Assembly: GCA_000091205.1 (NCBI GenBank)
Contig: AP006498.2
Source: Cyanidioschyzon merolae
Lineage: Eukaryota
Length of the DNA: 64,000 nucleotides
Direction: 5' to 3' (one strand)
Part shown: piece after piece, positions 1-64,000 of the stretch
How the letters are laid out: every line of letters begins with the position of its first letter
How positions within the stretch are numbered: the stretch's first letter is position 1
Made by a program: the position numbers and the translations under genes
The notes under the pieces: generated by a model
Seen by the model: the letters and a program-made list of their open reading frames with translations, nothing else
Databases searched by the model: none
What the model was told of the DNA's origin: nothing

Positions 1-1391
1 GGAGCGCGTTGCGCACCAGAAAACCATCCGCCACACCCAACTTGCAAAGGTTCCAGTTGGCCTCGGAGTCTCTGGATAGAGCCGGCGCGCTTCAGATACG
101 AACGCACCCTTATGTGACTGCCACCCTAGCATATCACTGCGCGCCGCAAACCAGGAAACCCATCCACCGCCCCCGTCTAGCATCCATCAACGTTGCAAGT
201 GCCAGCGGGCAAGCGCGCCGCACCCATAATCAATTAAGCGGGTGCGCCGCCTGCGCCTGCTGCCCCAGGAAACCCATCGCGCAAATATGCCACCCCGCAG
301 GTCCCGCAAACGCGCACCCGAACGCGCCACCCCGCACGCCTTCCACGAAAGCACCCTCACCTTTCCTTCACCCTGAACTGAGACGGCGCGTCCCACACGC
401 GCACTCTCGCGTCGACATACACGCGCGCTGCCCCCGCAGGGTGTCCATCCGTACATGCGCACACCCGCAGAGACATCCGCGTCGCACCGCACACGTCCCG
501 TGCTGCGCACAGACGCTGCCGTCTCTGGCATGCATGGTGGCGTAGCAGCGCATCCACAGCGCGTGCGGTTATCGGCTGATCCGGCATCGGTGATCGAAGT
601 GTCCATTTATGTCCATCGAGGAACTACTTCATCATTTTCGAACGATATCCAGCGGCCTTGATACCTGGCTGCCAGACACGTGTCCATCGGCAGCCGCGAT
701 CGGCTCGCAGCCTTGTCGCTTGTGGGATGCGTGCATGCCGCCAGGCTCCGTAACGAGCACAAACGCTCCCAGTATGTGGAGCATGCGCATCTGCAATTCG
801 TCGTATGCTTCCTTGTCTGTCTGAATGATCACGGACAAGTGTTCCCGAACAAATCAGTGCCTGGTTGATCTACCATCGATCGGGATGGAGAACCCGCCCG
901 AGAGCCACGGCTGGTGCGCGTCATGCGTACTCGCTCTGCGCTGAGGCGCGTCCAGACACCCCAGTGGCATTGGGACGCGGCGCAGCGATCGTGGCGCGAA
1001 GGCTTGCGTTGTTGTAGCGAGCGCCTTCAGTGTGTCCAGCATCCCGAGATTCATTGGATAGAACTTACCCTCATTGTTCATAAACTGGTCTGGTGTTCGT
1101 CGGACGCCTTCGCGTATGGAGAAGGACGACTGTATCTTCTGCGTCTGCAGAGCGCATTGTCACATTCGAGGGACACTCGTAGCATGCATCCTTCTGAGAT
1201 GAAAAAATTGCATCCTGTCTGCAGCCATACGGATAAAGGTTCGCTTTGGATCACGCTCGTAGGTGTTGTCCTTATCACCATACGGATACAAGTTCGCTGT
1301 ATCATGCGCTCATGAGCGTCTATCTTGTCACTGCATTGATACAGGCTCGCCCTGGTACCTGTTTGCGAGGTGTGGTATTCGGCGTACGTCG

Positions 1392-1422
1392 ACCTGCGCC
1401 TGCGCCTGCGCCTGCGCCTGCC
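1392..1422. repeat. (GCCTGC)n microsatellite, 5 units
   Basis: cctgcgcctgcgcctgcgcctgcgcctgcc read directly. Confidence 0.9.
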
Positions 1423-1706
1423 GTGCCGCCCCGCCGATGACGCCGCCGTCGCTCGAGCGCCGCCCGACGTACGCCGAATCCCACGCTTTTCCGAGCGATC
1501 TCATTTTCTACCTGCACTGCGGTTTCTACTGGAAACTGTGGTAAGTCTGGGATCACAACTGGTTTCGGTCACCAGGGAAAGTGGTAGCGAACGGTCAGTG
1601 TCTCAGGGGTATCCTCCTTTTTGATATTCGGACGACGAGCCACAAGCTTCAAGACTGCAGGTGAGCTGGGGGCAACGCCGCTTCCATTCTGCACCAGGCA
1701 GTCTCG

Positions 1707-4700
1707 TTGGTACTAAGCAGTGTCGGGCGGCTCTTTCTAGAGCTAGGAAACCAGAGTGTCTGGATGGACCGCCGCTGTCTCAGCTTTACAGCTGGTCAAA
1801 ACTTCTTTCCCTGGAGCTCGTTACGCGCCGCCTCCGTCGCGCGTTTCTGGTTGCGGCGGCTTGGTGAAGTACCAGCCGAAGGCGGATCGTTTCCCTATCG
1901 CAGAAGTTTCTTGTGCCCGTTTACCCCTGGATCGAATTTATATAGAGGCTGCGCAAAGTCGCGAGAGAGGCTCGGGCCCTGGCTTTGGCCGACGAACGAA
2001 GCACTCCCGGGGAAACAGCACGCAGGGTTCTGGCGATGGCAGGCTTCGGCAGCGTCTGGAAGCGGTACAGACGGATCAGGTACTTTCGCGGACCCTACAG
2101 TCACCCAGGTACGGAACAAGGATAGTATTTTGGCTCCGGGGACCACGGAAACCGCCCATAGAGAGCCAGAATCCATCGTACCTTCACCACGAGCTGATGG
2201 TGCTTACGACTTTCTCGCTGTGGAACGTCGCTGGCAAGAGTTCTGGGAACGCGAGCAAATATTCCGCACACCAGATGAAGTCGATTGGAACCGGCCTAAG
2301 TACTACATTCTAGACATGTTTCCGTATCCTAGCGGTGCCGGGCTTCACGTCGGGCACCCCGAGGGCTACACCGCGACCGACATTCTCGCACGGTACAAGC
2401 GGATGCGAGGGTATAATGTGCTTCATCCCATGGGTTGGGACGCTTTTGGTCTGCCCGCCGAACAATTTGCTCTCGATACGGGAATTCATCCAGCAGTGGC
2501 GACCGAGCGCAACATCACGCGTTTCCGTAAGCAGCTCAAGTCACTAGGATTCTCCTACGACTGGAAACGCGAGATTAATACGACCAGTCCCGAATATTAT
2601 CGGTGGACACAGTGGATATTCCTTCAGCTGTATAAGAGGGGCCTCGCCTATCAGGCTGAGATACCGGTAAACTGGTGCCCGGCACTCGGCACTGTACTCG
2701 CCAACGAGGAGGTCATCGATGGGCGAAGCGAACGCGGGGGCCATCCCGTCATCCGCAAACCCATGCGTCAATGGGTACTGCGTATCACTGCCTATGCTGA
2801 GAGACTGCTCAAAGATCTCGATCTACTTGACTGGCCCGAAAACGTGAAGGAGATGCAGCGAAACTGGATCGGCCGAAGTGAAGGAGTCGAAGTTACGTTC
2901 CCCACGGTGTCCGATGCTTCGTCGGCATCCGCCAAGGGCGCGCTCGCAGAGCCCCCAGGCATCACCGTTTTCACAACGCGGCCGGAAACCATATCCGGGG
3001 CCACGTACCTGGTCGTTGCTCCCGAATACCCGATTCTAGAGGAGTTGGTAACGGATGCGCAACGAGAGCAAGTCCAGCGCTACGTGGAGCAGGCGCTGCG
3101 ACGCAGCGACCGCGAGCGCACCGGCACTGAGGTCAAGCTGAAGAGCGGCGTCTTCACGGGGCGGTACGCCCAGAACCCTGTTACCGGGGAACACATACCT
3201 ATCTGGGTAGCGGATTACGTTCTCGGCAGCTACGGCACTGGAGCGATCATGGCGGTGCCCGGACACGATGCACGGGATCGAGCGTTTGCGGAAACATTTG
3301 CCTTGCCCATCCGGATTGTCATCGACGAAACGACGAATCAAATGACCGACTGGAACCCAGACTGGCTTGGCGGCCTGGAAGTTGCAGGCACGAACGTGGA
3401 GGCTGCCCGGGTGCGGATCACGGAAGCACTGGAGCGACTTCATATCGGGGAGCGAAAAGTGAACTACAAACTCAGGGATTGGCTGTTTAGTCGCCAGCGG
3501 TACTGGGGCGAGCCCTTCCCGATTGTGTTCGACGCAGAGACCGGCGAGCCGCTGCCCGTAGATGAGCAAGCACTCCCGGTCGAGTTACCTACCACGGAGT
3601 CGATTCGTCCGAGTGGCGATGGACGCTCTCCGCTGGCCAAAATTGTGGACTGGGTGGAAGTTCGTGATCCTCAGACCGGTCAACTGCGTTACCTACGCGA
3701 GACGAATACGATGCCCCAGTGGGCTGGCAGCTGTTGGTACTACTTACGCTTCATCGACAACAGCAACGCGGAGCGGTTGGTTGATCCAGTCAAAGAACGC
3801 TACTGGATGCCGGTTGACCTGTACGTCGGCGGCGTGGAACACGCAGTGCTCCATCTTCTCTATGCGCGCTTTTGGCACAAGGTTCTCTACGATTTGGGGG
3901 TCGTGAGCACTCCCGAGCCCTTCCTACGCCTGGTGAACCAGGGCATGATTCTCGGTGAGGTTGAGTACACGTGTCGTCGTGAACGAACCGCGGCAGAGGG
4001 CCGGCAGCTTGTTGCAAACGGCCACGCTGCCGAGGCACCGCTCCTCGAGGAAGTGCGCGTACCCGCCGATCAAGTCGAGAAAATAGGCAATGATCGCTAC
4101 GTTTTGAAGGCGGATCCTCGTGTAGTGGTAACTGCACGCGCCCATAAGATGTCCAAGTCACGGGGCAACGTGGTCAATCCCGATGATATTGTGGAACAGT
4201 ACGGCGCAGATGCGTTGCGATGCTACCTCATGTTCATGGGACCGCTGGATCAGGTTAAACCCTGGTCGACTCAGGGCGTCAACGGGATGCGGCGCTTCCT
4301 CGATCGCGCTTGGCGTCTGCTCTTCGACAAAAACGAGGTCTGCAACGGAGACTCTCGAACGGAGCATCAGGTGCAGCCGACACGTGCACAGCTGCGTCAG
4401 CTGCACAGCCTCATCAAACGAGTCACCGAGGATACAGAGGCACTTCGTTTTAACACCGCCATCGCAGCGATGATTGAATTTGTGAACGATGCCTACAAAT
4501 GGGAGGTGCCCTGGCCAAAAGATATCTTATTGGGTCCTTTTGTTTTGCTCTTGTCGCCGTATGCGCCTCACGTAGCCGAGGAGATGTGGCAGGAAATTCG
4601 TCGGCGGCAACAGCTTCGCCATGGAACCGAACGAGACTCAGATGCTGCTGATGCCCAGGTGCCGCGTTCATTGGCCTACGAGCCTTGGCCTGACTACGAT

Positions 4701-4910
4701 CCCCAATACTTGGTGCAGGAGACGGTCGTCTATGCTGTACAAGTGAACGGCAAGTTGCGCGGCACACTCGAGATTCCCAGTGACGCCGATCGAGATGCCG
4801 TCCTGGCAGCCGCTCGACAAGTAAGTAGTGTCGCGAGTCATCTTGATGGAAAACAGGTTGTTCGTGAAATCTTCGTTCCCGGCAAAATCGCAAACTTTGT
4901 CGTGAGATAA
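1707..4910 (+). CDS. leuS: Leucyl-tRNA synthetase, bacterial/organellar type, with ~150-aa N-terminal extension
   Basis: 1067-aa ORF. Class-I motif HVGHPEGY (HIGH-like). Strong LeuRS N-terminal signature [48 protein letters not shown]. Editing-domain and KMSKS-like (KMSKSRGN) motifs present. The listed start is TTG; first in-frame ATG at 1764 (MDRRCLSF). Stop TAA at 4908-4910. Confidence 0.9.
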
Positions 4911-5054
4911 ACGAGACTGAAATCCCTGTCGCCTTTCCTCGAGTTGCCTTGTTCTCGCATTGCTCTGTGCAGAGGCAGAGGAGAGCGAGAAAGCGCCCTG
5001 TAACCTCGAGATATGCCCAAATGCTCGTGAGTTGGTGCTCCATTCCGAGGCGTG

Positions 5055-5085
<31 letters not shown>

Positions 5086-5094
5086 CAACAACAG
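5055..5094. repeat. (CAG)n(CAA)n microsatellite (polyQ in +frame ORF 4960-5490)
   Basis: gcagcagcagcagcagcagcagcaacaacaacaacaacag. Confidence 0.9.
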
Positions 5095-5868
5095 GAGCGG
5101 CGGAAGCACTCGAACCCAGAGTCATTGCATTCATCTCTGGACAATGGAGGAACGCTACGTTCTTTAACCGTAAGCAAGCAGCGAGCGACGTATCTCGACT
5201 CAAATGGTGAAGCACGGTGTTCATGTATTCCTCGTAGAGCGCAGGTGCTCGTCGAGATGATGAATGGACGAAGCAGTGGTGTTCGCGTTGAATCTCGATA
5301 CCAGCGTGTGTGGTCGATTCGCTGGGCATGGATCGTTGTACGCATCCATGAACTCCATACCAAGATTCGTCGTTGCTTCTCGCTCGGAAGCAAGCTAGGC
5401 AACCGGCTGGATGCGGATACCAAACTCGCACGTCGAACTCGACCACGGCTCACTGGCTGCATCTGTGCGGTACTGAGGCTGTTTCCCTGATGACCGGCAG
5501 TAGGCGTGCAATCGTCGGAATCTGTTGGTTTGATGCTGTTCAAAAAACCGAACTTGACAGGCACCGTTGCGCGAGCTCGTAAACTCTACGAGAGAGCAGC
5601 GCCGCACTGTTTGCCAGCCGAACAGATGACTCGTGTCGGTGTGCGGCATTAGTCGACGTACTTTTGTCTAGCGGACGCTCGGCTTGGCGCCCGTAACGCA
5701 TTGTGAGCTTCATCGAAGTGGCGTTTGTGTCAACCGGAGAGCGCCCTATACCTTGCCTGGTGGTGAACGGGATCCTCAAGCACAAACACAGAGCCGCCCA
5801 GTAGATAGTGCGCACGAAAGCAAGAATCCATGAACCACCATCCGGTAACGTACCGTATTCCCTGGAGC

Positions 5869-6483
5869 TTACGCGTCAGCGTCAGGCAGGCCCAGTGTCG
5901 CAACCGATGGCCCTCGAAGTACAACTCTGCCGAGTTTTCGCTGCCAGTGCGTACTCATCGGCGACTTGGTCGGCAGTAGTGCACGTACATGCAGCGTCTG
6001 CTCCGTACTAGACTTTGATGCCTGCCACGCTTCCGCGGCACACGTGTAGATCGCGGATACCTCTCGAGGCTGAACCCCGATTCCCAGCGCACTACTTGAC
6101 CCGATTGGCGCGGCGACAAGCTCGGAGGAGGCTTCGCGGGCGTCCTGGAAATACTCGACGGCGTCCTCGAGCACGAGGTTCGCCAGCGTGTCCCACCCTA
6201 CCAGCTTTCCGATGACGCAACGCCCACCAACGAGCAGCACCTGGACGGTTTGTCCCGACCACGGGCTTACTTCCAGGGCCGAGACCGGTCCAGCAGGCGA
6301 CGCTCTCACTGGACGCTTTTCGCGAGCTTGAGGCCGGGCTCCGCTTGAGCGTCCGCGTTCAGACTGCCAGCCGCGGTTCCGCGTCCCAGAACCTCCTGTC
6401 GCAGGCCTTGCACTGGTAGCTTTGGTCCCTGCTTGACGTCTTCTGTTTTGTCCGGACCGATCTCTGGGATGTTTCGGGTCCAT
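5869..6483 (-). CDS. Sm-like (LSm) domain protein with N-terminal RG-rich region (tentative)
   Basis: Sm1-like motif TVQVLLVGGRCVIGKLVGWDTLANLVLEDAVEYF followed by a possible Sm2 segment (ALGIGVQPREVSAIY). ATG start confirmed at 6481-6483. N-terminal ~75 aa Arg/Gly-rich. Confidence 0.35.
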   Translation of the reverse strand: MDPKHPRDRSGQNRRRQAGTKATSARPATGGSGTRNRGWQSERGRSSGARPQAREKRPVRASPAGPVSALEVSPWSGQTVQVLLVGGRCVIGKLVGWDTLANLVLEDAVEYFQDAREASSELVAAPIGSSSALGIGVQPREVSAIYTCAAEAWQASKSSTEQTLHVRALLPTKSPMSTHWQRKLGRVVLRGPSVATLGLPDADA

Positions 6484-6631
6484 CTATGCCCAAACGTCAA
6501 GGTGTGCAAGGAACGGTACACCGCCTCGTGGGCCTACGCGAGCCGCCGATACCGCCCCAAGGGCGTCGTCGTTCTGCATTCCAAAGACCTGCCTGCCTGC
6601 AAAGCACTGCGGACGCGTAAGCGACGCCCTC

Positions 6632-6958
6632 ATGAGCACTACCGACTCGTCTGATGAACTGTTTAGGAACGTTCATGAGCAACTAAAAGCCAACGAAACT
6701 GCATTGAAGCAGAAGTATGCGCGTTTACGGTCGCAAGTGGAGCAGCAGCGCACTGAGCTAGCGCAGTGGCGCACCCAGTTCGAAGCGGATGTGACGACAC
6801 TGCTTGAGACTCTTGAACGAGTTGAACGGAACTCCAAGTCACGTCTGGAGCGCTGTCTGCAGGTGATTGAGGAAACCAAGCGAACCGAGAATGAGGGTGG
6901 CCAAGATCAGGAAGGAGAGACGCCAGAGGGTCCTGGCGAGGCTCCAGGCTCGTCGTGA
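6632..6958 (+). CDS. Small coiled-coil hypothetical protein
   Basis: 108-aa ORF with heptad-like charged/hydrophobic pattern (ELFRNVHEQLKANETALKQKYARLRSQVEQQRTELAQWR...). No family assignment possible. Confidence 0.25.
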   Translation: MSTTDSSDELFRNVHEQLKANETALKQKYARLRSQVEQQRTELAQWRTQFEADVTTLLETLERVERNSKSRLERCLQVIEETKRTENEGGQDQEGETPEGPGEAPGSS

Positions 6959-8028
6959 GGCCAACGAGTGGCTGCGGTGTCCGCGCCCGTGCGCTGTGCG
7001 TACATGGACACGTGGGATGTCGATGGGGATTGATCACGAAAACGCGTGTTTTTAGCGTGTCATGGACGCAGTGGTACGCGTCTAATCGTCTACTGCGTCT
7101 GCGGGACAACTTGGTGTCGCGGGGATGAACGCAACAGCGGCTTCCGTAGGCAGCTGCGGCTTTTGCAGCGCTTATTCGTCATAGAATGGACAGCGGGGTC
7201 GACTTATGCAGCACGCTAGTGGCAGAGCGGGCGTATACAGAACTTGTGCGTTGCCGATCGCCGTAGTGAACGCGAAGGATTTCCAGCGAGCGTCAGATCC
7301 GGAGTCACCCTAGCTGCGAGGAGAACTCCAGAAGCTAGCAAGCAAGCACGGTACTTGTTCCAGGGATCCCGCTTAACAAGTCAGAGCCTGGATCGTTTCA
7401 AGTCCTTTGCGAAGCACTATGCTCTTCTACGCGCTACCTGCACGGGGCGATGTCGAGCATCATGCAGGTGCTCAATGTGCTGTCTCCGGTGAACTGTTCG
7501 AGCCTTGCTGCTCGATTGTTTTATCTGGAATGGTCACGAGTTCGCACGAGCTGTTCGAGTCGTCTCCGTATCTGATTATTGTTGCTTAGAGACGCAGGAG
7601 ATCATCACCTGCAGCCGAAGCGGTGCGAGCAACGAGACGAGGCCGAGTTTTTTTCGAGTTGCACGCGGGTCGCGCACTCTTCAGTGTTCTGGAGGCGGTT
7701 TTGAGGACGCTCAGTCCGTGCTGGTTGAGCTCCATGAGCGGCAATATTCGGAATGCATCGCTGTTACCAAGAATGCTCCAGCTGCAGCATCGCTCTAGTT
7801 CCTGGTGCCCAGCTGCAGCCTAGCAGGCTCTCTGGCATGTTTCAGCAGCGGTGGCTCCGTTCGCAGGCTGGCTCGTCCACCGCAGTGGCGACGCAGACGC
7901 CCGCAGCATGAGGCTCCGCTCGGCCCCGACGCCGATCCACGCTTGAAACATACCAATCATGGACGCTGCGGCTGTCGCTTGGTGGACGGCATCGCCTCGA
8001 GAGCCATCCGCGCACAGCTATGTACATT

Positions 8029-10059
8029 CTAGTCGAAATAGTCAGCAAGGTCGAGCGATCCGTCCACCAGCGCCGATCCCAGGAAGCCCACGTCCAGCTG
8101 ATTCAGTAGCAGATGTTCGTAAACTTCCTCGAGATCCGTCTCACCGAGCAGTACGGCACCCATGAGACGATTCTTGCAGAGTATAACCCGAATGTATTGC
8201 AACGAGGTGGGATTTCCATCCTCACCGGGACGCAATGACTCGAGAACCTGCACCTCCGGGTTATTGCTCTGCGCACATTCGAGCCGATACCGACCCATTA
8301 AAACCACCTTGATTCCACAGAACTCAGTAACATGGCAGAAGAGTTCCATGTCGAGGGGCTCGGCCGCCTCCATCTGCGCGACCTCATCCCGCGATAGTGA
8401 TGCTGGTGGTGCAGGTTGTGGCGGTGCGAGGACGGCCGCTTCGGGGTGCCCGGCCTCGCTTGGACCTTGCTCTTTGAGAGCGCGCGCCCAGGTTCGTGGC
8501 CGGCTCACCAGTAGGTCACGAACAATGGATCGAGCTGCGCGAGCGCCCATCATCCTCGCTTGGCTCCATAGACGCATTTGGAACCAGAGGCGTGGCGTCT
8601 CGTCACCAGCCAACGACGAAGCGCCCTGCACAACACAGCAGTCTCCAGCAGCGAAAATGTACCTGGCATGCGTCCGCAGGTGCTCATCGACAGCGATGCC
8701 GGTATCCTCGGCGTCCTCGGTGTCCGCAGCGACGACGGTACCAGAAGCGCCTGGAGATCCACCATGCTCTCCAGGGTCCGATGCGCTGTTGGCGTCGTCG
8801 ACTCCATCACAACGACGACGACAATGCGTACCAAAAGGCAATGGCGGATCTAGATGCACCCAACGAAGCAGTCTCTGGCCCTCTGCATCAAAATACGAGG
8901 GCACCGCTGCTCCACGAACACCAGTGGCGCAAAGCAGAACATCGGTGAAGACAACTCCACCATCCGAGAGCGTGACTCGCAGACAAGCGTCTGTAAGCGA
9001 CGCTTGACTGCTTGCATCAACGGCGGCGTCATCGCTTGTGGTACTCCCCGGAGCGTCCCACGCAATGGAGGTCACCGTACAACACTGATGCAGGCAGAGT
9101 CGCTTTGTGGAACCCTGTTCCGCATCTGAGTTTGTATTCGGCAGGTCAGCGTCAGGTACAGATGAGGTTTGGTCCCAGTGCTGATGCCCGTGTACGACTC
9201 GTATCTGCGCAGGCTCCAGCACGGTTTGCTTCTGGTCTCGTCTACCGCCTTGCATCCAGTCGGGACCGAGTCCAGCACCCAAAACGCGGCGCGGTGATGA
9301 CTCCACTGCTAACGAGCGTGTCGGTGCCAGGAGCCATGCAGTTGCTTGCCTGCGACGCGGACGTCGCGCAGTCGGCAAACTCCACAGCACGTTGGACAGC
9401 GCAGCGTCAAAGAATGTATGACCAATGTGCGCGTCTCGAATGACCCAGTCCACGTGTGCGACCTCTGGAAGCACGTAGGCAAGCTCCATGGCGATACCGC
9501 CGTTGCCGAGGATCATAACGCGAGGCTCTGAGGGGCGCCCCCGCCGCCGCTGTCGACGCGCTACCAGGTCTTGCAGGAGTTTGCGGAACCGATCGGCAGA
9601 GTCGGTGTCGCGGAGCGTAAGGATGCGCTCGTTCAGCACACGAGAGGAAGCACAAGCTTGATGCACGACTTTTGGAATGCGCGGCACTGCGCCCATACAG
9701 ATACAGAGATAATCAAAGCGCAGCTGGAGAACATCGCCCGCCGAGTGCCTGCCTTGCGGTGCTCCGTCGCCGACCCGCACGTAGACGCAGCGTTCAGCGA
9801 CTCGAACCTGCTCGACAACACCGATGAGAACGTCTACCCATGGAAGCGCCTCCCAGGGGTCGCTGCAGGTCTCTTCGAGTCTGTAGGCGGCAATGTGTCG
9901 ACCGCGTTGACCATAGGGCACCGCCCGCCGCAACGCCGACGTCGCGGACACTAGAGTAATGTGTGTATCTGTGGTGAAGTCGTTCGCGTACGCAACCAGC
10001 GTCTCAAGACAGGTCACACCAGCAATGCCACCTCCGAGAATGAGTACCTGCATACGCAA
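8029..10059 (-). CDS. FAD-dependent pyridine nucleotide-disulfide oxidoreductase, PYROXD1-like, with long low-complexity insertion
   Basis: N-terminal Rossmann motif QVLILGGGIAGVTCLETL resembles the PYROXD1 N-terminus. Second dinucleotide-binding motif RVMILGNGGIAMELAYVL. C-terminal FAAGDCCVV motif typical of this oxidoreductase class. ~200-aa Ser/Ala/Asp-rich insertion in the middle. Listed start is TTG; first ATG at 10053. Confidence 0.55.
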   Translation of the reverse strand: MRMQVLILGGGIAGVTCLETLVAYANDFTTDTHITLVSATSALRRAVPYGQRGRHIAAYRLEETCSDPWEALPWVDVLIGVVEQVRVAERCVYVRVGDGAPQGRHSAGDVLQLRFDYLCICMGAVPRIPKVVHQACASSRVLNERILTLRDTDSADRFRKLLQDLVARRQRRRGRPSEPRVMILGNGGIAMELAYVLPEVAHVDWVIRDAHIGHTFFDAALSNVLWSLPTARRPRRRQATAWLLAPTRSLAVESSPRRVLGAGLGPDWMQGGRRDQKQTVLEPAQIRVVHGHQHWDQTSSVPDADLPNTNSDAEQGSTKRLCLHQCCTVTSIAWDAPGSTTSDDAAVDASSQASLTDACLRVTLSDGGVVFTDVLLCATGVRGAAVPSYFDAEGQRLLRWVHLDPPLPFGTHCRRRCDGVDDANSASDPGEHGGSPGASGTVVAADTEDAEDTGIAVDEHLRTHARYIFAAGDCCVVQGASSLAGDETPRLWFQMRLWSQARMMGARAARSIVRDLLVSRPRTWARALKEQGPSEAGHPEAAVLAPPQPAPPASLSRDEVAQMEAAEPLDMELFCHVTEFCGIKVVLMGRYRLECAQSNNPEVQVLESLRPGEDGNPTSLQYIRVILCKNRLMGAVLLGETDLEEVYEHLLLNQLDVGFLGSALVDGSLDLADYFD

Positions 10060-10641
10060 CAGCGTCGTTGCCGAGGTTTATGTGTTCAGGTGCGTATGCC
10101 GCTAGCTTGAGCGCGTCAACCGAATGAGCAGCGGCTCGTGCACGAGTACCGGATCAATGAATGCACCGCTTTCTCGGTGCCTGGGGGCGACGCGAACAAC
10201 CGCTGCTGCTACCAAGGTATCGTGTTGAGGTGTGTCGCGAGCAATACGAGTCGGTAACAGTGGTATGGAGGTCTCACTGCTTCTGTCATGTGCTTACCAA
10301 GATCTACAACGCACGACATTCCGAAGTGGTTGGTGCTTGCTTTAGAGTCGGGCTTGAGGCCTAGCTCGTTTGCAGCGACGGGTGTTCTTGTCGGGGTGCG
10401 TTCGTTGCCTTTCCAAGCGTCGACGGTGACAACGTATGCCCAGCACGTACCAGAAGCACGTCGTCGTGTGTGTCTCTCGATGGACCACGACTTTTGGGTT
10501 GGCTTGGTGAACGTCCGTCGTTGTCGTTCTCGTTGTCTGCAGCGCAGCGCTCCCTTCGCGTTGACTTTGGCTTCGTGGTGCCTATCCATGGAAGCAGCGG
10601 TTCTCCAGAGCTGGTGTGTATGCGGCTTTGGAAGCATATCT

Positions 10642-12700
10642 CGTTACGCTCAGAGTAGTGAATTCTGGGCTGCATGCACCAGCACGCGCAATTGTTGCTG
10701 TCTGCGTTATCGCAGGTAGCCTAGAGAAGGAAAGCATGCTGTCGAGTGGAGAAATGATCACGGAATGACATGATGCTTTCATTGCTAGCCTGAGGAAAAC
10801 CGCCGCATTTCTCCAAGTCAGTCATGCTGCGGTCAGCGGGCGGATGAGGCGCCCTTCTCCCAGTGCATGTCGTGAACGGTACGCACCCAGAACGGTACTT
10901 TTTCGGTTCTAGCTGCACGAAGCGCTCCTCGTCGAGCAACTCCGCTCCGTGTGTTCTCGAAAACATCGTACAAAATGAGCCACAGGATGTGCAGTCTCGG
11001 CACCGTCGACACGAACGGTGATGGAGAGACACGGATACTCGAGGCGAAAAACACGCTTCCCTGGGGCAGCATACTGCGTCGAAGGATACACTGTCGATTT
11101 CGTACGGAAACGGGAACGCGTATTCCACGAGATATACGGACGATCGTCTCTGTCGATGAGACTTCATTTGGGTGCGCTGCTGCATCTGTACGTATTTGGG
11201 CGGAGAGGCGCAAACCGCAGGTCGTCAAAGAGCGACGAGTGAGCAGTCGGATACGTCCAGCCCCAGCGGCGCCTCGAGCCGGTTGTCTACTGCACATCAC
11301 CGAACGGGCGGGATCGTTCAACACCTCATGCTTCGTCGTCAGACGCTGTGTGGCTTTTTCGTTCCAGATGCATTTGTGCCGCTTTCGGGAATCGCCGCTT
11401 TCCATCCCTCAAGGCGGTCATGGGGCACGCGGCTGATTCTGGCGTCGAGCTGCTCTTGGTGCGCGTCTATGCTCCGTAGGTCGGTGGTGTCGAAGGCGTG
11501 GGCGTTGCCGGTAGACGCCATCTCTACGCTCATGGATACATAGATGAGTCTTTCGCATCCGGTACACCGAACGATTCGGGATGTCACTCGGAATGCGCCC
11601 AGCTGCTTACGCTGGGAAGACTCGCCTAGCTCGCCGCGCCTTGATGCACCTCGCCAAGCAAGTATTCGCAGAACTTTCGGACGCTAGGCTACCAGCTGTC
11701 CAGAGACCTCTCGAATTTTTCGATCAAACTTCCCAGCGACAATGCAAGTTATGTTCGGGTGAGAGGCTGCACTGCGAACGCATTTTCTCCCAGGCTCGCT
11801 GCAGTCGGGCGTTGGACATGATGGACGGCAGGGGGCATACCGACACACATGGAATGACGGCATCAGGACCTGTTTCAAAGCTCTGAGCATCGTACTGAGC
11901 AAACGGGGATGCTTTGAACGCTCTGTATAGTCAGCACATTTGCGTGCAACTGGCACATGCGTACAATCTATGGTAAAAGTATATGAGAAAGCGATCGGAT
12001 CGCCGATTGTATCAGTTGCATGGACGCAAGAAACATGCATTCACCAACTTGTCCAATGAGTTGGGAAATGAAATGAACAATGATTAGCATCGACCGGTTT
12101 TAGTGTATGGAGCTGGACTTGCCGTAGCGCGCAGAGTACGCCCCGCTGGTGCCCCTCCGACAGCCCACATCGAGTACGGGTAGCAATTCTGAACAACTCC
12201 CATCGATGCATTCATGACGACAGAAACGCATCTCGAGCAAGATTGCATGAGGAAACAGGTAGAGGATAAGAGCGTGAATAGAGCCGGATGCATGAGATGG
12301 TGTACTGCAAGGTGAACGAAAGTCAAATGGCGAGGTAATCGACGGTGAGCGACTTGCTATGTTCTGATTCGTCATGCAACCATGCCCGCAAACACTCTCT
12401 GCACTGCTACTTGCATGACGCGATCGATATGCAGCGAAATGTGTTGTGCTTGCCAGGCTTCCGGCAGCTTTGCGTTGAACGAACTTTCTAGGATATCGTT
12501 TAGTGCTCAGTATGAGCATAGCGCTGACAAGTCGCAGACTTTCGATGGCAAAAATCAGTGGCACTGCATCGAACGACTGGCTTCTATCCTGGTGCAAGCC
12601 AGTTGTGTGGTACGCTTCAGCAGTTCCTCAATGCTACAGCGCCGTGTGTATCCACCGGAAGCAGTTTTCCTGGCCAATTAGAAAGCGATCATAGTGTTCC
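10642..12700. mobile_element. Degenerate ~2-kb repeat element, copy 1 (IS630/Tc1-mariner-like DDE transposase remnants, tentative)
   Basis: 10642-11569 is ~98% identical to 18222-19149. The adjoining 11570-12700 aligns at lower identity with 19150-20640, giving the same segment order and orientation at both loci. Plus-strand frames contain DDE-transposase-like strings: IVSVDETSFG...RIWAERRKPQVVKERR, ...AGCLLHITERAGSFNTSCFVV, and LPAVQRPLEFFDQT (LPASRISLKFFDQT in copy 2). Several frameshifts are present, so this is a dead copy. Confidence 0.4.
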
Positions 12701-13212
12701 ACGATGCGATACAACTGATTCCATTTCCTCATCGCCAGGTCGCGACAGCTCCCGGCTCCGGCGGCGGCCTCTGTAAACTGCACCGGTCTTGGCCCGACTC
12801 GAGCAGTGCAGCGCACTCTGCGGAATATTTTTCATTCGGATGGATTGTACAGCGAACCGTCTCCAACCCGGTAACCCGTGGCCGTCTCGTATCGCAACGG
12901 TGATCAAATACGCGAAAACCGCTACCCCGAACAGCGCTGATCGTTCCCGGGGCTCGCGAATATTCGCGTACGCGCTAGAGCTCATCGTCCTATCCTCCAT
13001 CGCTCTAATCGAGTACAAGATATCAGCTGTGGCGAACGATCCTCGCCAGTCTCGCAAAAAACGCGGAAGCCTCCGCGATCCTCAGCTGCGCATCCGGTGA
13101 GGCTGCACCAAACGCCCAAACGCCTCAGCACCGCACTCGAGGCAACCCCAGCTCGATGACGATTAGATCGCATGTGCTCATGACGCATACCGCCGAAGCT
13201 GCAAACCAACGA

Positions 13213-14673
13213 TCACTTGTGCTTATCATCGTTCGAGTCAGCGAAGAAAAAGCGCCTCAAGCGCTCCCAGACAGTCCCCGGTTCCTTCTCCGGGGTCGAT
13301 GTCTTTTGCGGTTGAGGCCGCTCGCCTTGAGCTGCCGTTGTCGGGGTACCCCAAAACTGACGCCCGAACCAGCTATCCCAGCCGCTGTCCGCTCGTCGAC
13401 TCTGTTCATCGGCACGCTCAGCGGTTCGCCGCTGTGTCGGATCCCGACGACGCTGCAACCACTCCAGAACAGCGTCGAGGCGACTGAGGAGACTACCACC
13501 ACCGGAGGCAGGACCCTCGGTCGTGCGGCTACCGAGTCCCCAGCGTCGAGCTCTGCGGCGCAACGCCAACTCCTCTCGCAGATGTTCTTCTATGTACACG
13601 AAATAGAGATAACCAAAGATCGCTCCGCCCAAATGCGCAGCAAAGTCGATGTAGCCGAAGCGCCCGACGACACCGATGACGTCGAAGAGCACCCACAGCA
13701 GACAGGCTTCCTGTGCAGTCATCTTGATGCCCATGACGTAAAGGGATGAACGCGGAAAAAGCATCGCAAACATGACCAAAACCGCCATGACGCTACCGCT
13801 CGCACCGATGGAGACCGCACCCGACAACCGCAACCTTTTGTAAAGTAGACTCATCGCCGAGGAGAGAAAGGCACCTCCGGCGTATAAGGTGAGAAAGCGC
13901 GATGGACCGAGCACTTTGCACACATCTAGACCGAAATTGGCGAGAAGAAACATGTTCCCCAGAAGATGCAAGAAACCCATATGTGATATGGAGCTGGTGA
14001 GGAGCGTGTGCGTCCGCCCTGCGTAGAGCGACTCGAGCGAGCAGGCAAAATGACGCCACATGAACGGCGGTCCGCCTGGTCTGCTCTTCCATGCCAAGTA
14101 CACCAAACCATTCAGCAAAATCAGGGAAAGAATCGTACGACCTTCTCGTGACGCCCATGAGCGTCGGACCCGGTCGCCCATGCTGCGTACCCAGTCCAAT
14201 AGTGCGTCTAGGTTTTGCTCAAGGTCACCTGGACGAAAGCAGAGCGCTTGCGGACCTCCGTGTTGTTCCTTGCTACCCGACGGGAGCTTGTCTCTCGTTT
14301 GCGAAACACCGGACAAGTTGAAAGTGTCTGATTCGTTGTGCGAGACGCAGTGCCCCAGCACCGCAAGTCCGCCGAGACCGCTCCAGACTGCTGGGGCAGC
14401 GCTAGCACGGGCACCGCTCCAGCGGTAAAAGCGCGCCATTCGCCACACTGGGGTCTGGAGTTGCACGCGCAGCTTCTCTGCAAGAAGCGAGCTGCTCATT
14501 AGAGACATTCCAGCCTCGTGGCAGGTGCTTCGTTGCTCGACGAAGCCCGGACGGCATCCGGGGCTGTCGACCTGCAGCGGCCGAGCGACATACCGTAACC
14601 AGCGTCGACCAACAGAGCCAAGGCCCTGTCGAATCGGTCCAAGCATAGTCCCTGGTAACCGAAAGATGGTCAC
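13213..14673 (-). CDS. Rhomboid-family intramembrane serine protease (PARL-like?)
   Basis: Catalytic GxSG motif GASGSVMAVLVMFAMLFP and downstream catalytic His in AAHLGGAIFGYLYF. Multiple hydrophobic helices in the C-terminal half; long soluble N-terminal region. Listed start is GTG; first ATG at 14646. Confidence 0.7.
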   Translation of the reverse strand: MTIFRLPGTMLGPIRQGLGSVGRRWLRYVARPLQVDSPGCRPGFVEQRSTCHEAGMSLMSSSLLAEKLRVQLQTPVWRMARFYRWSGARASAAPAVWSGLGGLAVLGHCVSHNESDTFNLSGVSQTRDKLPSGSKEQHGGPQALCFRPGDLEQNLDALLDWVRSMGDRVRRSWASREGRTILSLILLNGLVYLAWKSRPGGPPFMWRHFACSLESLYAGRTHTLLTSSISHMGFLHLLGNMFLLANFGLDVCKVLGPSRFLTLYAGGAFLSSAMSLLYKRLRLSGAVSIGASGSVMAVLVMFAMLFPRSSLYVMGIKMTAQEACLLWVLFDVIGVVGRFGYIDFAAHLGGAIFGYLYFVYIEEHLREELALRRRARRWGLGSRTTEGPASGGGSLLSRLDAVLEWLQRRRDPTQRRTAERADEQSRRADSGWDSWFGRQFWGTPTTAAQGERPQPQKTSTPEKEPGTVWERLRRFFFADSNDDKHK

Positions 14674-15275
14674 GTTTGATCAGGACTGCGCTCGTCAGCG
14701 GTTGCGTCTGCAGCAGGTGTTCCCGTTCGAACGAACGAGCGAGCCCAGAAACCGCCACGTCACTGGACAGCGGCGAGGAGAAAGCAGGTGCCGCTGCTGC
14801 TGCAGAGCATTGTCGCGGATGCTGGTGCCGCGTTGTGCCGGGGGCGTTTCTGGGAGACCTCATCCATGGTCCTATCGTGACGACATGGCACTCTGGCGTC
14901 AAGTTGTGCAGGTATGTAAAGAGTCACGGGGTTTTGGCGAACAGTGTCGAGTCCGCGCTTCAAGCTCTGTGGAAAGGGCGCGTGTTTAGCAAGCGCTCTG
15001 GGGCACTGCGGACATCGAGAGAAACGCGCTGCTAGCGCATAGGAACAGGCTCGATTCCCCCAGTATCGATGATTATTAGCTTGAGCACTGATGAAGACTG
15101 CAGAGCGGCAGCAGAGCTTGCTGATTGCTGGGCGACAAGCACGAGACGCGAAGGCCACAGAGGAAACGCGGAGCTCCCCAAGGGACGACGCTCGCGCAGG
15201 TCGTCGAGCTTCAACGTGCCTGGACACCAGCTCGGAGGCCGTGTTGTCGACCGTTTGGATATCGTAGACAAAAGT

Positions 15276-17021
15276 CTACAGACCACTTGGGAAATGCGTT
15301 TGCCGCTCGAGGTTTTGAGCTGCTGTGGACTCACCAGCCCGCAGCATTCTTCGCATCCGCTTCGACGGCATTTCGGACGCTTGCGACGGCTCCAGGAGTG
15401 CCTGGCAATCCGAGTTCGCTTCGGAGCGTGCCGCCTCTTCGTTTTCAGGGACCTGGGGCTCTGTGTCACATGTTAAAGATTTGCCAGAGTGAATCGTTTC
15501 GGGTGCGACGCCATGCGTATTTTCCTTGTCTGCATCCGTCACGTTTTCGTTCAGTGCCGACGAATTCGACTCCGCGTTCATTGGCATAGCTCGCTGCGGA
15601 TGATCGACGGCCAGTTCATGATTGGAGCGTTGTCCATACAGGTTAAACTCGGCTTCTTGGTCTAAATTGCGAGCCGAGAGCGCTATTCGCCGAAGATGCT
15701 GCGCGTGGTCGCTCACGAGCCTATTTGCTTGCTGCGGTGCTGCATGAGAAGGATGCACTTGGAGCCGTGCGTCGCGACGCGGGCAATACGGCACGAGTGG
15801 CTTGCTTGGACGCAAACGTCGAAGCTCACCTCTTTTCCACCGCATGTACTGTTGAGCAGCGCCTTGTACTGCGAAAAACATCGCCCGCTCGGATGACTCA
15901 AAGCGGTGAAGCTGCTCGAGCGGGTCGCCGTCAAACGGGCTCTGGGCGCGATCAGCGATTTCAAGGCAGCGGGCCTGGTGAGCATCCAGCAGTACTGACC
16001 CGAGCTCCGCAAGCACTGCGTTACCGCCGCGCAAGCCATTCCTACTAGCAACGTTCCGAATGCGAAAATACTGCCGAAATCGTTGCACAACTGCATAAAA
16101 ATATGGGCATTTTTCGTTCAAGTTTGCGATACACGGGTCAGCGCGCAGTTCTCGAAGTGTTCTGGATCTCAGACTCGGCGGCAATTCGATGCGCACGAAC
16201 ATTCGTGCAGCCAACATTTCCGCCAACCAGAGTGGAAGATCACACGCCATATCGGGGAGCATGTCAAGTCCACCCGCGACCTCCTGCCGTTGCAAAAGTT
16301 GCTCCGATGAAGGGTTCGCCCCCGATGCCGACGCCCTCGTGACACCATATCCACTTGCTTGGAGCGCTGCCTGATGGGTCAAGGCAGCAGCAGCTGCTGC
16401 TGCTGCGGTCATGATGTCAGATCGATCTTTCGATAGTGCGTCGCGCGATAAGCGTCTCTCGAAATCCTGGACAGGTTCAGCTCTGTCTGATACACTGCTG
16501 CGCTCATTCTCCTGGGAGATGCCCTCTCCTGATGTCTCGGTGTGCGCGTGTACGAGGCTCGCAGCATTGACTTCGGCTTGCGCTGCGAATGATGCACCGC
16601 CGCTGGTGTCCAAACAGGCCATGCCTCGAACTCGTTCGAGGAAAACGCAGCGGAAACGGGTCTCCGCTGCGAGAATTTCATCTAGTGAATAGTAGTCTCT
16701 ATCGAGAAGCACGGGACCTGCATACGAGTTTGATCTTCGCTGGTGTTGACCGAAAGACGCTGTGCTGTGCGCGTGGCTCCAGGATTGCAGAGCGGGGTTC
16801 GTCCCCCGCTGGTTCATGGAAAGCGACACTGGGAGAGTCTCCGAATTATACCTGCCGACGAGCGTCTCTGCGCCGCGGGAGCCCATGCTTCCTTCTTTTC
16901 CGGACACAGGGAAGCGGTGATAGTGCCGCTGATTAAGCCGGCTTGGCGTAAACGACACCAGAGACGTTACTAGAGCGTGCTCGTGGCCTTGCCGATCCAC
17001 AAGCACCCAAGAAGCAACCAC
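15276..17021 (-). CDS. PSF3: GINS complex subunit Psf3-like protein with large insertions/extensions
   Basis: Matches GINS3 motifs: SLDEIL near the N-terminus, and DLPLWLAEMLAARMFVRIELPPSL...ADPCIANLNEKCPYFYAVV (human GINS3 has LELPLWLAKGLF...ELPKIY...ADPNVVDLHKMGPHFYGFG). Long Ala-rich and low-complexity insertions. Listed start is GTG; first ATG at 16886. Confidence 0.55.
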   Translation of the reverse strand: MVASWVLVDRQGHEHALVTSLVSFTPSRLNQRHYHRFPVSGKEGSMGSRGAETLVGRYNSETLPVSLSMNQRGTNPALQSWSHAHSTASFGQHQRRSNSYAGPVLLDRDYYSLDEILAAETRFRCVFLERVRGMACLDTSGGASFAAQAEVNAASLVHAHTETSGEGISQENERSSVSDRAEPVQDFERRLSRDALSKDRSDIMTAAAAAAAALTHQAALQASGYGVTRASASGANPSSEQLLQRQEVAGGLDMLPDMACDLPLWLAEMLAARMFVRIELPPSLRSRTLRELRADPCIANLNEKCPYFYAVVQRFRQYFRIRNVASRNGLRGGNAVLAELGSVLLDAHQARCLEIADRAQSPFDGDPLEQLHRFESSERAMFFAVQGAAQQYMRWKRGELRRLRPSKPLVPYCPRRDARLQVHPSHAAPQQANRLVSDHAQHLRRIALSARNLDQEAEFNLYGQRSNHELAVDHPQRAMPMNAESNSSALNENVTDADKENTHGVAPETIHSGKSLTCDTEPQVPENEEAARSEANSDCQALLEPSQASEMPSKRMRRMLRAGESTAAQNLERQTHFPSGL

Positions 17022-18221
17022 TCGTCTCTCTTGAGTAGGGAGCGCTGCCCCAGCGGATCTGGCGGTTTGAATTGAGGAGCGCGGGGTACGGGCGCGCCTC
17101 CTGCGCTGCGCTGCTGCGCGCCTTCCGATTGATGGGGTAGCAGATCAAAGGCTGATTGATGAATGCATGGTGGAGCACTTTGTATTTGAACGGGTCGTAG
17201 ATGAATGAATGAATGGTTTTTTGCAGAGCACTCTGTACTTCTTTCAGTAATAGGTAATTCGTTGATTTATCTGTAGAGATCTTTTTAGATGGAACGTCCT
17301 ACGATCCGGACACGTGCGCTAGCTACGTGCGCCTTGCACCCCTGCAGTGACGTGTACCGAGCTGACGTCTGCACAGCTCGAGGGCAATGCATGCTCCACG
17401 TGACTTCAAAGATAGGGGTCTATACCCAGGCCTCGATCTGGTCGCCGCACTCCTCGAATGTATCGGTCCGCGTTGGCAGTCTCGCGTGCGCAGAATTCCA
17501 GCGCGAAGCCTGACGACGAGTTCCGGCCTCACGCCGGGCGAACGGTGCCTCGCACCGACGTCCGCAGGTATACACTGTAAGGCTGTTCCGTCTCTAGATG
17601 GCGACCGCAGCAGCGCTTCCCCGCTGTAGCAAGCGTGCCGAATGCGCTTGGCACCAGGACGATCGCTCGATTGAACTGGCTTAGATTCTTCGGAGAAATC
17701 CTGCGTTGGAGATTATGGTGCATAGAGGCGGATGCGGAAGGACAGAGACTCTTTTGTTGCTCTCCGGTAGCGTTTGCGTATCTGGAGAAATCGCGGGTAG
17801 ACTCATTGATCTTGTACGGTGAAGAATTGTGCAATACCCGGTGGGATTCAGCTTTAGGATAATGCACCGTGACGGGTGCCCGGTGCAACGCCATGCATAT
17901 CGGTCCCATGCGCGATGATGCTTTTGGATGACTACGAGTCGCCGCTGCCGTCATTTTTGACCGAGTCGAGGTTGCGCAAGGATCAGCAGTTCGCCGTTTG
18001 GAATAGAGCGCTCCATGAATACAATCCGATGGATGCGATATCGACAGAAACACTCTATCAAGTATAACCGTTGTCATTACATTTGCTTCATTCGCGGAAC
18101 CTATTGAAATAGACTTGCAATCGGTTGTGGCGCATCACTGCCGTGAATGGCAACAAAAAAAGCAGCCGGCTCGGTTACAGCCGAGCGGCTGTGTTGCATG
18201 GTGTAATCAGCACACCGGGGC

Positions 18222-20640
18222 GTTACGCTCAGAGTAGTGAATTCTGGGATGCATGCACCAGCACGCGCAATTGTTGCTGTCTGCGTTATCGCAGGTATCC
18301 TAGAGAAGGAAAGCATGCTGTCGAGTGGAGAAATGATCGCGGAATGACATGATGCTTTCATTGCTAGCCTGAGGAAAACCGCCGCATTTCTCCAAGTCAG
18401 TCATGCTGCGGTCAGCGGGCGGATGAGGCGCCCTTCTCCCAGTGCATGTCGTGAACGGTACGCACCCAGAACGGTACTTTTTCGGTTCTAGCTGCACGAA
18501 GCGCTCCTCGTCGAGCAACTCCGCTCCGTGTGTTCTCGAAAACATCGTACAAAACGAGCCACAGGATGTGCAGTCTCGGCACCGTCGACACGAACGGTGA
18601 TGGAGAGACACGGATACTCGAGGCGAAAAACACGCTTCCCTGGGGCAGCATACAGCGTCGAAGGATACACTGTCGATTTCGTACGGAAACGGGAACGCGT
18701 ATTCCACGAGATATATGGACGATCGTCTCTGTCGATGAGACTTCGTTTGGGTGCGCTGCTGCATCTGTACGTATTTGGGCGGAGAGGCGCAAACCGCAGG
18801 TCGTCAAAGAGCGACGAGTGAGCAGTCGGATACGTCCAGCCCCGGCGGCGCCTCGAGCCGGTTGTCTACTGCACATCACCGAACGGGCGGGATCGTTCAA
18901 CACCTCATGCTTCGTCGTCAGACGCTGTGTGGCTTTTTCGTTCCAGATGCATTTGTGCCGCTTTCGGGAATCGCCGCTTTCCATCCCTCAAGGCGGTCAA
19001 GGGGCACGCGGCTGATTCTGGCGTCGAGCTGCTCTAGGTGCGCGTCTATGCTCCGTAGGTCGGTGGTGTCGAAGGCGTGGGCGTTGCCGGTAGACGCCAT
19101 CTCTACGCTCATGGATACATTGATGAGTCTTTCGCATCCGGTGCACCGCTTTTCGACAAGTCGCCCTCAGTATTCACCAGCCATGAACTGCTCTGTTGCG
19201 GCTCTGCTCAATCGAGGTAGGGAGCGGAAAGGTGCGCCTTTATCAGTAAGCATGCTCGCGACGGAGAAGGTGACGAAAACGTACTTGAGGAATATTCCAT
19301 AGATGTATGCAAAAGGCGAGTTTCCCACACATCGTCGACCTAGTGAGTCTCATTCTCCAGGTAAAGCGGATTCGTCATACATCGCCCACATGTATGTTAT
19401 GCCGCATGTTCAACAGAAGAAAATGAAGAAACCACCGGGCAGAGAGCAGAAGGAACAGAAAGCAGGAACAGTCACAGTAGAAAAATTGGTCCTAAACTAT
19501 TACCGAGCCCTGTCATCCCGGACACACCAACAGGGAGAATCTATCAAAAAGCGAGATGCAGGGCGTCATGGAGGATCGCGTAGCTTCCTACTCGAGGGGG
19601 GCTCTTCCGGCTTCTCCCGCCTTGACGAACCTCGCAAATCGACTGTTTGTGAGCATCCGGGATGCAGGGCTGCCAGCTTCCCGAATTTCTCTGAAATTTT
19701 TCGATCAAACCTTCTTGCGAAAGCACAACGAATGCCCGGGACGGAAGATGCAAGACGACCTGGCTATGGGGTCAGAGCATTGTGCACACGCTTCCCAGAA
19801 TACATGGAGACGTCGCAGCGCAACGCTCGAGATCGAAATGAACCAAAGCCCAGGTGCCAAAAAGGCATCAAGACTATCTCAAAACCCTAAACGATACACG
19901 GGTCAATGTGGAGCGCCGCAGGAACGGCACCCTGTGAGCGCGGTTCCCGCGTCTCACTGACCGCGGAATGTACGGACTGATAGAAAGGATTCTATACTTC
20001 AGAGATTAGATGAGCATCCAGAATGACTCATGCCAGCGCCCTTCGGACGGAGTGCATAAAACCGTGCTGGGGTCGCCACTGGATTCAATGGCACGGAGGC
20101 AGGAAGCGCATGTTCGCCAGCTTGTTCAACGAACTGGAAAAGGGACTAACGGGTACGCCGCGTCGTTTCATTACAGACTCTGGCGCTGGACGTACCGTAG
20201 CGCACGCGGACGCTGCACGCATCGACCTTCGACGAAAGCGTACACAGCGCGAGAATCGATTCTGTACGATTCCCATCGATGTGTTCAGGACGACGTGCAC
20301 ATAGCATGAGCACGACTGCACGCCAAGTCAAGTATAAAGGAATGGAACATGGAGCCCGATGCACGACATGGGGTATAGAGAGATGCCCGAACGCCAGATG
20401 GCGCTGCAATCGAAAGGCGAGAAGCTTGCTATGGTAGGATGGCACCAGCACGAATGCCTGCATGCACCCTCTGCACCGAGACTTGAACGCCGTGATCACC
20501 ATCAGGAAATGCGTTGTGCTTCCGGCGCGTCCAGTGTGTTCGTGTGAAGCGAATTCCAAAGGAAATCGTTTATAACTCACTTTGGGCACTGAGGTCCAAC
20601 GCTGCAGACTTGCCATCAAAATAGCACTCAGTGGCTACCA
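18222..20640. mobile_element. Degenerate ~2.4-kb repeat element, copy 2 (same family as 10642-12700)
   Basis: 18222-19149 is ~98% identical to 10642-11569. Downstream 19150-20640 is diverged but colinear with 11570-12700 (conserved aatttttcgatcaaac block and FFDQT-encoding region; 20085-20321 and 12084-12330 encode related peptides). Immediately upstream lies a perfect-stem hairpin gcagccggctcgg-ttaca-gccgagcggctg preceded by an A-run (18150-18186). Confidence 0.4.
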
Positions 20641-20663
20641 GAGAGAGGGAGAGAGAGAGAGAG
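20641..20663. repeat. (GA)n microsatellite
   Basis: gagagagggagagagagagagag. Confidence 0.85.
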
Positions 20664-20860
20664 CTTCGGATTCCCACCGCCTGAAGCACGACACTGGCAT
20701 GGAGCAATCAGCAATCCATGTAGGCTGCAGCGCCATATCCATAGATCGGACACGTTTTTCCTGGGCATTTCGTCGACGATAATGGTGTCCTATTATTCAG
20801 TATAACTGGGCATACCAGAGGAATCCGCAAAATCGAATCTTCCTCATTCGCTTCGCTCCT

Positions 20861-21850
20861 TTAAAACCCGGGATGCACTCGCAAGTCACGTCCGCGGCGT
20901 ATTTCAGCATCGAGGTCCTCGGCCGCACGTCGCGGATCTTCAGCACCCAGGATAGCTGATATGCACGCTATACCTGCGGCCTTACCCTGGGAAATACATT
21001 GTCTAGCGTTAGAGATTCCAATACCTCCGACAGCAAGCACCGGGAGTGGTGCAACCGCTTCCACGATGTGTGCCAGTCCACGGATACCAATCGGTGCACC
21101 CGCATCGAGTTTTGTCTGTGTGCCAAATACCGGGCCACAGCCGATATAGTCCAACCGTATGGGGCGTTCCGCGGTACTCGCTTGTTTCAAAGCTGTGACT
21201 TCAGACAACGAGCCAGCAGATGCGCCTATGATCCAGTCAGCAGGCACGAGCTTCTGTACATATTCCAAGGGCATATCTTCTTGGCCAACGTGCAAGCCAT
21301 CCGCGTCCACCGCAAGCGCCAGGTCTAGCCGATCGTTCATGAGAAAAGGAACACCCGCTGCAGCACAAACCGCACGCAGTCGTTTGGCGAGTTCCAGCGT
21401 CTTGCGCAGTGAGCTCCTCTTATCTCGCAGCTGGACCGCTCGCACGCACCCAGAGGCCAACGCACGCTCCGTAAGCTCTTCTAGTGACTGCCTCGACCCT
21501 AGTTGTGAAACATAGGCTACGTCTGCAATGAGATACAAAGAGAGATCGGTGCGCGTGCTTCTGAACGGTGTCAGGCGGTCACCTGCTGCATGAAGTGGTA
21601 CAGCGTAACGTTCCCCGCGTCTTCGACATCGCCGCTGTTCACCGTGCAGGTCGAGCGAAGCAGCTCGGTGCCTTGCGAACCAGCTGCCGCTGCCTACTGC
21701 TCTTCGTTGGATGAAACTTAAACCTGTTGCCGTGAACGCAGGCGTGGTGCCGCAGCAGTGCCCCAGCAGGCACGACTGCGTTCCCATGGAAACGGGCGAG
21801 CGCTTACCGCGAGGTCGTTCCGAACGTGTTGCCAGATTACAATGGAACAC
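20861..21850 (-). CDS. thiE: Thiamine-phosphate synthase (ThiE / TMP-PPase)
   Basis: Conserved ThiE blocks: LSLYLIAD, AVQLRDK, LMNDRLDLALAVDADGLHVGQEDMP, IIGASAGS, DYIGCGPVFGTQTK, PVLAVGGIG. Listed start is GTG; first ATG at 21787. ~90-aa N-terminal extension may be a targeting peptide. Confidence 0.8.
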   Translation of the reverse strand: MFHCNLATRSERPRGKRSPVSMGTQSCLLGHCCGTTPAFTATGLSFIQRRAVGSGSWFARHRAASLDLHGEQRRCRRRGERYAVPLHAAGDRLTPFRSTRTDLSLYLIADVAYVSQLGSRQSLEELTERALASGCVRAVQLRDKRSSLRKTLELAKRLRAVCAAAGVPFLMNDRLDLALAVDADGLHVGQEDMPLEYVQKLVPADWIIGASAGSLSEVTALKQASTAERPIRLDYIGCGPVFGTQTKLDAGAPIGIRGLAHIVEAVAPLPVLAVGGIGISNARQCISQGKAAGIACISAILGAEDPRRAAEDLDAEIRRGRDLRVHPGF

Positions 21851-22583
21851 TGAACTGGACAGGTTGTACCTGCTGTGCGATTCTTTTCGGAACTAATTTT
21901 TTTCGCTGTACTTCCTTGACATTGGAGGTGCAGCGACAAGGGCTTGCGAATTCATGTGTATTTTGCGGATTCACGGTCGTGTATTCGGAGAGGCTCCTTC
22001 GAGACGCGGCTGTTGAAATCGGGTCCGTCATCGGAATCGAGATGATTTGCGACGCACTCGAACGATGCCTCGTAAAGTGACGGACATCATGATTCAATGC
22101 ATGTGTAGCATTCGCCGTGCTTCACATATGCCAGCGTGTAGCATGCTCGCATCATGCACGCTTCAAGCTTTCGATTTTTTCATTTGAAGGCAACTGGTTC
22201 GCGGAGCAATCTGTGGCGCCCGATTCACGACTAATCAGATAGAACCTTGTCCGTCGACGATTTGTTCGCAAGTTCATGCAGAGATTTCCTGAAACTCCTC
22301 ATGCCAAATCGTCGATTCGCCTCGAAATACAAATCCTCTCCTGTTTGTTGACATCCGCGAATCGCGATTCGACGGCAGCGGAATCATTCACGTACGGGAA
22401 CAGCTCCATGAGACTTCCGTCCCTCTTCTTCCCATGGAATCGAGTCTCGGTCTCGGACTTGCATTATCAAATGGATCGCATGTACTGAAGCCTGCGTCAT
22501 CGCTGTGTACGAAGCGGTCGTCGACGGATCGAGATTTCTCGACTTGGTCTCCAGCCTAGATTGTCCCACCGGTACATGTTTCA

Positions 22584-22950
22584 TCATACACAGCATCGCG
22601 TTCCACCCATGCATTCTATCGAGTGGAACAGCGTAAGCTTGCACGCACAGCGGACACAGTACGCGCCCAGTGTATCACCCAGAAGCAGCCTGTGATCGTC
22701 GTCCACGACAACAGGCGCGGAAACAAATGAGAATAGCTGGGAGAGCCCACTGTACCCGTCATGCGCATGCAGCAAACGGCGAGGCAAGCGCTCACGCGGC
22801 ACAGGGCTACTCTCGAAGGAGCCGATGTGCTGGACACAGACGGGAACCCAGCGCAGTGTCCCCGCTGGGAAGCGCACCCCGAGACTCGATGCAAAACGAC
22901 ACGAGTATGGCACGCCAAGCATTGACAGCAACTGCTGCTTCTGCATGGAA
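22584..22950 (-). repeat. Diverged dispersed repeat, copy 1 (pairs with ~41190-41560)
   Basis: Minus-strand translation ...PVPRERLPRRLLHAHDGYSGLSQLFSFVSAPVVVDDDHRLLLGDTLGAYCVRCACKLTLFHSIEC aligns with the 41-kb copy ...PVARERILHRSMVAMDRRSRPASLRFSVSASDVVFYDHGNVLDGPGGEYAVGCSCKRTRFHSIEN over >65 aa. Weaker similarity to the 3' parts of the 10.6/18.2-kb elements (12100-12215, 20146-20280). Confidence 0.35.
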
Positions 22951-23468
22951 AGCGCTGACAACACCTGGACTCGTCGATATCGGGACGTTACAACTGCTGT
23001 CAACATCCTTCAACTGCTGACAGCGAAGGTTTAGATATAGGACAAACCTGCATCTTCCAAGCTGGATCAGAGGGAGTGAGCAGCAGGAAGAAGAAGCAGT
23101 CACAGAAAAAGCGCGCAAACGCTGGTGCGAATGACAGCGGTTACTAGCCCAAGTTTCTTTGCACATATACCAACGTTTTCTGATATGGACTTTATAAGAG
23201 TGATGAGCCCGCTCTGGACTGCCGCATGACAAGCGCCTGGGAACGTTTGAAATCGTATCCGCCGTTGAAGCATACAACGCATAGGCAGTGCTGCTACCGA
23301 GACCGGCAGCTGCGGCGATACGACCTGGAGACAGATACACCCCAGCGTTTACACTGTCCATTAAATCCATTTATGATCCATTTCATCCAACAAAATCGCA
23401 CCCGCATGCACGACCAGTAGACGCGCGTGCGCGTTCCGTACTCGCGATCTCCGCCAGCCTGAGGATTC

Positions 23469-26400
23469 TCATGTTCTTTCGTGTTTCGAACTGCGCAACG
23501 CTGGGCTGTGGACCGTCGAAGACAACCTGCACCACCGAGCCGGGCGATAGAGTTCCAGAAGAATACTCGATACGGTCACACAGACTGAACTCGCTGCCAT
23601 GGCGATCGCAGCAATATATGGTGGAACCTGTTGCTGCCATGCCGGGTAGAATAGCCCCGCAGCAAGTGGCAACGCTGCAAGGTTATAGCCAAGTGCCCAG
23701 ACATAGTTCAGCGAGATGCGGCGGAATGCAGCACGAGAGAGGTCGATTGCGACCAATAGATCATACAACTGGTCCCGCATCAAGACAACTTGTCCGGCTT
23801 CGGCTGCAACCTGGGTCCCAGCGGCCATCGCGACGCCAACGTCTGCCGTTGCAAGTGCAGGCGCATCATTGAGACCGTCTCCGACGAAAGCCACGCGATA
23901 CCGATGACGCCATGCTTTCTTCTTCGATGAATTATCCTGCGTTGGCGACTCCGCCTGGAGCGCCTCGATCATCCATGGCACGGGCGGTGCTGGCTCCGAT
24001 CCCACAGCCGCTTTCGGCAACTTTCCGCGCTCGGCTGCTTCCACACATGCGCGAACCGCCTGCGCTTTTTGCCATGGTAAGGCCCCAGCAATCACGCGTG
24101 TCGTAGGGATACCGACTCGTTCCGCTACACGCTGAGCAGCGGCTGCCTGATCCCCAGTTACCATCCAGCACGATATGTGCAGGCGTTTGCTCAGAGTCGT
24201 TATCACTGCAGCCGATTCTGGTCGGATGGGGTCCTCAATGGCGAAGGCAACCTGCGGCACCCAGTTCCGTGCCGCAACCACCACCGTTGCTCCACCAGCT
24301 TCGATTGCACGGAGTTTCTGCTCGATATGTTCCAGGGGTACCGCCTGCGTATCCGCGAAATCCGTGGGTGTCTCTCGACAAACTTGCAAGATCCACGTCG
24401 GAGAGCCAATATGAACCGTGTGATCTGCGACGATGCCCTGAATGCCGAGGCCCGGTTCCACATGCAGCGCGCGAGCAAGCGGCAGTACCGCATCTGGAAT
24501 CCGTTGGCGAATATAGTCGAGCAATGTGCGAGCAAGCAGATGTTCGGAGTGCTCCTCAATTGCTGCGATACTCAGAAGCAATGCCTCCTCCCGCTCACTC
24601 GAAGACGGGCCATGCTCGATGGACGGCTCCAGCTCTTGCAGAAGAAGATGCCGTGTCACAGCAGGTCTGCCCATGGTTAGCGTCCCCGTCTTGTCGAACA
24701 GAATGCAGCGGACACTGCGCAGCGCCTCCAACGCGATGCCGCTCTTGAAAAGGACTCCCAAATGTGCTCCCAGCGACGTCGCCACCATAATGACGGTGGG
24801 CGTGGCGAGTCCCAGCGCACAGGGACAGGCAATGATCAGGGTGGATATCGCGAACAGAAGCGCAAATGGCACTGGTCCGCCCTTGCCGCTGTACCAACTC
24901 GATGGAATCACCCTACTTTGGGCGAGCGCCATCCACACCAAAAAGTCGACCAGGGCGATCACGAGAACCCCAGGAACAAAAACAGCGGCGATGCCGTCTG
25001 CAATGGCCTCTACGGGTGCTCGCTGGGCCTGTGCCTCCTCAACCAGACGAATGATCTGCGAAAGCGTCGCGTCAGCGCCCACGGCTGTCGCCTGCACAAT
25101 GAGCGGATGGCTCCCGTTGACGGTGCCGCTGTAGACGATAGCCCCGGGGCCTTTGGGGACGCGCATCGACTCGCCAGTCAACATGGACTCGTCGGCGGTG
25201 CTGCTTCCTTCGAGTACAATCGCGTCTGCGGGAAATCGTTCACCAGGTTTGATTCCGATAATATCGCCAACGTCGAGCAGTTTTGCGTCGATATCTCCGA
25301 TGCCGCGATACTGCTCATCGCTGGCAACCGGGAGGCTACCACTTTTCCCAGTTGATACAGGCAAAGCATCCGAGGTTCGCACGGCAGGCTCGCTGGTGCT
25401 CTCCATTGCTTGGGCAGTATGTATGCCGGCAGTAAGCGGCTCGGGCGGATGTCCAGGAATGGTGTCGCGCTCCGCCGCGGGCTTCCGCTCGCAAGGTTCC
25501 TGGGGTACCTCATTCAAACCCTCGTTGGTGCAGGAAGCATCATCTGACCGTTGTGTTATACGGGCCATTAAAAAGGCTCGCTGCGGCTGCAACGCGTACA
25601 AGGACTCAATACCCGATGCGGCACGGCGTTTTGCCACAGTCTCCATCCACTTACCAAGAATGATAATGGTAATGAGGAGGGCACTCGTGTCAAATGCGGG
25701 ACCGCTTCCAAACCGCACATTGGCGCCATTCAGAATCACGAGAATCAGCGAGTAGAAATAGGCAATGGATGTGCTTAACGCAACGAGCACGTCCATGTTC
25801 GCTCGACGCCTCTTCAACAGCGCGTAGTAGCTGCCCCTGTAGAAAGGATAGCCCGCAATGAACTGAACAGGAGTTGTGAGCACCAGGGCAACCAAATTGC
25901 CGACCTGGAGCGCAGAGCCGCCAACCTGAGCCCTCAAGGAAGGCGGTGGCATTGGTAAATTCATTAGAACAGTACTGATAACCAGTACAGGAATCGTAAA
26001 CACCAGCGCGAAGGCAAAACGTCCCAACCATTCCAACGCCTCTCGGTGTAGACGCGCTGCCAATGTCTCAGCGGGGTCCTGCGACTTAGCGGCATTGGGT
26101 GCATCTTTGATGTCGAAGCTGCCACCGAGGCCAGCACTCTGCAAAACAGCGACGATTCTAGCGTATGGATTCAGTTGAGATGCCTCTGGCGAAACCTCCA
26201 TGTTTTTGCTGATATTCGTGATAGATTGCTCATCTCTCGGCCATATATGGAGCGCGTAGCGCGGTGCAGGCCGCTTGCGCATGCACAGCCACTGACGATA
26301 AAGCGCTTGCCACCAAGGAAGCGCCGCGTTAGCGTCCATTTCTCCTGTGGATTTTTGCTCGACTAGGTTGAATGTCTTCGCCACAGCAGTCCTTTGGAGC

Positions 26401-27746
26401 GCAGCTACTGCCTCGTCCGCTTTGAGTCGGTCTGTAAAACATAGCACTAATGGCATTCGGTCGGAGCCCGCCACGGTACCGCTTCGATTCGGATGCGATG
26501 CCGACCCATCCGTGAGTGTCTCATTGGATTGCAGTTCGGCGCCGTAGCCGATGGACGCAATATATGCCTGGATCCGGCCGGCGTCTACGATATTGCCATC
26601 ATACGTTACTGTTGCCTTCTGACTGAGCAACGTCACAGAAGCGCTCTGGACACCAGCTAGACGACGAAGTGCGGTCTCTATGGCACCAACGCAGGTAGCG
26701 CACGACATACCACGAACACTGAAAGTTGTACGGACAAGATTTGTTTTGTCTTGGAGCGCTTCCTTTTTCAAGGTCTTCTCAGTCGTAGCGCTCTCGTCTA
26801 CGGCCATTGTTTTCAGAGATTTCGATGAGCAACACGCACGAGTCGAGGCTCGCTTTCCACAACCGCAAGCAGCTTGCGAAAGATCCAGGATGCCCACTGG
26901 ATTCACCAGGCATCCCATGGTGTCCAGCTCTTCGCGGTTCACGCGAACGCCCGCATCACCTCGAAGCCGCGGCTCGAGTGCGCCGACGCAGCTCGGTTCT
27001 CCGCAACCACAGTTATAACGGAGCGCTTCGGAGGTATCATCCGCGTCACTGATACAACTCATTTCCACGTCTTTTGATATGAGTGTGACCTGCTTACCAA
27101 CGGCGTTCGTCGCCTGGATCAGCGCCGACACAGGCACCTGGCGATCCAAAGCAACGCGTGCCCGCTTGAGACCCAACAGGACATGTGCCCGAACAACTCC
27201 CGGCACGTTTTCCAACGCTGCAGTGACCTTGCGAGCACATCCATCGCAACGAAGGCCTTCGACTTGAAGGTGCACTATCTGGAAGATGCGCGTGCGCAGC
27301 GTCATCTGTACCGCGGGCAGCTCTCCCTGTAAAAACTCTATAATTTTGGAGTACAGCGCTGTTGGCGACGTACGCACGCGCAACTTTACCTCTGCTCCAG
27401 TGCACTCCGGAAAGACAGCTTCAACTTCGGGAAGACTTTTCAACCGCTCCACAACTGCTGCAACATCCTTCGAACCCGGCCACTTGGCCACAACGACCTC
27501 AAACATCACACAATCCTTCCCGTCTGCTTGTTCTTTATCGTTCATATGCCACGTGTACAAACGTAGTCGCGAGGTAACGACACCAGGGCCATGCAAACTG
27601 CCGCTTCGACAACGTCCGTACAAGCTGGACCTCCGGTGCCTATGGCGTATCGTGTGACACGAGTGTGACGCGCAGGCAGTCGCGATCGATCGCGCGATGC
27701 GCGCCCTCGGGTATGCAGCAGGGGAGGCCAGACGCGCGCCGCCCAT
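23469..27746 (-). CDS. Copper-transporting P1B-type ATPase (heavy-metal ATPase)
   Basis: 1425-aa ORF. HMA domains with GMSCATCVGAIE and CDGCARKV-type metal-binding motifs. CPC transmembrane motif (IIACPCALGLATPT). P-type signatures DKTGTLT, TGD (VTGDQAAAA), GDGLNDAPALATADVGVAM. ATG at 27744-27746; an alternative ATG (MNDKEQ...) lies at 27545. Stop TGA. Confidence 0.9.
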   Translation of the reverse strand: MGGARLASPAAYPRARIARSIATACASHSCHTIRHRHRRSSLYGRCRSGSLHGPGVVTSRLRLYTWHMNDKEQADGKDCVMFEVVVAKWPGSKDVAAVVERLKSLPEVEAVFPECTGAEVKLRVRTSPTALYSKIIEFLQGELPAVQMTLRTRIFQIVHLQVEGLRCDGCARKVTAALENVPGVVRAHVLLGLKRARVALDRQVPVSALIQATNAVGKQVTLISKDVEMSCISDADDTSEALRYNCGCGEPSCVGALEPRLRGDAGVRVNREELDTMGCLVNPVGILDLSQAACGCGKRASTRACCSSKSLKTMAVDESATTEKTLKKEALQDKTNLVRTTFSVRGMSCATCVGAIETALRRLAGVQSASVTLLSQKATVTYDGNIVDAGRIQAYIASIGYGAELQSNETLTDGSASHPNRSGTVAGSDRMPLVLCFTDRLKADEAVAALQRTAVAKTFNLVEQKSTGEMDANAALPWWQALYRQWLCMRKRPAPRYALHIWPRDEQSITNISKNMEVSPEASQLNPYARIVAVLQSAGLGGSFDIKDAPNAAKSQDPAETLAARLHREALEWLGRFAFALVFTIPVLVISTVLMNLPMPPPSLRAQVGGSALQVGNLVALVLTTPVQFIAGYPFYRGSYYALLKRRRANMDVLVALSTSIAYFYSLILVILNGANVRFGSGPAFDTSALLITIIILGKWMETVAKRRAASGIESLYALQPQRAFLMARITQRSDDASCTNEGLNEVPQEPCERKPAAERDTIPGHPPEPLTAGIHTAQAMESTSEPAVRTSDALPVSTGKSGSLPVASDEQYRGIGDIDAKLLDVGDIIGIKPGERFPADAIVLEGSSTADESMLTGESMRVPKGPGAIVYSGTVNGSHPLIVQATAVGADATLSQIIRLVEEAQAQRAPVEAIADGIAAVFVPGVLVIALVDFLVWMALAQSRVIPSSWYSGKGGPVPFALLFAISTLIIACPCALGLATPTVIMVATSLGAHLGVLFKSGIALEALRSVRCILFDKTGTLTMGRPAVTRHLLLQELEPSIEHGPSSSEREEALLLSIAAIEEHSEHLLARTLLDYIRQRIPDAVLPLARALHVEPGLGIQGIVADHTVHIGSPTWILQVCRETPTDFADTQAVPLEHIEQKLRAIEAGGATVVVAARNWVPQVAFAIEDPIRPESAAVITTLSKRLHISCWMVTGDQAAAAQRVAERVGIPTTRVIAGALPWQKAQAVRACVEAAERGKLPKAAVGSEPAPPVPWMIEALQAESPTQDNSSKKKAWRHRYRVAFVGDGLNDAPALATADVGVAMAAGTQVAAEAGQVVLMRDQLYDLLVAIDLSRAAFRRISLNYVWALGYNLAALPLAAGLFYPAWQQQVPPYIAAIAMAASSVCVTVSSILLELYRPARWCRLSSTVHSPALRSSKHERT

Positions 27747-27984
27747 CGCCGCCTGCCCAAAAAAGTAAGAAAAGAAAAATGCGCATAATCGGAGAACGCT
27801 GGCCTAAGCAAACGTTTTGTACATGAAAAAAATCGCCGCCTGCCGCTTCCGTTCCGCGACGGCGTTGAGGCGCGCTCCAGACACGTGTCTTCGGATGCCG
27901 CTGAGGCGCGCGCGATCCACGTGCGTGTCCACAGAAGGGAGCCTCATCCGCGCATCCGGGCAGACGTGTCTCTCTCTTTCCCTC

Positions 27985-28010
27985 TGTGTGTGTGTGTGTG
28001 TGCGCGCGCA
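27985..28010. repeat. (TG)n then (GC)n dinucleotide microsatellite
   Basis: ctgtgtgtgtgtgtgtgtgtgcgcgcgca in the Cu-ATPase upstream region. Confidence 0.85.
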
Positions 28011-29245
28011 TGACTCGCTGGGCGCCCCTAACGCCAGTCATCCAGACAAAGTGTCGATATCGTAAGCATCTAGATGCTTGCGCGAACGGATTTTGCGGCG
28101 AGTGATCGCAAGCGTTCTCGCGTTGCATTCGCTGGCGAGGCGTCGAGAAAGGAGGCGCATTTGGATGCCTGTCCTGTCCGTGTCCGAATGGTATCTTTCA
28201 TGGCATTCCAAAGGGGCAATCCGTGGGCGGATGTGTAGGAACGCTTTTCGCGGTGCTCTGTGTTGCCGCACCGGTACCCGCGCTCTCGGCGAGGACAGCG
28301 CAGCGCTGCAAGCGCTCAGCAATCCACGCCGTTTTCGATTCGCCGGCGAGGGTGCTTTGCCAGTGTGGACGGTCTCTTTCGATATCGTTGAGAGAAGGCT
28401 GCTGTGACGCCTGCATTCAGCTGGATTTATTCGTAACTGGGCGAGGTCGTCGACGCACCGACTCGCGAAATGCTAACACGCTCAGCAGAACGCCGCTGCC
28501 TACGCATGTGATCGCTTCCTCTTAGACAGAGCGGGACTGTTTGATGAATGCGTGGTCGTACGCTTCTGAAACACGCTCTTTCGTGGAACATACACGATCG
28601 ACATATAGATTGTGCATCCACTCGATCAGCGCAGATGCGATTATGGCAAGTAGTTCGTGATCATGTTCGCGAAATGCCCCGGGTATTCTTGCAATCTTAC
28701 TCATTGCCGCTCAAGATACATGGTATGGAATGCGTGAATCGCTTATAGAGCAAGTTTGTGGAAGCGATTCCCGCGTAGATGATCCGCAGGGAAGTAGCAC
28801 AAACGACCCCTTCCCGCCAAGTCTCAATGACGTTGGTGTGCGTGCATGCGTGCATGCGTGCACGCGGGAAACGCCGTCGACGGAGCGCCCGCGGGTGTTG
28901 CCACCGCGAATGCGTCGCGCGCTCCAGGTTCACTGCTTCGCCTCAAGTGCGTGCAGCGAATCAGGTTGAGAAGCGTGGGGCCGGGGGCTTGCAAACCTCA
29001 ACATCCAGCGCATATTGCTGCTGAAACTCGGGGTTGGCGGGCTTTGGCTTCTGATTGCGCCTTAGACTGTATTCTTGGGCACCTTGGTGACCGCTGCGTG
29101 ACGAGGACACTGCAGTGCTGCGGCTGCAGGTGCGTGCACTGCCAGCGGAGTCAGCAGGCCACGCTGCAACTCTCTGGAGCGTGGTTTGCGCTCTTCATCT
29201 TTGCAGGGTTTGTGTGCACGGATCTGATATAGCTTTACGCAGTTT

Positions 29246-31159
29246 GTGGTTAGTAACGTGATTGCTTGTGACACGAGGATGAGTGGCGGCGGTTGCTCAA
29301 GTTGCAGCTGCAACGGAACCGAGCGCTATGGTTCCATCGACCCGAAACTCAAGTTTGTCATTGTTGCCGGCGGGGTAATCAGCGGCATCGGAAAAGGGCT
29401 CACCTCGTCTTCGATAGGTGTCCTGCTGAAAGCGTGCGGTTGGCGTGTATCTGCGATCAAAATCGATCCGTATATTAACGTGGACGCGGGCACCATGTCG
29501 CCGTTCGAACACGGAGAGACCTTTGTGCTTGATGACGGCAGTGAGACTGACTTGGATCTTGGAAACTACGAGCGTTTCTTGTCTGTGAACCTCACTCGGC
29601 GGCATAACATTACCACAGGAAAAGTGTACTCCGAAGTTATTCAGCGCGAACGACGAGGCGATTACCTCGGACGCACTGTTCAAGTGGTTCCCCATTTAAC
29701 AGACTTGATACAGGATCAGATAATGGCGGCAGCGATGGAGAGAGTTGACGATTCGGGGCTTCCACCCGAAGTCGTGATTATTGAACTCGGGGGAACAGTC
29801 GGCGATATCGAAAGCGCCCCCTTCGTGGAAGCGTTGCGACAGCTTCGCTATAGACACGGCCAAGAGAATGTATGTATTGCTTTTGTCTCACTAGTGCCGT
29901 GTCTTGGCGTTGTTGGCGAGCAAAAGACGAAACCCACGCAGGCAGGGTGCTCGACGATTGCGTCCCTGGGGTTACCTCCGCAGCTCATCTTTTGTCGCAG
30001 CGATCGACCATTGCTCCCGGAGACGCGTGCGAAGATTGCACTTTTTGCACAGGTTCCTGTAGAAGCCGTTGTCTCCCTGCATGACGTTAGCAATACCTTT
30101 CGAATACCGCTGATGATGCAGGAGCAGGGTGTCACGAATGCGCTGATCTCGGCGCTGCGTCTCAGCTGGCGGCTGCCGGTCCTCTTAGAGCGCTGGGGAC
30201 GTATGGCGGCTGCTTTCGATAGCTATCAGGGCGAGTGCAGGATCGCCATTGTGGGCAAATACACGGGTCTCGCGGACACTTATCTGAGCGTTATCAAAGC
30301 GCTTGAACATGCAGGCATGGCTCTCCATCGCAAGGTTCACATTCACTGGATCGCAGCTGAGAGCCTGGAGAACTTTGTGGATGCATCGGGTGATTCGAGA
30401 CTGCTGCCAAACGGCTCGCCGACGCAGCGCCATATGGCGTATCAGAATGCATGGCGCGAACTGAGCGCCGCTGATGGAATCTTGGTTCCGGGCGGTTTCG
30501 GTTGTCGTGGCATTGAAGGCATGCTGGCAGCGATTCGGTATGCGCGGGAGCATCGAGTCCCGTACCTTGGCATTTGCCTTGGCATGCAGCTGGCTGCGGT
30601 GGAGTTGGCGCGATCGCGCCTCGCTGATGGCGCGAAGGCTAACAGCACCGAATTTGATGAGCATGCCGATCCTGCCATCGTCGTATTCATGCCCGAAGTA
30701 GACAAGACTAGAATGGGCGGTACAATGCGACTCGGTGCCCGTAAGACAATCTTTCAACCCGATGGAACCAACTCCATTGCATCGTTACTCTACGGCCGAA
30801 AACCGTTCATCATGGAACGGCACCGCCATCGATACGAGGTGAACCCCAAATACGTGGATCGCCTGGAGAAAGAATGTGGACTTCGATTCGTTGCTCGCGA
30901 TGAAACAGGACAGCGAATGGAGATCGCAGAGCTGAATCGCGCGGAGCATCCCTTCTTTTTGGGATCGCAGTTCCATCCGGAGCTTAAATCCCGACCGGGA
31001 GCACCATCACCGCCGTTTGTGGGATTTGTTGCGGCTGCTGCGGGTCTTCCGCTTGACGAACTCGCGATCGAGGAGATGATGCTACGTGTACAGAGTCAGG
31101 ATCCCTGGCAGCCGCATTCCGAGGAGTCTCGTGGTTTGGACTCTAGTTTCTGTCTTTGA
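29246..31159 (+). CDS. CTP synthase
   Basis: N-terminal synthetase domain KFVIVAGGVISGIGKGLTSSSIGVLLKACGWRVSAIKIDPYINVDAGTMSPFEHGETFVLDDG. C-terminal class-I glutamine amidotransferase domain with GICLGMQ and HPE. Listed start is GTG; first ATG at 29279. Stop TGA. Confidence 0.9.
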   Translation: MVSNVIACDTRMSGGGCSSCSCNGTERYGSIDPKLKFVIVAGGVISGIGKGLTSSSIGVLLKACGWRVSAIKIDPYINVDAGTMSPFEHGETFVLDDGSETDLDLGNYERFLSVNLTRRHNITTGKVYSEVIQRERRGDYLGRTVQVVPHLTDLIQDQIMAAAMERVDDSGLPPEVVIIELGGTVGDIESAPFVEALRQLRYRHGQENVCIAFVSLVPCLGVVGEQKTKPTQAGCSTIASLGLPPQLIFCRSDRPLLPETRAKIALFAQVPVEAVVSLHDVSNTFRIPLMMQEQGVTNALISALRLSWRLPVLLERWGRMAAAFDSYQGECRIAIVGKYTGLADTYLSVIKALEHAGMALHRKVHIHWIAAESLENFVDASGDSRLLPNGSPTQRHMAYQNAWRELSAADGILVPGGFGCRGIEGMLAAIRYAREHRVPYLGICLGMQLAAVELARSRLADGAKANSTEFDEHADPAIVVFMPEVDKTRMGGTMRLGARKTIFQPDGTNSIASLLYGRKPFIMERHRHRYEVNPKYVDRLEKECGLRFVARDETGQRMEIAELNRAEHPFFLGSQFHPELKSRPGAPSPPFVGFVAAAAGLPLDELAIEEMMLRVQSQDPWQPHSEESRGLDSSFCL

Positions 31160-32588
31160 TTGGCATCCAAAGAGCTAGCAGTCCTGCTGTACCTGGGTTG
31201 TCGCGGATGCGCAGGGCCCCAGATCATCATGACGCTCTCTGGTCGGACGAAGGGCACGCTAGTGCACGGGACGCTGGAGAGGACCACGCTTGCTAACTCT
31301 GTAAGATAATCACAACTGGTGCAGCGCAAGTCCCATGGGATGATGTGGAGCTCACGGCGTTCTTTTCGGTGATGATCGCTAGTTTGCCTCAGGTGAATCA
31401 AGGATTTTATATGAGCAACAAGCTAGCCAAAGATATTCGCATGAAAAATGGTGCATCTGTGGGGCCCGGCTCTTGTCTGCGCCTTTCGAACTATGGAACG
31501 GTGCTCGTCGCCAATGCGCTTGTCATCACACTGCAGAATCATGAAAAGCCGCTTCTCGCAAGTAGCGAGCGATGGATGACGCTACACGCACCCGACCTCC
31601 GGAGACGGCATGCGCATTGCACGACTGACGTTTCGTAACGCTGCCACAAGAGCTAAAGCGGCTACACAACGATACGGGAATCCTTGCGTCTTTTTTTGGT
31701 GTGCTTGAAGGCTGTTTACTGTTACCAGCGGATCTCCGATTGCACGATGGGTCTCGGTCTCCGGCGAAAAGCATCCGCGATTCCACAGCATGCCCTCAAG
31801 TTCTGCGAGCCAGCACCTCACAGACTTTTCCCTGGGGACATTAGCCAGTACGTATGATCCGCTGGATGCCGTACCGACCGAACGTGCCGAGAATATTGGC
31901 TACTGCGCTGCTGGGTACACCTCGCAGAGACAGAACGACATTGTCGTTCACTGTTGCATGCTCGCTTGAGACGTCCATATTCCAGCACGGGGTCAGGTAT
32001 CCGGGTAGCAGGGTATTCGGGTGCAGCATGCCGGCACGATCGCCTGCCGCAGGACTCTGCTGCAACATACCTCCTGGGCGGCATGCATGCATGCAATGAC
32101 GATTCCTGTACTCGTGCCGCATTCAAACGGAACACTGAACAGCCCGCTCTGTTCCTGACTTTTGCTTTGTCTTGAAATGTATTTGAGATGGACAGCTTGG
32201 ACATTTGAATTGCAGCAATATGGCTCTACGGATTCCTGCGTGATTTTTGAATAGTTGGTTGTTTTTTCGAAGTGGTTCTTTCTCGACGCTTTGCCGCCAG
32301 AATTCGTTATGTCACCGGAATCAGGATGATTCGCGACACCTTGTCACAAGGGTACGCGAAAGAACTCATATCCGAATAGATTTCGTATGTGCAACCATTC
32401 TTGCTTCTCCTTTTGTTCTGTGCGGCATGCACAAAACACGCATGCTTCAAGTTTCCCATCTTTCTATTTCAGGGCAATTCTTCAGTGCAACAGTTCGCTT
32501 CGTTGAATCGACGGCGGAACAAAACATGATGTCGTCGTCACCTGGCGCGTTCATATGTTTGATCAGTGAACCAAAAGAATCTCCAAAT

Positions 32589-33096
32589 GACCATGTGGGG
32601 TTACATGAATACCCACGCGCAGACGCCTCCCTACGTTCTTTGACGGGCCGCCTGCTATCGGTTTGAGGTTATCGAGGCACATTTCGAGCCTGGGAGGCTG
32701 CCCCTCGAAGTTAGATAGGCGCAGCTCCGCGGATCTCGTTTTCAGCACCACAAATCGTCTGATACTGATGGCGTCGATGAAGACTCTGTTCATGAACTCC
32801 TTGCGTTTATTGCCTCTGGCTGGACTCACCAGTGCAAATACTGCCAGAACGCGTGCCTTTCTTGCCACTACAGTCTTGTGATCTTCCCGTCGGGCAAAAA
32901 TCTTTTCAAGTCGATCTCTCATCGACCTCCTCTTCTTCGTCATTACTAGCTCTTCTTCGCTCGATGGTCGAAGAGAAGATGATTCTCTTCGTTTATTTGC
33001 CCGGAAGCTAGCGATGACGGTGCTCCAGGTTCCCCGACTTCCATGCCCACAACTTTCCCTGGGGTTGTGCATTTCTGAAAATGAACGCACTTCTCT
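32589..33096 (-). mobile_element. Internally deleted (~0.5 kb, MITE-like) derivative A of the TnpB/Fanzor-like element
   Basis: Shares both termini with the full-length element 56691-58958: RE-proximal block accatgtggggttacatg...cagacgcctccc and LE-proximal block ...gaaaatgaacgcacttc. Retains the RuvC-III-encoding segment (KEFMNRVFIDAISIRR) in an open 175-codon ORF (32563-33090) that spans the deletion junction. Confidence 0.6.
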
Positions 33097-33402
33097 ATGC
33101 CCTTAGGTGAGGACCTTCACGGAGTGCGAAGGACTTGCGGAAGAAAGACGACATGTGCTCCGGTGTCACCGTGCGCTGAGCGCTTCAGCGATTCGCCCAG
33201 TGGAACGACCGTTACGTTTTACGATAGAAAACACGCATACGATGCACTTGAGCTATGGATTGTATGGAGGAATGAAAAGATGCTCTGCCCCGATAGAATC
33301 GGCAAGAGCTCGAACGCAAGGGGAATGATGAAATGCCACGTTCTCCAATAGAGGAATGTCGGCAAGTGTCAGGGTAAAGTCTTCAATGATTCGATAAAGT
33401 GG

Positions 33403-33648
33403 GTGCTGTTGTATGAGGGTTACCCACTCGAGAAACTACGGCCGCAAAATGAATCCATTGTAGCTAGAATAGATGATGTCTTAGTTCGCTTCGAGTTCGA
33501 TCGAACATATAGCAGGCTCCTTCTCTGCGAATACCCATATACGTTCCAACCGTTTTATCCGAAGCAAGCCTTATCGATAGAAGAAAACAAGCCGATGTCC
33601 TTGCGGTACATTACCGATCTCGACGTTCCAGGAACGCTGTCGTCGTGA
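33403..33648 (+). CDS. Small hypothetical ORF in a lower-GC island
   Basis: 81-aa ORF (MLLYEGYPLEKLRPQNESIVARIDDVLVRFEFDRTYSRLLLCEYPYTF...) inside an AT-richer ~1-kb stretch (33100-34100) adjacent to derivative A. No homology recognised. Confidence 0.2.
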   Translation: MLLYEGYPLEKLRPQNESIVARIDDVLVRFEFDRTYSRLLLCEYPYTFQPFYPKQALSIEENKPMSLRYITDLDVPGTLSS

Positions 33649-35151
33649 TTTCGATGGAGGATGCGCGTTCGTGAGCCAGGTCTTTTTTGCGGGACTATGT
33701 CCCAGTGTAATGTGCGCCACACGAAGAACCTGTTGAGAAACAGAGACGCCTTTGGTAGCCTCTATCGTCGCTTATGCTTCTCGTATGGTGATTATCGGGT
33801 CGTTTTCTACCATTGACCACGAGCAAGCTTTGAGAGCATCGGGTTGTTGGTGCGGAGCGAATATTCTTGTTTCTTACAGTGTTCCTCAACCATCTGAATA
33901 CTGTGGTATGAATGACATGAATGATGAATGCCGTCCTCCTTGCGCGGTTCAATGAAGAAGATAAATCCTGCAGGCAATTTGTCTTCGATTTATGCAGTAC
34001 CTTGCATCGTGATTTCCACCGCCTAACATACACTACAGCGGGGGTGAAACAAAATTGAGGTGAAACAGTATAACAAGCTCTTGCAGACGGTTTCTCTGTA
34101 CTTGTCACGTCCAATCATAGATTCGGTACGGAAGACGGATCCCTCTCTCTTTGCAGCGATCTACGAAGCGGCATTCGAAAGGAGCAGCTCGAAACTGCTC
34201 CCGGGATCCGGCCCCAGGGGCTGCAGTCTCTTCTGACTGCATGAGAAACAGTCTCGAACTCGGACTAGAGTCAACGTTGCGATCGCTCCTAGTACAGACA
34301 ACGACAACACTTTGCAAAAATATCCGCATAGATGGATCGAAATTTCTCGACCTGCTCGTCAGTCTGGATTATCCTTTCGGTCTCTGTTTCACCATGAGCA
34401 GCATCGCATTCCGCTGATTTTCTGCGGTACAGAACTGCGTGTTCTCGCTTCTGCAATGGACAGCGTTGTCCTCGAGGACATCGCACATAAAAAACCTTTC
34501 AAGATAGCGTACGGTACTGAGAGGAGATAAGGAAGGCGTATATCATCGGGGCGCCTTCTGCTCCCGTCAGGATCACGTGCCGAGCGATAGGGGAAGTCTT
34601 CATGCGACACGGGGCGGCGCTCGTAGAAGACTCTATATTGAACATATGGGAACACCTGACCACAGTGACGCGTCACCGCTGCCACGGGCGTACCGAGGCT
34701 GCGTCCAAACAAGATGAAAAGTGCGACGCAAGGCTAGATCGCATGTTCAGCTTGTGCATGAAACGCACCGACAACAGCTGGAGGCAGCGTCATCGGGACG
34801 CAAGCTGCTATCAACCTCCTTCCACGGATGATAATCGCACCTGAGGGAATGGAGACACCGGCGCATGCAGAGCTACAGATAAGACAGGAGGAAAGGAGGA
34901 ATTCGCAGAAAACCCCCATGAAAGCTAGAATTGATAACAGCGGGAACAGGCCCAAACTTGAGTTTGTCAGCACGATATAGCAAAGTCGACTCGTTCCATG
35001 CTATACGAACATGGGTGTAAGAGCAGATCAAATCTGCACTTGCTGTTGCAGATGCTTCGTATGCCACAGTGCAGCGCGCGCAGCGATTTGCTCTCTTTCT
35101 CGCTGCCATACGGGATACGCGCCTTGCTAGATAGCCTAGACGTCGAAGCAG

Positions 35152-36393
35152 ATGCCTACCAACCGCAAGGCAGCGGCGGGAAGCGGTCACGCCAGACAAA
35201 ACGCAACCGGTGTGGTTGCCACGAAAACACCCGAGCCACGAACGGCGCTGATCACAGGCGGCTCCGGGTTTCTCGGACGGCATCTCGTGGAGCTGCTGGT
35301 AGAGAGGGGCTACAACGTCATCGTTGTCGACCTGAAGCTCTTTCCTTTCACGGAGTATTCGGAAAGCGAGCTAGTTAAAAGTTTGCGCTCTCAAGTTCGT
35401 GACATAAGCGTAGATATAGGCAACTATGACGCGCTCTGGGAAGCGTTGCGAAGCGTTCCCCGAATCGATGCTGTGTTTCACTGTGCAACGGCGTCGCCGA
35501 CGGCCGCGAACGCTGCGAACCGCAAGCTGATGGAATACGTTAATATAGAAGGTACGAAACAAGTCATCCGATTCTGTCTCGAACGAGGTATTCGGTATCT
35601 GGTGTACACGTCCTCTGCTTCGGTTGTTTTCGCCGGACTCGACCTCATCGACGTTGACGAGGAGTCTGCCCCGCTTGCTAAGAAGGATATCGACTTTTAT
35701 ACGTACACGAAGAGGGTAGCAGAGCAGCTGGTTTTGCAGACAGCGAGCTCATCGTCTACGGATCCTGCCCGACGAGTACTGTATGCAGTTGCGCTCCGAC
35801 CATCGGGCATTTTCGGCGAATATGACCCCCTCTTTATACCGACGCTAGTGAGTAGGGCACGACAGGGTCGCATGAAATATATCATTGGCTCTGGGCGAAA
35901 TGCTATGGACTGGACCTACGTGAAGAACGTTGCCGAAGCGCACTATCTTGCTGCAGAGGCGTTGCAGGAAAGTGACAAGCGTGCCAAACAATTGACTGGT
36001 AAGGCCTACTTCATAACCAATGGGGACCCACGCTCTTTCTGGGGGTTTCTGGGGTCCATCCTGCAAGGTCTGGGATACCCGCCTCCACGGCATCGTTTGC
36101 CGTTCGCTCTGGTCTACTCCATTGCATGGCTCGTGGTGCTCATTGATGCGGTCGCGCGTTTACTAGGGCGTTCACTTTCAACGGATTTCACCCCAGGACG
36201 TGTTCTGCTCGCAACCTGCGAGCGTCGGGTAAGTTGTGCAGCCGCGAGGCGAGACTTGGGTTACAATCCGCGATTTTCGATCGAGGATGGCCTAGAGCGA
36301 ACGCTTCGATGGTTTCGCTCTCGGGGACTGGCAGCACAAACCGAGGCACCTATGGTTCAATCGGTACCGAAACCAGTAGCCACTACCACGTGA
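35152..36393 (+). CDS. Sterol-4-alpha-carboxylate 3-dehydrogenase (NSDHL/ERG26-like, 3beta-HSD family)
   Basis: Colinear with human NSDHL along the whole length: ALITGGSGFLGRHLVELLVERGYNVIVVD (GxxGxxG), catalytic YTYTK, IFGEYDPLFIPTLVSRARQGRMKYIIGSGRNAMDWTYVKNVAEAHYLAAEAL, GKAYFITNGDP..FWGFLG. Genuine ATG start; TGA stop. Confidence 0.85.
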   Translation: MPTNRKAAAGSGHARQNATGVVATKTPEPRTALITGGSGFLGRHLVELLVERGYNVIVVDLKLFPFTEYSESELVKSLRSQVRDISVDIGNYDALWEALRSVPRIDAVFHCATASPTAANAANRKLMEYVNIEGTKQVIRFCLERGIRYLVYTSSASVVFAGLDLIDVDEESAPLAKKDIDFYTYTKRVAEQLVLQTASSSSTDPARRVLYAVALRPSGIFGEYDPLFIPTLVSRARQGRMKYIIGSGRNAMDWTYVKNVAEAHYLAAEALQESDKRAKQLTGKAYFITNGDPRSFWGFLGSILQGLGYPPPRHRLPFALVYSIAWLVVLIDAVARLLGRSLSTDFTPGRVLLATCERRVSCAAARRDLGYNPRFSIEDGLERTLRWFRSRGLAAQTEAPMVQSVPKPVATTT

Positions 36394-38838
36394 GGTTTTG
36401 GGAATGAGCATTGACCATTTGATCATTCCATTTGGATGCTGCTGCGGAAATCAAGCAGTTTCGAACGTACTCGAAGCACTTCCTGATTCGTACTCGTACC
36501 GATAAATTTTGGACCGCCGCTACAAGACGATCGACGCCTTGAGCTCGGATCGCGCTGTTGCGTTGCTTTGCGTGGAAGTATGCAAAGCCGCCGGGATGTT
36601 TCCTGGGGCGAAAAGCGTCTTTATTGGGAACGCGCTAGGTATGCCGTGTGTTGGTCGAAGCATTCGTCGAATCTATTCACCTGTACATCGCAGCATCGCG
36701 CTTTGGTTTCATATTACGGTCTTGGTGCACTTCGGGATTTTCTACCGGGTTACTTTGGGCATGGCATTCTCGTTGACGGTCTGTATATGCAGCATATGGC
36801 ACCTGGTTCCAATTGGACTCGAGGCCCATGGCGAAGGCGCACGGACACATTCCGGAGTATGATGAGGCATCGCCGGTGCACTCAACTGCTGGTGACCTTC
36901 AGGAGGATCCACAGGTGCCCTCATTGAGATGAAAACGTTCGTCGACTTGAAGAACATCATTGAGCAGCGGCGTTTTCCGAATGGTTTCAATCTATGCCAA
37001 CAACTGCAATCGAGACGGTCACTGATTTGAAGCGGTGCCATCGAGGCGACAAGAGCCAAAGACCGCTGGTCGACGGTGCGAATCGATATCCGTGTAGATG
37101 CCGGCAGCGTTCAGCGTCGCCCAAGAGCACCTGCAACCAGACTGACCGGTGTATCCGTTCGGCGGGAGAATTTGCCCGCTTCACTACGACCGGTCAGGTC
37201 GCTGGACGGTAACCTGTGTTCGGTCTATGCTCCCACTGTCGCAGCTGGCAGAATGGGTGCATCTGCGCCCCCTCGGATTGCTGCGGGGCGTCGGCGCTGG
37301 CTTCGTCCATCTTTTGCAGGATATCTGCGGGCGCATCAGGGTGCTTCGCACGTGCGCCGCTCTTTACGGGCAGGCCCAGATGTGGCTTCTCCTGCGCGGT
37401 CTTCTGAGCCATCACGCGTCGATGTGGTCCTTTCCAGCTTACAAGACTGCTTCGTGGATGCGTCTGCAACGCGAGGAAATCCCCGGTTCCCGTTCTGCAC
37501 GACACGTCTCACGACGAACTGAACAAATTGTTCACGCTGGTCAGCGCCGGTAAGCGAACGAACGACTTGGCGCAGGCCTGGTGTCACAGTGCGCTCACTC
37601 CAGAGAATATCCGCGAGTCCGGTCGCAATATCCATCGCCATCAAGTAGTTTCGATTCGCATTCATTGGATCATCGAGATCTTCCGATTCTTGATGGTCCA
37701 GATTCATTGGCCTCGCGGAGCTTTCAGCCACCAAGTCCGTCGTTTGCGCTGCCCTAGGGCAAGCGCTTTGCGAATGACCGCGTTTTACAGCCGAATGTAG
37801 TAGCCCTGAAGCAGGCGAGGGTCTGCTTGGGGAAGGCTCGTGGTTCATCTGGGATTGTCTTCTTGCTTCGTAACTGCCTGAAAGAAAGCTGAGGTCTCGC
37901 TTCACGGCTTTTCCGAGACTCTGGCGCGTAGAAATTTCCAGGGGATTGAAACCACGAAAGAAAGTCTCTGTTCCGTGATACTTGCACCGACGGACAGCGT
38001 GCCGCAGCACGCATGTATGGCGACACGGATGCCACCTGGGACACGTGTACGACCTGGGACGCTGATGCGCACGATGCGCCCTCACTTGAACTGTCCGTGA
38101 CATGCTTGCACGCAATCGCCAGCGCAGATATTGTTCTCTTCAAGGGGTATACTAACTGCATCTGGCAAGGTGTTGCGGATACATGATTGCTGCTGCTGGT
38201 GATCTGGAACGAAACCTCACTTGTTGCGCAGAAGCACCGACTTTTCGCTTGCTTTATACCGGGCTTACCCACGAGACCACAGGCCCGATTGATCTTGCTG
38301 CCCTGCGGGGGTATGGTGTCAGTCGCAGGTGTCGAACGGAGACACGACGCTGTTTTGCTGCTTTGACGGGCGTCGGCTCGATGCGTGCATGACGCGACAC
38401 GCAACATTGACGTGTGCGGGCATCTGCGGCCGTATGGGCGCTTCTTCTTGTACGACTTGCCGTCAGCGCCCTGACTAGGCCTCGGGAACGACCACGGTGC
38501 TCGGATGACCCCGACTACGAGACCATCCGGTGCATCTACTTCACCGCATCTGCTAGGTGATAGACGACAACCTTCGCTCTGGCGCCGTTCCAGTCCAAGG
38601 GCGTCTGCGGGCTGCAAGCCAGTGGATGTATTGGGCGCCAGCGGCGGAATGCGCAACTCGAACGCTATGCTGCCTCCACTGTCGAGAAGGAAATGAGGCA
38701 CCACGTCGCTTGTGCATGCTCACGTGAGTACCGTGAACCATCCAAGAGCCAGAAGACGCGCGCTGGACACGCTGCCAGCACGGAATGCATCACATGATAT
38801 TCAGTAAGGTGATCTGTGAAACGAAAAATGTTCTACGA

Positions 38839-39353
38839 TCATTTAGGGTACATTGATATCCGGCCGCAGATGCCACCCGGCCTTTTTTGACCGGCCGACT
38901 CCTACCGGGTTCATTTTCCCCTTGTACATTTCGACTCTGAGACGCTTCCCCACGATTTTGGATCTCGTCAGCTCCTCGGGTCTCGCCTTCGGCACCACAC
39001 ATCGTCTGATACTGATGGCGGCGTTGAAGTCCCGGTTCACGAACTCCATGCGTTTATTGCCCCGGGTTTAACTCACGAGTGCGAGGATTCATCGAACACG
39101 TGCCCTCAGTGCGACTACAGTCTCTTCTTCGCCTAGTCGGGGAAGCACTTTTTCTCGCGTACCTACCCTCGTTTTCTTCTTCCTGTTCGTCATTTGCTCT
39201 TCTTCGCTCGATAGTCGTCAAGCAGGGCATTTTTCGTTTCGCTTTTGTCGAACCCGGCGATGGCGGGCCTCCAGGATACCCCGGCTACCATATCCATAAC
39301 TTTTCCGTAGATTTTTTAAAAGTAAGCACACTTCGAACCTGTCAGCTATACAC
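38839..39353 (-). mobile_element. Internally deleted (~0.5 kb) derivative B of the TnpB/Fanzor-like element
   Basis: RE-proximal block catttagggtacattg...gcagatgccaccc and LE-proximal block ...ccatatccataacttttcc...cagctatacac. Encodes MEFVNRDFNAAISIRRCVVPKARPEELTRSK (RuvC-III motif; ORF 38843-39049). A TGA lies at the position where the full-length copy has GGA. Confidence 0.6.
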
Positions 39354-41189
39354 CGCGAAGAAGCACTTGATGACACGCACCTGGCAGAGGAACGCAATAC
39401 GGGCGAAGGACGATGATCACGGCTGTGCAACTGTGCTTGCTTGGTGCACTTCTGTGTGCACTGGGAGCGTTTGCGAGACCAGAGGACAAGCGTTGAACCC
39501 GTCGATTCTACTCCGGCAAAACAACCAGCACATGTGTTCCGAATCATCGGATTCCGTTCGTGGCTACCGAGTTATTCTGCGCGATGTTCGGGCGGCTGGA
39601 GCGACTAGACGACATCGCCTTTTGCTGGGTGTCTGCTTCCAGCATGGAGCATCCCGGGGCTCAACGTACCGTTCAGCGAATAGATGCGCGCGCCGCAGAG
39701 CTTCCATATGCTACTGGTGACTCGGCAGTTGCGTGACGATGCTTTAATGCTTCAAAGATCCGTATCTTGCATGCCGACTCGCATCTATTGTCGCTGAATG
39801 GTCCAGCGAAGAGGACGTAGCGAACAGGTCCCTCAGCATCGACAAATTCGACTTCGCACAGTGCGGAGTATTTCTCAGTGCTGAACTTTGTCCCTGGTGC
39901 TGCTGTTATCGACTGGACGACCATAATTTCCTCCGCCCGAGGGCGACGCAGCATTAGAAATCCTTTTTCCATGCCCAGACCAGAACAAATAGCGAAATCG
40001 ACACTTGTCAGCGTTTCAGGCGCATGAACCTGCATGGGTCTTACTCGCTTTCAAAGCGGTTTCATTGAAATCTAGAACGCCATTGCTGGAGTAATGCCAG
40101 CCGAATTATTTGAAGAAAAAAAGAAACCCCGCGCAAGCAAAGCTTTCTCTTCGCTAGAACTGGTCGGGAAAGAGACGTGACACGCGGTGCGAAACCAGGA
40201 AACACTTTTTGATGATGTAATCATTGGTGCAGTTGTCCCGTCTCCTCAAATGATGGTGCGACCTCCGACCTTCGAAAGCTCAGAAGCGCCGGACAGTCTC
40301 TAATTCATTGCCCGATTCAGTTCACCTATCGATCAGGAGTGTTCCACTGCTCCAAAGCATTCGGCCCGAACGGCACTCGACGGATGCAGCCGTTGCTTAA
40401 GAACTTGAGTGCGCCGAACTGGACGATACGTTGCTCCACCCGCGTCACTTGAAAAGGCACACTGAACTGCTCGGTCACTTCGCGCTCCACGATCTTTCCC
40501 GAACTTTTTTTTATTGATGCACAACCTCGATGTTCGAAGTGCGGCAATATGGGGCTGAGGATCCGTACGTAGCCTTAGCATTCTCGGTCGTCTTTTTGGA
40601 GTGGCTTCTTCGGCTCTACGCCGCTCAATTTCGTTCTGTCATCGATTCCAAGGTGTTTCGGGATGCAGTCGACCAAAAGGTTCATGACATGACCGACGCC
40701 ATCATCGAATCCATAGGTACAAGCCTCCATTCTTCTCCTCTTGCATACGTTGATCATGCGCAAATCACGCATTCTTCACGTTTTCAACCCGTGTGTCTCA
40801 AGGCAAGTCGTGAATGCAGCGATTCGTGCCTCTGGGTTGATGACGAGAAATACTCGACGTCATTGCTTGACAACTTCATCTCAAGCTCATGAAGAAACTT
40901 CACTGGACTTGTCACGTCACGTAATCGATTCCGTTCGAAAGACAACTACGCATCTCTTTGTGTCCATTGACCGCATAACACGCGAAGCCGGACTGATACT
41001 TCTCGCTGTATATGTCCCGAGACGCTCCCGACTCTTCTGTCTGTATGGAAAGGGGTCTTGGACTCGGATTCTCGTCATTGCAGCGATCGCGTCTATTAGG
41101 ACGTGTGTAACCAGGTTGCACGAAGAGATCGTAAACGGATCAGGAGTTCTCGACTTGATTTTCGCACTGGATTTTCCATTTACTACTTG

Positions 41190-41560
41190 TTCTATCAAGG
41201 ACACTATCGCATTCCGTAAATTCTCTATTGAATGAAATCGCGTCCGCTTGCAACTGCAGCCGACAGCGTACTCGCCCCCGGGGCCATCCAGAACATTGCC
41301 GTGATCGTAGAACACGACATCGGAAGCAGAAACGGAAAAGCGCAGCGACGCAGGCCTGCTCCTCCTGTCCATAGCAACCATCGAGCGATGGAGGATGCGT
41401 TCACGCGCCACAGGGCGGCACTGGGCGATACCGGTGTCGTCGATGTATCCGAAAGCCTGACCATAGCAGACCGCCGCCGTTTCGAATGCAACACCGTGGC
41501 TGTACACAAATACGATAGATGTGGCAAGCGATTCGTAGATCGCATCAACCGCCTGTGGAT
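41190..41560 (-). repeat. Diverged dispersed repeat, copy 2 (pairs with 22584-22950)
   Basis: See the 22584-22950 feature for the peptide-level alignment. Embedded in ORF 40917-41594 (225 aa, no recognisable domain). Confidence 0.35.
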
Positions 41561-41930
41561 AAAATGCATCGTCAAGTGTCGAAAGCGACGACACTGACTC
41601 CTGAGTGCTGTCATCAACATCCCTGGACTACCGACAGCGGCCATTGATAGAAAGTCGAGACCAGCGCATTTTACGCCAGACCCGAAAGAGCGAGACATCG
41701 AGAGAAAGGAAGCAGTCGGAGAAGTAGCCAACCAAGGCTGGTGTCACGAACAGTGACCACAACTAGAACTTGATCGTCTTCGCCCAAGTAATGTCAGTAG
41801 ATCGCTTCCATTCGGCACCGATACGGCTGTACCCAGGTGCAGTGCCGTCGCGTGCGTAACGGCACCTGCGGCATCGCACGAGCGCTGAGGCGTCCAATCA
41901 ACGTCCAGCTGAGTACCAAATGCACGGCTA

Positions 41931-44900
41931 GTGCACTGTTTCCAGTCAAGGTCGGAGGTATTTCTCGCTGCAGTGTCCATGGTGGACCGCCCCGCAGTAC
42001 AACGGGAAAAGAGCAGCCCTGGAAACCTGGCAAGTCTGCTGAGCTCACCAGGTGGCAGCAGGTTGCAGCGCGGTGGGCAGCTCTGCAGCTCTGGCGACGC
42101 TAACCCTCTGCTGCGAACAGAGCGCGTCGGTGTGGACGTAGATGTTGACCTCAACACGGTTCGAGATAGAAAGCGTCTGGAGCGTGAGGCGTACTCTCAG
42201 GCGGACATCACGGACTCGGGCCTGGCCAGAAACTACAGTTTGCAAAGTCTCATTCGCTCCCCTGAGGAGATCGAGTCCATCGATCTCAATGCGCCTTTCG
42301 TAGAAGAGTATCTATTGAACTGCATCCAGCAAGTTCAAGCTGAGTTGAACGAAATCCGAGAAGCAAGAACCTCGCTTTTGCGCACGGAAGAGACCTCCGC
42401 CCAGTTGACTGGGGGCGTGGACGGCGCTGTGAAACCTCGACGGCTCTTCATTGTGTCGCACCGTTTGCCCGTACAGGTCCATTTTTCACCGGTACAAAAC
42501 AAAAACAAACCCAAAATCTTGCTGAACTCCAGCGGGCTTTTTGCATCGCTGCGTCATCTGCGAAAGGAATATACGATTCGATGGATCGGGCAACTCATGC
42601 AGATACAACAGCTCAGCGCTGAGCAGCAGGACATTACGCGGCGTATCCTTCTAGCTGAGCATGGGTTCATACCTCTCTTCATTGACGCAAAATTGTGCCG
42701 AATGCATCAAATCTTTTGCAATAGCGTTTTATGGCGCATATTTCATTACATTCCAGTTGGCGTGGAAGGGGAGCGGGCGTTCTGTTCAGAGCTCTGGAGC
42801 GCATACTGTCGAGTGAACGCACTGTACGCCGAGGCAATCTCTCGGGAGAGCCAGCCTGGTGATCTCATCTGGGTCCATGACTTTCAGCTCATGCTGGTAC
42901 CACAGCTGTTGCGCTCGCGTCAGGCTGATGCTCGCATTGGATTCTTCCTGCATACACCGTTTCCGTCCAGTGAGATCTACCGGATGTTGCCGGTACGCAG
43001 GCCGCTTCTCGAGGGGATGCTTGCTTCGGATCTGATCGGCTTCCATACCTATGACTATGCTCGTCATTTTTTCAGTGTCTGCTCGCGACTTTTGGGATTG
43101 GAAACCAGACCTAACGGCATCGACAATCGCGGGGCAGAGGTTCACGTCGGAATCTACCCGTTCAGCATTGACAGTACGAGCTTCATCGCCGCTTCACGAA
43201 GCAGAGCGGTACAGGAGCGCAAGCGTCGGTTGCTTGAGGGCCCTTTCGCTGGAAAAACGGTCCTTCTGGGTGTTGATCGCCTCGATTACATCAAGGGGAT
43301 ACCACACAAAATGTTAGCTTTTGAGCAACTACTCGAATCGCATCCAGAATGGATCGGGAGGGCCGTGCTGCTGCAGGTGGTGGTCCCGTCGGCTCCGGAC
43401 CTGAGCTTGGACGCTGTCGATGAACGCGCGAGTAGTGATTATCTGGCGCTTCGAGCGGAGGTAGAAGAACTCGCGGGCCGCATTAATGGACGCTTTGGAA
43501 CGGTCGAAGACTTACCCATCATGGTTCGCATCATGGAGCCGGATCTGGAGGATCTCGTTGTCCTGTATTCGATCGCGGATGTTGCTGTGATTACGAGTCT
43601 TCGCGAAGGTATGGGTCTCATGTCGTATGAATTCGCCGTTTGTCAAGGTGAGAAACGCGGCGTGCTTGTGATGAGCGAGTTCTGCGGCGCAGCGCATTCG
43701 CTACCCGGCGCTGTACTCTGCAATCCGTGGAGCATTGATGAGGTTGCAGAAACGCTTCATCGGGCCATGGCGCTCTCAAAAATGGAACGAGAACTGCGGT
43801 ATCAGAAACTCTCGAAATACGTGCAGATGCACACTGCGGATCGATGGGCTGAAAACATCATTACGGACTTGGTGAAAACGACGGAAACTCGGCGGCAATA
43901 TCGACGGCTTGATTACGAGCAGCTTTCAGCCAGTTTCCGTGCTGCTCGCCGGCGACTGCTGCTGCTCGACTATGATGGCACGCTGTCGGCGTATCACTCG
44001 CATCCGGAGCTCGCTAAACCGGAGGCACGCGTACAGCGGCTGCTGCGACAGCTCGTTATCCAGCACCCGAAGACGCTTGTCTTTGTTATCAGCGGGCGAG
44101 AGAGGGCCACCCTGGATCGCTGGCTGGCCGCAACCGGTTGCGGCCTCGTTGCAGAACAGGGCTATGCTTTTTGCTGGCCAGATGATGCCTTTGCGGCGCT
44201 AGACAGTGGCAGCGGCAGCGGCAGCGGCAGCGGCAGCGCCCCCGAGCGACTTGATCCACGGATGAGACCAGCGGCCGTCAAGGCCGTGGCGCACGACACC
44301 GCCCCAGCCTTGCGGAGCCCAGTCGATAAGACGGCTCTATTGGAGCCTCGTTCTGGAACTGGAGCAGTCGGTGCTTACGGACCTGCGAGAGCAACGCCTC
44401 TATCCCGTATGTGGACGCAACCGCTCTTCGACCACGATCCCGAGGTGCTTAGTCGCGCTTTGCACACCGCGATCGACATCATGCTGCGTTTCGAAGACCA
44501 TACACCGGGATCTTTTACTCAGATCAAAGAAAGCTCTGCAACCTGGCATTACTCGGAAGCGGATCCGGACTTTGCATATTTCCAAGCGCAAGAGCTACGC
44601 GCACACTTGGAAGAATCGTTGATGCATACACCACTAGAGGTACTCAGCGGCAAGAATATTGTTTACGTGCATCCGCGGGGTATTCACAAGGGCAACGCCG
44701 TGCGATATATTCTACAGCAACTCAAAATAGAGGAGCCAGACTGGATCCTTTGCATGGGCGATGATAAGAGTGACGAGCGCATGTTCGAAGCATGCATGGA
44801 GTATGTCGGTGTCCGAGAAACGAATCCGAAAACGAGTCCCAAGCTGGTCGACGAGCCGAGGGCGCAGAGGCACGTCACCCTCTTCACTTGCACTATTGGA

Positions 44901-45032
44901 CGCAAGAATAGTCTCGCAGATGCCTTTGTCGAGCGGGTTGATGATGTATTAGAGTGTCTGGAAAGTCTACTCGATGCGTCCGCGATGGATTCAATGGTTA
45001 CAGTAGCACCGAGCGCTGACTCGGGGAAATGA
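41931..45032 (+). CDS. Bifunctional class-II trehalose-6-phosphate synthase / trehalose-phosphatase (TPS-TPP)
   Basis: GT20 synthase domain (VSHRLP, LWVHDFQLMLVPQLLR, GFFLHTPFPSSEIYR, GFHTYDYARHF, LGVDRLDYIKGI). C-terminal HAD phosphatase domain with LLLDYDGTLS and CMGDDKSDE. In-frame (GGCAGC)n microsatellite encodes GSGSGSGSGS. Listed start is GTG; first ATG at 41979. Stop TGA. Confidence 0.9.
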   Translation: MHCFQSRSEVFLAAVSMVDRPAVQREKSSPGNLASLLSSPGGSRLQRGGQLCSSGDANPLLRTERVGVDVDVDLNTVRDRKRLEREAYSQADITDSGLARNYSLQSLIRSPEEIESIDLNAPFVEEYLLNCIQQVQAELNEIREARTSLLRTEETSAQLTGGVDGAVKPRRLFIVSHRLPVQVHFSPVQNKNKPKILLNSSGLFASLRHLRKEYTIRWIGQLMQIQQLSAEQQDITRRILLAEHGFIPLFIDAKLCRMHQIFCNSVLWRIFHYIPVGVEGERAFCSELWSAYCRVNALYAEAISRESQPGDLIWVHDFQLMLVPQLLRSRQADARIGFFLHTPFPSSEIYRMLPVRRPLLEGMLASDLIGFHTYDYARHFFSVCSRLLGLETRPNGIDNRGAEVHVGIYPFSIDSTSFIAASRSRAVQERKRRLLEGPFAGKTVLLGVDRLDYIKGIPHKMLAFEQLLESHPEWIGRAVLLQVVVPSAPDLSLDAVDERASSDYLALRAEVEELAGRINGRFGTVEDLPIMVRIMEPDLEDLVVLYSIADVAVITSLREGMGLMSYEFAVCQGEKRGVLVMSEFCGAAHSLPGAVLCNPWSIDEVAETLHRAMALSKMERELRYQKLSKYVQMHTADRWAENIITDLVKTTETRRQYRRLDYEQLSASFRAARRRLLLLDYDGTLSAYHSHPELAKPEARVQRLLRQLVIQHPKTLVFVISGRERATLDRWLAATGCGLVAEQGYAFCWPDDAFAALDSGSGSGSGSGSAPERLDPRMRPAAVKAVAHDTAPALRSPVDKTALLEPRSGTGAVGAYGPARATPLSRMWTQPLFDHDPEVLSRALHTAIDIMLRFEDHTPGSFTQIKESSATWHYSEADPDFAYFQAQELRAHLEESLMHTPLEVLSGKNIVYVHPRGIHKGNAVRYILQQLKIEEPDWILCMGDDKSDERMFEACMEYVGVRETNPKTSPKLVDEPRAQRHVTLFTCTIGRKNSLADAFVERVDDVLECLESLLDASAMDSMVTVAPSADSGK
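44207..44238. repeat. (GGCAGC)n microsatellite, in frame within the TPS gene (GS dipeptide repeat)
   Basis: ggcagcggcagcggcagcggcagcggcagcgc encoding GSGSGSGSGS between the synthase and phosphatase domains. Confidence 0.9.
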
Positions 45033-45582
45033 GCTCGCGTATTACGCTTGGACGGAGCGCGAAGCAACCGCAGCGCTTTTGTTGTATAGCAGCGCGCGGT
45101 GCTCGATACCCGGGTGATGGGCTTGTGCGCCGAAGATGTGCTTTTTCATCGAGAATTTGAAATCAAAGCACGACACGATGTTCACGTTCGCATCTTCGCT
45201 GCCGCCGTGCGCATGCCAACGTCATCGAGTTCGGGAATGGAATCGCATGCCTTCGAGCGCATGAGCATGAACCGGTAACGACATGACTTTTTGGGGTGTG
45301 GTCGATGCTCGCACCTCAAGACGAGGCCGGTCTCCTGAACGTTATTCGCTGACGTCTGCTTGGCCTTGTGGATGTTGCGTGTTTCAAGCGGGATCAAGGA
45401 AGCCTCGGACAATGACATGGCGTTGTACATACTGCGTGTCTTATGCGAATACCTGAGACTCTCTGCATAGTTCATCACCTGAGATTCATGAAGCGCTCTC
45501 GGTACTAGCGTCGGATGGTCCGGTGCTGCGATGGCTCGCCAAAATCCGATAAAAGACGAGATCCAGGATCAGTTCACGTGCT

Positions 45583-45604
45583 AGTCTGTCTGTCTGTCTG
45601 TCTG
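45583..45604. repeat. (GTCT)n microsatellite
   Basis: gtctgtctgtctgtctgtctgg. Confidence 0.85.
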
Positions 45605-46741
45605 GGGTACGCTATGGTTGAGGTCGACGACCAAGAGCGGCCTTGTCGCCGCAATGTGCCTTGTTCGCAGGCCTCCCTGGCAAGGAACCTCCATAGGCCG
45701 GCTCCCGAGATACTCGGTCCCGTGTTACGACGGATTTCGTGTTGATGAGGTAACCTGTTGAACCCGATAACGCTTAGGCTCGCAAGGACTTTTTTCTTGA
45801 TGCTCGAGCTTACCTTGCGAGGCAAGGCGACCATTTTCCGTACCCAGCATCTGTGTAACGACCCCAGCAACTGCTGCAGCGATGCACATCATTTATTGGA
45901 AGGATTGCAGCCACGATCGAAGCATCAGTGTACAGCAACTCGCGGAACGCCACGGCTTGGAATGCTGATGTAGAGGCTCGGCTGCGCTTTGTTACAGTGG
46001 AACGGACGAGAACGTTTTTTCGCGCTCGGTACGGACCCTGATACCTCTAATAGCGACTATTGTGGAATGCTGTCGTTTGGGTACCTGATCGCACCAAGTC
46101 TCTGGGTGCCTTGCATACCGGCCGCTTTTCGTGTGTACCGCAGCACCCAAAATCGATGGGTATTCGTTGAGCGTACGCAGACCCGTGAGCGGCTGCTTCT
46201 GCGTCACGCAGCGCAGCGAACCGCTTCGAACGATGAGTATCGTGGACTGGGTGCTTACCAGTGCGTGGCTATGTTGGTGTACTGCTCAGGCGTCTGCAGA
46301 TGCGTCAGGTGAAGTACAGGGGTGCTTTCAGCGCGCTTGGCTGTCTCGAGCGTGCTGATACATAAACCGCTGCGCGGATCATTGGAAATCAACGAACCCG
46401 AAATCATCATAACCATCATCAGCAGCACCAGAACCAAGTGCAGGAGCAGCCGCCAGATCTATCCTACTCGGGTCGTGGATAACGATGTTTCCAAGCGTTT
46501 ATTCAGAAACCGATGGTATGCATCTATCAGTTGATAACTAGGTCTTGCTTGGTAGCATATCTTTTGTATGTGCTACAGGAACGCGTGCCATCGCGGCGAA
46601 GTGTTGTCATTCTAGTCTGCGTGTCAACTTGCTTCTTCGCGCGTCAACATAGACGCGAACATAACGCAACCTCAGGGGCCTCCCGTCGCACAGAGCACGC
46701 TCTACGTCATGTAAACACGGAAAGCTCCATCGAATCCAAAG

Positions 46742-47128
46742 TTAATAACCGTGCTGACGCAAATAGTCCGCAACACGACCTACAGCTGTTGCACACTCAC
46801 CGGGAACGGTTCCTTTGCTGTAAAGCGCCAGCACGAGCGCCGTGCGCGTTCGCATCGCAACCAGTCCATCATCACGCTCTTTTGCGTAGACCGCGTCTCC
46901 ATCACTCCTCAAGAACATGTACTTGCGTCCGCCCACACGGATCCCCGAAGTTGCTGCATCGCCTGGGTCCACAAACGCTCGTAACAGTTTGCTGACTTCG
47001 TCCGGTGTGACCCGCAGTCCCGGGGACCGTGCCCAGATTCCACCGTCTCCACCAGCCGATATGATCGCTCCTTCCGCACACTTCCCAGAACCTATTAAAT
47101 AAGTGTCAACGTATTGCTGCCAGGACAT
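46742..47128 (-). CDS. Profilin
   Basis: 128 aa from ATG at 47126-47128: MSWQQYVDTYLIGSGKCAEGAIISAGGDGGIWARSPG...GIRVGGRKYMFLRSDGDAVYAKERDDGLVAMRTRTALVLALYSKG...YLRQHGY. The track ORF 46742-47335 is extended upstream by 69 non-homologous codons. Confidence 0.85.
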   Translation of the reverse strand: MSWQQYVDTYLIGSGKCAEGAIISAGGDGGIWARSPGLRVTPDEVSKLLRAFVDPGDAATSGIRVGGRKYMFLRSDGDAVYAKERDDGLVAMRTRTALVLALYSKGTVPGECATAVGRVADYLRQHGY

Positions 47129-47361
47129 GATGGGCTCTTGTCGAGAGTTCAGCGAGTCCGAAAGAAACAGTTTTTTTGAAGGAGAAACCAGAAACGTTTT
47201 AGTTTTGAACGCCACTGGTCCAGAAATGTTCAGTTTCTCGCTGCATGCCGAGAGCGTTGCGTCCGCGCCGGTGCAGCGCACTTTCACGAAGAGTTCGGGG
47301 CATTCGTGGCGATGTATTTGACCACCGCAAACCATCAGCGGCGACTATGTAGCTTGGATGC

Positions 47362-47988
47362 ATGAGTGGTCGGATCCTGTTCCACATCGAAGCGCGTCCG
47401 CAGCTCTTCCTGGCGGTGTACCTGGTACGGGGCTACCACGCGCTCTGGTCGACTGAGGAACCTGTCACCGCCTCCGGCGCGAGCACTGCGGACGGAGTGG
47501 CAACGGGCCCTGCCCTTGGCGCTAGCGAGGAAGCTGACGCTGTTTCGGAGTTATTCTTGACGCTGGTACCTTTCCTGGAGGCGAACTTGCGCTTCAGGGA
47601 GGCAAAGGATGTTGGGAGCACGACGGTAGGAGCTCGCGGAACGGGCGGTGCTGGTGTCTCTTGGGACTGGGGCGGCCCCACTGCGGAAAACTCGCCTGTC
47701 CTGCTTCCATCAGCAAAACCTGGTTCACAGCTTCTCTACGCTGTATACGTGCACACACCGGAAAAATTGACAGAAAAGTACCATTTACTGTTGTATGCAG
47801 GGAAACAGGTCACTGACGGGACGCAGCGGGTACAGCGCGACGATACCGACGCAGTGCAGAGCTGCTGGAAACGTGCAAACCTACTCCCGTTTTATCTAGA
47901 ATGCATTGAACAACACATTTCGCAGGTGTTAGAGGACGCGAGCCAAACTGCAGTTGCAGAATCGAGTGAGTCAGATGCAGCGGACTAA
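47362..47988 (+). CDS. Hypothetical protein (possible longin/adaptor-like fold; unassigned)
   Basis: 208-aa ORF transcribed divergently from profilin. Hydrophobic beta-like N-terminus RILFHIEARPQLFLAVYLVRGY and later LLYAVYVHTPEKLTEKYHLLLYAG. Gly/Ala-rich central linker. ATG start. Confidence 0.3.
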   Translation: MSGRILFHIEARPQLFLAVYLVRGYHALWSTEEPVTASGASTADGVATGPALGASEEADAVSELFLTLVPFLEANLRFREAKDVGSTTVGARGTGGAGVSWDWGGPTAENSPVLLPSAKPGSQLLYAVYVHTPEKLTEKYHLLLYAGKQVTDGTQRVQRDDTDAVQSCWKRANLLPFYLECIEQHISQVLEDASQTAVAESSESDAAD

Positions 47989-49420
47989 CTGCGGACAATT
48001 TTCAGACCGCGCATCCCGAGTCATGACGCTGGCGAGCGATCTGAGGTCTGCAACGCAAGCCATGCCGTCATTGCCAACTTGCTCTAAAGGCGATCTTCAA
48101 TTTGTCGGATTCGTTTGTTTATGACGCGTGTGTATTCGCAAAACATGCGGATCAGCGGGTATTTGGAATCGCGCCTTGCCCAGACAGATACCTACAAGAC
48201 ATGATTCCAGGACGTATCTTGTACTGAAGCAGAGAAGCTGCACGTACCTTGAAGCACTTGATGGTGACCAGACCGATCGTCTTAGGCACAGCGTTTGCGG
48301 CGGCGGCGGCAGCGGCACCTTGCAAAGCGACATCGGCAGTCATCCGATCGACGCGGTGCTGCAAGATGCCCAGAGACACCTTTGGCCCCGTTTCGAGCAG
48401 TGCGCAGTGCGGAGCCCGTCATCATCAGCGCATTGCGGATCGATGTCAGGCGTTCGCATCTACCAGGAAGCATGATCTGCCTCGTGAGCTTCTGATGAAA
48501 AAGGGGCCTGCACTCGATCACAGTCTTCGCCACTGATCCCGTGAAGCGTGAACACTATCACTGCTCACTAGAGAAGCACTCCGAGAGCACCAGTGCACGA
48601 GCTCAAGCACCACCATGGATACGTACCTGCTCTTGGCGAATGGGCGACACACCCGAATCGAACTGTGACCCGGGGGATCCCGCCGCGCGGCCGGCGCGCG
48701 TACACACCATCCGCACCAGCACGCACTGCCGATGGTGCGGATTTTTTTTGAATTGACAAAACGTTTACTTAGGCCAGCACGCTCCGATTAAGCGAAGTTG
48801 GGAATCTTCCATGTTACCACTACACCAGCAGCGCAGCAGGATGCGCTGCCCGGGAATCGTGCGGGATGATAGAACCCGGGGCAGAAGAAGATTCCATATA
48901 ACGACCGATGGTGTGCGGATGCAGGGCGCGCGCGTGCACAGGGCATCATCCATGGACATATTTGACCTGATAAGTACAGCTAGATACCAATTATGGATCC
49001 GAACCTGCCTGTGGGCATGTGAACGGCGGCAGCTGTCCCTGTGAACATGCATTGTCGCAGGTGCTGCGTCGCAGCGTCGACTCCAGATGCAGCATGTCCA
49101 GGGGCATCACATGCGCAAACATTGCATCAACGAATCTTCTGATGGACTCCAGACCAGCTGGATGCTTGTTTTCGTATACGGAACGCATTGGGGAAAGCCT
49201 TCCCGGTTTCACGGACCCTGCTCGGCTGGCACTCGACGACATCGGAACGGCCACCATTCGAACCGCGCGATACGCTCTACTGTCGTGTGCGTATGCCCAG
49301 CGACGTCGCCAGGAGGCGCGGCTGGCGCTCCTCGATCCAGTGATCAAACGCCGCGGGCAACGCTCGTGTCAGGAAGGGTATGCAGCAGCCGCTGTGCGAC
49401 GCGACTCTTCAAGTCGCTAA

Positions 49421-51064
49421 TCATCCACGCATTCCCTCTGATCGATCGAGATGTTTTCGCTTGCTTCCCCTGGACTTGGACTTGTTCCGTGGTTTCTTCG
49501 GCAATCCGAGCAGCCACTCAGGCACAGACTCATTCTGGCCACTGAGGCGCATCACATGCGCACACGTGCGCGCCTGCGCTGCCTCATCGGCACAGAAAAG
49601 CGTGATTGCTTTCCCGGTGCGACCGTTCCGGCCAGCGCGTCCAATGCGATGCACATAAGTGACGCCGTCTGCGGGTATATCATAGTTCACCACTGTATTC
49701 ACGCACTTGAAATCAATACCGCGCGCTACGAGATCCGTGCAGACTAGATAAAATATTTGGCCAACTAGGAACTGGTGCAAGATCTGGCGCCGTGTTTCCC
49801 GATCTCGGGCTGCATGCAGTGCAGCTACTCGAGTACCCAGGAGCATGGCCTGTCGTTCACGCACAATTTGCGGAATGCCAGCAGTAGTTTTCATGAGATG
49901 CTGCAGAAGTGCAAAGCGGAGCTCCTTCGCTACAGCTTCGCAGGCTCGTTGAGTTGCCACAAAGATGAGCGCTGGTGGCTGAAGCTCGTACCCGTCGAGG
50001 ACCATCTGACGCAGCGCAAGAAGCTTGCCCTGATCGCTTCCTGAGCCACAGAACCGCAGCCGCTGCTCCACGGAGGCAACGGTTCGGGTCATACCACCTT
50101 TGGCTTCGATGTTGATTCGCAGCGGCGAGACACACACCGTGCGAGCAAGTTCATCCGCATTGGGTGGCATCGTGGCAGAAAAGAAGTGTATGCGTGGTCG
50201 TTTGCTGGATGCGCCCTCATTTTGGCATCCTTCAAGGACAATGCGCAGAATCCGATCAACTGTCGGCACCAGCGAGGGTTCCAACAGACGATCAGCTTCG
50301 TCTAGAATGATCGTCTCGCAAGGCGCTGGAAACGGAGACCTGGCGCTCCCCGATGCTTGACCAGCACCATACTCATGCGCATGGATCGCCGTCAACGGCG
50401 TCGCCACGACAAGAACAGGTCCCGACGCTGGACGTTGGACAGAAGTCGCTGTTTCGCTGCTTGCCTTACGATTTGTGGATGCCGGTGATTCACCGCTGCC
50501 TTGCCACCAGGTGGCTACGTCACTCGGTTGACAAAGTCGGCGGATTTCATGCGTAAGGACGCCTCTAGGTCCGCAGAAATGTGCTGCAACTCGCGTTACC
50601 TGCTCGGCAAGCTCCCGAGTGGGAACGAGTACCAACCCCGACTGCTTCTTGAGGAACAGCGGAAGAAGATATGCAAGTGTCTTGCCACTTCCTGTGGGTG
50701 CACAGGTGAGTACGTCGAAAGCCTCTTCAAGAAGCAACGGTACCGCCTGGCACTGGACTGCGGTAGGTGACGTAGCGCCAAAGTGCTCCGAAAGCACGCC
50801 TAGGACCTGCTCGAGAACGTCGCTGTACTGCGGATATCGCTCGAAAAGATCCGGCACGAACGCTTGAATAGGGTCCGGTATGAGGTCCCACGGAACGCTC
50901 TCGAACACGCTCTTGTAGCCATCGCGCCTTGTTAAGAAGCGATCGACCTGGATACCGTGTTGATGTCGAAAGCGTTGCACCTGCTGGAAGTGCTCTGAGT
51001 GTTCAAGCGGCTCAGCGGTTGTTTCTGAGGTATGGGAAGAGCCTTGGCAGGCGCCTTGACTCAT
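49421..51064 (-). CDS. DEAD-box ATP-dependent RNA helicase
   Basis: Q-motif region; motif I APTGSGKTLAYLLP; motif II ILDEADRLL; motif III FFSATMPP; motif VI HRIGRAGRNGRTGKAITLF. Basic C-terminal tail. ATG start at 51062-51064. Confidence 0.85.
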   Translation of the reverse strand: MSQGACQGSSHTSETTAEPLEHSEHFQQVQRFRHQHGIQVDRFLTRRDGYKSVFESVPWDLIPDPIQAFVPDLFERYPQYSDVLEQVLGVLSEHFGATSPTAVQCQAVPLLLEEAFDVLTCAPTGSGKTLAYLLPLFLKKQSGLVLVPTRELAEQVTRVAAHFCGPRGVLTHEIRRLCQPSDVATWWQGSGESPASTNRKASSETATSVQRPASGPVLVVATPLTAIHAHEYGAGQASGSARSPFPAPCETIILDEADRLLEPSLVPTVDRILRIVLEGCQNEGASSKRPRIHFFSATMPPNADELARTVCVSPLRINIEAKGGMTRTVASVEQRLRFCGSGSDQGKLLALRQMVLDGYELQPPALIFVATQRACEAVAKELRFALLQHLMKTTAGIPQIVRERQAMLLGTRVAALHAARDRETRRQILHQFLVGQIFYLVCTDLVARGIDFKCVNTVVNYDIPADGVTYVHRIGRAGRNGRTGKAITLFCADEAAQARTCAHVMRLSGQNESVPEWLLGLPKKPRNKSKSRGSKRKHLDRSEGMRG

Positions 51065-51617
51065 GGGGAAGGTCTTACGCCAGCCTTGGTTCAGCGCTGC
51101 GCAGGGTATCCCGCTGACAGCGTCGCAAGCGTACGCTGCTCGCCCTCAAGGACAATGCGACGTCGGCCGGTCACCGTACTCCTCCGCAAGTGCGAGTCTC
51201 ACTATTCGATAGACAGGGCACAGCGCAAGCCCTCCTTTTCAAAACTGCGCACAGTCACAGGATTTTCGAAAAATCTAATCCCAAACGCTTCTAAAGTGAT
51301 CAGTGACGTCGCTTGACACACGAGCACGGGTTCAAGGTCGTTAAACAAAGCTATTTCTGAACCGGTACTCGAGAGCCATTCTCTGGTGTGCCGCAGAAAG
51401 CTGTCATTGCGCTGCCGTGCACTGCGGCTGGCACGAGGCCGGCGACATAGAGCGCTCGCCCTTTCGTCTAGACAGACGGTGTCTGCAGAGCTCTGCACTT
51501 TTGGCGAAGCCTCTGTCGTCTTTGTTTTGATTAAGACAATCGGTGCTGGCGGCACGCAGTGGACGTTTTGGAGGGAACTAGGCAACTGATTGTGCTGTAC
51601 CAGGCGGTTCAAGAAGT

Positions 51618-53057
51618 GTGTTGCCGGCACCAGCATCCGCGTCACGTTGGAGACGCTTCCTCACAAGCGCTGACTGTCGCTGTCGTGTCCAGAAGCGCTC
51701 CGCGGGGCCGGCAGCTGCAGCGACACAGGGACAGATGAACCTTGCACACAAGTTTATTCGGAACGGACCGCACGAGCTTGTGGTACGCTCTCTGCGCCTA
51801 AGCTTCGTGCAGAGACTGGTGTACAGGATCGAGTCTGCAGCAGGGCACTACGGTAGTTGCGAGCGCTCACGCGCATTCTCGGCGGCGGCAGCGGGCAAGA
51901 CAGGTTCCAGCGGCGACGGGAGAAAGCATAGCGGCAACCGGGTGCCACCGGCCGGTGAACGCGACACGGATGAACTGAAAGCAGGGTCACAGCGTGGACC
52001 AGAGCTCGCCGAGAACCGTGTGGGACGAGAGCAACTGCATAGGCGTTCCGGTGCGCCTGTTCACGGTAGGCAGCTCAACTGGGAAGAGGCGCAAAGACGC
52101 GCTGTGCTCGAGCTGTTCGGAAACCCGGCCTGGCTTGCTCCATACGCAGCAGAGATTCCGGTACAGGAACTCTCTCGAATGCTGACAACTTTTCAGCTGG
52201 TGCAGGAACAACCACGGACATTGCTCGCAGATCCAGTGCTTCCTAAGTTTGGTCGACCAAAAGACAGTCCTGTTGGTGTTCATGTTCCCGAGTCAGTGAT
52301 TGCTGCTTTTCGCCGAGAGTATCCGCCGGCAGTCGCTGGAGCCTTGGAGCTCCTCGATCCCGGTTTTGTCTGGGATACCGAGGCGGGAGGTATCCCTCGC
52401 CCAAAGAGTGAACTCCCGCCTTCTGTCTATCGTGAAGACCTGGAGACACTCTGGCAACGGGTCGATGAGCGTACCACCGGAGCAGACGAGCTCCGACAAA
52501 CGGCTCGTTCGAGTAGGACAGGCGTCAGTCGTGGACCGCTCGCAGCGCTTGCCCAGTCCACGACGCCTTCGGTTTTGCCGCGGAAACAACATCGATGCCC
52601 GTTGTGTGACCTGGCCGGGGGCAAGGCACGCGAACTGGCAATCAAGAGGGCTCGGCGAGAGCGCAAGCGGCAGATCAAAACATTCATAGACTCCTTTACG
52701 AGCGATGTCTTGGAACGGCAACAAGCTCTACGCGAAGGAAGCCCCCAAGGCACGCAGCTTGCGGCCGCCACACCGGACCAAGTCGTCGATGCTGCGCTCA
52801 TGCCGCTTCTTGAAGAAACGGTACAACGCGAACTTGAAGCTGCCAGTCAACGAGAAGTGGTAGACTTTCGGGACGTGGACTTGCTTGTTCGATTCGTGAA
52901 CGAGGCGGGTCGCATTCAGCCGAGAAGGAGGACGCACTGCTGTGCAAAGCATCAACGGTGGCTAGCACGTGCGATCAAGCATGCGCGGAATGCAGCCTTA
53001 ATCAGTCCAATACGACGGATCGGGTTCGATCTTGTGGGCCGCCCCACGGAATTTTGA
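51618..53057 (+). CDS. Ribosomal protein S18-domain protein (mitochondrial mS18-like) with long N-terminal extension
   Basis: C-terminal bS18 signature QPRRRTHCCAKHQRWLARAIKHARNAALISP (compare bacterial S18 R.TG.C.K.QR.L..AIKRAR...LLP). Listed start is GTG; first ATG at 51735. ~380-aa N-terminal extension without recognised domains. Confidence 0.5.
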   Translation: MLPAPASASRWRRFLTSADCRCRVQKRSAGPAAAATQGQMNLAHKFIRNGPHELVVRSLRLSFVQRLVYRIESAAGHYGSCERSRAFSAAAAGKTGSSGDGRKHSGNRVPPAGERDTDELKAGSQRGPELAENRVGREQLHRRSGAPVHGRQLNWEEAQRRAVLELFGNPAWLAPYAAEIPVQELSRMLTTFQLVQEQPRTLLADPVLPKFGRPKDSPVGVHVPESVIAAFRREYPPAVAGALELLDPGFVWDTEAGGIPRPKSELPPSVYREDLETLWQRVDERTTGADELRQTARSSRTGVSRGPLAALAQSTTPSVLPRKQHRCPLCDLAGGKARELAIKRARRERKRQIKTFIDSFTSDVLERQQALREGSPQGTQLAAATPDQVVDAALMPLLEETVQRELEAASQREVVDFRDVDLLVRFVNEAGRIQPRRRTHCCAKHQRWLARAIKHARNAALISPIRRIGFDLVGRPTEF

Positions 53058-53446
53058 TATTATACCAGCAATTACATATGCTGAAAGCGGCTTTGTACCA
53101 ACAGGCGAAGTTGCTTGACGAGCGTGCCCCTTTGTATGCATATTTCTCGAAAGGATAGCGCTGATGCCGCGCCGCCCGTTAGCTGGTTTCAAGACGCGTC
53201 GTGTATGGCGTACCCGACCCGAGCGAGGGCGTATCGAGCATCCAGCCACAATGCCATGAAACCGGAACGACTATAACGCTCATGTCTCTCGTTCATGTGA
53301 ACGTTTGCGCCTTCCATGCCGTTTCTACAACCATAAATCCCACGTTAGAATGAAAGGGAAGCGCTCCATTTACATCAATCGGGTATGCTCACGAAACCTT
53401 TGCCGGATTCAATGGGAGCAGGCCTCTGAAAACTGGCGTTCAGGCT

Positions 53447-54003
53447 GACTTTTGGCTCGGCTTCCGCTGACATGGACAAAGGCGTGTGCGCGCTTCTCCT
53501 CTGCCGGCATCGTTTTTCTCTCTGGTACCTCTGCCTGGGAAGATGTCGATCTCGCGTGCCGCTCGAGCTTCGTTGTCGGCAACTGAAGAATGCTCATGAC
53601 AGCGTTCAAGTTCCGGTTACGCAGCTTCCGGCGCTTGCAGATGCATATCATGCACACACAAAAGCTGCTCCCTACGCTCCGCTTGTCGTTTTGCACCCGC
53701 TTTGCATGCGGCCTCGGTGCACATTTCGCGGCAGCGACAGCTTGCTGTGGTCGGATCTTCGCGTGTGGCCACCAGAGCACCTCCTCAACGCCTTTCTCGA
53801 TTTTTCAGCACCAGGTGCCGTATCCTAAGACCACGGGCTTCCTCGGGGACGATCACTTTGGTTCGTACGCTTTCTGCGGCACGCGCAAGTGCACGCTCTT
53901 CGATACGATAGAGGGTGTGTAGAACGCGATATTGTCCATGATGAAACGAGGACTCGAAGGAAAAGCAAGGCTCGAGCAAAACTCGGGAAACTTCGACCCG
54001 TGT
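53447..54003. repeat. 555-bp direct repeat, copy 1 (~99% identical to 61887-62446)
   Basis: Alignment by eye starts at ggctcggcttccgctgacatggacaaaggcgtgtgcgc and ends at ...ctcgggaaacttcga(c/t)ccgtgta, with only a few mismatches. Lies in the S18-GET3 intergenic region. Encoded peptides are unrecognisable. Confidence 0.6.
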
Positions 54004-54756
54004 AGTCCCAGTTCATCGCAACCGCGCTGCACGAACCGCGAAACTCGACGCTGTCCACCCAAGCCCATAATCAATAGCGAGAACGAGTTGCACCAAATCA
54101 GTTTCGCACGCACACACTATTCTCGCAGCAGCTACGCTGCGTGTAGCGATAGGTGCAGCACCTGCTCTGTGATGCAGGTACTTGCACGGAGACCTGCGGC
54201 AGCGTGCACTAGAGCGCCCTTTCCAATCGCGTTACCCATTGCCCATGACGCTTTACCCATTGCGTGATATGCTTTACAGGTTGCGTTCAACGTCTAACGC
54301 GAGGTGCGGCCTCGTGCCTGCTTCCGCGCTGGGTGCTGCGCGCGCGCGCGCGCGTTTCGGCGCTGCAGCGGCATGGCAGGCCGCGGCGCGTCAACACGTT
54401 GCGCGACTCGAAGCTGCGTTCTGCTCAGGGCGCTCACGCTGTGTACTCCTGCAAGCGGATGCCGTGTGAGATGAAATCTAGCACTACTGGATTTTGCTTC
54501 ACTTGTGCGGGTAATGGACGTTGGGAAGGCACGTTCTACGGTAGCCGTGAGCCTGTCTCCAAAGTGTGGCACTGTGGGAGCGGTGCTGGGTGTCCACGCC
54601 ACTCGATGCGCCTTCCAGGGGCGCAAGCGTCACGCCGCGCACTCCGTTAAGCAGATGATCGTGGCCAGTGGCTGGTCATGAAGAAACCGTCGTCGACCAA
54701 GGTAACGGTGCCGTCCACGTGCCGGAGGCAGCAGCACTCGGCAGCGCGAGGAGCGA

Positions 54757-56289
54757 GTGGTACGCAGCGAGCAAGCGCTGGCGCCGCAGTCTACGATACC
54801 GCGTTGGCGCTCGCAGGCGAATCGCATCGGTCAGGGTCTTGTTGTGTTCCTAGCTGTGAGTTATGTGCTTGAGAAGGCGGTTCCACTGATGCAGTGGCTG
54901 GTGATGCGTCCCAAGAACAAGGTCGGTTCTAGAGCCGGCGTTACTGCGACGAACGTCGGGGCTACTGCTCCAGCTCCGGCTGCAGCTCCGGGAGCCTCTG
55001 GTCTGGACGCAATGGCACGCACCGGCGCTTCTAGTTCGAGCAGCGTTCAGAGGCAGTCATCCTGGACACCACCCGCGACTGCGCAGTGGTCGTCAGCCGT
55101 TGATCTTGTTGAACAGCGCACGAGTCGAAAGATCACGATTATCGGCGGCAAAGGCGGCGTCGGCAAGTCGACCATGGCTGCCGCCACCGCGGTACGGTTT
55201 GCGGACCAAGGTGAGACAACGCTGATTATCAGTACTGACCCTGCACATTCGTTGTCGGATTCCTTCGATCAGGATGTAAGTGGCGGTGCCCCGGTTCCAG
55301 TGCTTGCTGTGGACAACCTCTATGCCATGGAGATCAACCCTGAGCAGATGAAAACGTCTTTGAGAATGCTTCCGGATTCCGAGAAGCTTCAGATGATGAG
55401 CGGTATGGATATGGGCCTGGAAGACTTTGATTCATTGTTCGAGACGCTACCGCCAGGTTTCGATGAAGCGATCGCCCTCGTTGAAATCATGAAACTGATC
55501 CAGGGCGATCCGGCTTTTGCCAAGTTTGATCGGATCGTCATCGATACCGCGCCAACTGGACATACGCTCCGCCTCTTATCGCTGCCGGACTTTTTGGACT
55601 CGTTTCTCGGCAAGATCTTGACCATGAAGAACAAGCTCGGCAACGTTATGAACCAGTTTAAGGGCATGTTCAGTGGAGGCAATGATCAGCAAACCTTGGA
55701 TTCCGCCGATATAGATGAGCTCAAACGGAGCATGAACATGGTTCGCGCTCTGCTGCGCGATCCAAACCAGACAGAGTTTATCGTGGCAACCATCCCGACC
55801 ATGATGAGCGTGGCCGAAAGCGAACGCCTGGTGAAGGATCTCTCCCGGGAAAAGATTCCCTGTCGCCATATTTTTGTGAATATGGTACAGCCGCCAAATG
55901 ATTCATGCAGTTTCTGCAAAGCCCGTCGACGCGAACATGAGACCAATTACAAGTACATCGAACGCGTATTCCGAGACTTTAAGGTTGTTCCGGTCAAGTA
56001 TTTTGAACGCGAAGTGCGGGGCGCCCCAGCTCTTCGGGCGATGGCTTCGCAGTTGTTTGCAGATGACTCGTCTTCGGAACCGGGAACCGCAGCATCAACC
56101 GAGGACACATCGCGCCAAACGACAGAGACGCCTACGATTGCGCCACGCGCGGCCACAGAAGCAAAAGGCGAGCAAGTTGGTGGACGCGGGAACGGCGCAG
56201 GTGCGCACCATATCGCTGCATCGGGTGAGTCTGCGAACAACAACGCGCCGGCAGCGAATACCGCCACACAGCGAAGCTCAGAGCAATGA
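54757..56289 (+). CDS. GET3: GET3/ArsA-family ATPase (tail-anchored protein insertion ATPase) with N-terminal extension
   Basis: Deviant Walker A GGKGGVGKSTMAAATAVRFADQG followed by ISTDPAHSLSDSF. Switch II/A-loop DTAPTGHTLRLLSLPDFL. GET3-type CxxC pair CSFCKAR. Listed start is GTG; first ATG at 54889. Hydrophobic N-terminal segment and Ala/Gln-rich C-terminal tail. Confidence 0.8.
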   Translation: MVRSEQALAPQSTIPRWRSQANRIGQGLVVFLAVSYVLEKAVPLMQWLVMRPKNKVGSRAGVTATNVGATAPAPAAAPGASGLDAMARTGASSSSSVQRQSSWTPPATAQWSSAVDLVEQRTSRKITIIGGKGGVGKSTMAAATAVRFADQGETTLIISTDPAHSLSDSFDQDVSGGAPVPVLAVDNLYAMEINPEQMKTSLRMLPDSEKLQMMSGMDMGLEDFDSLFETLPPGFDEAIALVEIMKLIQGDPAFAKFDRIVIDTAPTGHTLRLLSLPDFLDSFLGKILTMKNKLGNVMNQFKGMFSGGNDQQTLDSADIDELKRSMNMVRALLRDPNQTEFIVATIPTMMSVAESERLVKDLSREKIPCRHIFVNMVQPPNDSCSFCKARRREHETNYKYIERVFRDFKVVPVKYFEREVRGAPALRAMASQLFADDSSSEPGTAASTEDTSRQTTETPTIAPRAATEAKGEQVGGRGNGAGAHHIAASGESANNNAPAANTATQRSSEQ

Positions 56290-56690
56290 TTGCACCGGAG
56301 GCAGTAGCTGCTCGCGGGGGTCAGGACGTACCTGCTGTTCAAAGCGCCTGGCTACCGACGCGCACTATTTGCTTTCGATTATCATAGAGCGGTGCAACGA
56401 TGGCGCTGCTGCGCTCGCTGCGTGGCAATTATTTCCGTTTCTCTCATGTGCCGTGTAGCTTTCGGATGTGCCTCACGTAAGCGCTTCTACGTTGCGAGCT
56501 AAACGTTCTTCATGCTTTGTGGATCAAAGAATTGGCCCATACTCGCCAAAATTCGCTCACAAAGGGGTTGGCTTTTCGGAGCGTTGCCTGCACGTGATCA
56601 GAGCTCGTGCACCGAATGGACATCATTGATCTCTCGGGCGTCGTGGCTATTTCATTTCCATCAGTAGACGTGGAGCGAAAACTTTTCGCG

Positions 56691-56950
56691 ACCATGTAGG
56701 GTACATGGATACCGACGTGCAGACGCCTCCCGGCGTTTTTGGATAGGCCCCCAGTTATCGATTTCAGTTTCTACGTGTACACTTCAACATCTAGAGGCTG
56801 CCCTACGAATTTAGATCGCGTCAGCTCCTCGGGTCTGTTCTCCAGGATCGCAAATCTCCTGATATGGATTGCGGCGTTGAAGTCTCGGTTCACGAACTCC
56901 ATGCGTTTCTTGCTGCTTCATGAACTCATCAATGCAAGGAGTCCTCGGAC
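56691..56950 (-). ncRNA. Candidate omega-RNA (guide RNA scaffold) region at the 3'/right end of the TnpB/Fanzor-like element (inferred, not demonstrated)
   Basis: This ~250-bp RE-proximal block is the part conserved at nucleotide level in all four copies (56.7, 32.6, 38.8, 63.2 kb) and is retained by the deletion derivatives. It overlaps the 3' end of the nuclease ORF and ends in a terminal hairpin, as expected for TnpB/Fanzor omega RNAs by analogy. Confidence 0.3.
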
Positions 56951-58896
56951 TCGTGCCCTGCGTTCCATTTCCTGTTCTGTCAGCTCTCCGCGGTTTTCGA
57001 TTTCCTCAACACGCCGCTGTATGTTCTCCATCTCGACCTTCTGAAGTGTACACCCCAGTTCGTGGTGCACACACGCGATGTTCGGAACTCACCTATCGGT
57101 TTTGTGATATAACGCTGTGCACACTCCTTGTACGCTCATGTCGTTGGAGCGGGTATGCACCCTTTTATGGACGCCCAGCGCCCTGCTCCGTTGCCAACTA
57201 CGAGCCTGTGACTCTCGACCTCCTTCAAGGCGCTCAACTCATGGAAAATATCGGTGAATGCCCGCTGCTTCCCACAGTATAGATTCATACGCCGACGAGC
57301 CCACCTGGGCTTAATATATTCTTTCCACAGCGCATCCCAATGAGCAGCTTGAGTTTTCATGAATTCCCGAAAAGCTTCAAGGTTCGCTCCACGGCTCGTA
57401 ACCTGGCTGATCGCTTCCAGGTGCTCATTCATTCCTGCATTCCATGCCTCAATGTTCTTCCTTGCATTCATTATTCCCGACTCTCGGTAGTATCTCGCTC
57501 TCGCGAACCGCAAAAGACGCATATCTTTCTGACGTAAGTTACCGTCAATGCCATCTTCCGTACGCTTGGGTACTGCGATGGATACGATTTTCGTCTTTCC
57601 AGGGTCCGCGCTGACGACAGTGTCGTTCTCCTGCACCTCCTGCGTGGCAGGATCCGCCTCTTTGTTTTCTGCATCCTTCGTCACGGGCGAAGCGGAGGAC
57701 GGAACAAGACGATCCGCCTTCAAGCGCCGATAGTACACACACGTTGATACTTCATCGCTTTCGATGATCCCTGTGAATACTTTTTTCTTGCGCATTTTGA
57801 GACGATTGAAGTCGAAGATATTCTTCCAGTATGTCTCCCGGTTTTCACCCATGAACTCCTTCCTGTTTACATCGACCTCTGGACTGATCTCCTTTATGAT
57901 GCCGTAAAAGACTCTGTAGTCGATCGTCACAAAATGCGACTAGGCGTCGCGTGCCGGAACGACATCGAAGCACTCCTCCAGAAGCGCAGCCTTCGGTTTC
58001 AACGACTCGTCATTTTTTCCCACACCCAACTCCATCTCCGCCTTGCGTTCGAATTCTCGATTCAGGAATACGAAATAATGCAGGATGAGGGGATGACATC
58101 TTTTTTCATCTTGTCTCATATCTGATAGCTTATCTGCTGGATTGACCAGCCCAAAAACCGCACGATGCTCTTGAGTAGCCGCACGGATCCGATAAGCTTC
58201 ATTCGTGCTCTCTTTCGACGCCCTCTTCTCGGTGGAATCGATCTCCTGTTCATGATGGCAATCTTTCGTGATGCCATTGAGGATGGCCCGTATCGATTCG
58301 CGAGAAGGATCCGGGCAGAGTGCAAACATGGAGCGCATCATGAGGCGTTTCAGGTTCAAGGTCGAATGGTTCTTCGGGTTCTTGATGTACGTCATCGCCC
58401 CGTGGCCGTAAATATCCGCGCCACCGCCGTATCTAGTGCAGTTGAAGCGGTATTCGACGTAGTTTTCTTGGACGGCGTGCACTCGCTCATTTCTTCTCGA
58501 CGCCTCCCCTGTGCCATGCATCGGGTGACGAGTAAAGGTCTTGTTCGAAAATTCTTCCCGAACCTCGACTCTTCCCATGTGCGTCACGTCGCGACGCATC
58601 TCCTTTTCGAAAGCATCAGCCCTGACGAGTGCGTTATAAGAATACTCAAGGAGTACGACTCGACACGGTTTCTGATAGCCTCTCGCAAATTTCACCTGTA
58701 GGGATGCTAAATTTCGCGTAGAAGACAGGCTTTCACATTTATCTCGTCGTACTGTCGTCTTTCGTGGAGCTTTTGACGTCGGGCCTCCTGCTTCTACTTC
58801 TTGGTCAGCTCCTGTTCCTCTAAACTCGGTTTTGTTTTTCGTTTTCTTTTTCTCGGTAGCCCGCGACTCCTGCCCTCCAGGATCCTCAACTTGCAT
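56771..58896 (-). pseudogene. TnpB/Fanzor-like nuclease ORF interrupted by three in-frame stop codons (TAG 57940-57942, TGA 57136-57138, TGA 56917-56919), no frameshifts
   Basis: Track ORFs 57940-58896 and 57136-57930 and the short terminal ORF (atg at 56901) are all in one frame. The listed M of 57136-57930 is actually GTG (V) in the continuous frame. Stops are consistent with CAG->TAG, CGA/TGG->TGA transitions. Copy A (32563-33090) reads through the position of the last stop. Confidence 0.55.
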
Positions 58897-59772
58897 TCCT
58901 GTAGCTTTACTTATTTATTTTTGAAAACGAACGCATTTCGAATACGTCGGCTGTAAACTAAGATACAGCACTTGAATGCACTAATTTGAGGGTTGGAACA
59001 GAATTCGATTGAAAGACTCTACGATGACGTCAACGCAAACACAACCTATAAGTTAGATCAACCAGCTGATGATTAGGATCGTGTTTCGCTTCGACGGCGA
59101 GTTGCGCGTCATATCTCAATGGTGGCAGATATGGAGGTGCGCGTATCTGCCGCGCTGTAGAAAAAGAGGAACAGGAACGAACCATTAACGAGCTACGGGA
59201 TCACGATCTCTATCCGCCTTCACGGTAAGCGTTGAAAGAGGAAAAGCGTTCCGCATTTTCGAAAGTCTGCTACCTGGGCGTAAAGTCCCGCGAGCCGGAC
59301 GATTCTGCAAGATTTGGGCTTGATTCGCCTCCCAGTGGCGGGTACGATAGTGAGATCTGAGTCGCTCGTCCGAACGCAGCTCATTCTGAGGCTAGAAGTG
59401 GGTAGAATGCGCCTGGGCGTCGCCCTGGTTGCGGTTGTATCCCATCCCATGGGTTCGCACTGCCGTAGGCAGCACGTCTGCTTACACAGATTACAGGACC
59501 CGAAAATGGTTACATACTCGGACTCCGTATGAGGTGAAGCGTGCGTCGAGCCGATGCCTTCAGGGCTGTGGCAAAGCCGTTCTGTCTCCGTGTTGCATCC
59601 GCTCCAGCGGTTTAGGCGCTATTGCAGACGCTTGCGGCAGATGTTCAGCACAAGATCGACCGTATAAGGCGCCCAGTATATCCGAGAAGCAGTATGGGTT
59701 ATGGAACTTGGAGGAAACGCGTGAAATGATGGATGCTTCCGCGCGCGTTGATACCAAGCGCCCAGTCCGGGC

Positions 59773-60756
59773 ATGCTGGCATATGGACACGTTTTGTCGA
59801 CTTTGAAGTCGGACCATACCTGTATAAAATGGACATCATGGATCTCAAGGGCGGCGTCGCCGTTTACTGCGACCGCCTCTTTGCGATCCGTCACCGTTTC
59901 GTTTCCATCTCCGTGCAGAGCAGCACTGTTCGCGAACATGGCAGGGATTGGATCAGGGTTCGTTCCGACGTATACGTTACGTAGCGCTCGTGGCAGTTTC
60001 GGCGAAACAAAGTCTTTATCGCAACCGGCGAGAACCCGGGGACACCAGCGGTTAACTTTCGTGTCGAACGCGCGCCGGCGTTGCCAACTGGTCGCGAGTG
60101 CAGCCGAGGAGCGCCCGGAACGATCTCAAACGCAGAGCGAAATAGACTTTGCGAAACTTCAATTTTCGGAAGGTAATGAGTTGAGTGGTATGGTGTTCAA
60201 ACCGGATGCGGAATTAGCAAAGGCTGGGCCCGATGAGTCCCGTGCGCGACTCGCATACTCGAATGCATGCGAGGAGGCGATTAACAGCCAGATTAACGTG
60301 GAGTTCACCGCCTTTTACGTATACTATGCTTTGCACGCATACTTTGATCGGGATACGGTCGCGCTCCCAGGTTTTGCGGACTATTTCCGAAAGCAAGCGG
60401 AGGAGGAACGCGACCACGCTGTGAAACTCATGCACTATCAAAACAAACGCGGTGGGCGCGTTCACCTGAAGCCGATCGCGGTTCCAGCATTGCACTTCCA
60501 TAACGAGGAGAACTCGGATGCGATTTATGCAATGGAACTTGCGTTGCAACTTGAGAAATACGTGCAAATGAAGCTCATGGAAGTTTGGAAAGTGGCTGAT
60601 CGCGAGCGCGATGCGAATATGACGGATTTTATCGAGGATTTCCTCGACATGCAAGTCGAATCGATCAAAGAGATTTCAGATTATGTTGCTCAGTTGAAAC
60701 GTGTTGGAACTGGTCATGGCGTGTATCACTTTGATCGAGTGCTCGCTGACAAGTGA
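59773..60756 (+). CDS. Ferritin (plant/algal type) with long N-terminal extension (transit + extension peptide?)
   Basis: Ferritin core [59 protein letters not shown]...[53 protein letters not shown] at 59773; alternative ATG (MAGIGSGF) ~54 codons downstream. Stop TGA. Confidence 0.85.
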
Positions 60757-61886
60757 GGTGTCTGTATGATCGGTACTGAGGGGTACGGTTTCAACGAATT
60801 AAGCATCCGCATGGCGAGAGCTTGCGTTCTTCAGTAACTTGCTGAATTCGCAACACGTGATCCGCATGCAATCTGAGGACATGTTGTTACCGGGTGTGAC
60901 GGTGCTGCTCGTGCTGCTCCCGGTCGCGCTTTTCTTCGGTCGAAACATATCAGCATTGGCGACTGAAACTCGGAGCAGCAGCCGGGCGCAGTAACATGAA
61001 GCGTTGTTCGGCATAACATGCGTGCGAATTCGATTAGAATAGCGAGAAAAATGCTTAAAAAATGAAGGAGTCATTAACGGAGAAGGCCAGGAATGGACAT
61101 TCCCTCGACGCAGACTTTTCAGCGGCAGTTCGCCGTGGTCATGGCGACGTTTGCAAAACCGAACATCTTTGGGTATGGCCGGACGCATTTTCGAGGTTTT
61201 CGTTCTATTGCTCCCGTAGTATCCCGTTGCCCTCGTTCACTGTTTGAGAATGTTTCTATGCGATAGCAGCGCTGGTCGCCAAATAGTTCTCCGATAGCCT
61301 GCACTGATTCATCAAACGCTAAAGTTGCCTGCTGCTCAACAACGAACGCAGATCGAGAGCTGCAAGCGACACCCAGCAAAGTACCGCAAGACCGTGCAGG
61401 TTCTGGGGAGAAGCGGTGGCGGCAGCGGCGCTCCGAGCGTGTGAAGCGTACTCGGCATTCGCAGGGGCTATGGATCTCGCTTCGGTCCCTTCAGATGAGC
61501 TCTGCCTTGGAGGCCTGAAGCACGTCGAAACGCCTACACAAGGAACGAGGTCTCTTTCCTTGTCACCGGGTGCTTTGGCGCATTGGGCAGGCAACAACCT
61601 GGTTAGACTCACCATCATGAAAAAACATCCGTCGTCGCAGATAGTGTCCTCGATGGACGCAGTATCCGTGGGATCTCGGGAGAGACTAGCCTCTGTTCCG
61701 GACTGGAACACGGATCTGGTGCTGATGGCGAAACGTCGCGACATCCGGAGAGGTGCGTTGCCCTCATGGCCAGTTGCGAACAGGAATTATGTATCTGGGG
61801 AACGCTGCGTGGTCCCGGCGATCATCCAAGATACCCATGTCAGACTAGAATGGAACTGACTTTATCAGCGAGCTTGGGAGTGCACG

Positions 61887-62446
61887 ATATAGTTCGGCTC
61901 GGCTTCCGCTGACATGGACAAAGGCGTGTGCGCGCTTCTCCTCTGCCGGCATCGTTTTTCTCTCTGGTACCTCTGCCTGGGAAGATGTCGATCTCGCGTG
62001 CCGCTCGAGCTTCGTTGTCGGCAACTGAAGAATGCTCATGACAGCGTTCAAGTTCCGGTTACGCAGCTTCCGGCGCTTGCAGATGCATATCATGCACACA
62101 CAAAAGCTGCTCCCTACGCTTCGCTTGTCGTTTTGCACCCGCTTTGCATGCGGCCTCGGTGCACATTTCGCGGCAGCGACAGCTTGCTGTGGTCGGATCT
62201 TCGCGTGTGGCCACCAGAGCACCTCCTCAACGCCTTTCTCGATTTTTCAGCACCAGGTGCCGTATCCCAAGACCACGGGCTTCCTCGGGGACGATCACTT
62301 TGGTTCGTACGCTTTCTGCGGCACGCGCAAGTGCACGCTCTTCGATACGATAGAGGGTGTGTAGAACGCGATATTGTCCATGATGAAACGAGGACTCGAA
62401 GGAAAAGCAAGGCTCGAGCAAAACTCGGGAAACTTCGATCCGTGTA
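61887..62446. repeat. 555-bp direct repeat, copy 2 (~99% identical to 53447-54003)
   Basis: See copy 1. Located ~1.1 kb downstream of the ferritin gene and ~0.75 kb before derivative D. Confidence 0.6.
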
Positions 62447-63195
62447 CGCTCCTATTGTGCAAAAACGACGACGCACGCTCCACTGAAAGCGAATGCCTCG
62501 ATGGCTCAAGTCCGAGCCCGAGGCTCGATTTGGTGCAAAGAGAAGGGACGGCCGCCCCTGTGAGCATATCCCGTGAGAGCCATCATGCCGCTGCAGCTGC
62601 AGCTGATGCTGTTGTGGAATGATATTTCGTCTACATCCACAAATACACCAGGGGGAATTGGCTTTTGGAATGAAATCGATCGTTTGACGCGACGAGTTCA
62701 GAGAACATTGGGCATGAACATGTGATCACGCCTTCAAGGGACGACGTCGCGTTGCTCGCCTCTTCGATCCAGTGGCGCATACTGCTACGCCCACGAGTTG
62801 CCTCGAACGAGAAAGCCTGGCGACTTGAACAAACCGCAATTGTGGCACGCTACACACGAAAGACACGGAGAAGCGTGGATACTTGCACATGGGCATTGGG
62901 TGATGATAGTGGGTTAGTTTATGAACCGTTTGTCGAGTGCGTCGCGAGTCCCATTGATTCCATTGATAACGAACTCCAACAGCAGACCGTTGCACGAGTG
63001 ATTCCGAAAAGACGACCGCGAATCCGAAACCTACCTATGAATCTGTCAGCCGTTTTTGATTGACATCAATTTTGAGGCTGTTTTAATTACAAAAAAATTC
63101 AGATTGAAATTGCAAAGAAGATACTGAGCGAGCTGTTTCGGTTTCTGTTTTATTTGAATAGCGAGTCCATAAAACGATAAACATCTCACGACAAT

Positions 63196-63720
63196 GGAAG
63201 GTAAGTATCAACAGCCTCGCGCAGGCGCCTCCCAACCTTTCTTTTACCGTCCCTCTACCATCCGGTTCAGTTTATCCCAGCACGCATCGACTCTGAGGGA
63301 CTGCTCCACAAAGTCGTATCGTCTCAGCTCATCTGGTCTCGTCTTCAGCACCACACATCCCCTGGTATTGATGACGGCATTGAAGCCCCGGCCCATGAAC
63401 GCCATGCGTTCATTGCCTTCGGTGGAACTCACTATTGCAAGGATTCCTCGGCCTCGTGCCCTCAGTGCGATTAGAGTCCCGTCATCGTCTCGTCATGCGA
63501 ACACCTTTTCTCGGATATCTCCCCTCCTTTCTCTTCTTCTTCATCATCATCACTTGCTCTTCTTCGCTCGAAAGTCTGCGACAATAGGATTTTTATCGTT
63601 CGGTTTGCCGCGCACCCCGCGGTTAGAGGCCCTCAGGATCCTCGACTTCCATATCCATACCTTTCCCTAACATTTTCTATTTCTTCAAATGAACGCATTT
63701 CGAATACACCTGCTATAAAC
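63196..63720 (-). mobile_element. Internally deleted (~0.5 kb) derivative D of the TnpB/Fanzor-like element
   Basis: RE block ...gcgcaggcgcctccc and LE block ...ccatatccatacctttccc...gaacgcatttcgaatacacctgctataaac, nearly identical to the full-length LE. Encodes MAFMGRGFNAVINTRGCVVLKTRPDEL (degenerate RuvC-III; ORF 63244-63432). Confidence 0.55.
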
Positions 63721-64000
63721 CGCGAAAAAGTATATGGCGATACGCACCTGGAGATGGAATACAATGCAAGTGAGCGACTGTAGGATCATTGCCATCGGGG
63801 CGTGATGAATGATTGGCATCGCAGGCAAGTGTCTCGGCCACGTGCCGCGCGGCTGTGCAGCCGCTGCTGACAAGTGTTCCGACTACGACAGCGTTTTGTG
63901 TAACCGAGTCTGGGCAAACTGTCTCTAAGTTCACGGAGCCATGTCTTCTTTGCCAAGCCAGGCAGGTTCTGGTGGTTCTGGAGGCGATCCTGGTGAGAGG

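Follow-up and report, generated by a model that had tools for sequence, protein, structure and literature searches.

[quoted passage not shown] In the same study, TE-N2_CMe corresponds to the 5' 635 bp of CMe-1A, and Fanzor elements were described as frequent chimeras whose 5' transposase parts are alike while their 3' parts differ (PMC3627910). Elements that combine a mariner/Tc1-type transposase with Fanzor1 are known from Pythium ultimum (PUl-1; Bao and Jurka 2013, PMC3627910), and IS630-Tc1-mariner transposases occur together with Fanzor in elements of a Chlamydomonas giant endogenous virus (bioRxiv 10.1101/2024.09.03.611062). Here we analysed a 64,000-nucleotide stretch of C. merolae DNA, called the window below, which belongs to chromosome 16 of strain 10D; its 3b-HSD, GINS Psf3 and ThiE proteins are identical to those of 10D (BAM81839.1, CYME_CMP212C and BAM81836.1, respectively). 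The CMe-1A consensus and the 734-aa CMe-1 protein used for comparison were taken from the supplement of PMC3627910.

The window contains two related elements in the same orientation, A (10647-12717, approximately 2.07 kb) and B (18226-20808, approximately 2.59 kb). Both are intergenic. Copy A has a pyridine-nucleotide oxidoreductase gene on one side and a rhomboid gene on the other, and copy B sits between the GINS gene and ThiE. The two thus form direct repeats, separated by 7.6 kb, on either side of the GINS (Psf3) and rhomboid genes. BLASTN self-comparison and MAFFT alignment revealed a 928-bp block on the plus strand, at 10642-11569 in A and 18221-19148 in B, which is 98.7% identical between the copies and has sharp edges on both sides. 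The 12 differences are all substitutions (6 transitions and 6 transversions), and there are no indels. A preliminary description of this DNA had reported two segments of about 0.9 kb with about 98% identity, which agrees with our result except that its coordinates for B were one base too high. The G+C content of the block is 56.4% in copy A against 51% in the rest of the element; more broadly, the block (approximately 56.5%) exceeds both the unconverted parts (51-53%) and a third, more decayed copy described below (47.5%).

Downstream of the block the two elements are much less alike. Default BLASTN found only one 269-bp piece at 67% identity. When we used local alignment, 11573-11771 of A matched 19555-19752 of B at 64% identity (score 48 against 10.3 +/- 1.6 for shuffled sequences), and 11978-12717 matched 20051-20808 at 64% over 730 bp (score 140 against 12.6 +/- 1.7). 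The downstream parts are thus colinear, as had been proposed, but the earlier estimate of about 70% by eye was too high, and the homology extends to 12717 and 20808. The length difference of about 400 bp noticed earlier was also recovered and is mainly due to a 406-bp segment (19149-19554, plus strand) that is present in B alone, contains the transposase tail, the spacer and the Fanzor start, and begins exactly where the identical block stops. At the far end, the 3' tails run to the end of the A-B homology at 12515-12717 in A (ending in GATACAACTG) and at 20534-20808 in B, both on the plus strand. The tail of copy B carries a weak TIR-like sequence, TGAATAATAGGACAC, 10-24 nt from its end, which is not significant.

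The 928-bp block consists of a 95-bp leader followed by nearly the whole of an IS630/Tc1-type transposase gene of about 290 aa with its ATG at 10736. The pseudogene occupies 10736-11569 in A (aa 1-277) and 18315-19148 in B, both on the plus strand; the block is therefore not the 5' part of a transposase but essentially a complete transposase gene with its leader. A search of 5.8 billion sequences with the frame-corrected translation returned six proteins (best E 3.6e-14, about 30% identity over about 92% of the query), all of which carry Pfam DDE_3. In agreement with this, tblastn placed transposase aa 15-277 on 10775-11569 of A and 18354-19151 of B, and an HMM of the transposase family matched the window with i-E values down to 8e-10. 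An end-to-end alignment of the relic gave 31% identity, with the DETSFG and GSFN motifs retained. The relatives of the transposase pass Pfam DDE_3 (E 1e-19 to 1e-26), score 119-156 bits against the curated NCBIfam IS630 model, above its cutoff of 100, and show DD34E spacing. The relic itself gave 13-18 bits with the same model, under the 100-bit cutoff, and this was its sole transposase match among the curated profiles; Pfam searches of 12 frames (six per copy) and of single pieces yielded no transposase match and only a weak HTH_50. Such a result is expected of a decayed pseudogene. Exact-protein look-ups of the ORFs inside the block gave no match. The preliminary description had identified IS630/Tc1-type DDE remnants in the plus-strand frames and had regarded a missing DDE_3/Tc1 profile match as evidence against them. 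The direct match is indeed missing on the relic, which comes close to that case, but the assignment is upheld through the homologous proteins, which pass both the DDE_3 and the IS630 cutoffs.

Lesions of the transposase gene are largely common to the two copies. In-frame stops at 10766, 10910 and 11477 of A correspond to those at 18345, 18489 and 19056 of B, and one further stop is private to each copy (10976 in A and 19035 in B). Two frameshifts, at approximately 11119-11134 and 11337-11339 of A, are also shared, and the second catalytic Asp is replaced by Gly in both copies (AFGNR in A), with the first Asp and the Glu kept. The gene was dead before A and B were last made alike, and the two copies are descendants of the DD34E family rather than active members. 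An alternative genetic code was considered for the stops and rejected, as both TGA and TAG occur and the neighbouring genes are long standard ORFs.

The diverged downstream half, which had been left unidentified earlier, is what remains of a Fanzor1 (TnpB-like) gene that has lost large internal parts. In tblastn, the CMe-1 Fanzor1 protein of Bao and Jurka matched copy A with E 4.7e-11 and copy B with E 2.7e-13, and this protein and the second ORF of the metagenomic relatives matched 11785-12285 (E 5e-11) and 20020-20415 (E 3e-13). In copy A, CMe-1 aa 67-131 map to 11563-11763 and aa 464-706 to 11785-12514; the corresponding features on the plus strand are an N-terminal piece at 11573-11771 (E 2e-6), which is the segment 64% identical to 19555-19752 of B, and a C-terminal half at 11785-12514 (E 5e-11 to 6e-13). 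In copy B, the plus-strand pieces are aa 29-156 at 19415-19839, supported by the CMe-1 mapping and by HMM, and aa 516-689 at 20020-20533 (E 3e-13 to 2e-17; HMM 4e-15). Each copy has thus lost 330-360 Fanzor codons with different breakpoints, approximately aa 132-463 in A and aa 157-515 in B. The region with the RuvC-I GxDPG motif is gone from both, neither copy has a complete split RuvC domain (D...E...D) with a zinc finger, and the genes are fragments. When the Fanzor ORF of the relatives was searched against Pfam and NCBIfam, the only match was a weak Cas12f1-like TNB (E 0.031), and it is therefore the homology with the CMe-1 Fanzor1 protein of PMC3627910 that identifies this ORF.

Scanning metagenomes with the transposase alignment, we confirmed 117 relatives, from which 80 loci were retained. 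At 45 loci with at least 1.5 kb of downstream sequence (L004 and L005 included), a Fanzor homologue lay directly downstream of the transposase on the same strand in 42, and in none of the 45 was Fanzor upstream or on the opposite strand. In this clade of short transposases of about 290 aa, Fanzor linkage is therefore nearly obligate. The second ORF encodes 530-641 aa, begins 20-260 bp after the transposase, carries the motifs GVDPG, DEFRTT and DRDxNA, and is 33% identical to the CMe-1 protein over 670 aa (E 2e-112). TIRs and TA were seen in L004, L013, L015-L017, L020 and others, and the resolved elements read TA|CACTCAGACAAGTGAATAATGTTACAC ... |TA, with 27-nt TIRs and lengths of approximately 2,975-3,290 bp. 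In every relative with resolvable ends the left flank is GTTA, and the right flank is TA followed by variable bases.

The same left flank is found in the window, where A and B both read CGTTA. In copy A the GTTA lies at 10643-10646 on the plus strand; its TA, the presumed target-site duplication, stands immediately left of the element (10645-10646), as does that of copy B (18224-18225). When we scanned 128,000 positions with the 29-nt family TIR, the best match of the window was at 18224 (18224-18252, 20/29) and the second best at 10645 (10645-10673, TA followed by CGCTCAGAGTAGTGAATTCTGGGCTGC, 19/29), both on the plus strand, and only 0.1 matches of at least 20/29 are expected by chance in the window. 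These two positions are the left edges of B and A, indicating that the 5' edge of the block is the left terminus of the element. The next-best matches were at 34072, 72 bp upstream of the transposase start in the third copy (C); at 59021, where the Fanzor ATG of the full CMe-1A copy follows after 124 bp; and at 63782, just upstream of a CMe-1A deletion derivative. This significant scan was made in register with the better-defined TIR of L013, and free local alignment brought out no significant match between the left end of A and the ends of L004 and L005. On the right, searches for a TIR arm in A, B, C and the CMe-1A copies, using both the family TIR and their own left arms, remained at chance level. 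Neither A nor B has a TA at its inferred right end, whereas intact relatives have TA on both sides. Of the TIRs and TA duplications that the preliminary description had proposed to look for, a left TIR remnant and a left TA are observed in A and B, but no right counterparts.

Other relics of the family occur in the window. Copy C, a third composite copy that was absent from the earlier reading, lies on the minus strand at 32614-34072 and is more decayed; from its TIR-like end at 34072 it consists of a transposase relic (33964-33113), a segment corresponding to CMe-1A 869-966 (33092-32988) and a Fanzor C-terminus (32955-32614). Its transposase relic abuts position 869 of the CMe-1A consensus, and through this junction the transposase is connected with the CMe-1 family itself. 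At the DNA level, the transposase relic of C has no detectable similarity to A. A near full-length CMe-1A copy without the transposase is present at 56711-59738 on the minus strand (79.5% identity to the consensus over 3 kb), and short CMe-1A deletion derivatives are found at approximately 38.9-39.4 and 63.2-63.7 kb. The fragments at 22.6 and 41.2 kb, which had been related to the 3' part of the element, turned out to resemble each other instead (22423-22798 against 41032-41407, 63% identity, score 86 against 11 +/- 1.4 for shuffled sequences), and at the DNA level neither of them significantly resembles A, B or C. The one at 40762-41217 (relic D, plus strand) is a very degenerate transposase remnant with a weak match to positions 76-222 of the family HMM (i-E 3e-4), and that at 22423-22798 (relic E, plus strand) gave a marginal match. 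Both are thus older transposase relics and not relatives of the 3' part of the element.

We then considered how the block came to be nearly identical within elements that are otherwise so diverged. We suggest, with a probability of about 0.8 and for the 64-kb window, that A and B are ancient, dead insertions of an IS630/Tc1/mariner element with Fanzor1, and that their 928 bp have been homogenised by ectopic gene conversion. This is in line with two points of the preliminary description, which had proposed old insertions of one DNA-transposon family and homogenisation of the 0.9 kb rather than a recent duplication. The intact element would have been about 3 kb long, with 27-nt TIRs, a TA target duplication, a DD34E transposase of about 290 aa and Fanzor1 on the same strand 20-260 bp downstream. 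In OMEGA systems the transposase excises the element and reinserts it at TA, and Fanzor, together with an RNA from the right end of the element, probably cleaves the vacated site, with the result that a copy of the element is restored there. In the case of the direct repeats A and B, ectopic (non-allelic) gene conversion may have homogenised their longest uninterrupted homology, with tracts that would be limited by the terminus of the element on the left and by the 406-bp indel on the right. The shorter, interrupted Fanzor segments would have dropped out of conversion and diverged to about 64%. The identity steps from 98.7% to 64% exactly at the 406-bp indel, which argues that conversion was confined to uninterrupted homology, and the G+C enrichment of the block fits GC-biased conversion. 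Since homologous recombination could not start between sequences diverged to 64%, the model needs conversion to have been continuous since insertion. GINS is essential, and crossovers between A and B are for this reason probably lethal, so that only non-crossover conversion would be visible.

Here, we need to consider whether conversion can be followed between strains. Metagenome contigs orthologous to the window match it at about 99% identity, and those that are long, L006 and L007, include both A and B. Within each of these two contigs A and B are more alike than orthologues are between strains, but all of their A-B differences lie within 48 bp of the block edges. In L007, seven sites are derived in both copies, and the identity of the interior possibly comes from repeat collapse in the assembly; the signal of concerted evolution may thus be an artefact in which a collapsed short-read repeat was pasted twice. 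The strain comparison agrees with conversion but is not taken as proof that conversion is ongoing, because the A-B differences in the metagenome contigs are all near the block edges. In the finished 10D genome, the 12 A-B differences are evenly spread and 10 of them are private to 10D. This distribution, together with the possible artefact in the metagenome evidence, would suit a single fairly recent copying event, such as a template switch or one long tract of conversion or repair, by which one transposase relic was replaced with the other and after which nothing further took place. We regard such an event as unlikely, because it needs recombination between sequences that were by then only about 64% identical. 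The G+C enrichment suggests repeated biased conversion instead, and the seven derived sites shared by the paralogues in L007, if trustworthy, point in the same direction.

Recent transposition was rejected as the source of the near-identity. A different form of recent mobility would be a young non-autonomous unit, mobile on its own and equal to the block, which had recently and independently inserted before two old Fanzor relics. It would have a parallel in TE-N2_CMe, which is the 5' 635 bp of CMe-1A, and in the chimeric Fanzor elements already described (PMC3627910), and the sharp edges and the lack of indels are what such a unit would leave. However, the right edge is a deletion breakpoint in A and not a terminus, with A-B homology resuming beyond it at 64%, and the transposase frame of B runs past this edge into the tail, the spacer and the Fanzor start. 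A TIR is found at the left edge only, it is improbable that old Fanzor relics would twice have received such a unit independently at one and the same place and in one orientation, and copy C shows the order of transposase then Fanzor without being homogenised. We therefore consider a young unit very unlikely. We give still less credence to a functional block, that is, a domesticated gene, a regulatory element or a non-coding RNA kept alike at both sites by purifying selection, an alternative of constraint that the preliminary description had left beside homogenisation. The high identity is limited to one segment, gene callers predict ORFs on both strands, and the first 78 bp of copy A lie within an annotated hypothetical gene, CYME_CMP209C (10288-10719), as might be expected under selection. 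Against this, all transposase frames are broken by lesions common to both copies, the block ORFs have no homologues outside the transposase family, and Rfam gave no matches in the window. Moreover, between-strain divergence in the block amounts to 6-17 differences per 928 bp, which is not lower than in flanking non-coding DNA and is higher than in genes. We flag CYME_CMP209C as a probably spurious annotation.

On the reading of old insertions homogenised by conversion, the unclassified Fanzor family of C. merolae becomes linked to a transposase through the composites A, B and C, and the CMe-1 family gains a likely classification (IS630/Tc1/mariner, DD34E) as well as a left terminus; the architecture itself is already known elsewhere. 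The searchable literature appears to contain no description of a C. merolae form that bears the transposase, of a TIR remnant in the CMe-1 family, of the nearly obligate link between this transposase clade and Fanzor, or of GTTA on the left flank. The GTTA stands on the left flank only in every resolvable insertion, A and B included, which is expected if TA plus the two upstream bases are the target-adjacent motif of Fanzor, and we put it forward as a candidate for this motif. We tentatively propose, as an idea more apt to fail than to hold, that the short DD34E clade may be the missing autonomous partner of CMe-1 and that GTTA may be the target-adjacent motif, with the target choice of the transposase and the specificity of the nuclease having co-evolved. 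The homogenisation of dead repeats is documented here in one of the smallest and most repeat-poor eukaryotic genomes; it is ordinary biology, and A and B leave the general understanding of Fanzor/transposase elements unchanged.

When we compared A and B with the closest described systems, CMe-1A shares the host and a homologous Fanzor1 protein, but A and B have a transposase in place of the 5' 868 bp of CMe-1A. BLASTN against the CMe-1A consensus gave no match for A and 49 bp at 78% for B, and A and B are a related but distinct, or an older, subfamily. PUl-1 and the Chlamydomonas viral elements have the architecture of the family, in which a transposase of the DD34E type and Fanzor1 lie on one strand between two TIRs with a TA duplication, in about 3-3.6 kb. 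The window copies differ from them in being dead and internally deleted and in having a short transposase (about 290 aa) of a distinct Fanzor-linked clade, which is also set apart by the invariant GT before the left TA. With the bacterial IS630 family, the relatives of A and B share the match to the curated NCBIfam IS630 model, the DD34E spacing and the TA duplication, whereas the element described here has a eukaryotic host and a Fanzor1 passenger gene. Finally, concerted evolution of dispersed repeats by ectopic conversion is known with the same features, namely a tract bounded by heterology, G+C enrichment and no selective constraint, but the units here are dead transposon relics on either side of the GINS (Psf3) and rhomboid genes.

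In CMe-1A, the published C. merolae Fanzor1 family, a TIR-like sequence was found inside the consensus. It lies at 59021 on the minus strand, at about consensus position 782, preceding the Fanzor ATG by about 124 bp, and matches the family TIR, the 29-nt terminal inverted repeat query from metagenomic relatives of the transposase in copies A and B, at 18 of 29 positions. The internal location of this sequence suggests that it marks the beginning of the real Fanzor element. The first ~780 bp of the consensus at the 5' side, of which TE-N2_CMe forms a part, would then be a different sequence that has been attached to it.

The window also contains three deletion derivatives of CMe-1A of ~0.5 kb each, all on the minus strand (32560-33093, 38810-39398, and 63207-63765), which are 68-75% identical and in which the region of the Fanzor start (about 826-969 of the consensus) is fused to the element's terminal ~240-340 bp. 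A guide RNA would be expected within this terminal part. One of the three constitutes the Fanzor part of copy C, the third transposase-Fanzor composite, and the derivative looks like a propagated mini-element.

The left flank is GTTA in every resolvable element of the transposase-Fanzor family, while the right flank consists of TA and variable bases. The left-flank set comprises the metagenomic relatives L004, L013, L015-L017, L020, L021, L024, L026, L037, and L039, together with positions 10643-10646 and 18222-18225 of the window. The GT either belongs to an asymmetric terminus or reflects a target/TAM-like requirement.

At the left end of copy A, CYME_CMP209C (BAM81833.1; 10288-10719, plus strand) is annotated as a hypothetical protein of 143 amino acids. 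Since the cluster listing contains no homologues beyond Cyanidioschyzon, this gene call is probably spurious. The final 78 bp of the ORF extend into copy A, covering sequence of its left TIR and leader. Three orthologous contigs of ~7 kb from independent metagenome assemblies (L008, L009, and L010) span about 10110-17130; all of them end about 0.4-0.5 kb past copy A and have one end about 1.1 kb short of copy B, so that the contig breaks lie away from the repeat edges.

Relic D, a very degenerate transposase remnant (40762-41217, plus strand), reads open through 152 codons despite its decay. A second near-identical pair of direct repeats is located at 53451-54004 and 61893-62446 (554 bp, 99.3% identity, four differences), with sharp edges and unrelated flanks. 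The pair shows no similarity to CMe-1A or the transposase, and may represent a further repeat that is either homogenised or young.

At their 3' ends (56640-56720, 38790-38870, 63160-63240, and 32540-32620, minus strand), the CMe-1A-type copies in the window share a tail formed by a short hairpin (CCATGTACCCTACATGG) and a subsequent T-rich run. In contrast, the tail of the published CMe-1A consensus has the hairpin GCCGCCA...TGGCGGC followed by the T-run GTTTTTCTTTT.

What the first reader, a model, noticed from the sequence alone, without database searches (positions are those of the whole stretch)
56691..58958. Eukaryotic TnpB/Fanzor-like RNA-guided-nuclease-type transposon (full-length copy)
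A 2.27-kb element (lower GC than surrounding DNA) is occupied almost end to end by one minus-strand reading frame of ~708 codons, with motifs as detailed in the 56691-58958 feature.
- The C-terminus carries MEFVNRDFNAAIHIRR, matching the RuvC-III signature DxNAAxNIxRRG of TnpB/Cas12/Fanzor nucleases.
- It is preceded by a TnpB-style ...YKE...GEFRTSRVC..C zinc-finger remnant.
- A DPG-type RuvC-I candidate (VVSADPGKTKIVSIAV) lies ~180 codons upstream.

The element has no terminal inverted repeats but has hairpin-forming palindromes at both ends, in the IS200/IS605 style. Three short derivatives share its termini. Its size (~700 aa) fits Fanzor1-type proteins rather than bacterial TnpB.

If it is a Fanzor-like element, its 3' end should encode an omega RNA that uses flanking sequence as guide. 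That would make this a candidate programmable RNA-guided endonuclease system in this eukaryote's genome. I cannot tell from sequence alone whether this family has been described.
Basis: partly seen in the sequence, partly recalled or inferred. Interest (0 to 1): 0.85.

Follow-up and report, generated by a model that had tools for sequence, protein, structure and literature searches.

The report
Dead copy of known Fanzor1 transposon

Summary
The window is Cyanidioschyzon merolae 10D: two flanking genes match its annotated proteins exactly. A profile of its protein family hits solved Fanzor1 structures (E = 4.5e-23 to 1.3e-11). The family's conserved D, E and D fall on the catalytic D383, E541 and D606 of SpuFz1. 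A confident model of an intact relative has the Fanzor1 fold.

It is not new. Window 59798..56711 (minus strand) aligns to positions 5-3092 of CMe-1A at 79.5% identity. CMe-1A is the 3169-bp Fanzor1 element that Bao & Jurka (2013) described in this same genome, with about 150 copies each about 80% identical to the consensus.

The element is about 3.13 kb (56670-59798), not 2.27 kb. The copy is dead: against the consensus frame it has seven stop codons and three frameshifts.

The "zinc-finger remnant" is not decay. The whole clade lacks the C4 finger. No terminal inverted repeats, no target-site duplication and no TnpA were found. An omega RNA at the 3' end is plausible but not shown.

The three short derivatives are real. 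Interest is low.

The parts
56670..59798 (-). Complete extent of this copy of the CMe-1A Fanzor1 transposon (~3.13 kb)
   Evidence: Window 59798..56711 aligns to CMe-1A consensus positions 5..3092 at 79.5% identity over 3042 columns. The 3' tail 56710-56670 is a subfamily variant shared with the short derivatives.
59168..59798 (-). 5' non-coding module, equivalent to TE-N2_CMe (CMe-1A nt 5-635)
   Evidence: Alignment to the consensus. Bao & Jurka state that the 5' 635 bp of CMe-1A equals TE-N2_CMe. The coordinate 59168 is approximate.
56771..58896 (-). Degenerate Fanzor1 (CMe-1) coding region: 7 stops and 3 frameshifts relative to the 734-aa consensus
   Evidence: ORF list and translations. 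tblastn of the CMe-1 consensus protein gives 61% identity over residues 4-607 and 70% over residues 609-728 in another frame. Lesion map. The family HMM hits 57139-57939 at E = 6.4e-73.
57598..57606 (-). RuvC-I motif DPG (catalytic Asp codon 57606-57604)
   Evidence: Invariant D in the 85-sequence family alignment. The HMM alignment places it on SpuFz1 D383.
57076..57093 (-). RuvC-II motif GEFRTS (alternative catalytic Glu codon 57090-57088; the family has DEFRTS), followed directly by the +2 frameshift at 57077-57076
   Evidence: Invariant E in the family, aligned to SpuFz1 E541. Frameshift.
56867..56890 (-). RuvC-III motif NRDFNAAI (catalytic Asp codon 56884-56882)
   Evidence: Nearly invariant RDxNAAxNI in the family, aligned to SpuFz1 D606.
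56670..56960 (-). 3' terminal ~290 nt retained in all three short derivatives; candidate omega-RNA scaffold region (inferred, not shown)
   Evidence: Shared with the derivatives at 72-75% identity. No Rfam match. Folding z-score only -1.36. Covariation in the equivalent region of 40 other copies is not above controls.
56675..56708 (-). Two terminal hairpins: CCATGTA-CCC-TACATGG (56708-56692) and GCGAAAAGTTTTCGC (56689-56675)
   Evidence: Sequence. Folding of 56665-56730 gives -20.5 kcal/mol, z = -2.0. Other subfamilies have different tails that also end in a hairpin.
32589..33093 (-). Short internally deleted derivative d1, directly downstream of a DDE_3 transposase remnant (33104-33952)
   Evidence: DDE_3 tblastn.
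38816..39398 (-). Short internally deleted derivative d2
63207..63765 (-). Short internally deleted derivative d3

Best explanation
Window 56670-59798 (minus strand) is an old, inactivated copy of CMe-1A. CMe-1A is the Fanzor1-encoding DNA transposon of Cyanidioschyzon merolae 10D described by Bao & Jurka in 2013. This copy sits in the intergenic space between the arsA/GET3-type ATPase gene and the chloroplast ferritin gene.

Inferred from characterised Fanzor1 proteins, not shown here: when intact, the 734-aa CMe-1 protein is a Fanzor1 RuvC nuclease with a DPG Asp, an alternative Glu in DEFRT and an Asp in NRDxNAA. It would bind an omega RNA transcribed from the 3' end of the element. The last nucleotides of that RNA read into flanking DNA and serve as guide. 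The complex would cut matching DNA next to a short target-adjacent motif, which helps the element persist and spread.

This copy cannot make the protein. The ~0.5-kb derivatives keep the promoter and ORF-start region fused to the 3' ~290 nt. That is what one would expect if the 3' region carries the cis-acting or RNA function.
For: Genome identity:
- Window 59938-60756 equals ferritin BAM81845.1 and window 54889-56289 equals the arsenite ATPase BAM81844.1 of C. merolae 10D, exact matches.

Family identity:
- 79.5% identity to the CMe-1A consensus over nt 5-3092. This matches the published description of ~150 copies, each ~80% identical to a ~3-kb consensus without TIRs.
- tblastn with the 734-aa CMe-1 consensus protein hits the element.

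Fanzor1 membership of the family:
- The 85-sequence profile hits PpFz1 9cf0 (E = 4.5e-23), SpuFz1 8gkh (1.9e-17) and GtFz1 9cer (1.3e-11). Family D/E/D align to SpuFz1 D383/E541/D606.
- An AlphaFold model of the intact relative P0043 (42% identical to CMe-1; pLDDT 88, pTM 0.86) matches SpuFz1, PpFz1 and GtFz1 at E = 8e-19 to 2e-16, TM 0.52-0.72. Cas12 and Fanzor2 follow.
- 13 of 72 members hit Pfam Cas12f1-like_TNB.

Decay:
- Lesions are mapped.
- Of ~90 related copies sampled from metagenomes, none has a complete ORF.
- No annotated NCBI protein appeared among the 44 close homologues.

Multi-copy:
- 375 related stretches were found in metagenome contigs.
Against: - RNA-guided activity has never been shown for this family.
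- No omega RNA was demonstrated: no Rfam hit, unremarkable folding energy, and no covariation above controls.
- The clade lacks the C4 zinc finger that the original Fanzor definition includes.
- The transposase that moved CMe-1A is unknown. No TIRs, no detectable TSD and no transposase gene lie inside the element.
Confidence: 0.93

Rival explanations
1. The locus is an intact or nearly intact programmable Fanzor system that could be used as found.
For: All three catalytic residues are still encoded, and the element is full length in extent.
Against: There are seven stops and three frameshifts relative to the ancestral frame, and D->G next to the catalytic Glu. No gene is annotated between BAM81844 and BAM81845.
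Confidence: 0.02
2. The element is an IS200/IS605-style single-strand transposon, moved by a Y1 HUH TnpA that recognises subterminal hairpins.
For: No TIRs were found. Short hairpins occur at the 3' terminus in every subfamily, although the sequences differ. The flank 5' of the element is T-rich.
Against: No TnpA or other HUH gene is in or beside the element. Hairpin z-scores are only about -2. Fanzor1 elements are known to ride on many eukaryotic transposon superfamilies, and IS200/IS605 is not named among those listed in the passages read. Bao & Jurka left CMe-1A unclassified.
Confidence: 0.08
3. CMe-1-type Fanzor units are passengers of Tc1/mariner (DDE_3) transposons. CMe-1A copies were mobilised, or originally delivered, by such a transposase.
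For: - The intact relative P0043 lies directly downstream of a 401-aa DDE_3 transposase, inside a 3643-bp multi-copy unit with imperfect TIRs.
- Derivative d1 lies directly downstream of a DDE_3 remnant at 33104-33952.
- Two further DDE_3 + Fanzor-like remnants lie at 10642-12285 and 18221-20560.
- Mariner-borne Fanzor1 elements are documented.
Against: This copy and the CMe-1A consensus contain no DDE_3 sequence and no TIRs. No TA or other TSD is detectable. Metagenome copies carry at least four unrelated 5' modules.
Confidence: 0.2
4. The reading frame is a decayed host gene or a chance ORF, not a mobile element.
For: None beyond its intergenic position.
Against: There are four related copies in this window alone, 375 related stretches in metagenome contigs, and a published consensus built from ~150 copies.
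Confidence: 0.01

Closest known systems
CMe-1A element / CMe-1 Fanzor1 protein of Cyanidioschyzon merolae (Bao & Jurka 2013, Mob DNA 4:12; PMC3627910, Additional files 2 and 3)
   Same: Same genome and same family. The copy is 79.5% identical to the 3169-bp consensus over nt 5-3092 and has the same ORF position and orientation. The 5' 635 bp equals TE-N2_CMe. There are no TIRs and the TSD is undeterminable.
   Different: This copy carries a different last ~40 nt (56710-56670) from the consensus tail. The ~0.5-kb derivatives share that variant tail. It is a pseudogene, whereas the consensus ORF is open.
SpuFz1, PpFz1, GtFz1 (experimentally characterised Fanzor1 nucleases; PDB 8GKH, 9CF0, 9CER; Saito et al. 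2023, Xu et al. 2024)
   Same: Same fold (TM 0.52-0.72 for the relative P0043). Same DPG / alternative-Glu / RD catalytic arrangement, aligned residue for residue to SpuFz1 D383/E541/D606. Same size class. Transposon-borne.
   Different: Only 11-15% sequence identity. The CMe-1 clade has no CxxC...CxxC zinc finger in the TNB/NUC region. No omega RNA, TAM or cleavage activity is known for it.
PUl-1 and other Mariner-borne Fanzor1 elements (Bao & Jurka 2013)
   Same: The metagenomic relative (L003:734-4376) and three remnants in this window have the same order: a Tc1/mariner DDE transposase followed by Fanzor1.
   Different: The CMe-1A copy under study has no transposase, no TIRs and no TA duplication.
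Bacterial TnpB of IS200/IS605 (e.g. ISDra2) and its omega RNA
   Same: Homologous RuvC nuclease core. The gene is placed at the 3' end of the element, with the ORF ending a few tens of nt before the element's end. This is the geometry in which TnpB's omega RNA overlaps the ORF 3' end.
   Different: No TnpA. The protein is about twice the size. The glutamate is at the alternative position. DPG replaces D-hydrophobic-G. Single-sequence and shallow-profile searches find no TnpB or Pfam hit.

Membership tests
CMe-1A (C. merolae Fanzor1 transposon family) | Nucleotide similarity to the published 3169-bp consensus over most of its length | tested here: met
   79.5% identity, consensus nt 5-3092 = window 59798-56711.
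CMe-1A (C. merolae Fanzor1 transposon family) | Host genome is Cyanidioschyzon merolae | tested here: met
   Exact matches of two flanking proteins to BAM81844.1 and BAM81845.1 of strain 10D.
CMe-1A (C. merolae Fanzor1 transposon family) | Consensus 3' terminus (...GCAGCGTTTTTCTTTTGAAAGGCG) | tested here: not met
   This copy diverges after consensus nt 3092 and carries a different hairpin tail shared with the short derivatives. It is a subfamily variant.
Fanzor1 | RuvC-I Asp in a DPG motif | tested here: met
   ADPGK at 57609-57595. Invariant D/G in the 85-sequence alignment. Aligned to SpuFz1 D383. The DPG signature is as defined by Yoon et al. 2023.
Fanzor1 | RuvC-II Glu at the alternative position (in D-E-[FY]-[RK]-T-[ST], just before the zinc-finger position) | tested here: met
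   GEFRTS at 57093-57076. Invariant E, aligned to SpuFz1 E541.
Fanzor1 | RuvC-III Asp in an RD motif near the C-terminus | tested here: met
   NRDFNAAIHI at 56890-56861, aligned to SpuFz1 D606.
Fanzor1 | C4 zinc finger (OrfB_Zn_ribbon / TNB) between RuvC-II and RuvC-III | tested here: not met
   No CxxC pair in this copy, in the CMe-1 consensus, or in 71 of 72 diverse clade members. 13 of 72 members still score on Pfam PF07282. Yoon et al. say 'many', not all, Fanzors have the finger.
Fanzor1 | Significant sequence or fold similarity to experimentally characterised Fanzor1 | tested here: met
   Profile against PDB: E = 4.5e-23, 1.9e-17 and 1.3e-11. Foldseek with the P0043 model: E = 8e-19, TM 0.62/0.72 to SpuFz1. 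The family HMM hits the window copy at E = 6.4e-73.
Fanzor1 | Omega RNA encoded at the 3' end, with the guide read from flanking DNA | tested here: inconclusive
   The 3' ~290 nt are retained in the derivatives. Against that: no Rfam hit, z = -1.36, and covariation not above shuffles (85.3% against 84.4% paired; 6 against 4.4 double-change pairs). Neutrally decaying transposon copies are a poor substrate for this test.
Fanzor1 | RNA-guided, TAM-dependent DNA cleavage | not testable with these tools
   Requires biochemistry. Not reported for CMe-1 in the literature searched.
Fanzor1 | Intact open reading frame in this copy | tested here: not met
   7 stops and 3 frameshifts against the consensus frame.
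IS200/IS605-type element | Y1 HUH TnpA transposase, or demonstrable dependence on one | tested here: not met
   No other ORF with a Pfam hit lies in the element. The only coding content is the Fanzor frame.
IS200/IS605-type element | Subterminal imperfect hairpins at both ends, and no TIR or TSD | tested here: inconclusive
   No TIR and no TSD. The 3' hairpins have z about -2. The true 5' end (59740-59805) gives z = -0.98.
Tc1/mariner transposon | DDE_3 transposase, TIRs, TA duplication | tested here: not met
   None of the three is present in this copy. They are present in the related element L003:734-4376.

The most novel reading that the evidence does not exclude
The ~0.5-kb derivatives consist of the Fanzor promoter and ORF start fused to the last ~290 nt. 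There are three in this window and more in the metagenome loci. They could be omega-RNA-only satellite elements that use Fanzor1 protein supplied in trans, a eukaryotic counterpart of bacterial omega-RNA/PATE-like loci.

In addition, the CMe-1 clade would be a zinc-finger-less Fanzor1 lineage that is still RNA-guided. The profile search found more than 2000 relatives, present in red and green algae. A consensus-resurrected enzyme from this thermo-acidophile could then be a heat-tolerant editor.
Probability: 0.2. Interest if true: 0.45.

Novelty: already known. Interest (0 to 1): 0.15.

Why it matters
It matters little as a discovery. The family, its host genome, its copy number and its kinship to TnpB were published in 2013. 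The RNA-guided nuclease activity of Fanzor1 proteins was shown in 2023.

The check has three uses. It corrects the element's boundaries and coding state. It also records that this Fanzor1 clade lacks the zinc finger and has never been tested biochemically.

Anyone wanting a Fanzor from a 42-45 °C (my own knowledge of the organism), acid-adapted eukaryote would have to resurrect the consensus. No copy seen here is usable as it stands.

Tried and rejected
- Single-sequence Pfam and PDB searches with the stop-masked translation found nothing.
- A profile of 14 close homologues also found nothing in the PDB. Only the deep profile built after the 1.84-billion-protein search worked.
- The first AlphaFold run, with 44 close sequences, gave an unusable model (pLDDT 48). 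The run with 85 diverse sequences gave pLDDT 88.
- RNAalifold over the last 446 alignment columns of 40 copies gave -7.5 kcal/mol and almost no covariation.
- A sub-alignment of the last 107 nt folded to -26 kcal/mol. Its pairs did not exceed shuffled or slid controls. I treat this as uninformative, not as evidence against an omega RNA.
- Rfam found nothing in 56400-60000.
- A TSD search on 15 copies with both ends gave a best match of 8.1 nt, against 7.6 +/- 1.2 in mismatched controls.
- I considered that the T-rich stretch before the 5' end is an antisense poly(A) tail, implying retroposition. I dropped the idea for lack of TSDs.
- I looked for C. merolae in the supplements of Saito 2023 and Jiang 2023. 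The first gave no occurrences and the second has no supplementary files held as text.
- A 12-bp perfect long-range inverted repeat (56775-56786 / 57042-57053) is not conserved in the family consensus. I set it aside as chance or subfamily-specific.
Full report
**What is in the sequence**

These are VVSADPGKTKIV...AYKECAQRYITKPIGEFRTSRVC and MEFVNRDFNAAIHIRR. GC content is 0.506 for 56691-58958, against 0.553 for the window.

It is not one frame with three stops. The ORFs ending at 57940 and 57136 share a frame, but the ORFs ending at 56918 and 56771 are in another frame. Homologues read DEFRTSYTHHELGC where this copy reads GEFRTSRVC|HHELGC.

Three short relatives in the same orientation lie at 32589-33093, 38816-39398 and 63207-63765. 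They share the 3' ~290 nt (56670-56959) and ~90-140 nt around the ORF start.

**Which genome**

Window 59938-60756 is identical to ferritin BAM81845.1. Window 54889-56289 is identical to the arsenite-translocating ATPase BAM81844.1. Both are from Cyanidioschyzon merolae 10D, on a 908-kb chromosome (Pfam support). The feature lies between these two consecutively numbered genes.

**Is it a Fanzor?**

- The stop-masked translation alone hits nothing in Pfam or the PDB.
- It has 44 close homologues, all from JGI metagenomes and none carrying a functional name (the only labels given are 'hypothetical protein'). Some carry the precomputed Pfam tag PF26935/DUF8286.
- A profile of close homologues still missed the PDB.
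- A profile search of 1.84 billion representative proteins found 2201 relatives at E <= 1e-3, mostly 600-700 aa.
- A profile of 85 diverse full-length members hits the solved Fanzor1 proteins: PpFz1 9cf0 (E = 4.5e-23), SpuFz1 8gkh (1.9e-17) and GtFz1 9cer (1.3e-11).

In that alignment the family's invariant D (DPG), invariant E (DEFRT) and near-invariant D (NRDxNAA) fall on chain positions 777, 935 and 1000 of the MBP fusion. These correspond to SpuFz1 D383, E541 and D606, the residues that coordinate the two Mg2+ ions. DPG and the repositioned glutamate are the Fanzor signatures defined by Yoon et al. 2023.

Further support:
- 13 of 72 members individually hit Pfam Cas12f1-like_TNB, best E = 2.1e-08.
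- The family HMM hits the window copy at E = 6.4e-73 for 57139-57939 and E = 1.5e-24 for 57955-58611.
- An AlphaFold model of the intact relative P0043 (699 aa, 42% identical to the CMe-1 consensus) was poor with a shallow alignment (pLDDT 48). It was good with the deep one (pLDDT 88.3, pTM 0.86).
- Foldseek against the PDB returns SpuFz1 (E = 8e-19, TM 0.62/0.72), PpFz1 and GtFz1. Cas12o, Cas12b, Cas12f and Fanzor2 follow.

The interpretation 'Fanzor1-type' stands.

**It is a published family**

Bao & Jurka (2013, PMC3627910) list one Fanzor1 family in C. merolae. They describe CMe-1A as having ~150 copies, each ~80% identical to a ~3-kb consensus. They found no TIRs and could not determine the TSD. 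Its 5' 635 bp equals another repeat, TE-N2_CMe.

I took the 3169-bp consensus from their Additional file 2. Window 59798..56711 aligns to consensus nt 5..3092 at 79.5% identity. The consensus ORF (nt 906-3110, 734 aa) matches the window by tblastn in two frames.

No later paper in the held library links Fanzor or TnpB with Cyanidioschyzon beyond passing mentions. The supplements of Saito et al. 2023 do not mention the species.

**Corrected anatomy**

The element is ~3.13 kb, spanning 56670-59798.

At the 3' side this copy departs from the consensus after nt 3092. It carries a different tail: the hairpin CCATGTA-CCC-TACATGG at 56708-56692, then GCGAAAAGTTTTCGC at 56689-56675, ending near 56670. 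The derivatives share this tail.

**Coding state**

Against the consensus frame there are frameshifts of +1 near 58853, -1 near 58612 and +2 at 57077-57076. There are stops starting at 58796, 58709, 58694, 57942, 57138, 56920 and 56773.

The apparently open 318-codon N-terminal ORF is open partly by accident. About 80 of its codons are out of the ancestral frame. The Asp before the catalytic Glu is mutated (VDEFRT -> IGEFRT).

Among ~90 related copies in the fetched loci, none has a complete ORF. The best cover residues 53-699 and 133-731.

**Zinc finger**

The stretch between DEFRT and NRD has no CxxC...CxxC in this copy or in the consensus. The same is true of 71 of 72 diverse clade members. 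The cysteine in 'RVC' is produced by the frameshift.

**Ends and mobility**

- No terminal inverted repeats are present.
- Terminal hairpins are modest, with z = -2.0 and -2.5. The true 5' end gives z = -0.98.
- In metagenome copies the 3' part is constant. The sequence upstream of consensus nt ~648-690 falls into several unrelated modules.
- The 3' tails fall into at least three variants, each ending in a short hairpin.
- The 10 nt before the consensus 5' end are T-rich in the 15 copies that have both ends. The 3' junction reads GGCG|TTTGTT in most copies.
- No TSD is detectable: 8.1 nt against 7.6 +/- 1.2 in controls. This agrees with the 2013 paper.
- There is no TnpA, so the IS200/IS605 analogy rests only on weak hairpins.

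Relatives do associate with Tc1/mariner transposases:
- P0043 sits directly downstream of a 401-aa DDE_3 protein, in a 3643-bp multi-copy unit with imperfect TIRs.
- Derivative d1 abuts a DDE_3 remnant.
- Two more DDE_3 + Fanzor-like remnants lie at 10642-12285 and 18221-20560.

**Omega RNA**

The geometry fits. The ORF ends 59 nt before the consensus 3' end, and the last ~290 nt are what the derivatives retain. The evidence is negative or uninformative:
- no Rfam family matches;
- folding of 56665-56960 gives z = -1.36;
- a consensus fold of the last 107 nt of 40 copies (-26 kcal/mol) shows no covariation above shuffled or slid controls.

Because transposon copies decay neutrally after insertion, this test has little power. 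The omega RNA remains an inference from the characterised Fanzor1 systems.

**Verdict**

The finding is a real feature and its kind was identified correctly. It is a dead copy of a family described in this very genome in 2013, so it is already known and of low interest.

The points that go beyond the 2013 description are minor:
- the zinc-finger-less character of the whole clade;
- the 0.5-kb derivatives with a variant 3' tail;
- the variable 5' modules;
- a second, mariner-linked Fanzor-like family in the window.

Noticed in passing
window 10642-12285 and 18221-20560 (+ strand): Two decayed elements with the order DDE_3 (Tc1/mariner) transposase remnant, then a very divergent Fanzor1-like remnant (27-33% identical to CMe-1). 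The transposase parts are 98.7% identical over 928 bp, but the Fanzor parts only ~67%. This suggests chimeric elements or gene conversion. Bao & Jurka list only one Fanzor1 family for C. merolae.
   Followed up: partly
window 33104-33952 (- strand), next to derivative d1 at 32589-33093: A third DDE_3 transposase remnant lies directly upstream of a short CMe-1 derivative. The gene order is the same as in the intact metagenomic element L003:734-4376.
   Followed up: partly
window 53451-54004 and 61893-62446: A 554-bp direct repeat, 99.3% identical and 8442 bp apart, brackets the arsA gene, the CMe-1A copy and the ferritin gene. The same arrangement appears in metagenome contigs L010-L012. Its nature is unknown.
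   Followed up: partly
alignment A8 (72 clade representatives); window 57070-56900: The whole CMe-1 clade lacks the C4 zinc finger between RuvC-II and RuvC-III (71 of 72 members). The original Fanzor motif definition includes it.
   Followed up: yes
loci L001, L013, L016, L026 and others; CMe-1A nt 2117-2196 (window ~57690-57610): A ~78-nt (26-aa) unit just upstream of the DPG motif, approximately KHEEKKEA..ATQEVQDNDFVV, is tandemly repeated one to four times in different copies. The window copy has one unit.
   Followed up: no
loci L008/L009, L014, L046, L058, L072: Pairs of CMe-1 copies sit head to head, about 15-24 bp apart. One is full length from consensus nt 1 and the other starts at nt 660 or 740. 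This may be nested insertion or a preferred target.
   Followed up: no
5' and 3' junctions of CMe-1A copies in loci L008-L089: The 5' flank is T-rich and often preceded by GCG. The 3' junction reads GGCG|TTTGTT, and the 3' flanks fall into a few recurring classes. No TSD was found. This could be a target or TAM-like preference, or unrecognised terminal sequence.
   Followed up: partly
protein P0063: One member of the same zinc-finger-less Fanzor1 clade is an annotated 'hypothetical protein' of the green alga Tetrabaena socialis (PNH08370.1). The clade therefore spans red and green algae.
   Followed up: no

Follow-up and report, generated by a model that had tools for sequence, protein, structure and literature searches.

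[quoted passage not shown] The omega-RNAs of Fanzor1 proteins are 75–150 nt long, form two to four stem-loops, end at the RE and run 11–21 nt into the flank, and ORF-less 'ghost' loci of the Spu-1 transposon keep their omega-RNA and are functional (PMC10432273; PMC11423790). The role that Fanzor1 plays for its transposon in eukaryotes is a question that was left open by Saito and colleagues (2023; PMC10432273). In Cyanidioschyzon merolae, the transposon family CMe-1A was described as having ~150 copies, each ~80% identical to the consensus, and as being without TIRs, with its TSDs and class left undetermined (Bao and Jurka, 2013, Mob DNA 4:12; PMC3627910); the supplementary files of that paper give the CMe-1 protein and a 3169-bp CMe-1A consensus from C. 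merolae. Known already, then, are the transposon and its Fanzor1 in this genome (2013), as well as omega-RNAs at Fanzor REs and ghost loci (2023–2024), and our literature search found no paper describing an omega-RNA for C. merolae. The finding reported here mainly re-identifies this catalogued transposon and marks a region of interest for RNA-seq.

The window (that is, the whole 64,000-nucleotide stretch of DNA that was analysed) has a GC content of ~55% and carries long, intron-free genes. Within it, positions ~56653–59799 on the minus strand are occupied by a full-length but dead copy of CMe-1A, a Fanzor1 transposon family; we call this copy c3. It is bracketed by two host genes, a ferritin gene (59938–60756) whose product is identical to BAM81845.1 of C. 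merolae strain 10D, and an ORF for an ArsA/GET3-type ATPase (54757–56289) whose product is identical to BAM81844.1 of the same strain. By blastn against the published consensus, consensus positions 65–3092 align with window positions 59738–56711 at 79.5% identity over 3042 nt, and an identity of ~80% fits the published description of the family. The aligned 5' terminus of c3 (CGACAAAACG) lies at 59799. Its 3' end falls at ~56653 (± 10 nt), as placed by the limit of homology among seven copies and by an abutting host direct repeat, which meets the element at 56652/56653; the length is thus ~3.15 kb. Ten orthologous metagenome contigs have identical broken ORFs, so the insertion must be old and fixed, and a search of these contigs for an empty site found none, c3 being carried by 10 out of 10.

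The host direct repeat around c3 is 38 nt long (window 56615–56652 and 59828–59865), with the sequence AATGGACATCAT.GATCTC..GGGCG.CGT.GC..TTT, and its two copies agree at 30 of the 36 positions that align. The left one sits directly against the 3' end inferred for the element, whereas 28 nt separate the right one from the consensus 5' terminus on its outer side. This repeat may have arisen as a long duplication of the target or by duplication of local host sequence. It is not a trait of the family, as a search for target-site duplications or flanking repeats around six other independent full-length copies found none. A larger repeat of 554 bp, 99% identical between its two copies (window 53451–54004 and 61893–62446, 8442 bp apart), encloses the ArsA, c3 and ferritin segment; it contains no convincing ORF and no tRNA, a tRNA scan having found zero. 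In one metagenome contig (L086), ferritin is joined directly to ArsA via a single copy of the 554-bp repeat, which points to either a tandem duplication or a loop in the assembly. The window holds a second recent repeat pair (10642–11569 and 18221–19148; 928 bp, 98.7% identity, 7579 bp apart), which is unrelated to CMe-1A, and also an isolated short CMe-1A fragment at 20472–20520 (consensus 2911–2959, 77.6% identity over 49 nt, E = 3e-4) that is perhaps a fifth, highly eroded remnant of the family.

The Fanzor1 pseudogene of c3 was delimited by three-frame translation and spans 56714–58896 on the minus strand, with its ATG at 58896. No intact ORF is left, as the reading frame is broken by four stops (following ...ARDA, ...APTT, ...LMSS and ...EVYT) and by a single frameshift near 57080. 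The codons for the RuvC residues D (ADPG), E (GEFRTS) and D (NRDFNAA) are still legible. In hot-spring metagenomes, a search with the reconstructed c3 protein recovered 39 relatives and a follow-up profile search 79, some of which carry PF07282. On the basis of profile matches, predicted fold and a conserved D-E-D triad, the c3 protein family is a true Fanzor1. When compared with the PDB, the single c3 sequence matched SpuFz1 at no better than E = 0.64 (phmmer) and a shallow profile (A4) matched nothing relevant, whereas a profile built from 78 homologs of the c3 ORF (A8) matched PpFz1 of Parasitella (9cf0; 6e-20), SpuFz1 of Spizellomyces (8gkh; 6.9e-15) and GtFz1 of Guillardia (9cer; 0.054). 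Within A8, D421 never varies, and conservation of E592 and D659 reaches at least 90%.

The predicted fold comes from an AF2 model of a homolog that is 36% identical to c3 (P0038) and not from c3 itself. Modelling from the 39-sequence alignment gave a pLDDT of 43, which became 89 after a second database search had deepened the alignment (pLDDT 89.1, pTM 0.86). This model matches the Fanzor1 fold (WED/REC/RuvC/TNB), and its top seven Foldseek matches in the PDB are all Fanzor1 structures (SpuFz1, PpFz1, GtFz1; E 5e-18 to 6e-16, TM 0.53–0.71), with Cas12f next in the ranking. Pfam searches with the reconstructed c3 pseudo-protein gave zero matches. For PF07282 (TNB / OrfB zinc-ribbon), family member P0001 reached E = 0.23, which is below the cut-off, and two distant homologs, P0071 and P0103, score above the gathering threshold (27.1 and 26.6 versus 26.3). 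In the zinc-ribbon region of the c3 family, HH..C..C replaces the canonical C4. The Fanzor1 ORF also contains acidic tandem repeats of ~30 aa (KHEE.KKEA.PATQ.VQDND.VV; residues ~390–490 of P0001) whose copy number is variable: some metagenome copies have 3–4 units, and c3 (~57600–57700) is ~150 nt shorter than their consensus.

Three further copies in the window are ghosts: c1 (32560–33093), c2 (38810–39398) and c4 (63207–63765), all on the minus strand. In each of them, consensus positions ~826–969 are joined to ~2790–3092, followed by a variant tail, and the three align mutually across the junction; in c1 the first segment covers consensus ~869–966. The same deletion junction occurs in the metagenome loci L031:5128–5612, L034:5050–4551 (minus strand) and L073:937–405 (minus strand), indicating a single deletion event and a single origin for all six. 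The initial annotation had noted that deletion derivatives keep exactly the 3' block of the element; they do retain this end, but as the product of one event rather than of three independent ones. The ghosts are one amplified non-autonomous family of ~550 bp that keeps both ends, much like the ghost loci of Spu-1. That it spread shows that the retained ends suffice for mobilization in trans, and nothing specific to RNA. The family is abundant, and in hot-spring metagenome contigs such ~550-bp ghosts adjoin unrelated full-length copies. The family differs from TE-N2_CMe, the derivative described in PMC3627910.

The block to which attention had been drawn (56691–56950, minus strand) straddles the end of the pseudogene: positions 56714–56950 are decayed coding remnant, and 56691–56713 are the start of the non-coding tail. 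About 190 of its 260 nt represent the Fanzor1 C-terminus, from the RuvC-III motif NRDFNAAI through GRRLHV. This remnant reads ...RARVRGLLALMSS-stop-SSKKRMEFVNRDFNAAIHIRR...GRRLHV, and the peptide quoted in the initial annotation is indeed its minus-strand reading (...ERRARVRGLLALMSS-stop-SSKKRMEFVNRDFNAAIHIRR...GRRLHVGIHVPYMV), with an in-frame stop between MSS and SSKK. The CMe-1 protein has the same architecture as the c3 protein and a corresponding end, ...GRRLHV(SWRRFV) (PMC3627910). In the intact protein the sequence continues through GRRLHVSWRRFV to the stop codon. The motif that encodes GRRLHV in intact copies (GGGAGGCGTCTGCACGTC; 56714–56731, minus strand) is the most widely shared one of the tail region, being found in all window copies, in the ghost copies and in 45 non-redundant metagenome tails drawn from 80 loci. 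Since intact ORFs read through it to GRRLHVSWRRFV and the stop, this motif (56731–56714) is coding sequence. Next to it, positions 56732–56749 (minus strand) are possibly the remnant of a stem-loop, CCGGUC-N6-GACUGG in the consensus, which was picked up as an RNAalifold helix (199–204/211–216) and by manual alignment comparison. By manual reading, the stem is broken in c3 and retained in c2 with pair-preserving changes, a signal that is confounded because the stretch is coding in intact copies.

Two perfect hairpins follow in the tail of c3. Hairpin 1 (56692–56708, minus strand; CCAUGUA-CCC-UACAUGG on the coding strand) has 7 bp, exactly as the initial annotation had placed it, and is a candidate omega-RNA stem-loop or cis-acting end structure. 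It had been taken for the terminal hairpin of the element, which instead extends past it to ~56653. Hairpin 2 (56675–56689, minus strand; GCGAAAA-G-UUUUCGC) is likewise the perfect palindrome that had been reported, but it lies inside the element and not in the flank, as it has homologous counterparts in c1, c2, c4 and three metagenome copies. In c1, c2, c4 and L034b the counterparts are imperfect, pairing only with coding-strand G-U wobbles and with the register off by one (manual reading). Homology among copies fades ~20–35 nt beyond this second palindrome. With the RE near 56653, a guide, if any, would occupy ~56633–56652 on the minus strand, here marked by position only as the 20 nt AAAUAGCCACGACGCCCGAG.

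The tail of c3 and the ghosts (~60 nt, 56653–56710) is different from, and shorter than, that of the published family. The alignment of c3 ends at consensus position 3092, the consensus 3' terminus (...CGTTTTTCTTTTGAAAGGCG) is missing from c3, and its tail gives no alignment to consensus 3093–3169. A consensus-type element runs ~77 nt beyond the GGGAGGCGTCTGCACGTC motif, and these nucleotides include a small hairpin across the stop codon (AGACG-N3-4-(C/T)GTCT), a GGCG...CGCC hairpin, and a terminal hairpin of 10–12 bp, at the end of which the published consensus stops exactly; counted over ~95 nt, the consensus-type tail has three to four hairpins. The variant tail of c3 and the ghosts thus points to a CMe-1A subfamily. 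An HMM of this tail found one further clear member among 81 loci, and blastn with a whole ghost then found three. The terminal hairpins of the subfamilies differ (CGTTCGA-CTT-TCGAACG versus CGTTTTTC-TTTC-GAAAGGCG or GAAAGACG or GAAAAACG); a terminal hairpin appears to have been kept across subfamilies through different sequences and registers, a pattern that is not statistically robust. At L013:653–787, the last ~50 nt of the tail are tandemly duplicated (...GGCGTT and then again TCCGCCACTACTGTACACGCCCGACGTCGTTCGAC....).

The termini were also considered with respect to the class of the transposon. Assignment to Helitron or Helitron2 was rejected, as the termini read CGATGAC... and ...GAAAGGCG, with neither 5'-TC nor 3'-CTRR and the 3' hairpin alone present. 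A cut-and-paste TIR transposon such as Spu-1 was rejected as well: a search with a 14-nt seed found no inverted repeat of 60 nt or longer in the window, and flanking repeats are also absent from six independent full-length copies. The 5' flanks of seven full-length copies (the one at window position 59799 and L018, L046, L055, L078, L080 and L074) end in pyrimidine runs (..ATTT, ..CTCTC, ..GTTTC, ..TTTTT), and their 3' flanks differ, though independent copies are few. By manual reading, a GACAA..CGTTT motif occurs both at the 5' terminus (CGATGACAAAACGTTTAC) and in the arm of the 3' terminal hairpin (GACAACGTTTTTC). The pyrimidine flanks and this shared motif are possible target/TAM and end-recognition signals. 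At loci L005–L081, full-length copies have either of two unrelated 5' modules on the upstream side of a common point that precedes the Fanzor ATG by ~650 nt; one module corresponds to TE-N2_CMe (consensus 1–635) and the other begins ...ATCGATCGGTGAGGCGTCTCGCGCGG. This suggests that the actual Fanzor unit has its start near consensus ~640 and that different partners have become attached to it.

As had been claimed, the block is present in four copies, c1–c4, all in the same orientation. Their pairwise identity is only 68–75% (for example, 75% over 293 nt between c2, 38816–39106, and c3, 56670–56959, and 73% over 249 nt between c1 and c3), which means that the copies are old. The further claim that the block is the best-conserved part of the element was not borne out. 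Identity of c3 to the family consensus is 0.72–0.91 along the ORF and 0.64–0.78 in the last 300 nt, so the block is conserved no better than the remaining ORF. Among six ghost copies, identity ranges over 0.59–0.79, peaks over the DFNAAI remnant and is lowest over the hairpin tail, at 0.59 and then 0.43. Third codon positions, which had been counted as part of that conservation, are instead the least conserved, with identities among c1–c4 of 0.736, 0.693 and 0.649 at codon positions 1, 2 and 3. That the block seems 'best conserved' is due mainly to the fact that all four copies have just two parts in common, of which it is one.

The hairpins were examined against several backgrounds. Perfect hairpins of at least 7 bp number 38 in the window versus 27 ± 5 in shuffles, with three adjacent pairs in 64 kb, and the two discussed here are perfect in c3 only. 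Hairpin 1 has 5–6 bp in c1 and is degenerate in c2 and c4; in L034b, 4 bp persist in the same register with two pairs altered on both sides, a manual reading that is not statistically robust. The region 56650–57000 (351 nt) folds no better than shuffles (z = -0.77). Over 34 tails the mean z-score is -0.99, and the c3 tail scores -1.9 with its antisense strand doing better at -2.65. In 29 of the 34 tails the coding strand folds more stably than its antisense, and G-U pairs recur in the predicted tail helices, neither observation being statistically robust. RNAalifold gave essentially no consensus for a mixed alignment of 49 sequences (-1.39 kcal/mol); for 30 consensus-type copies it did find helices, but the substitutions, in the coding part, mostly break pairs. 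Searches of Rfam at gathering and permissive thresholds returned no relevant match.

Structural covariation was absent; together with conservation explicable by the ancestry of the copies, its lack had been named in the initial annotation as one outcome that would count against the RNA reading. For the three-hairpin structure (22 pairs) in 34 non-redundant consensus-type tails, 79.3% of positions were paired, compared with 79.3 ± 0.5 in column shuffles, and the covariation score was 0.109 versus 0.114. This result speaks against a conserved RNA structure at the low power of the test. Since copies of a transposon decay neutrally and the subfamilies shift register, it is no strong refutation.

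How, then, should the 3' end of c3 be interpreted? Our preferred reading, to which we assign a probability of roughly 0.6, is that the block is an old, inactivated CMe-1A 3' end, the last ~80–130 nt of which most likely specified the omega-RNA scaffold of its ancestor. The likely scaffold would lie at about 56653–56760 and comprise the possible stem, the GGGAGGCGUCUGC motif and the two stem-loops. By analogy with the characterised systems, transcription would have followed the ORF strand through the right end and into ~15–20 nt of flank, giving an ancestral RNA from ~56760 to ~56633 on the minus strand that overlapped the end of the ORF. The flank portion would have acted as the guide, and Fanzor1 would have cut sites bearing that flank beside a TAM; the limits and fold of the RNA, like any TAM or guide, are proposed on the same analogy. 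The similarity of the block across the four copies reflects shared ancestry, and the short copies go back to a single internally deleted element that retained its two ends before it multiplied. Because the nuclease gene of c3 is dead, any RNA that c3 still made would depend for its action on an intact Fanzor1 encoded by another copy in the genome.

What the sequence itself establishes is which element this is, that its protein family is Fanzor1, how the end is built and that a ghost family exists; it offers no independent indication of a conserved RNA. The evidence for the omega-RNA reading is positional and by analogy: on the minus strand the ORF ends at ~56714 and the element at ~56653 (the RE), which matches the location of known omega-RNAs, and the ORF-less derivatives c1, c2, c4, L031, L034 and L073 retain the end carrying the candidate RNA. 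Also in its favour are the hairpins of the consensus-type tail and, without statistical robustness, the more stable coding-strand folds, the recurrent G-U pairs and the terminal hairpins of the subfamilies. Against it stand the missing covariation, the modest folding z-scores, the chance frequency of such hairpins, the low conservation of the tail in the ghosts, the mismatch between the c3 tail and the consensus tail, the lack of an Rfam match and the pseudogene state of c3. The original proposal of an omega-RNA at this position is partly supported: the gene is a true Fanzor1, and on the coding strand the block corresponds to its 3' end and to the RE, but the arguments that had been drawn from conservation, from the derivatives and from the hairpins do not bear the proposal out.

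The main rival, which we think rather unlikely and which would be compatible with an overlapping omega-RNA, is that the terminal hairpins are cis-acting DNA signals for a transposase acting in trans, as in IS200/IS605 or Helitron-type elements, and that ghosts keep the block because mobilization needs both ends. The ghost family did retain both ends and multiply, and CMe-1A is without TIRs, its TSDs and class being undetermined in PMC3627910. However, no transposase is known for the CMe-1A family, and the termini of Helitrons are absent from it. Similarly, the published consensus stops at its 3' side just where the 10–12 bp hairpin does, and a GACAA(AA)CGTTT-like motif is common to the 5' and 3' termini (manual reading), as might be expected of transposition signals; but the G-T pairs of the hairpins are A-C mismatches on the opposite strand, and these pairs, together with the greater stability of coding-strand folds in most tails, fit an RNA, or one particular DNA strand, better than they fit duplex signals.

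That the block has no selected function at all, being neutral coding wreckage with chance palindromes while any omega-RNA lies elsewhere or is long lost, we regard as quite improbable: identity to the consensus is even along the element, with no rise towards the 3' end, codon position 3 and the ghost tails are the least conserved, covariation is lacking in the 34 tails and perfect hairpins of the kind seen in c3 alone are frequent by chance, but divergent subfamilies have hairpins of different sequence in equivalent places, two adjacent 7-bp hairpins exactly at a transposon end are less likely than one, and no characterised TnpB or Fanzor places its guide RNA anywhere but at this end.

Beyond the ancestral scaffold of our preferred reading, c3 and the ghosts might still be transcribed through their REs, supplying a guide repertoire to the few intact CMe-1 Fanzor1s, so that one nuclease lineage would be served by two tail types, the consensus type with its 3–4 hairpins and the short two-hairpin type of c3 and the ghosts. 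We consider this unlikely. If it were true, red algae would gain their first described omega-RNA system, and with it a case of scaffold turnover inside a single Fanzor1 family, in an organism whose genetics are easy. More generally, if the RE tail encodes an omega-RNA, the two unrelated tails of the family would reveal the pace at which scaffolds are replaced, and the role of Fanzor1 for its transposon could be addressed in C. merolae as a tractable alga (haploid, with efficient homologous recombination, a small genome, and ~150 Fanzor1 copies plus ghosts).

Compared with the systems described so far, c3 is closest to CMe-1A (PMC3627910), with which it shares the genome, the lack of TIRs and a length of ~3.15 kb, and from which it differs in being a pseudogene and, like the ghosts, in its last ~60 nt, which depart from the consensus tail. 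In contrast to Spu-1, CMe-1A is without flanking inverted repeats, and no TA duplication was seen. The nucleases SpuFz1, PpFz1 and GtFz1 (PMC10432273; PMC11423790) are homologous to the c3 family, and the candidate RNA region likewise covers the 3' end of the ORF and the RE, in the orientation of the gene. This region is also similar to Fanzor1 omega-RNAs in size (~75–150 nt) and in having 2–4 stem-loops, and the ORF-less derivatives likewise keep their ends. The c3 ORF, however, runs almost to the RE, so the scaffold would overlap coding sequence, and the RNA region is likened to those of SpuFz1, PpFz1 and GtFz1 by position, size and number of stem-loops. Relative to the TnpB systems, the host of c3 is eukaryotic, its Fanzor1 is far larger, TnpA is absent and no pseudoknot was identified. 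Nonetheless, the reRNA or omega-RNA of TnpB in IS200/IS605 and IS607 elements (ISDra2, ISXfa1) spans the 3' end of the nuclease gene and the RE and extends ~16–17 nt into the flank, which is the same logic as that proposed here for the right end of c3.
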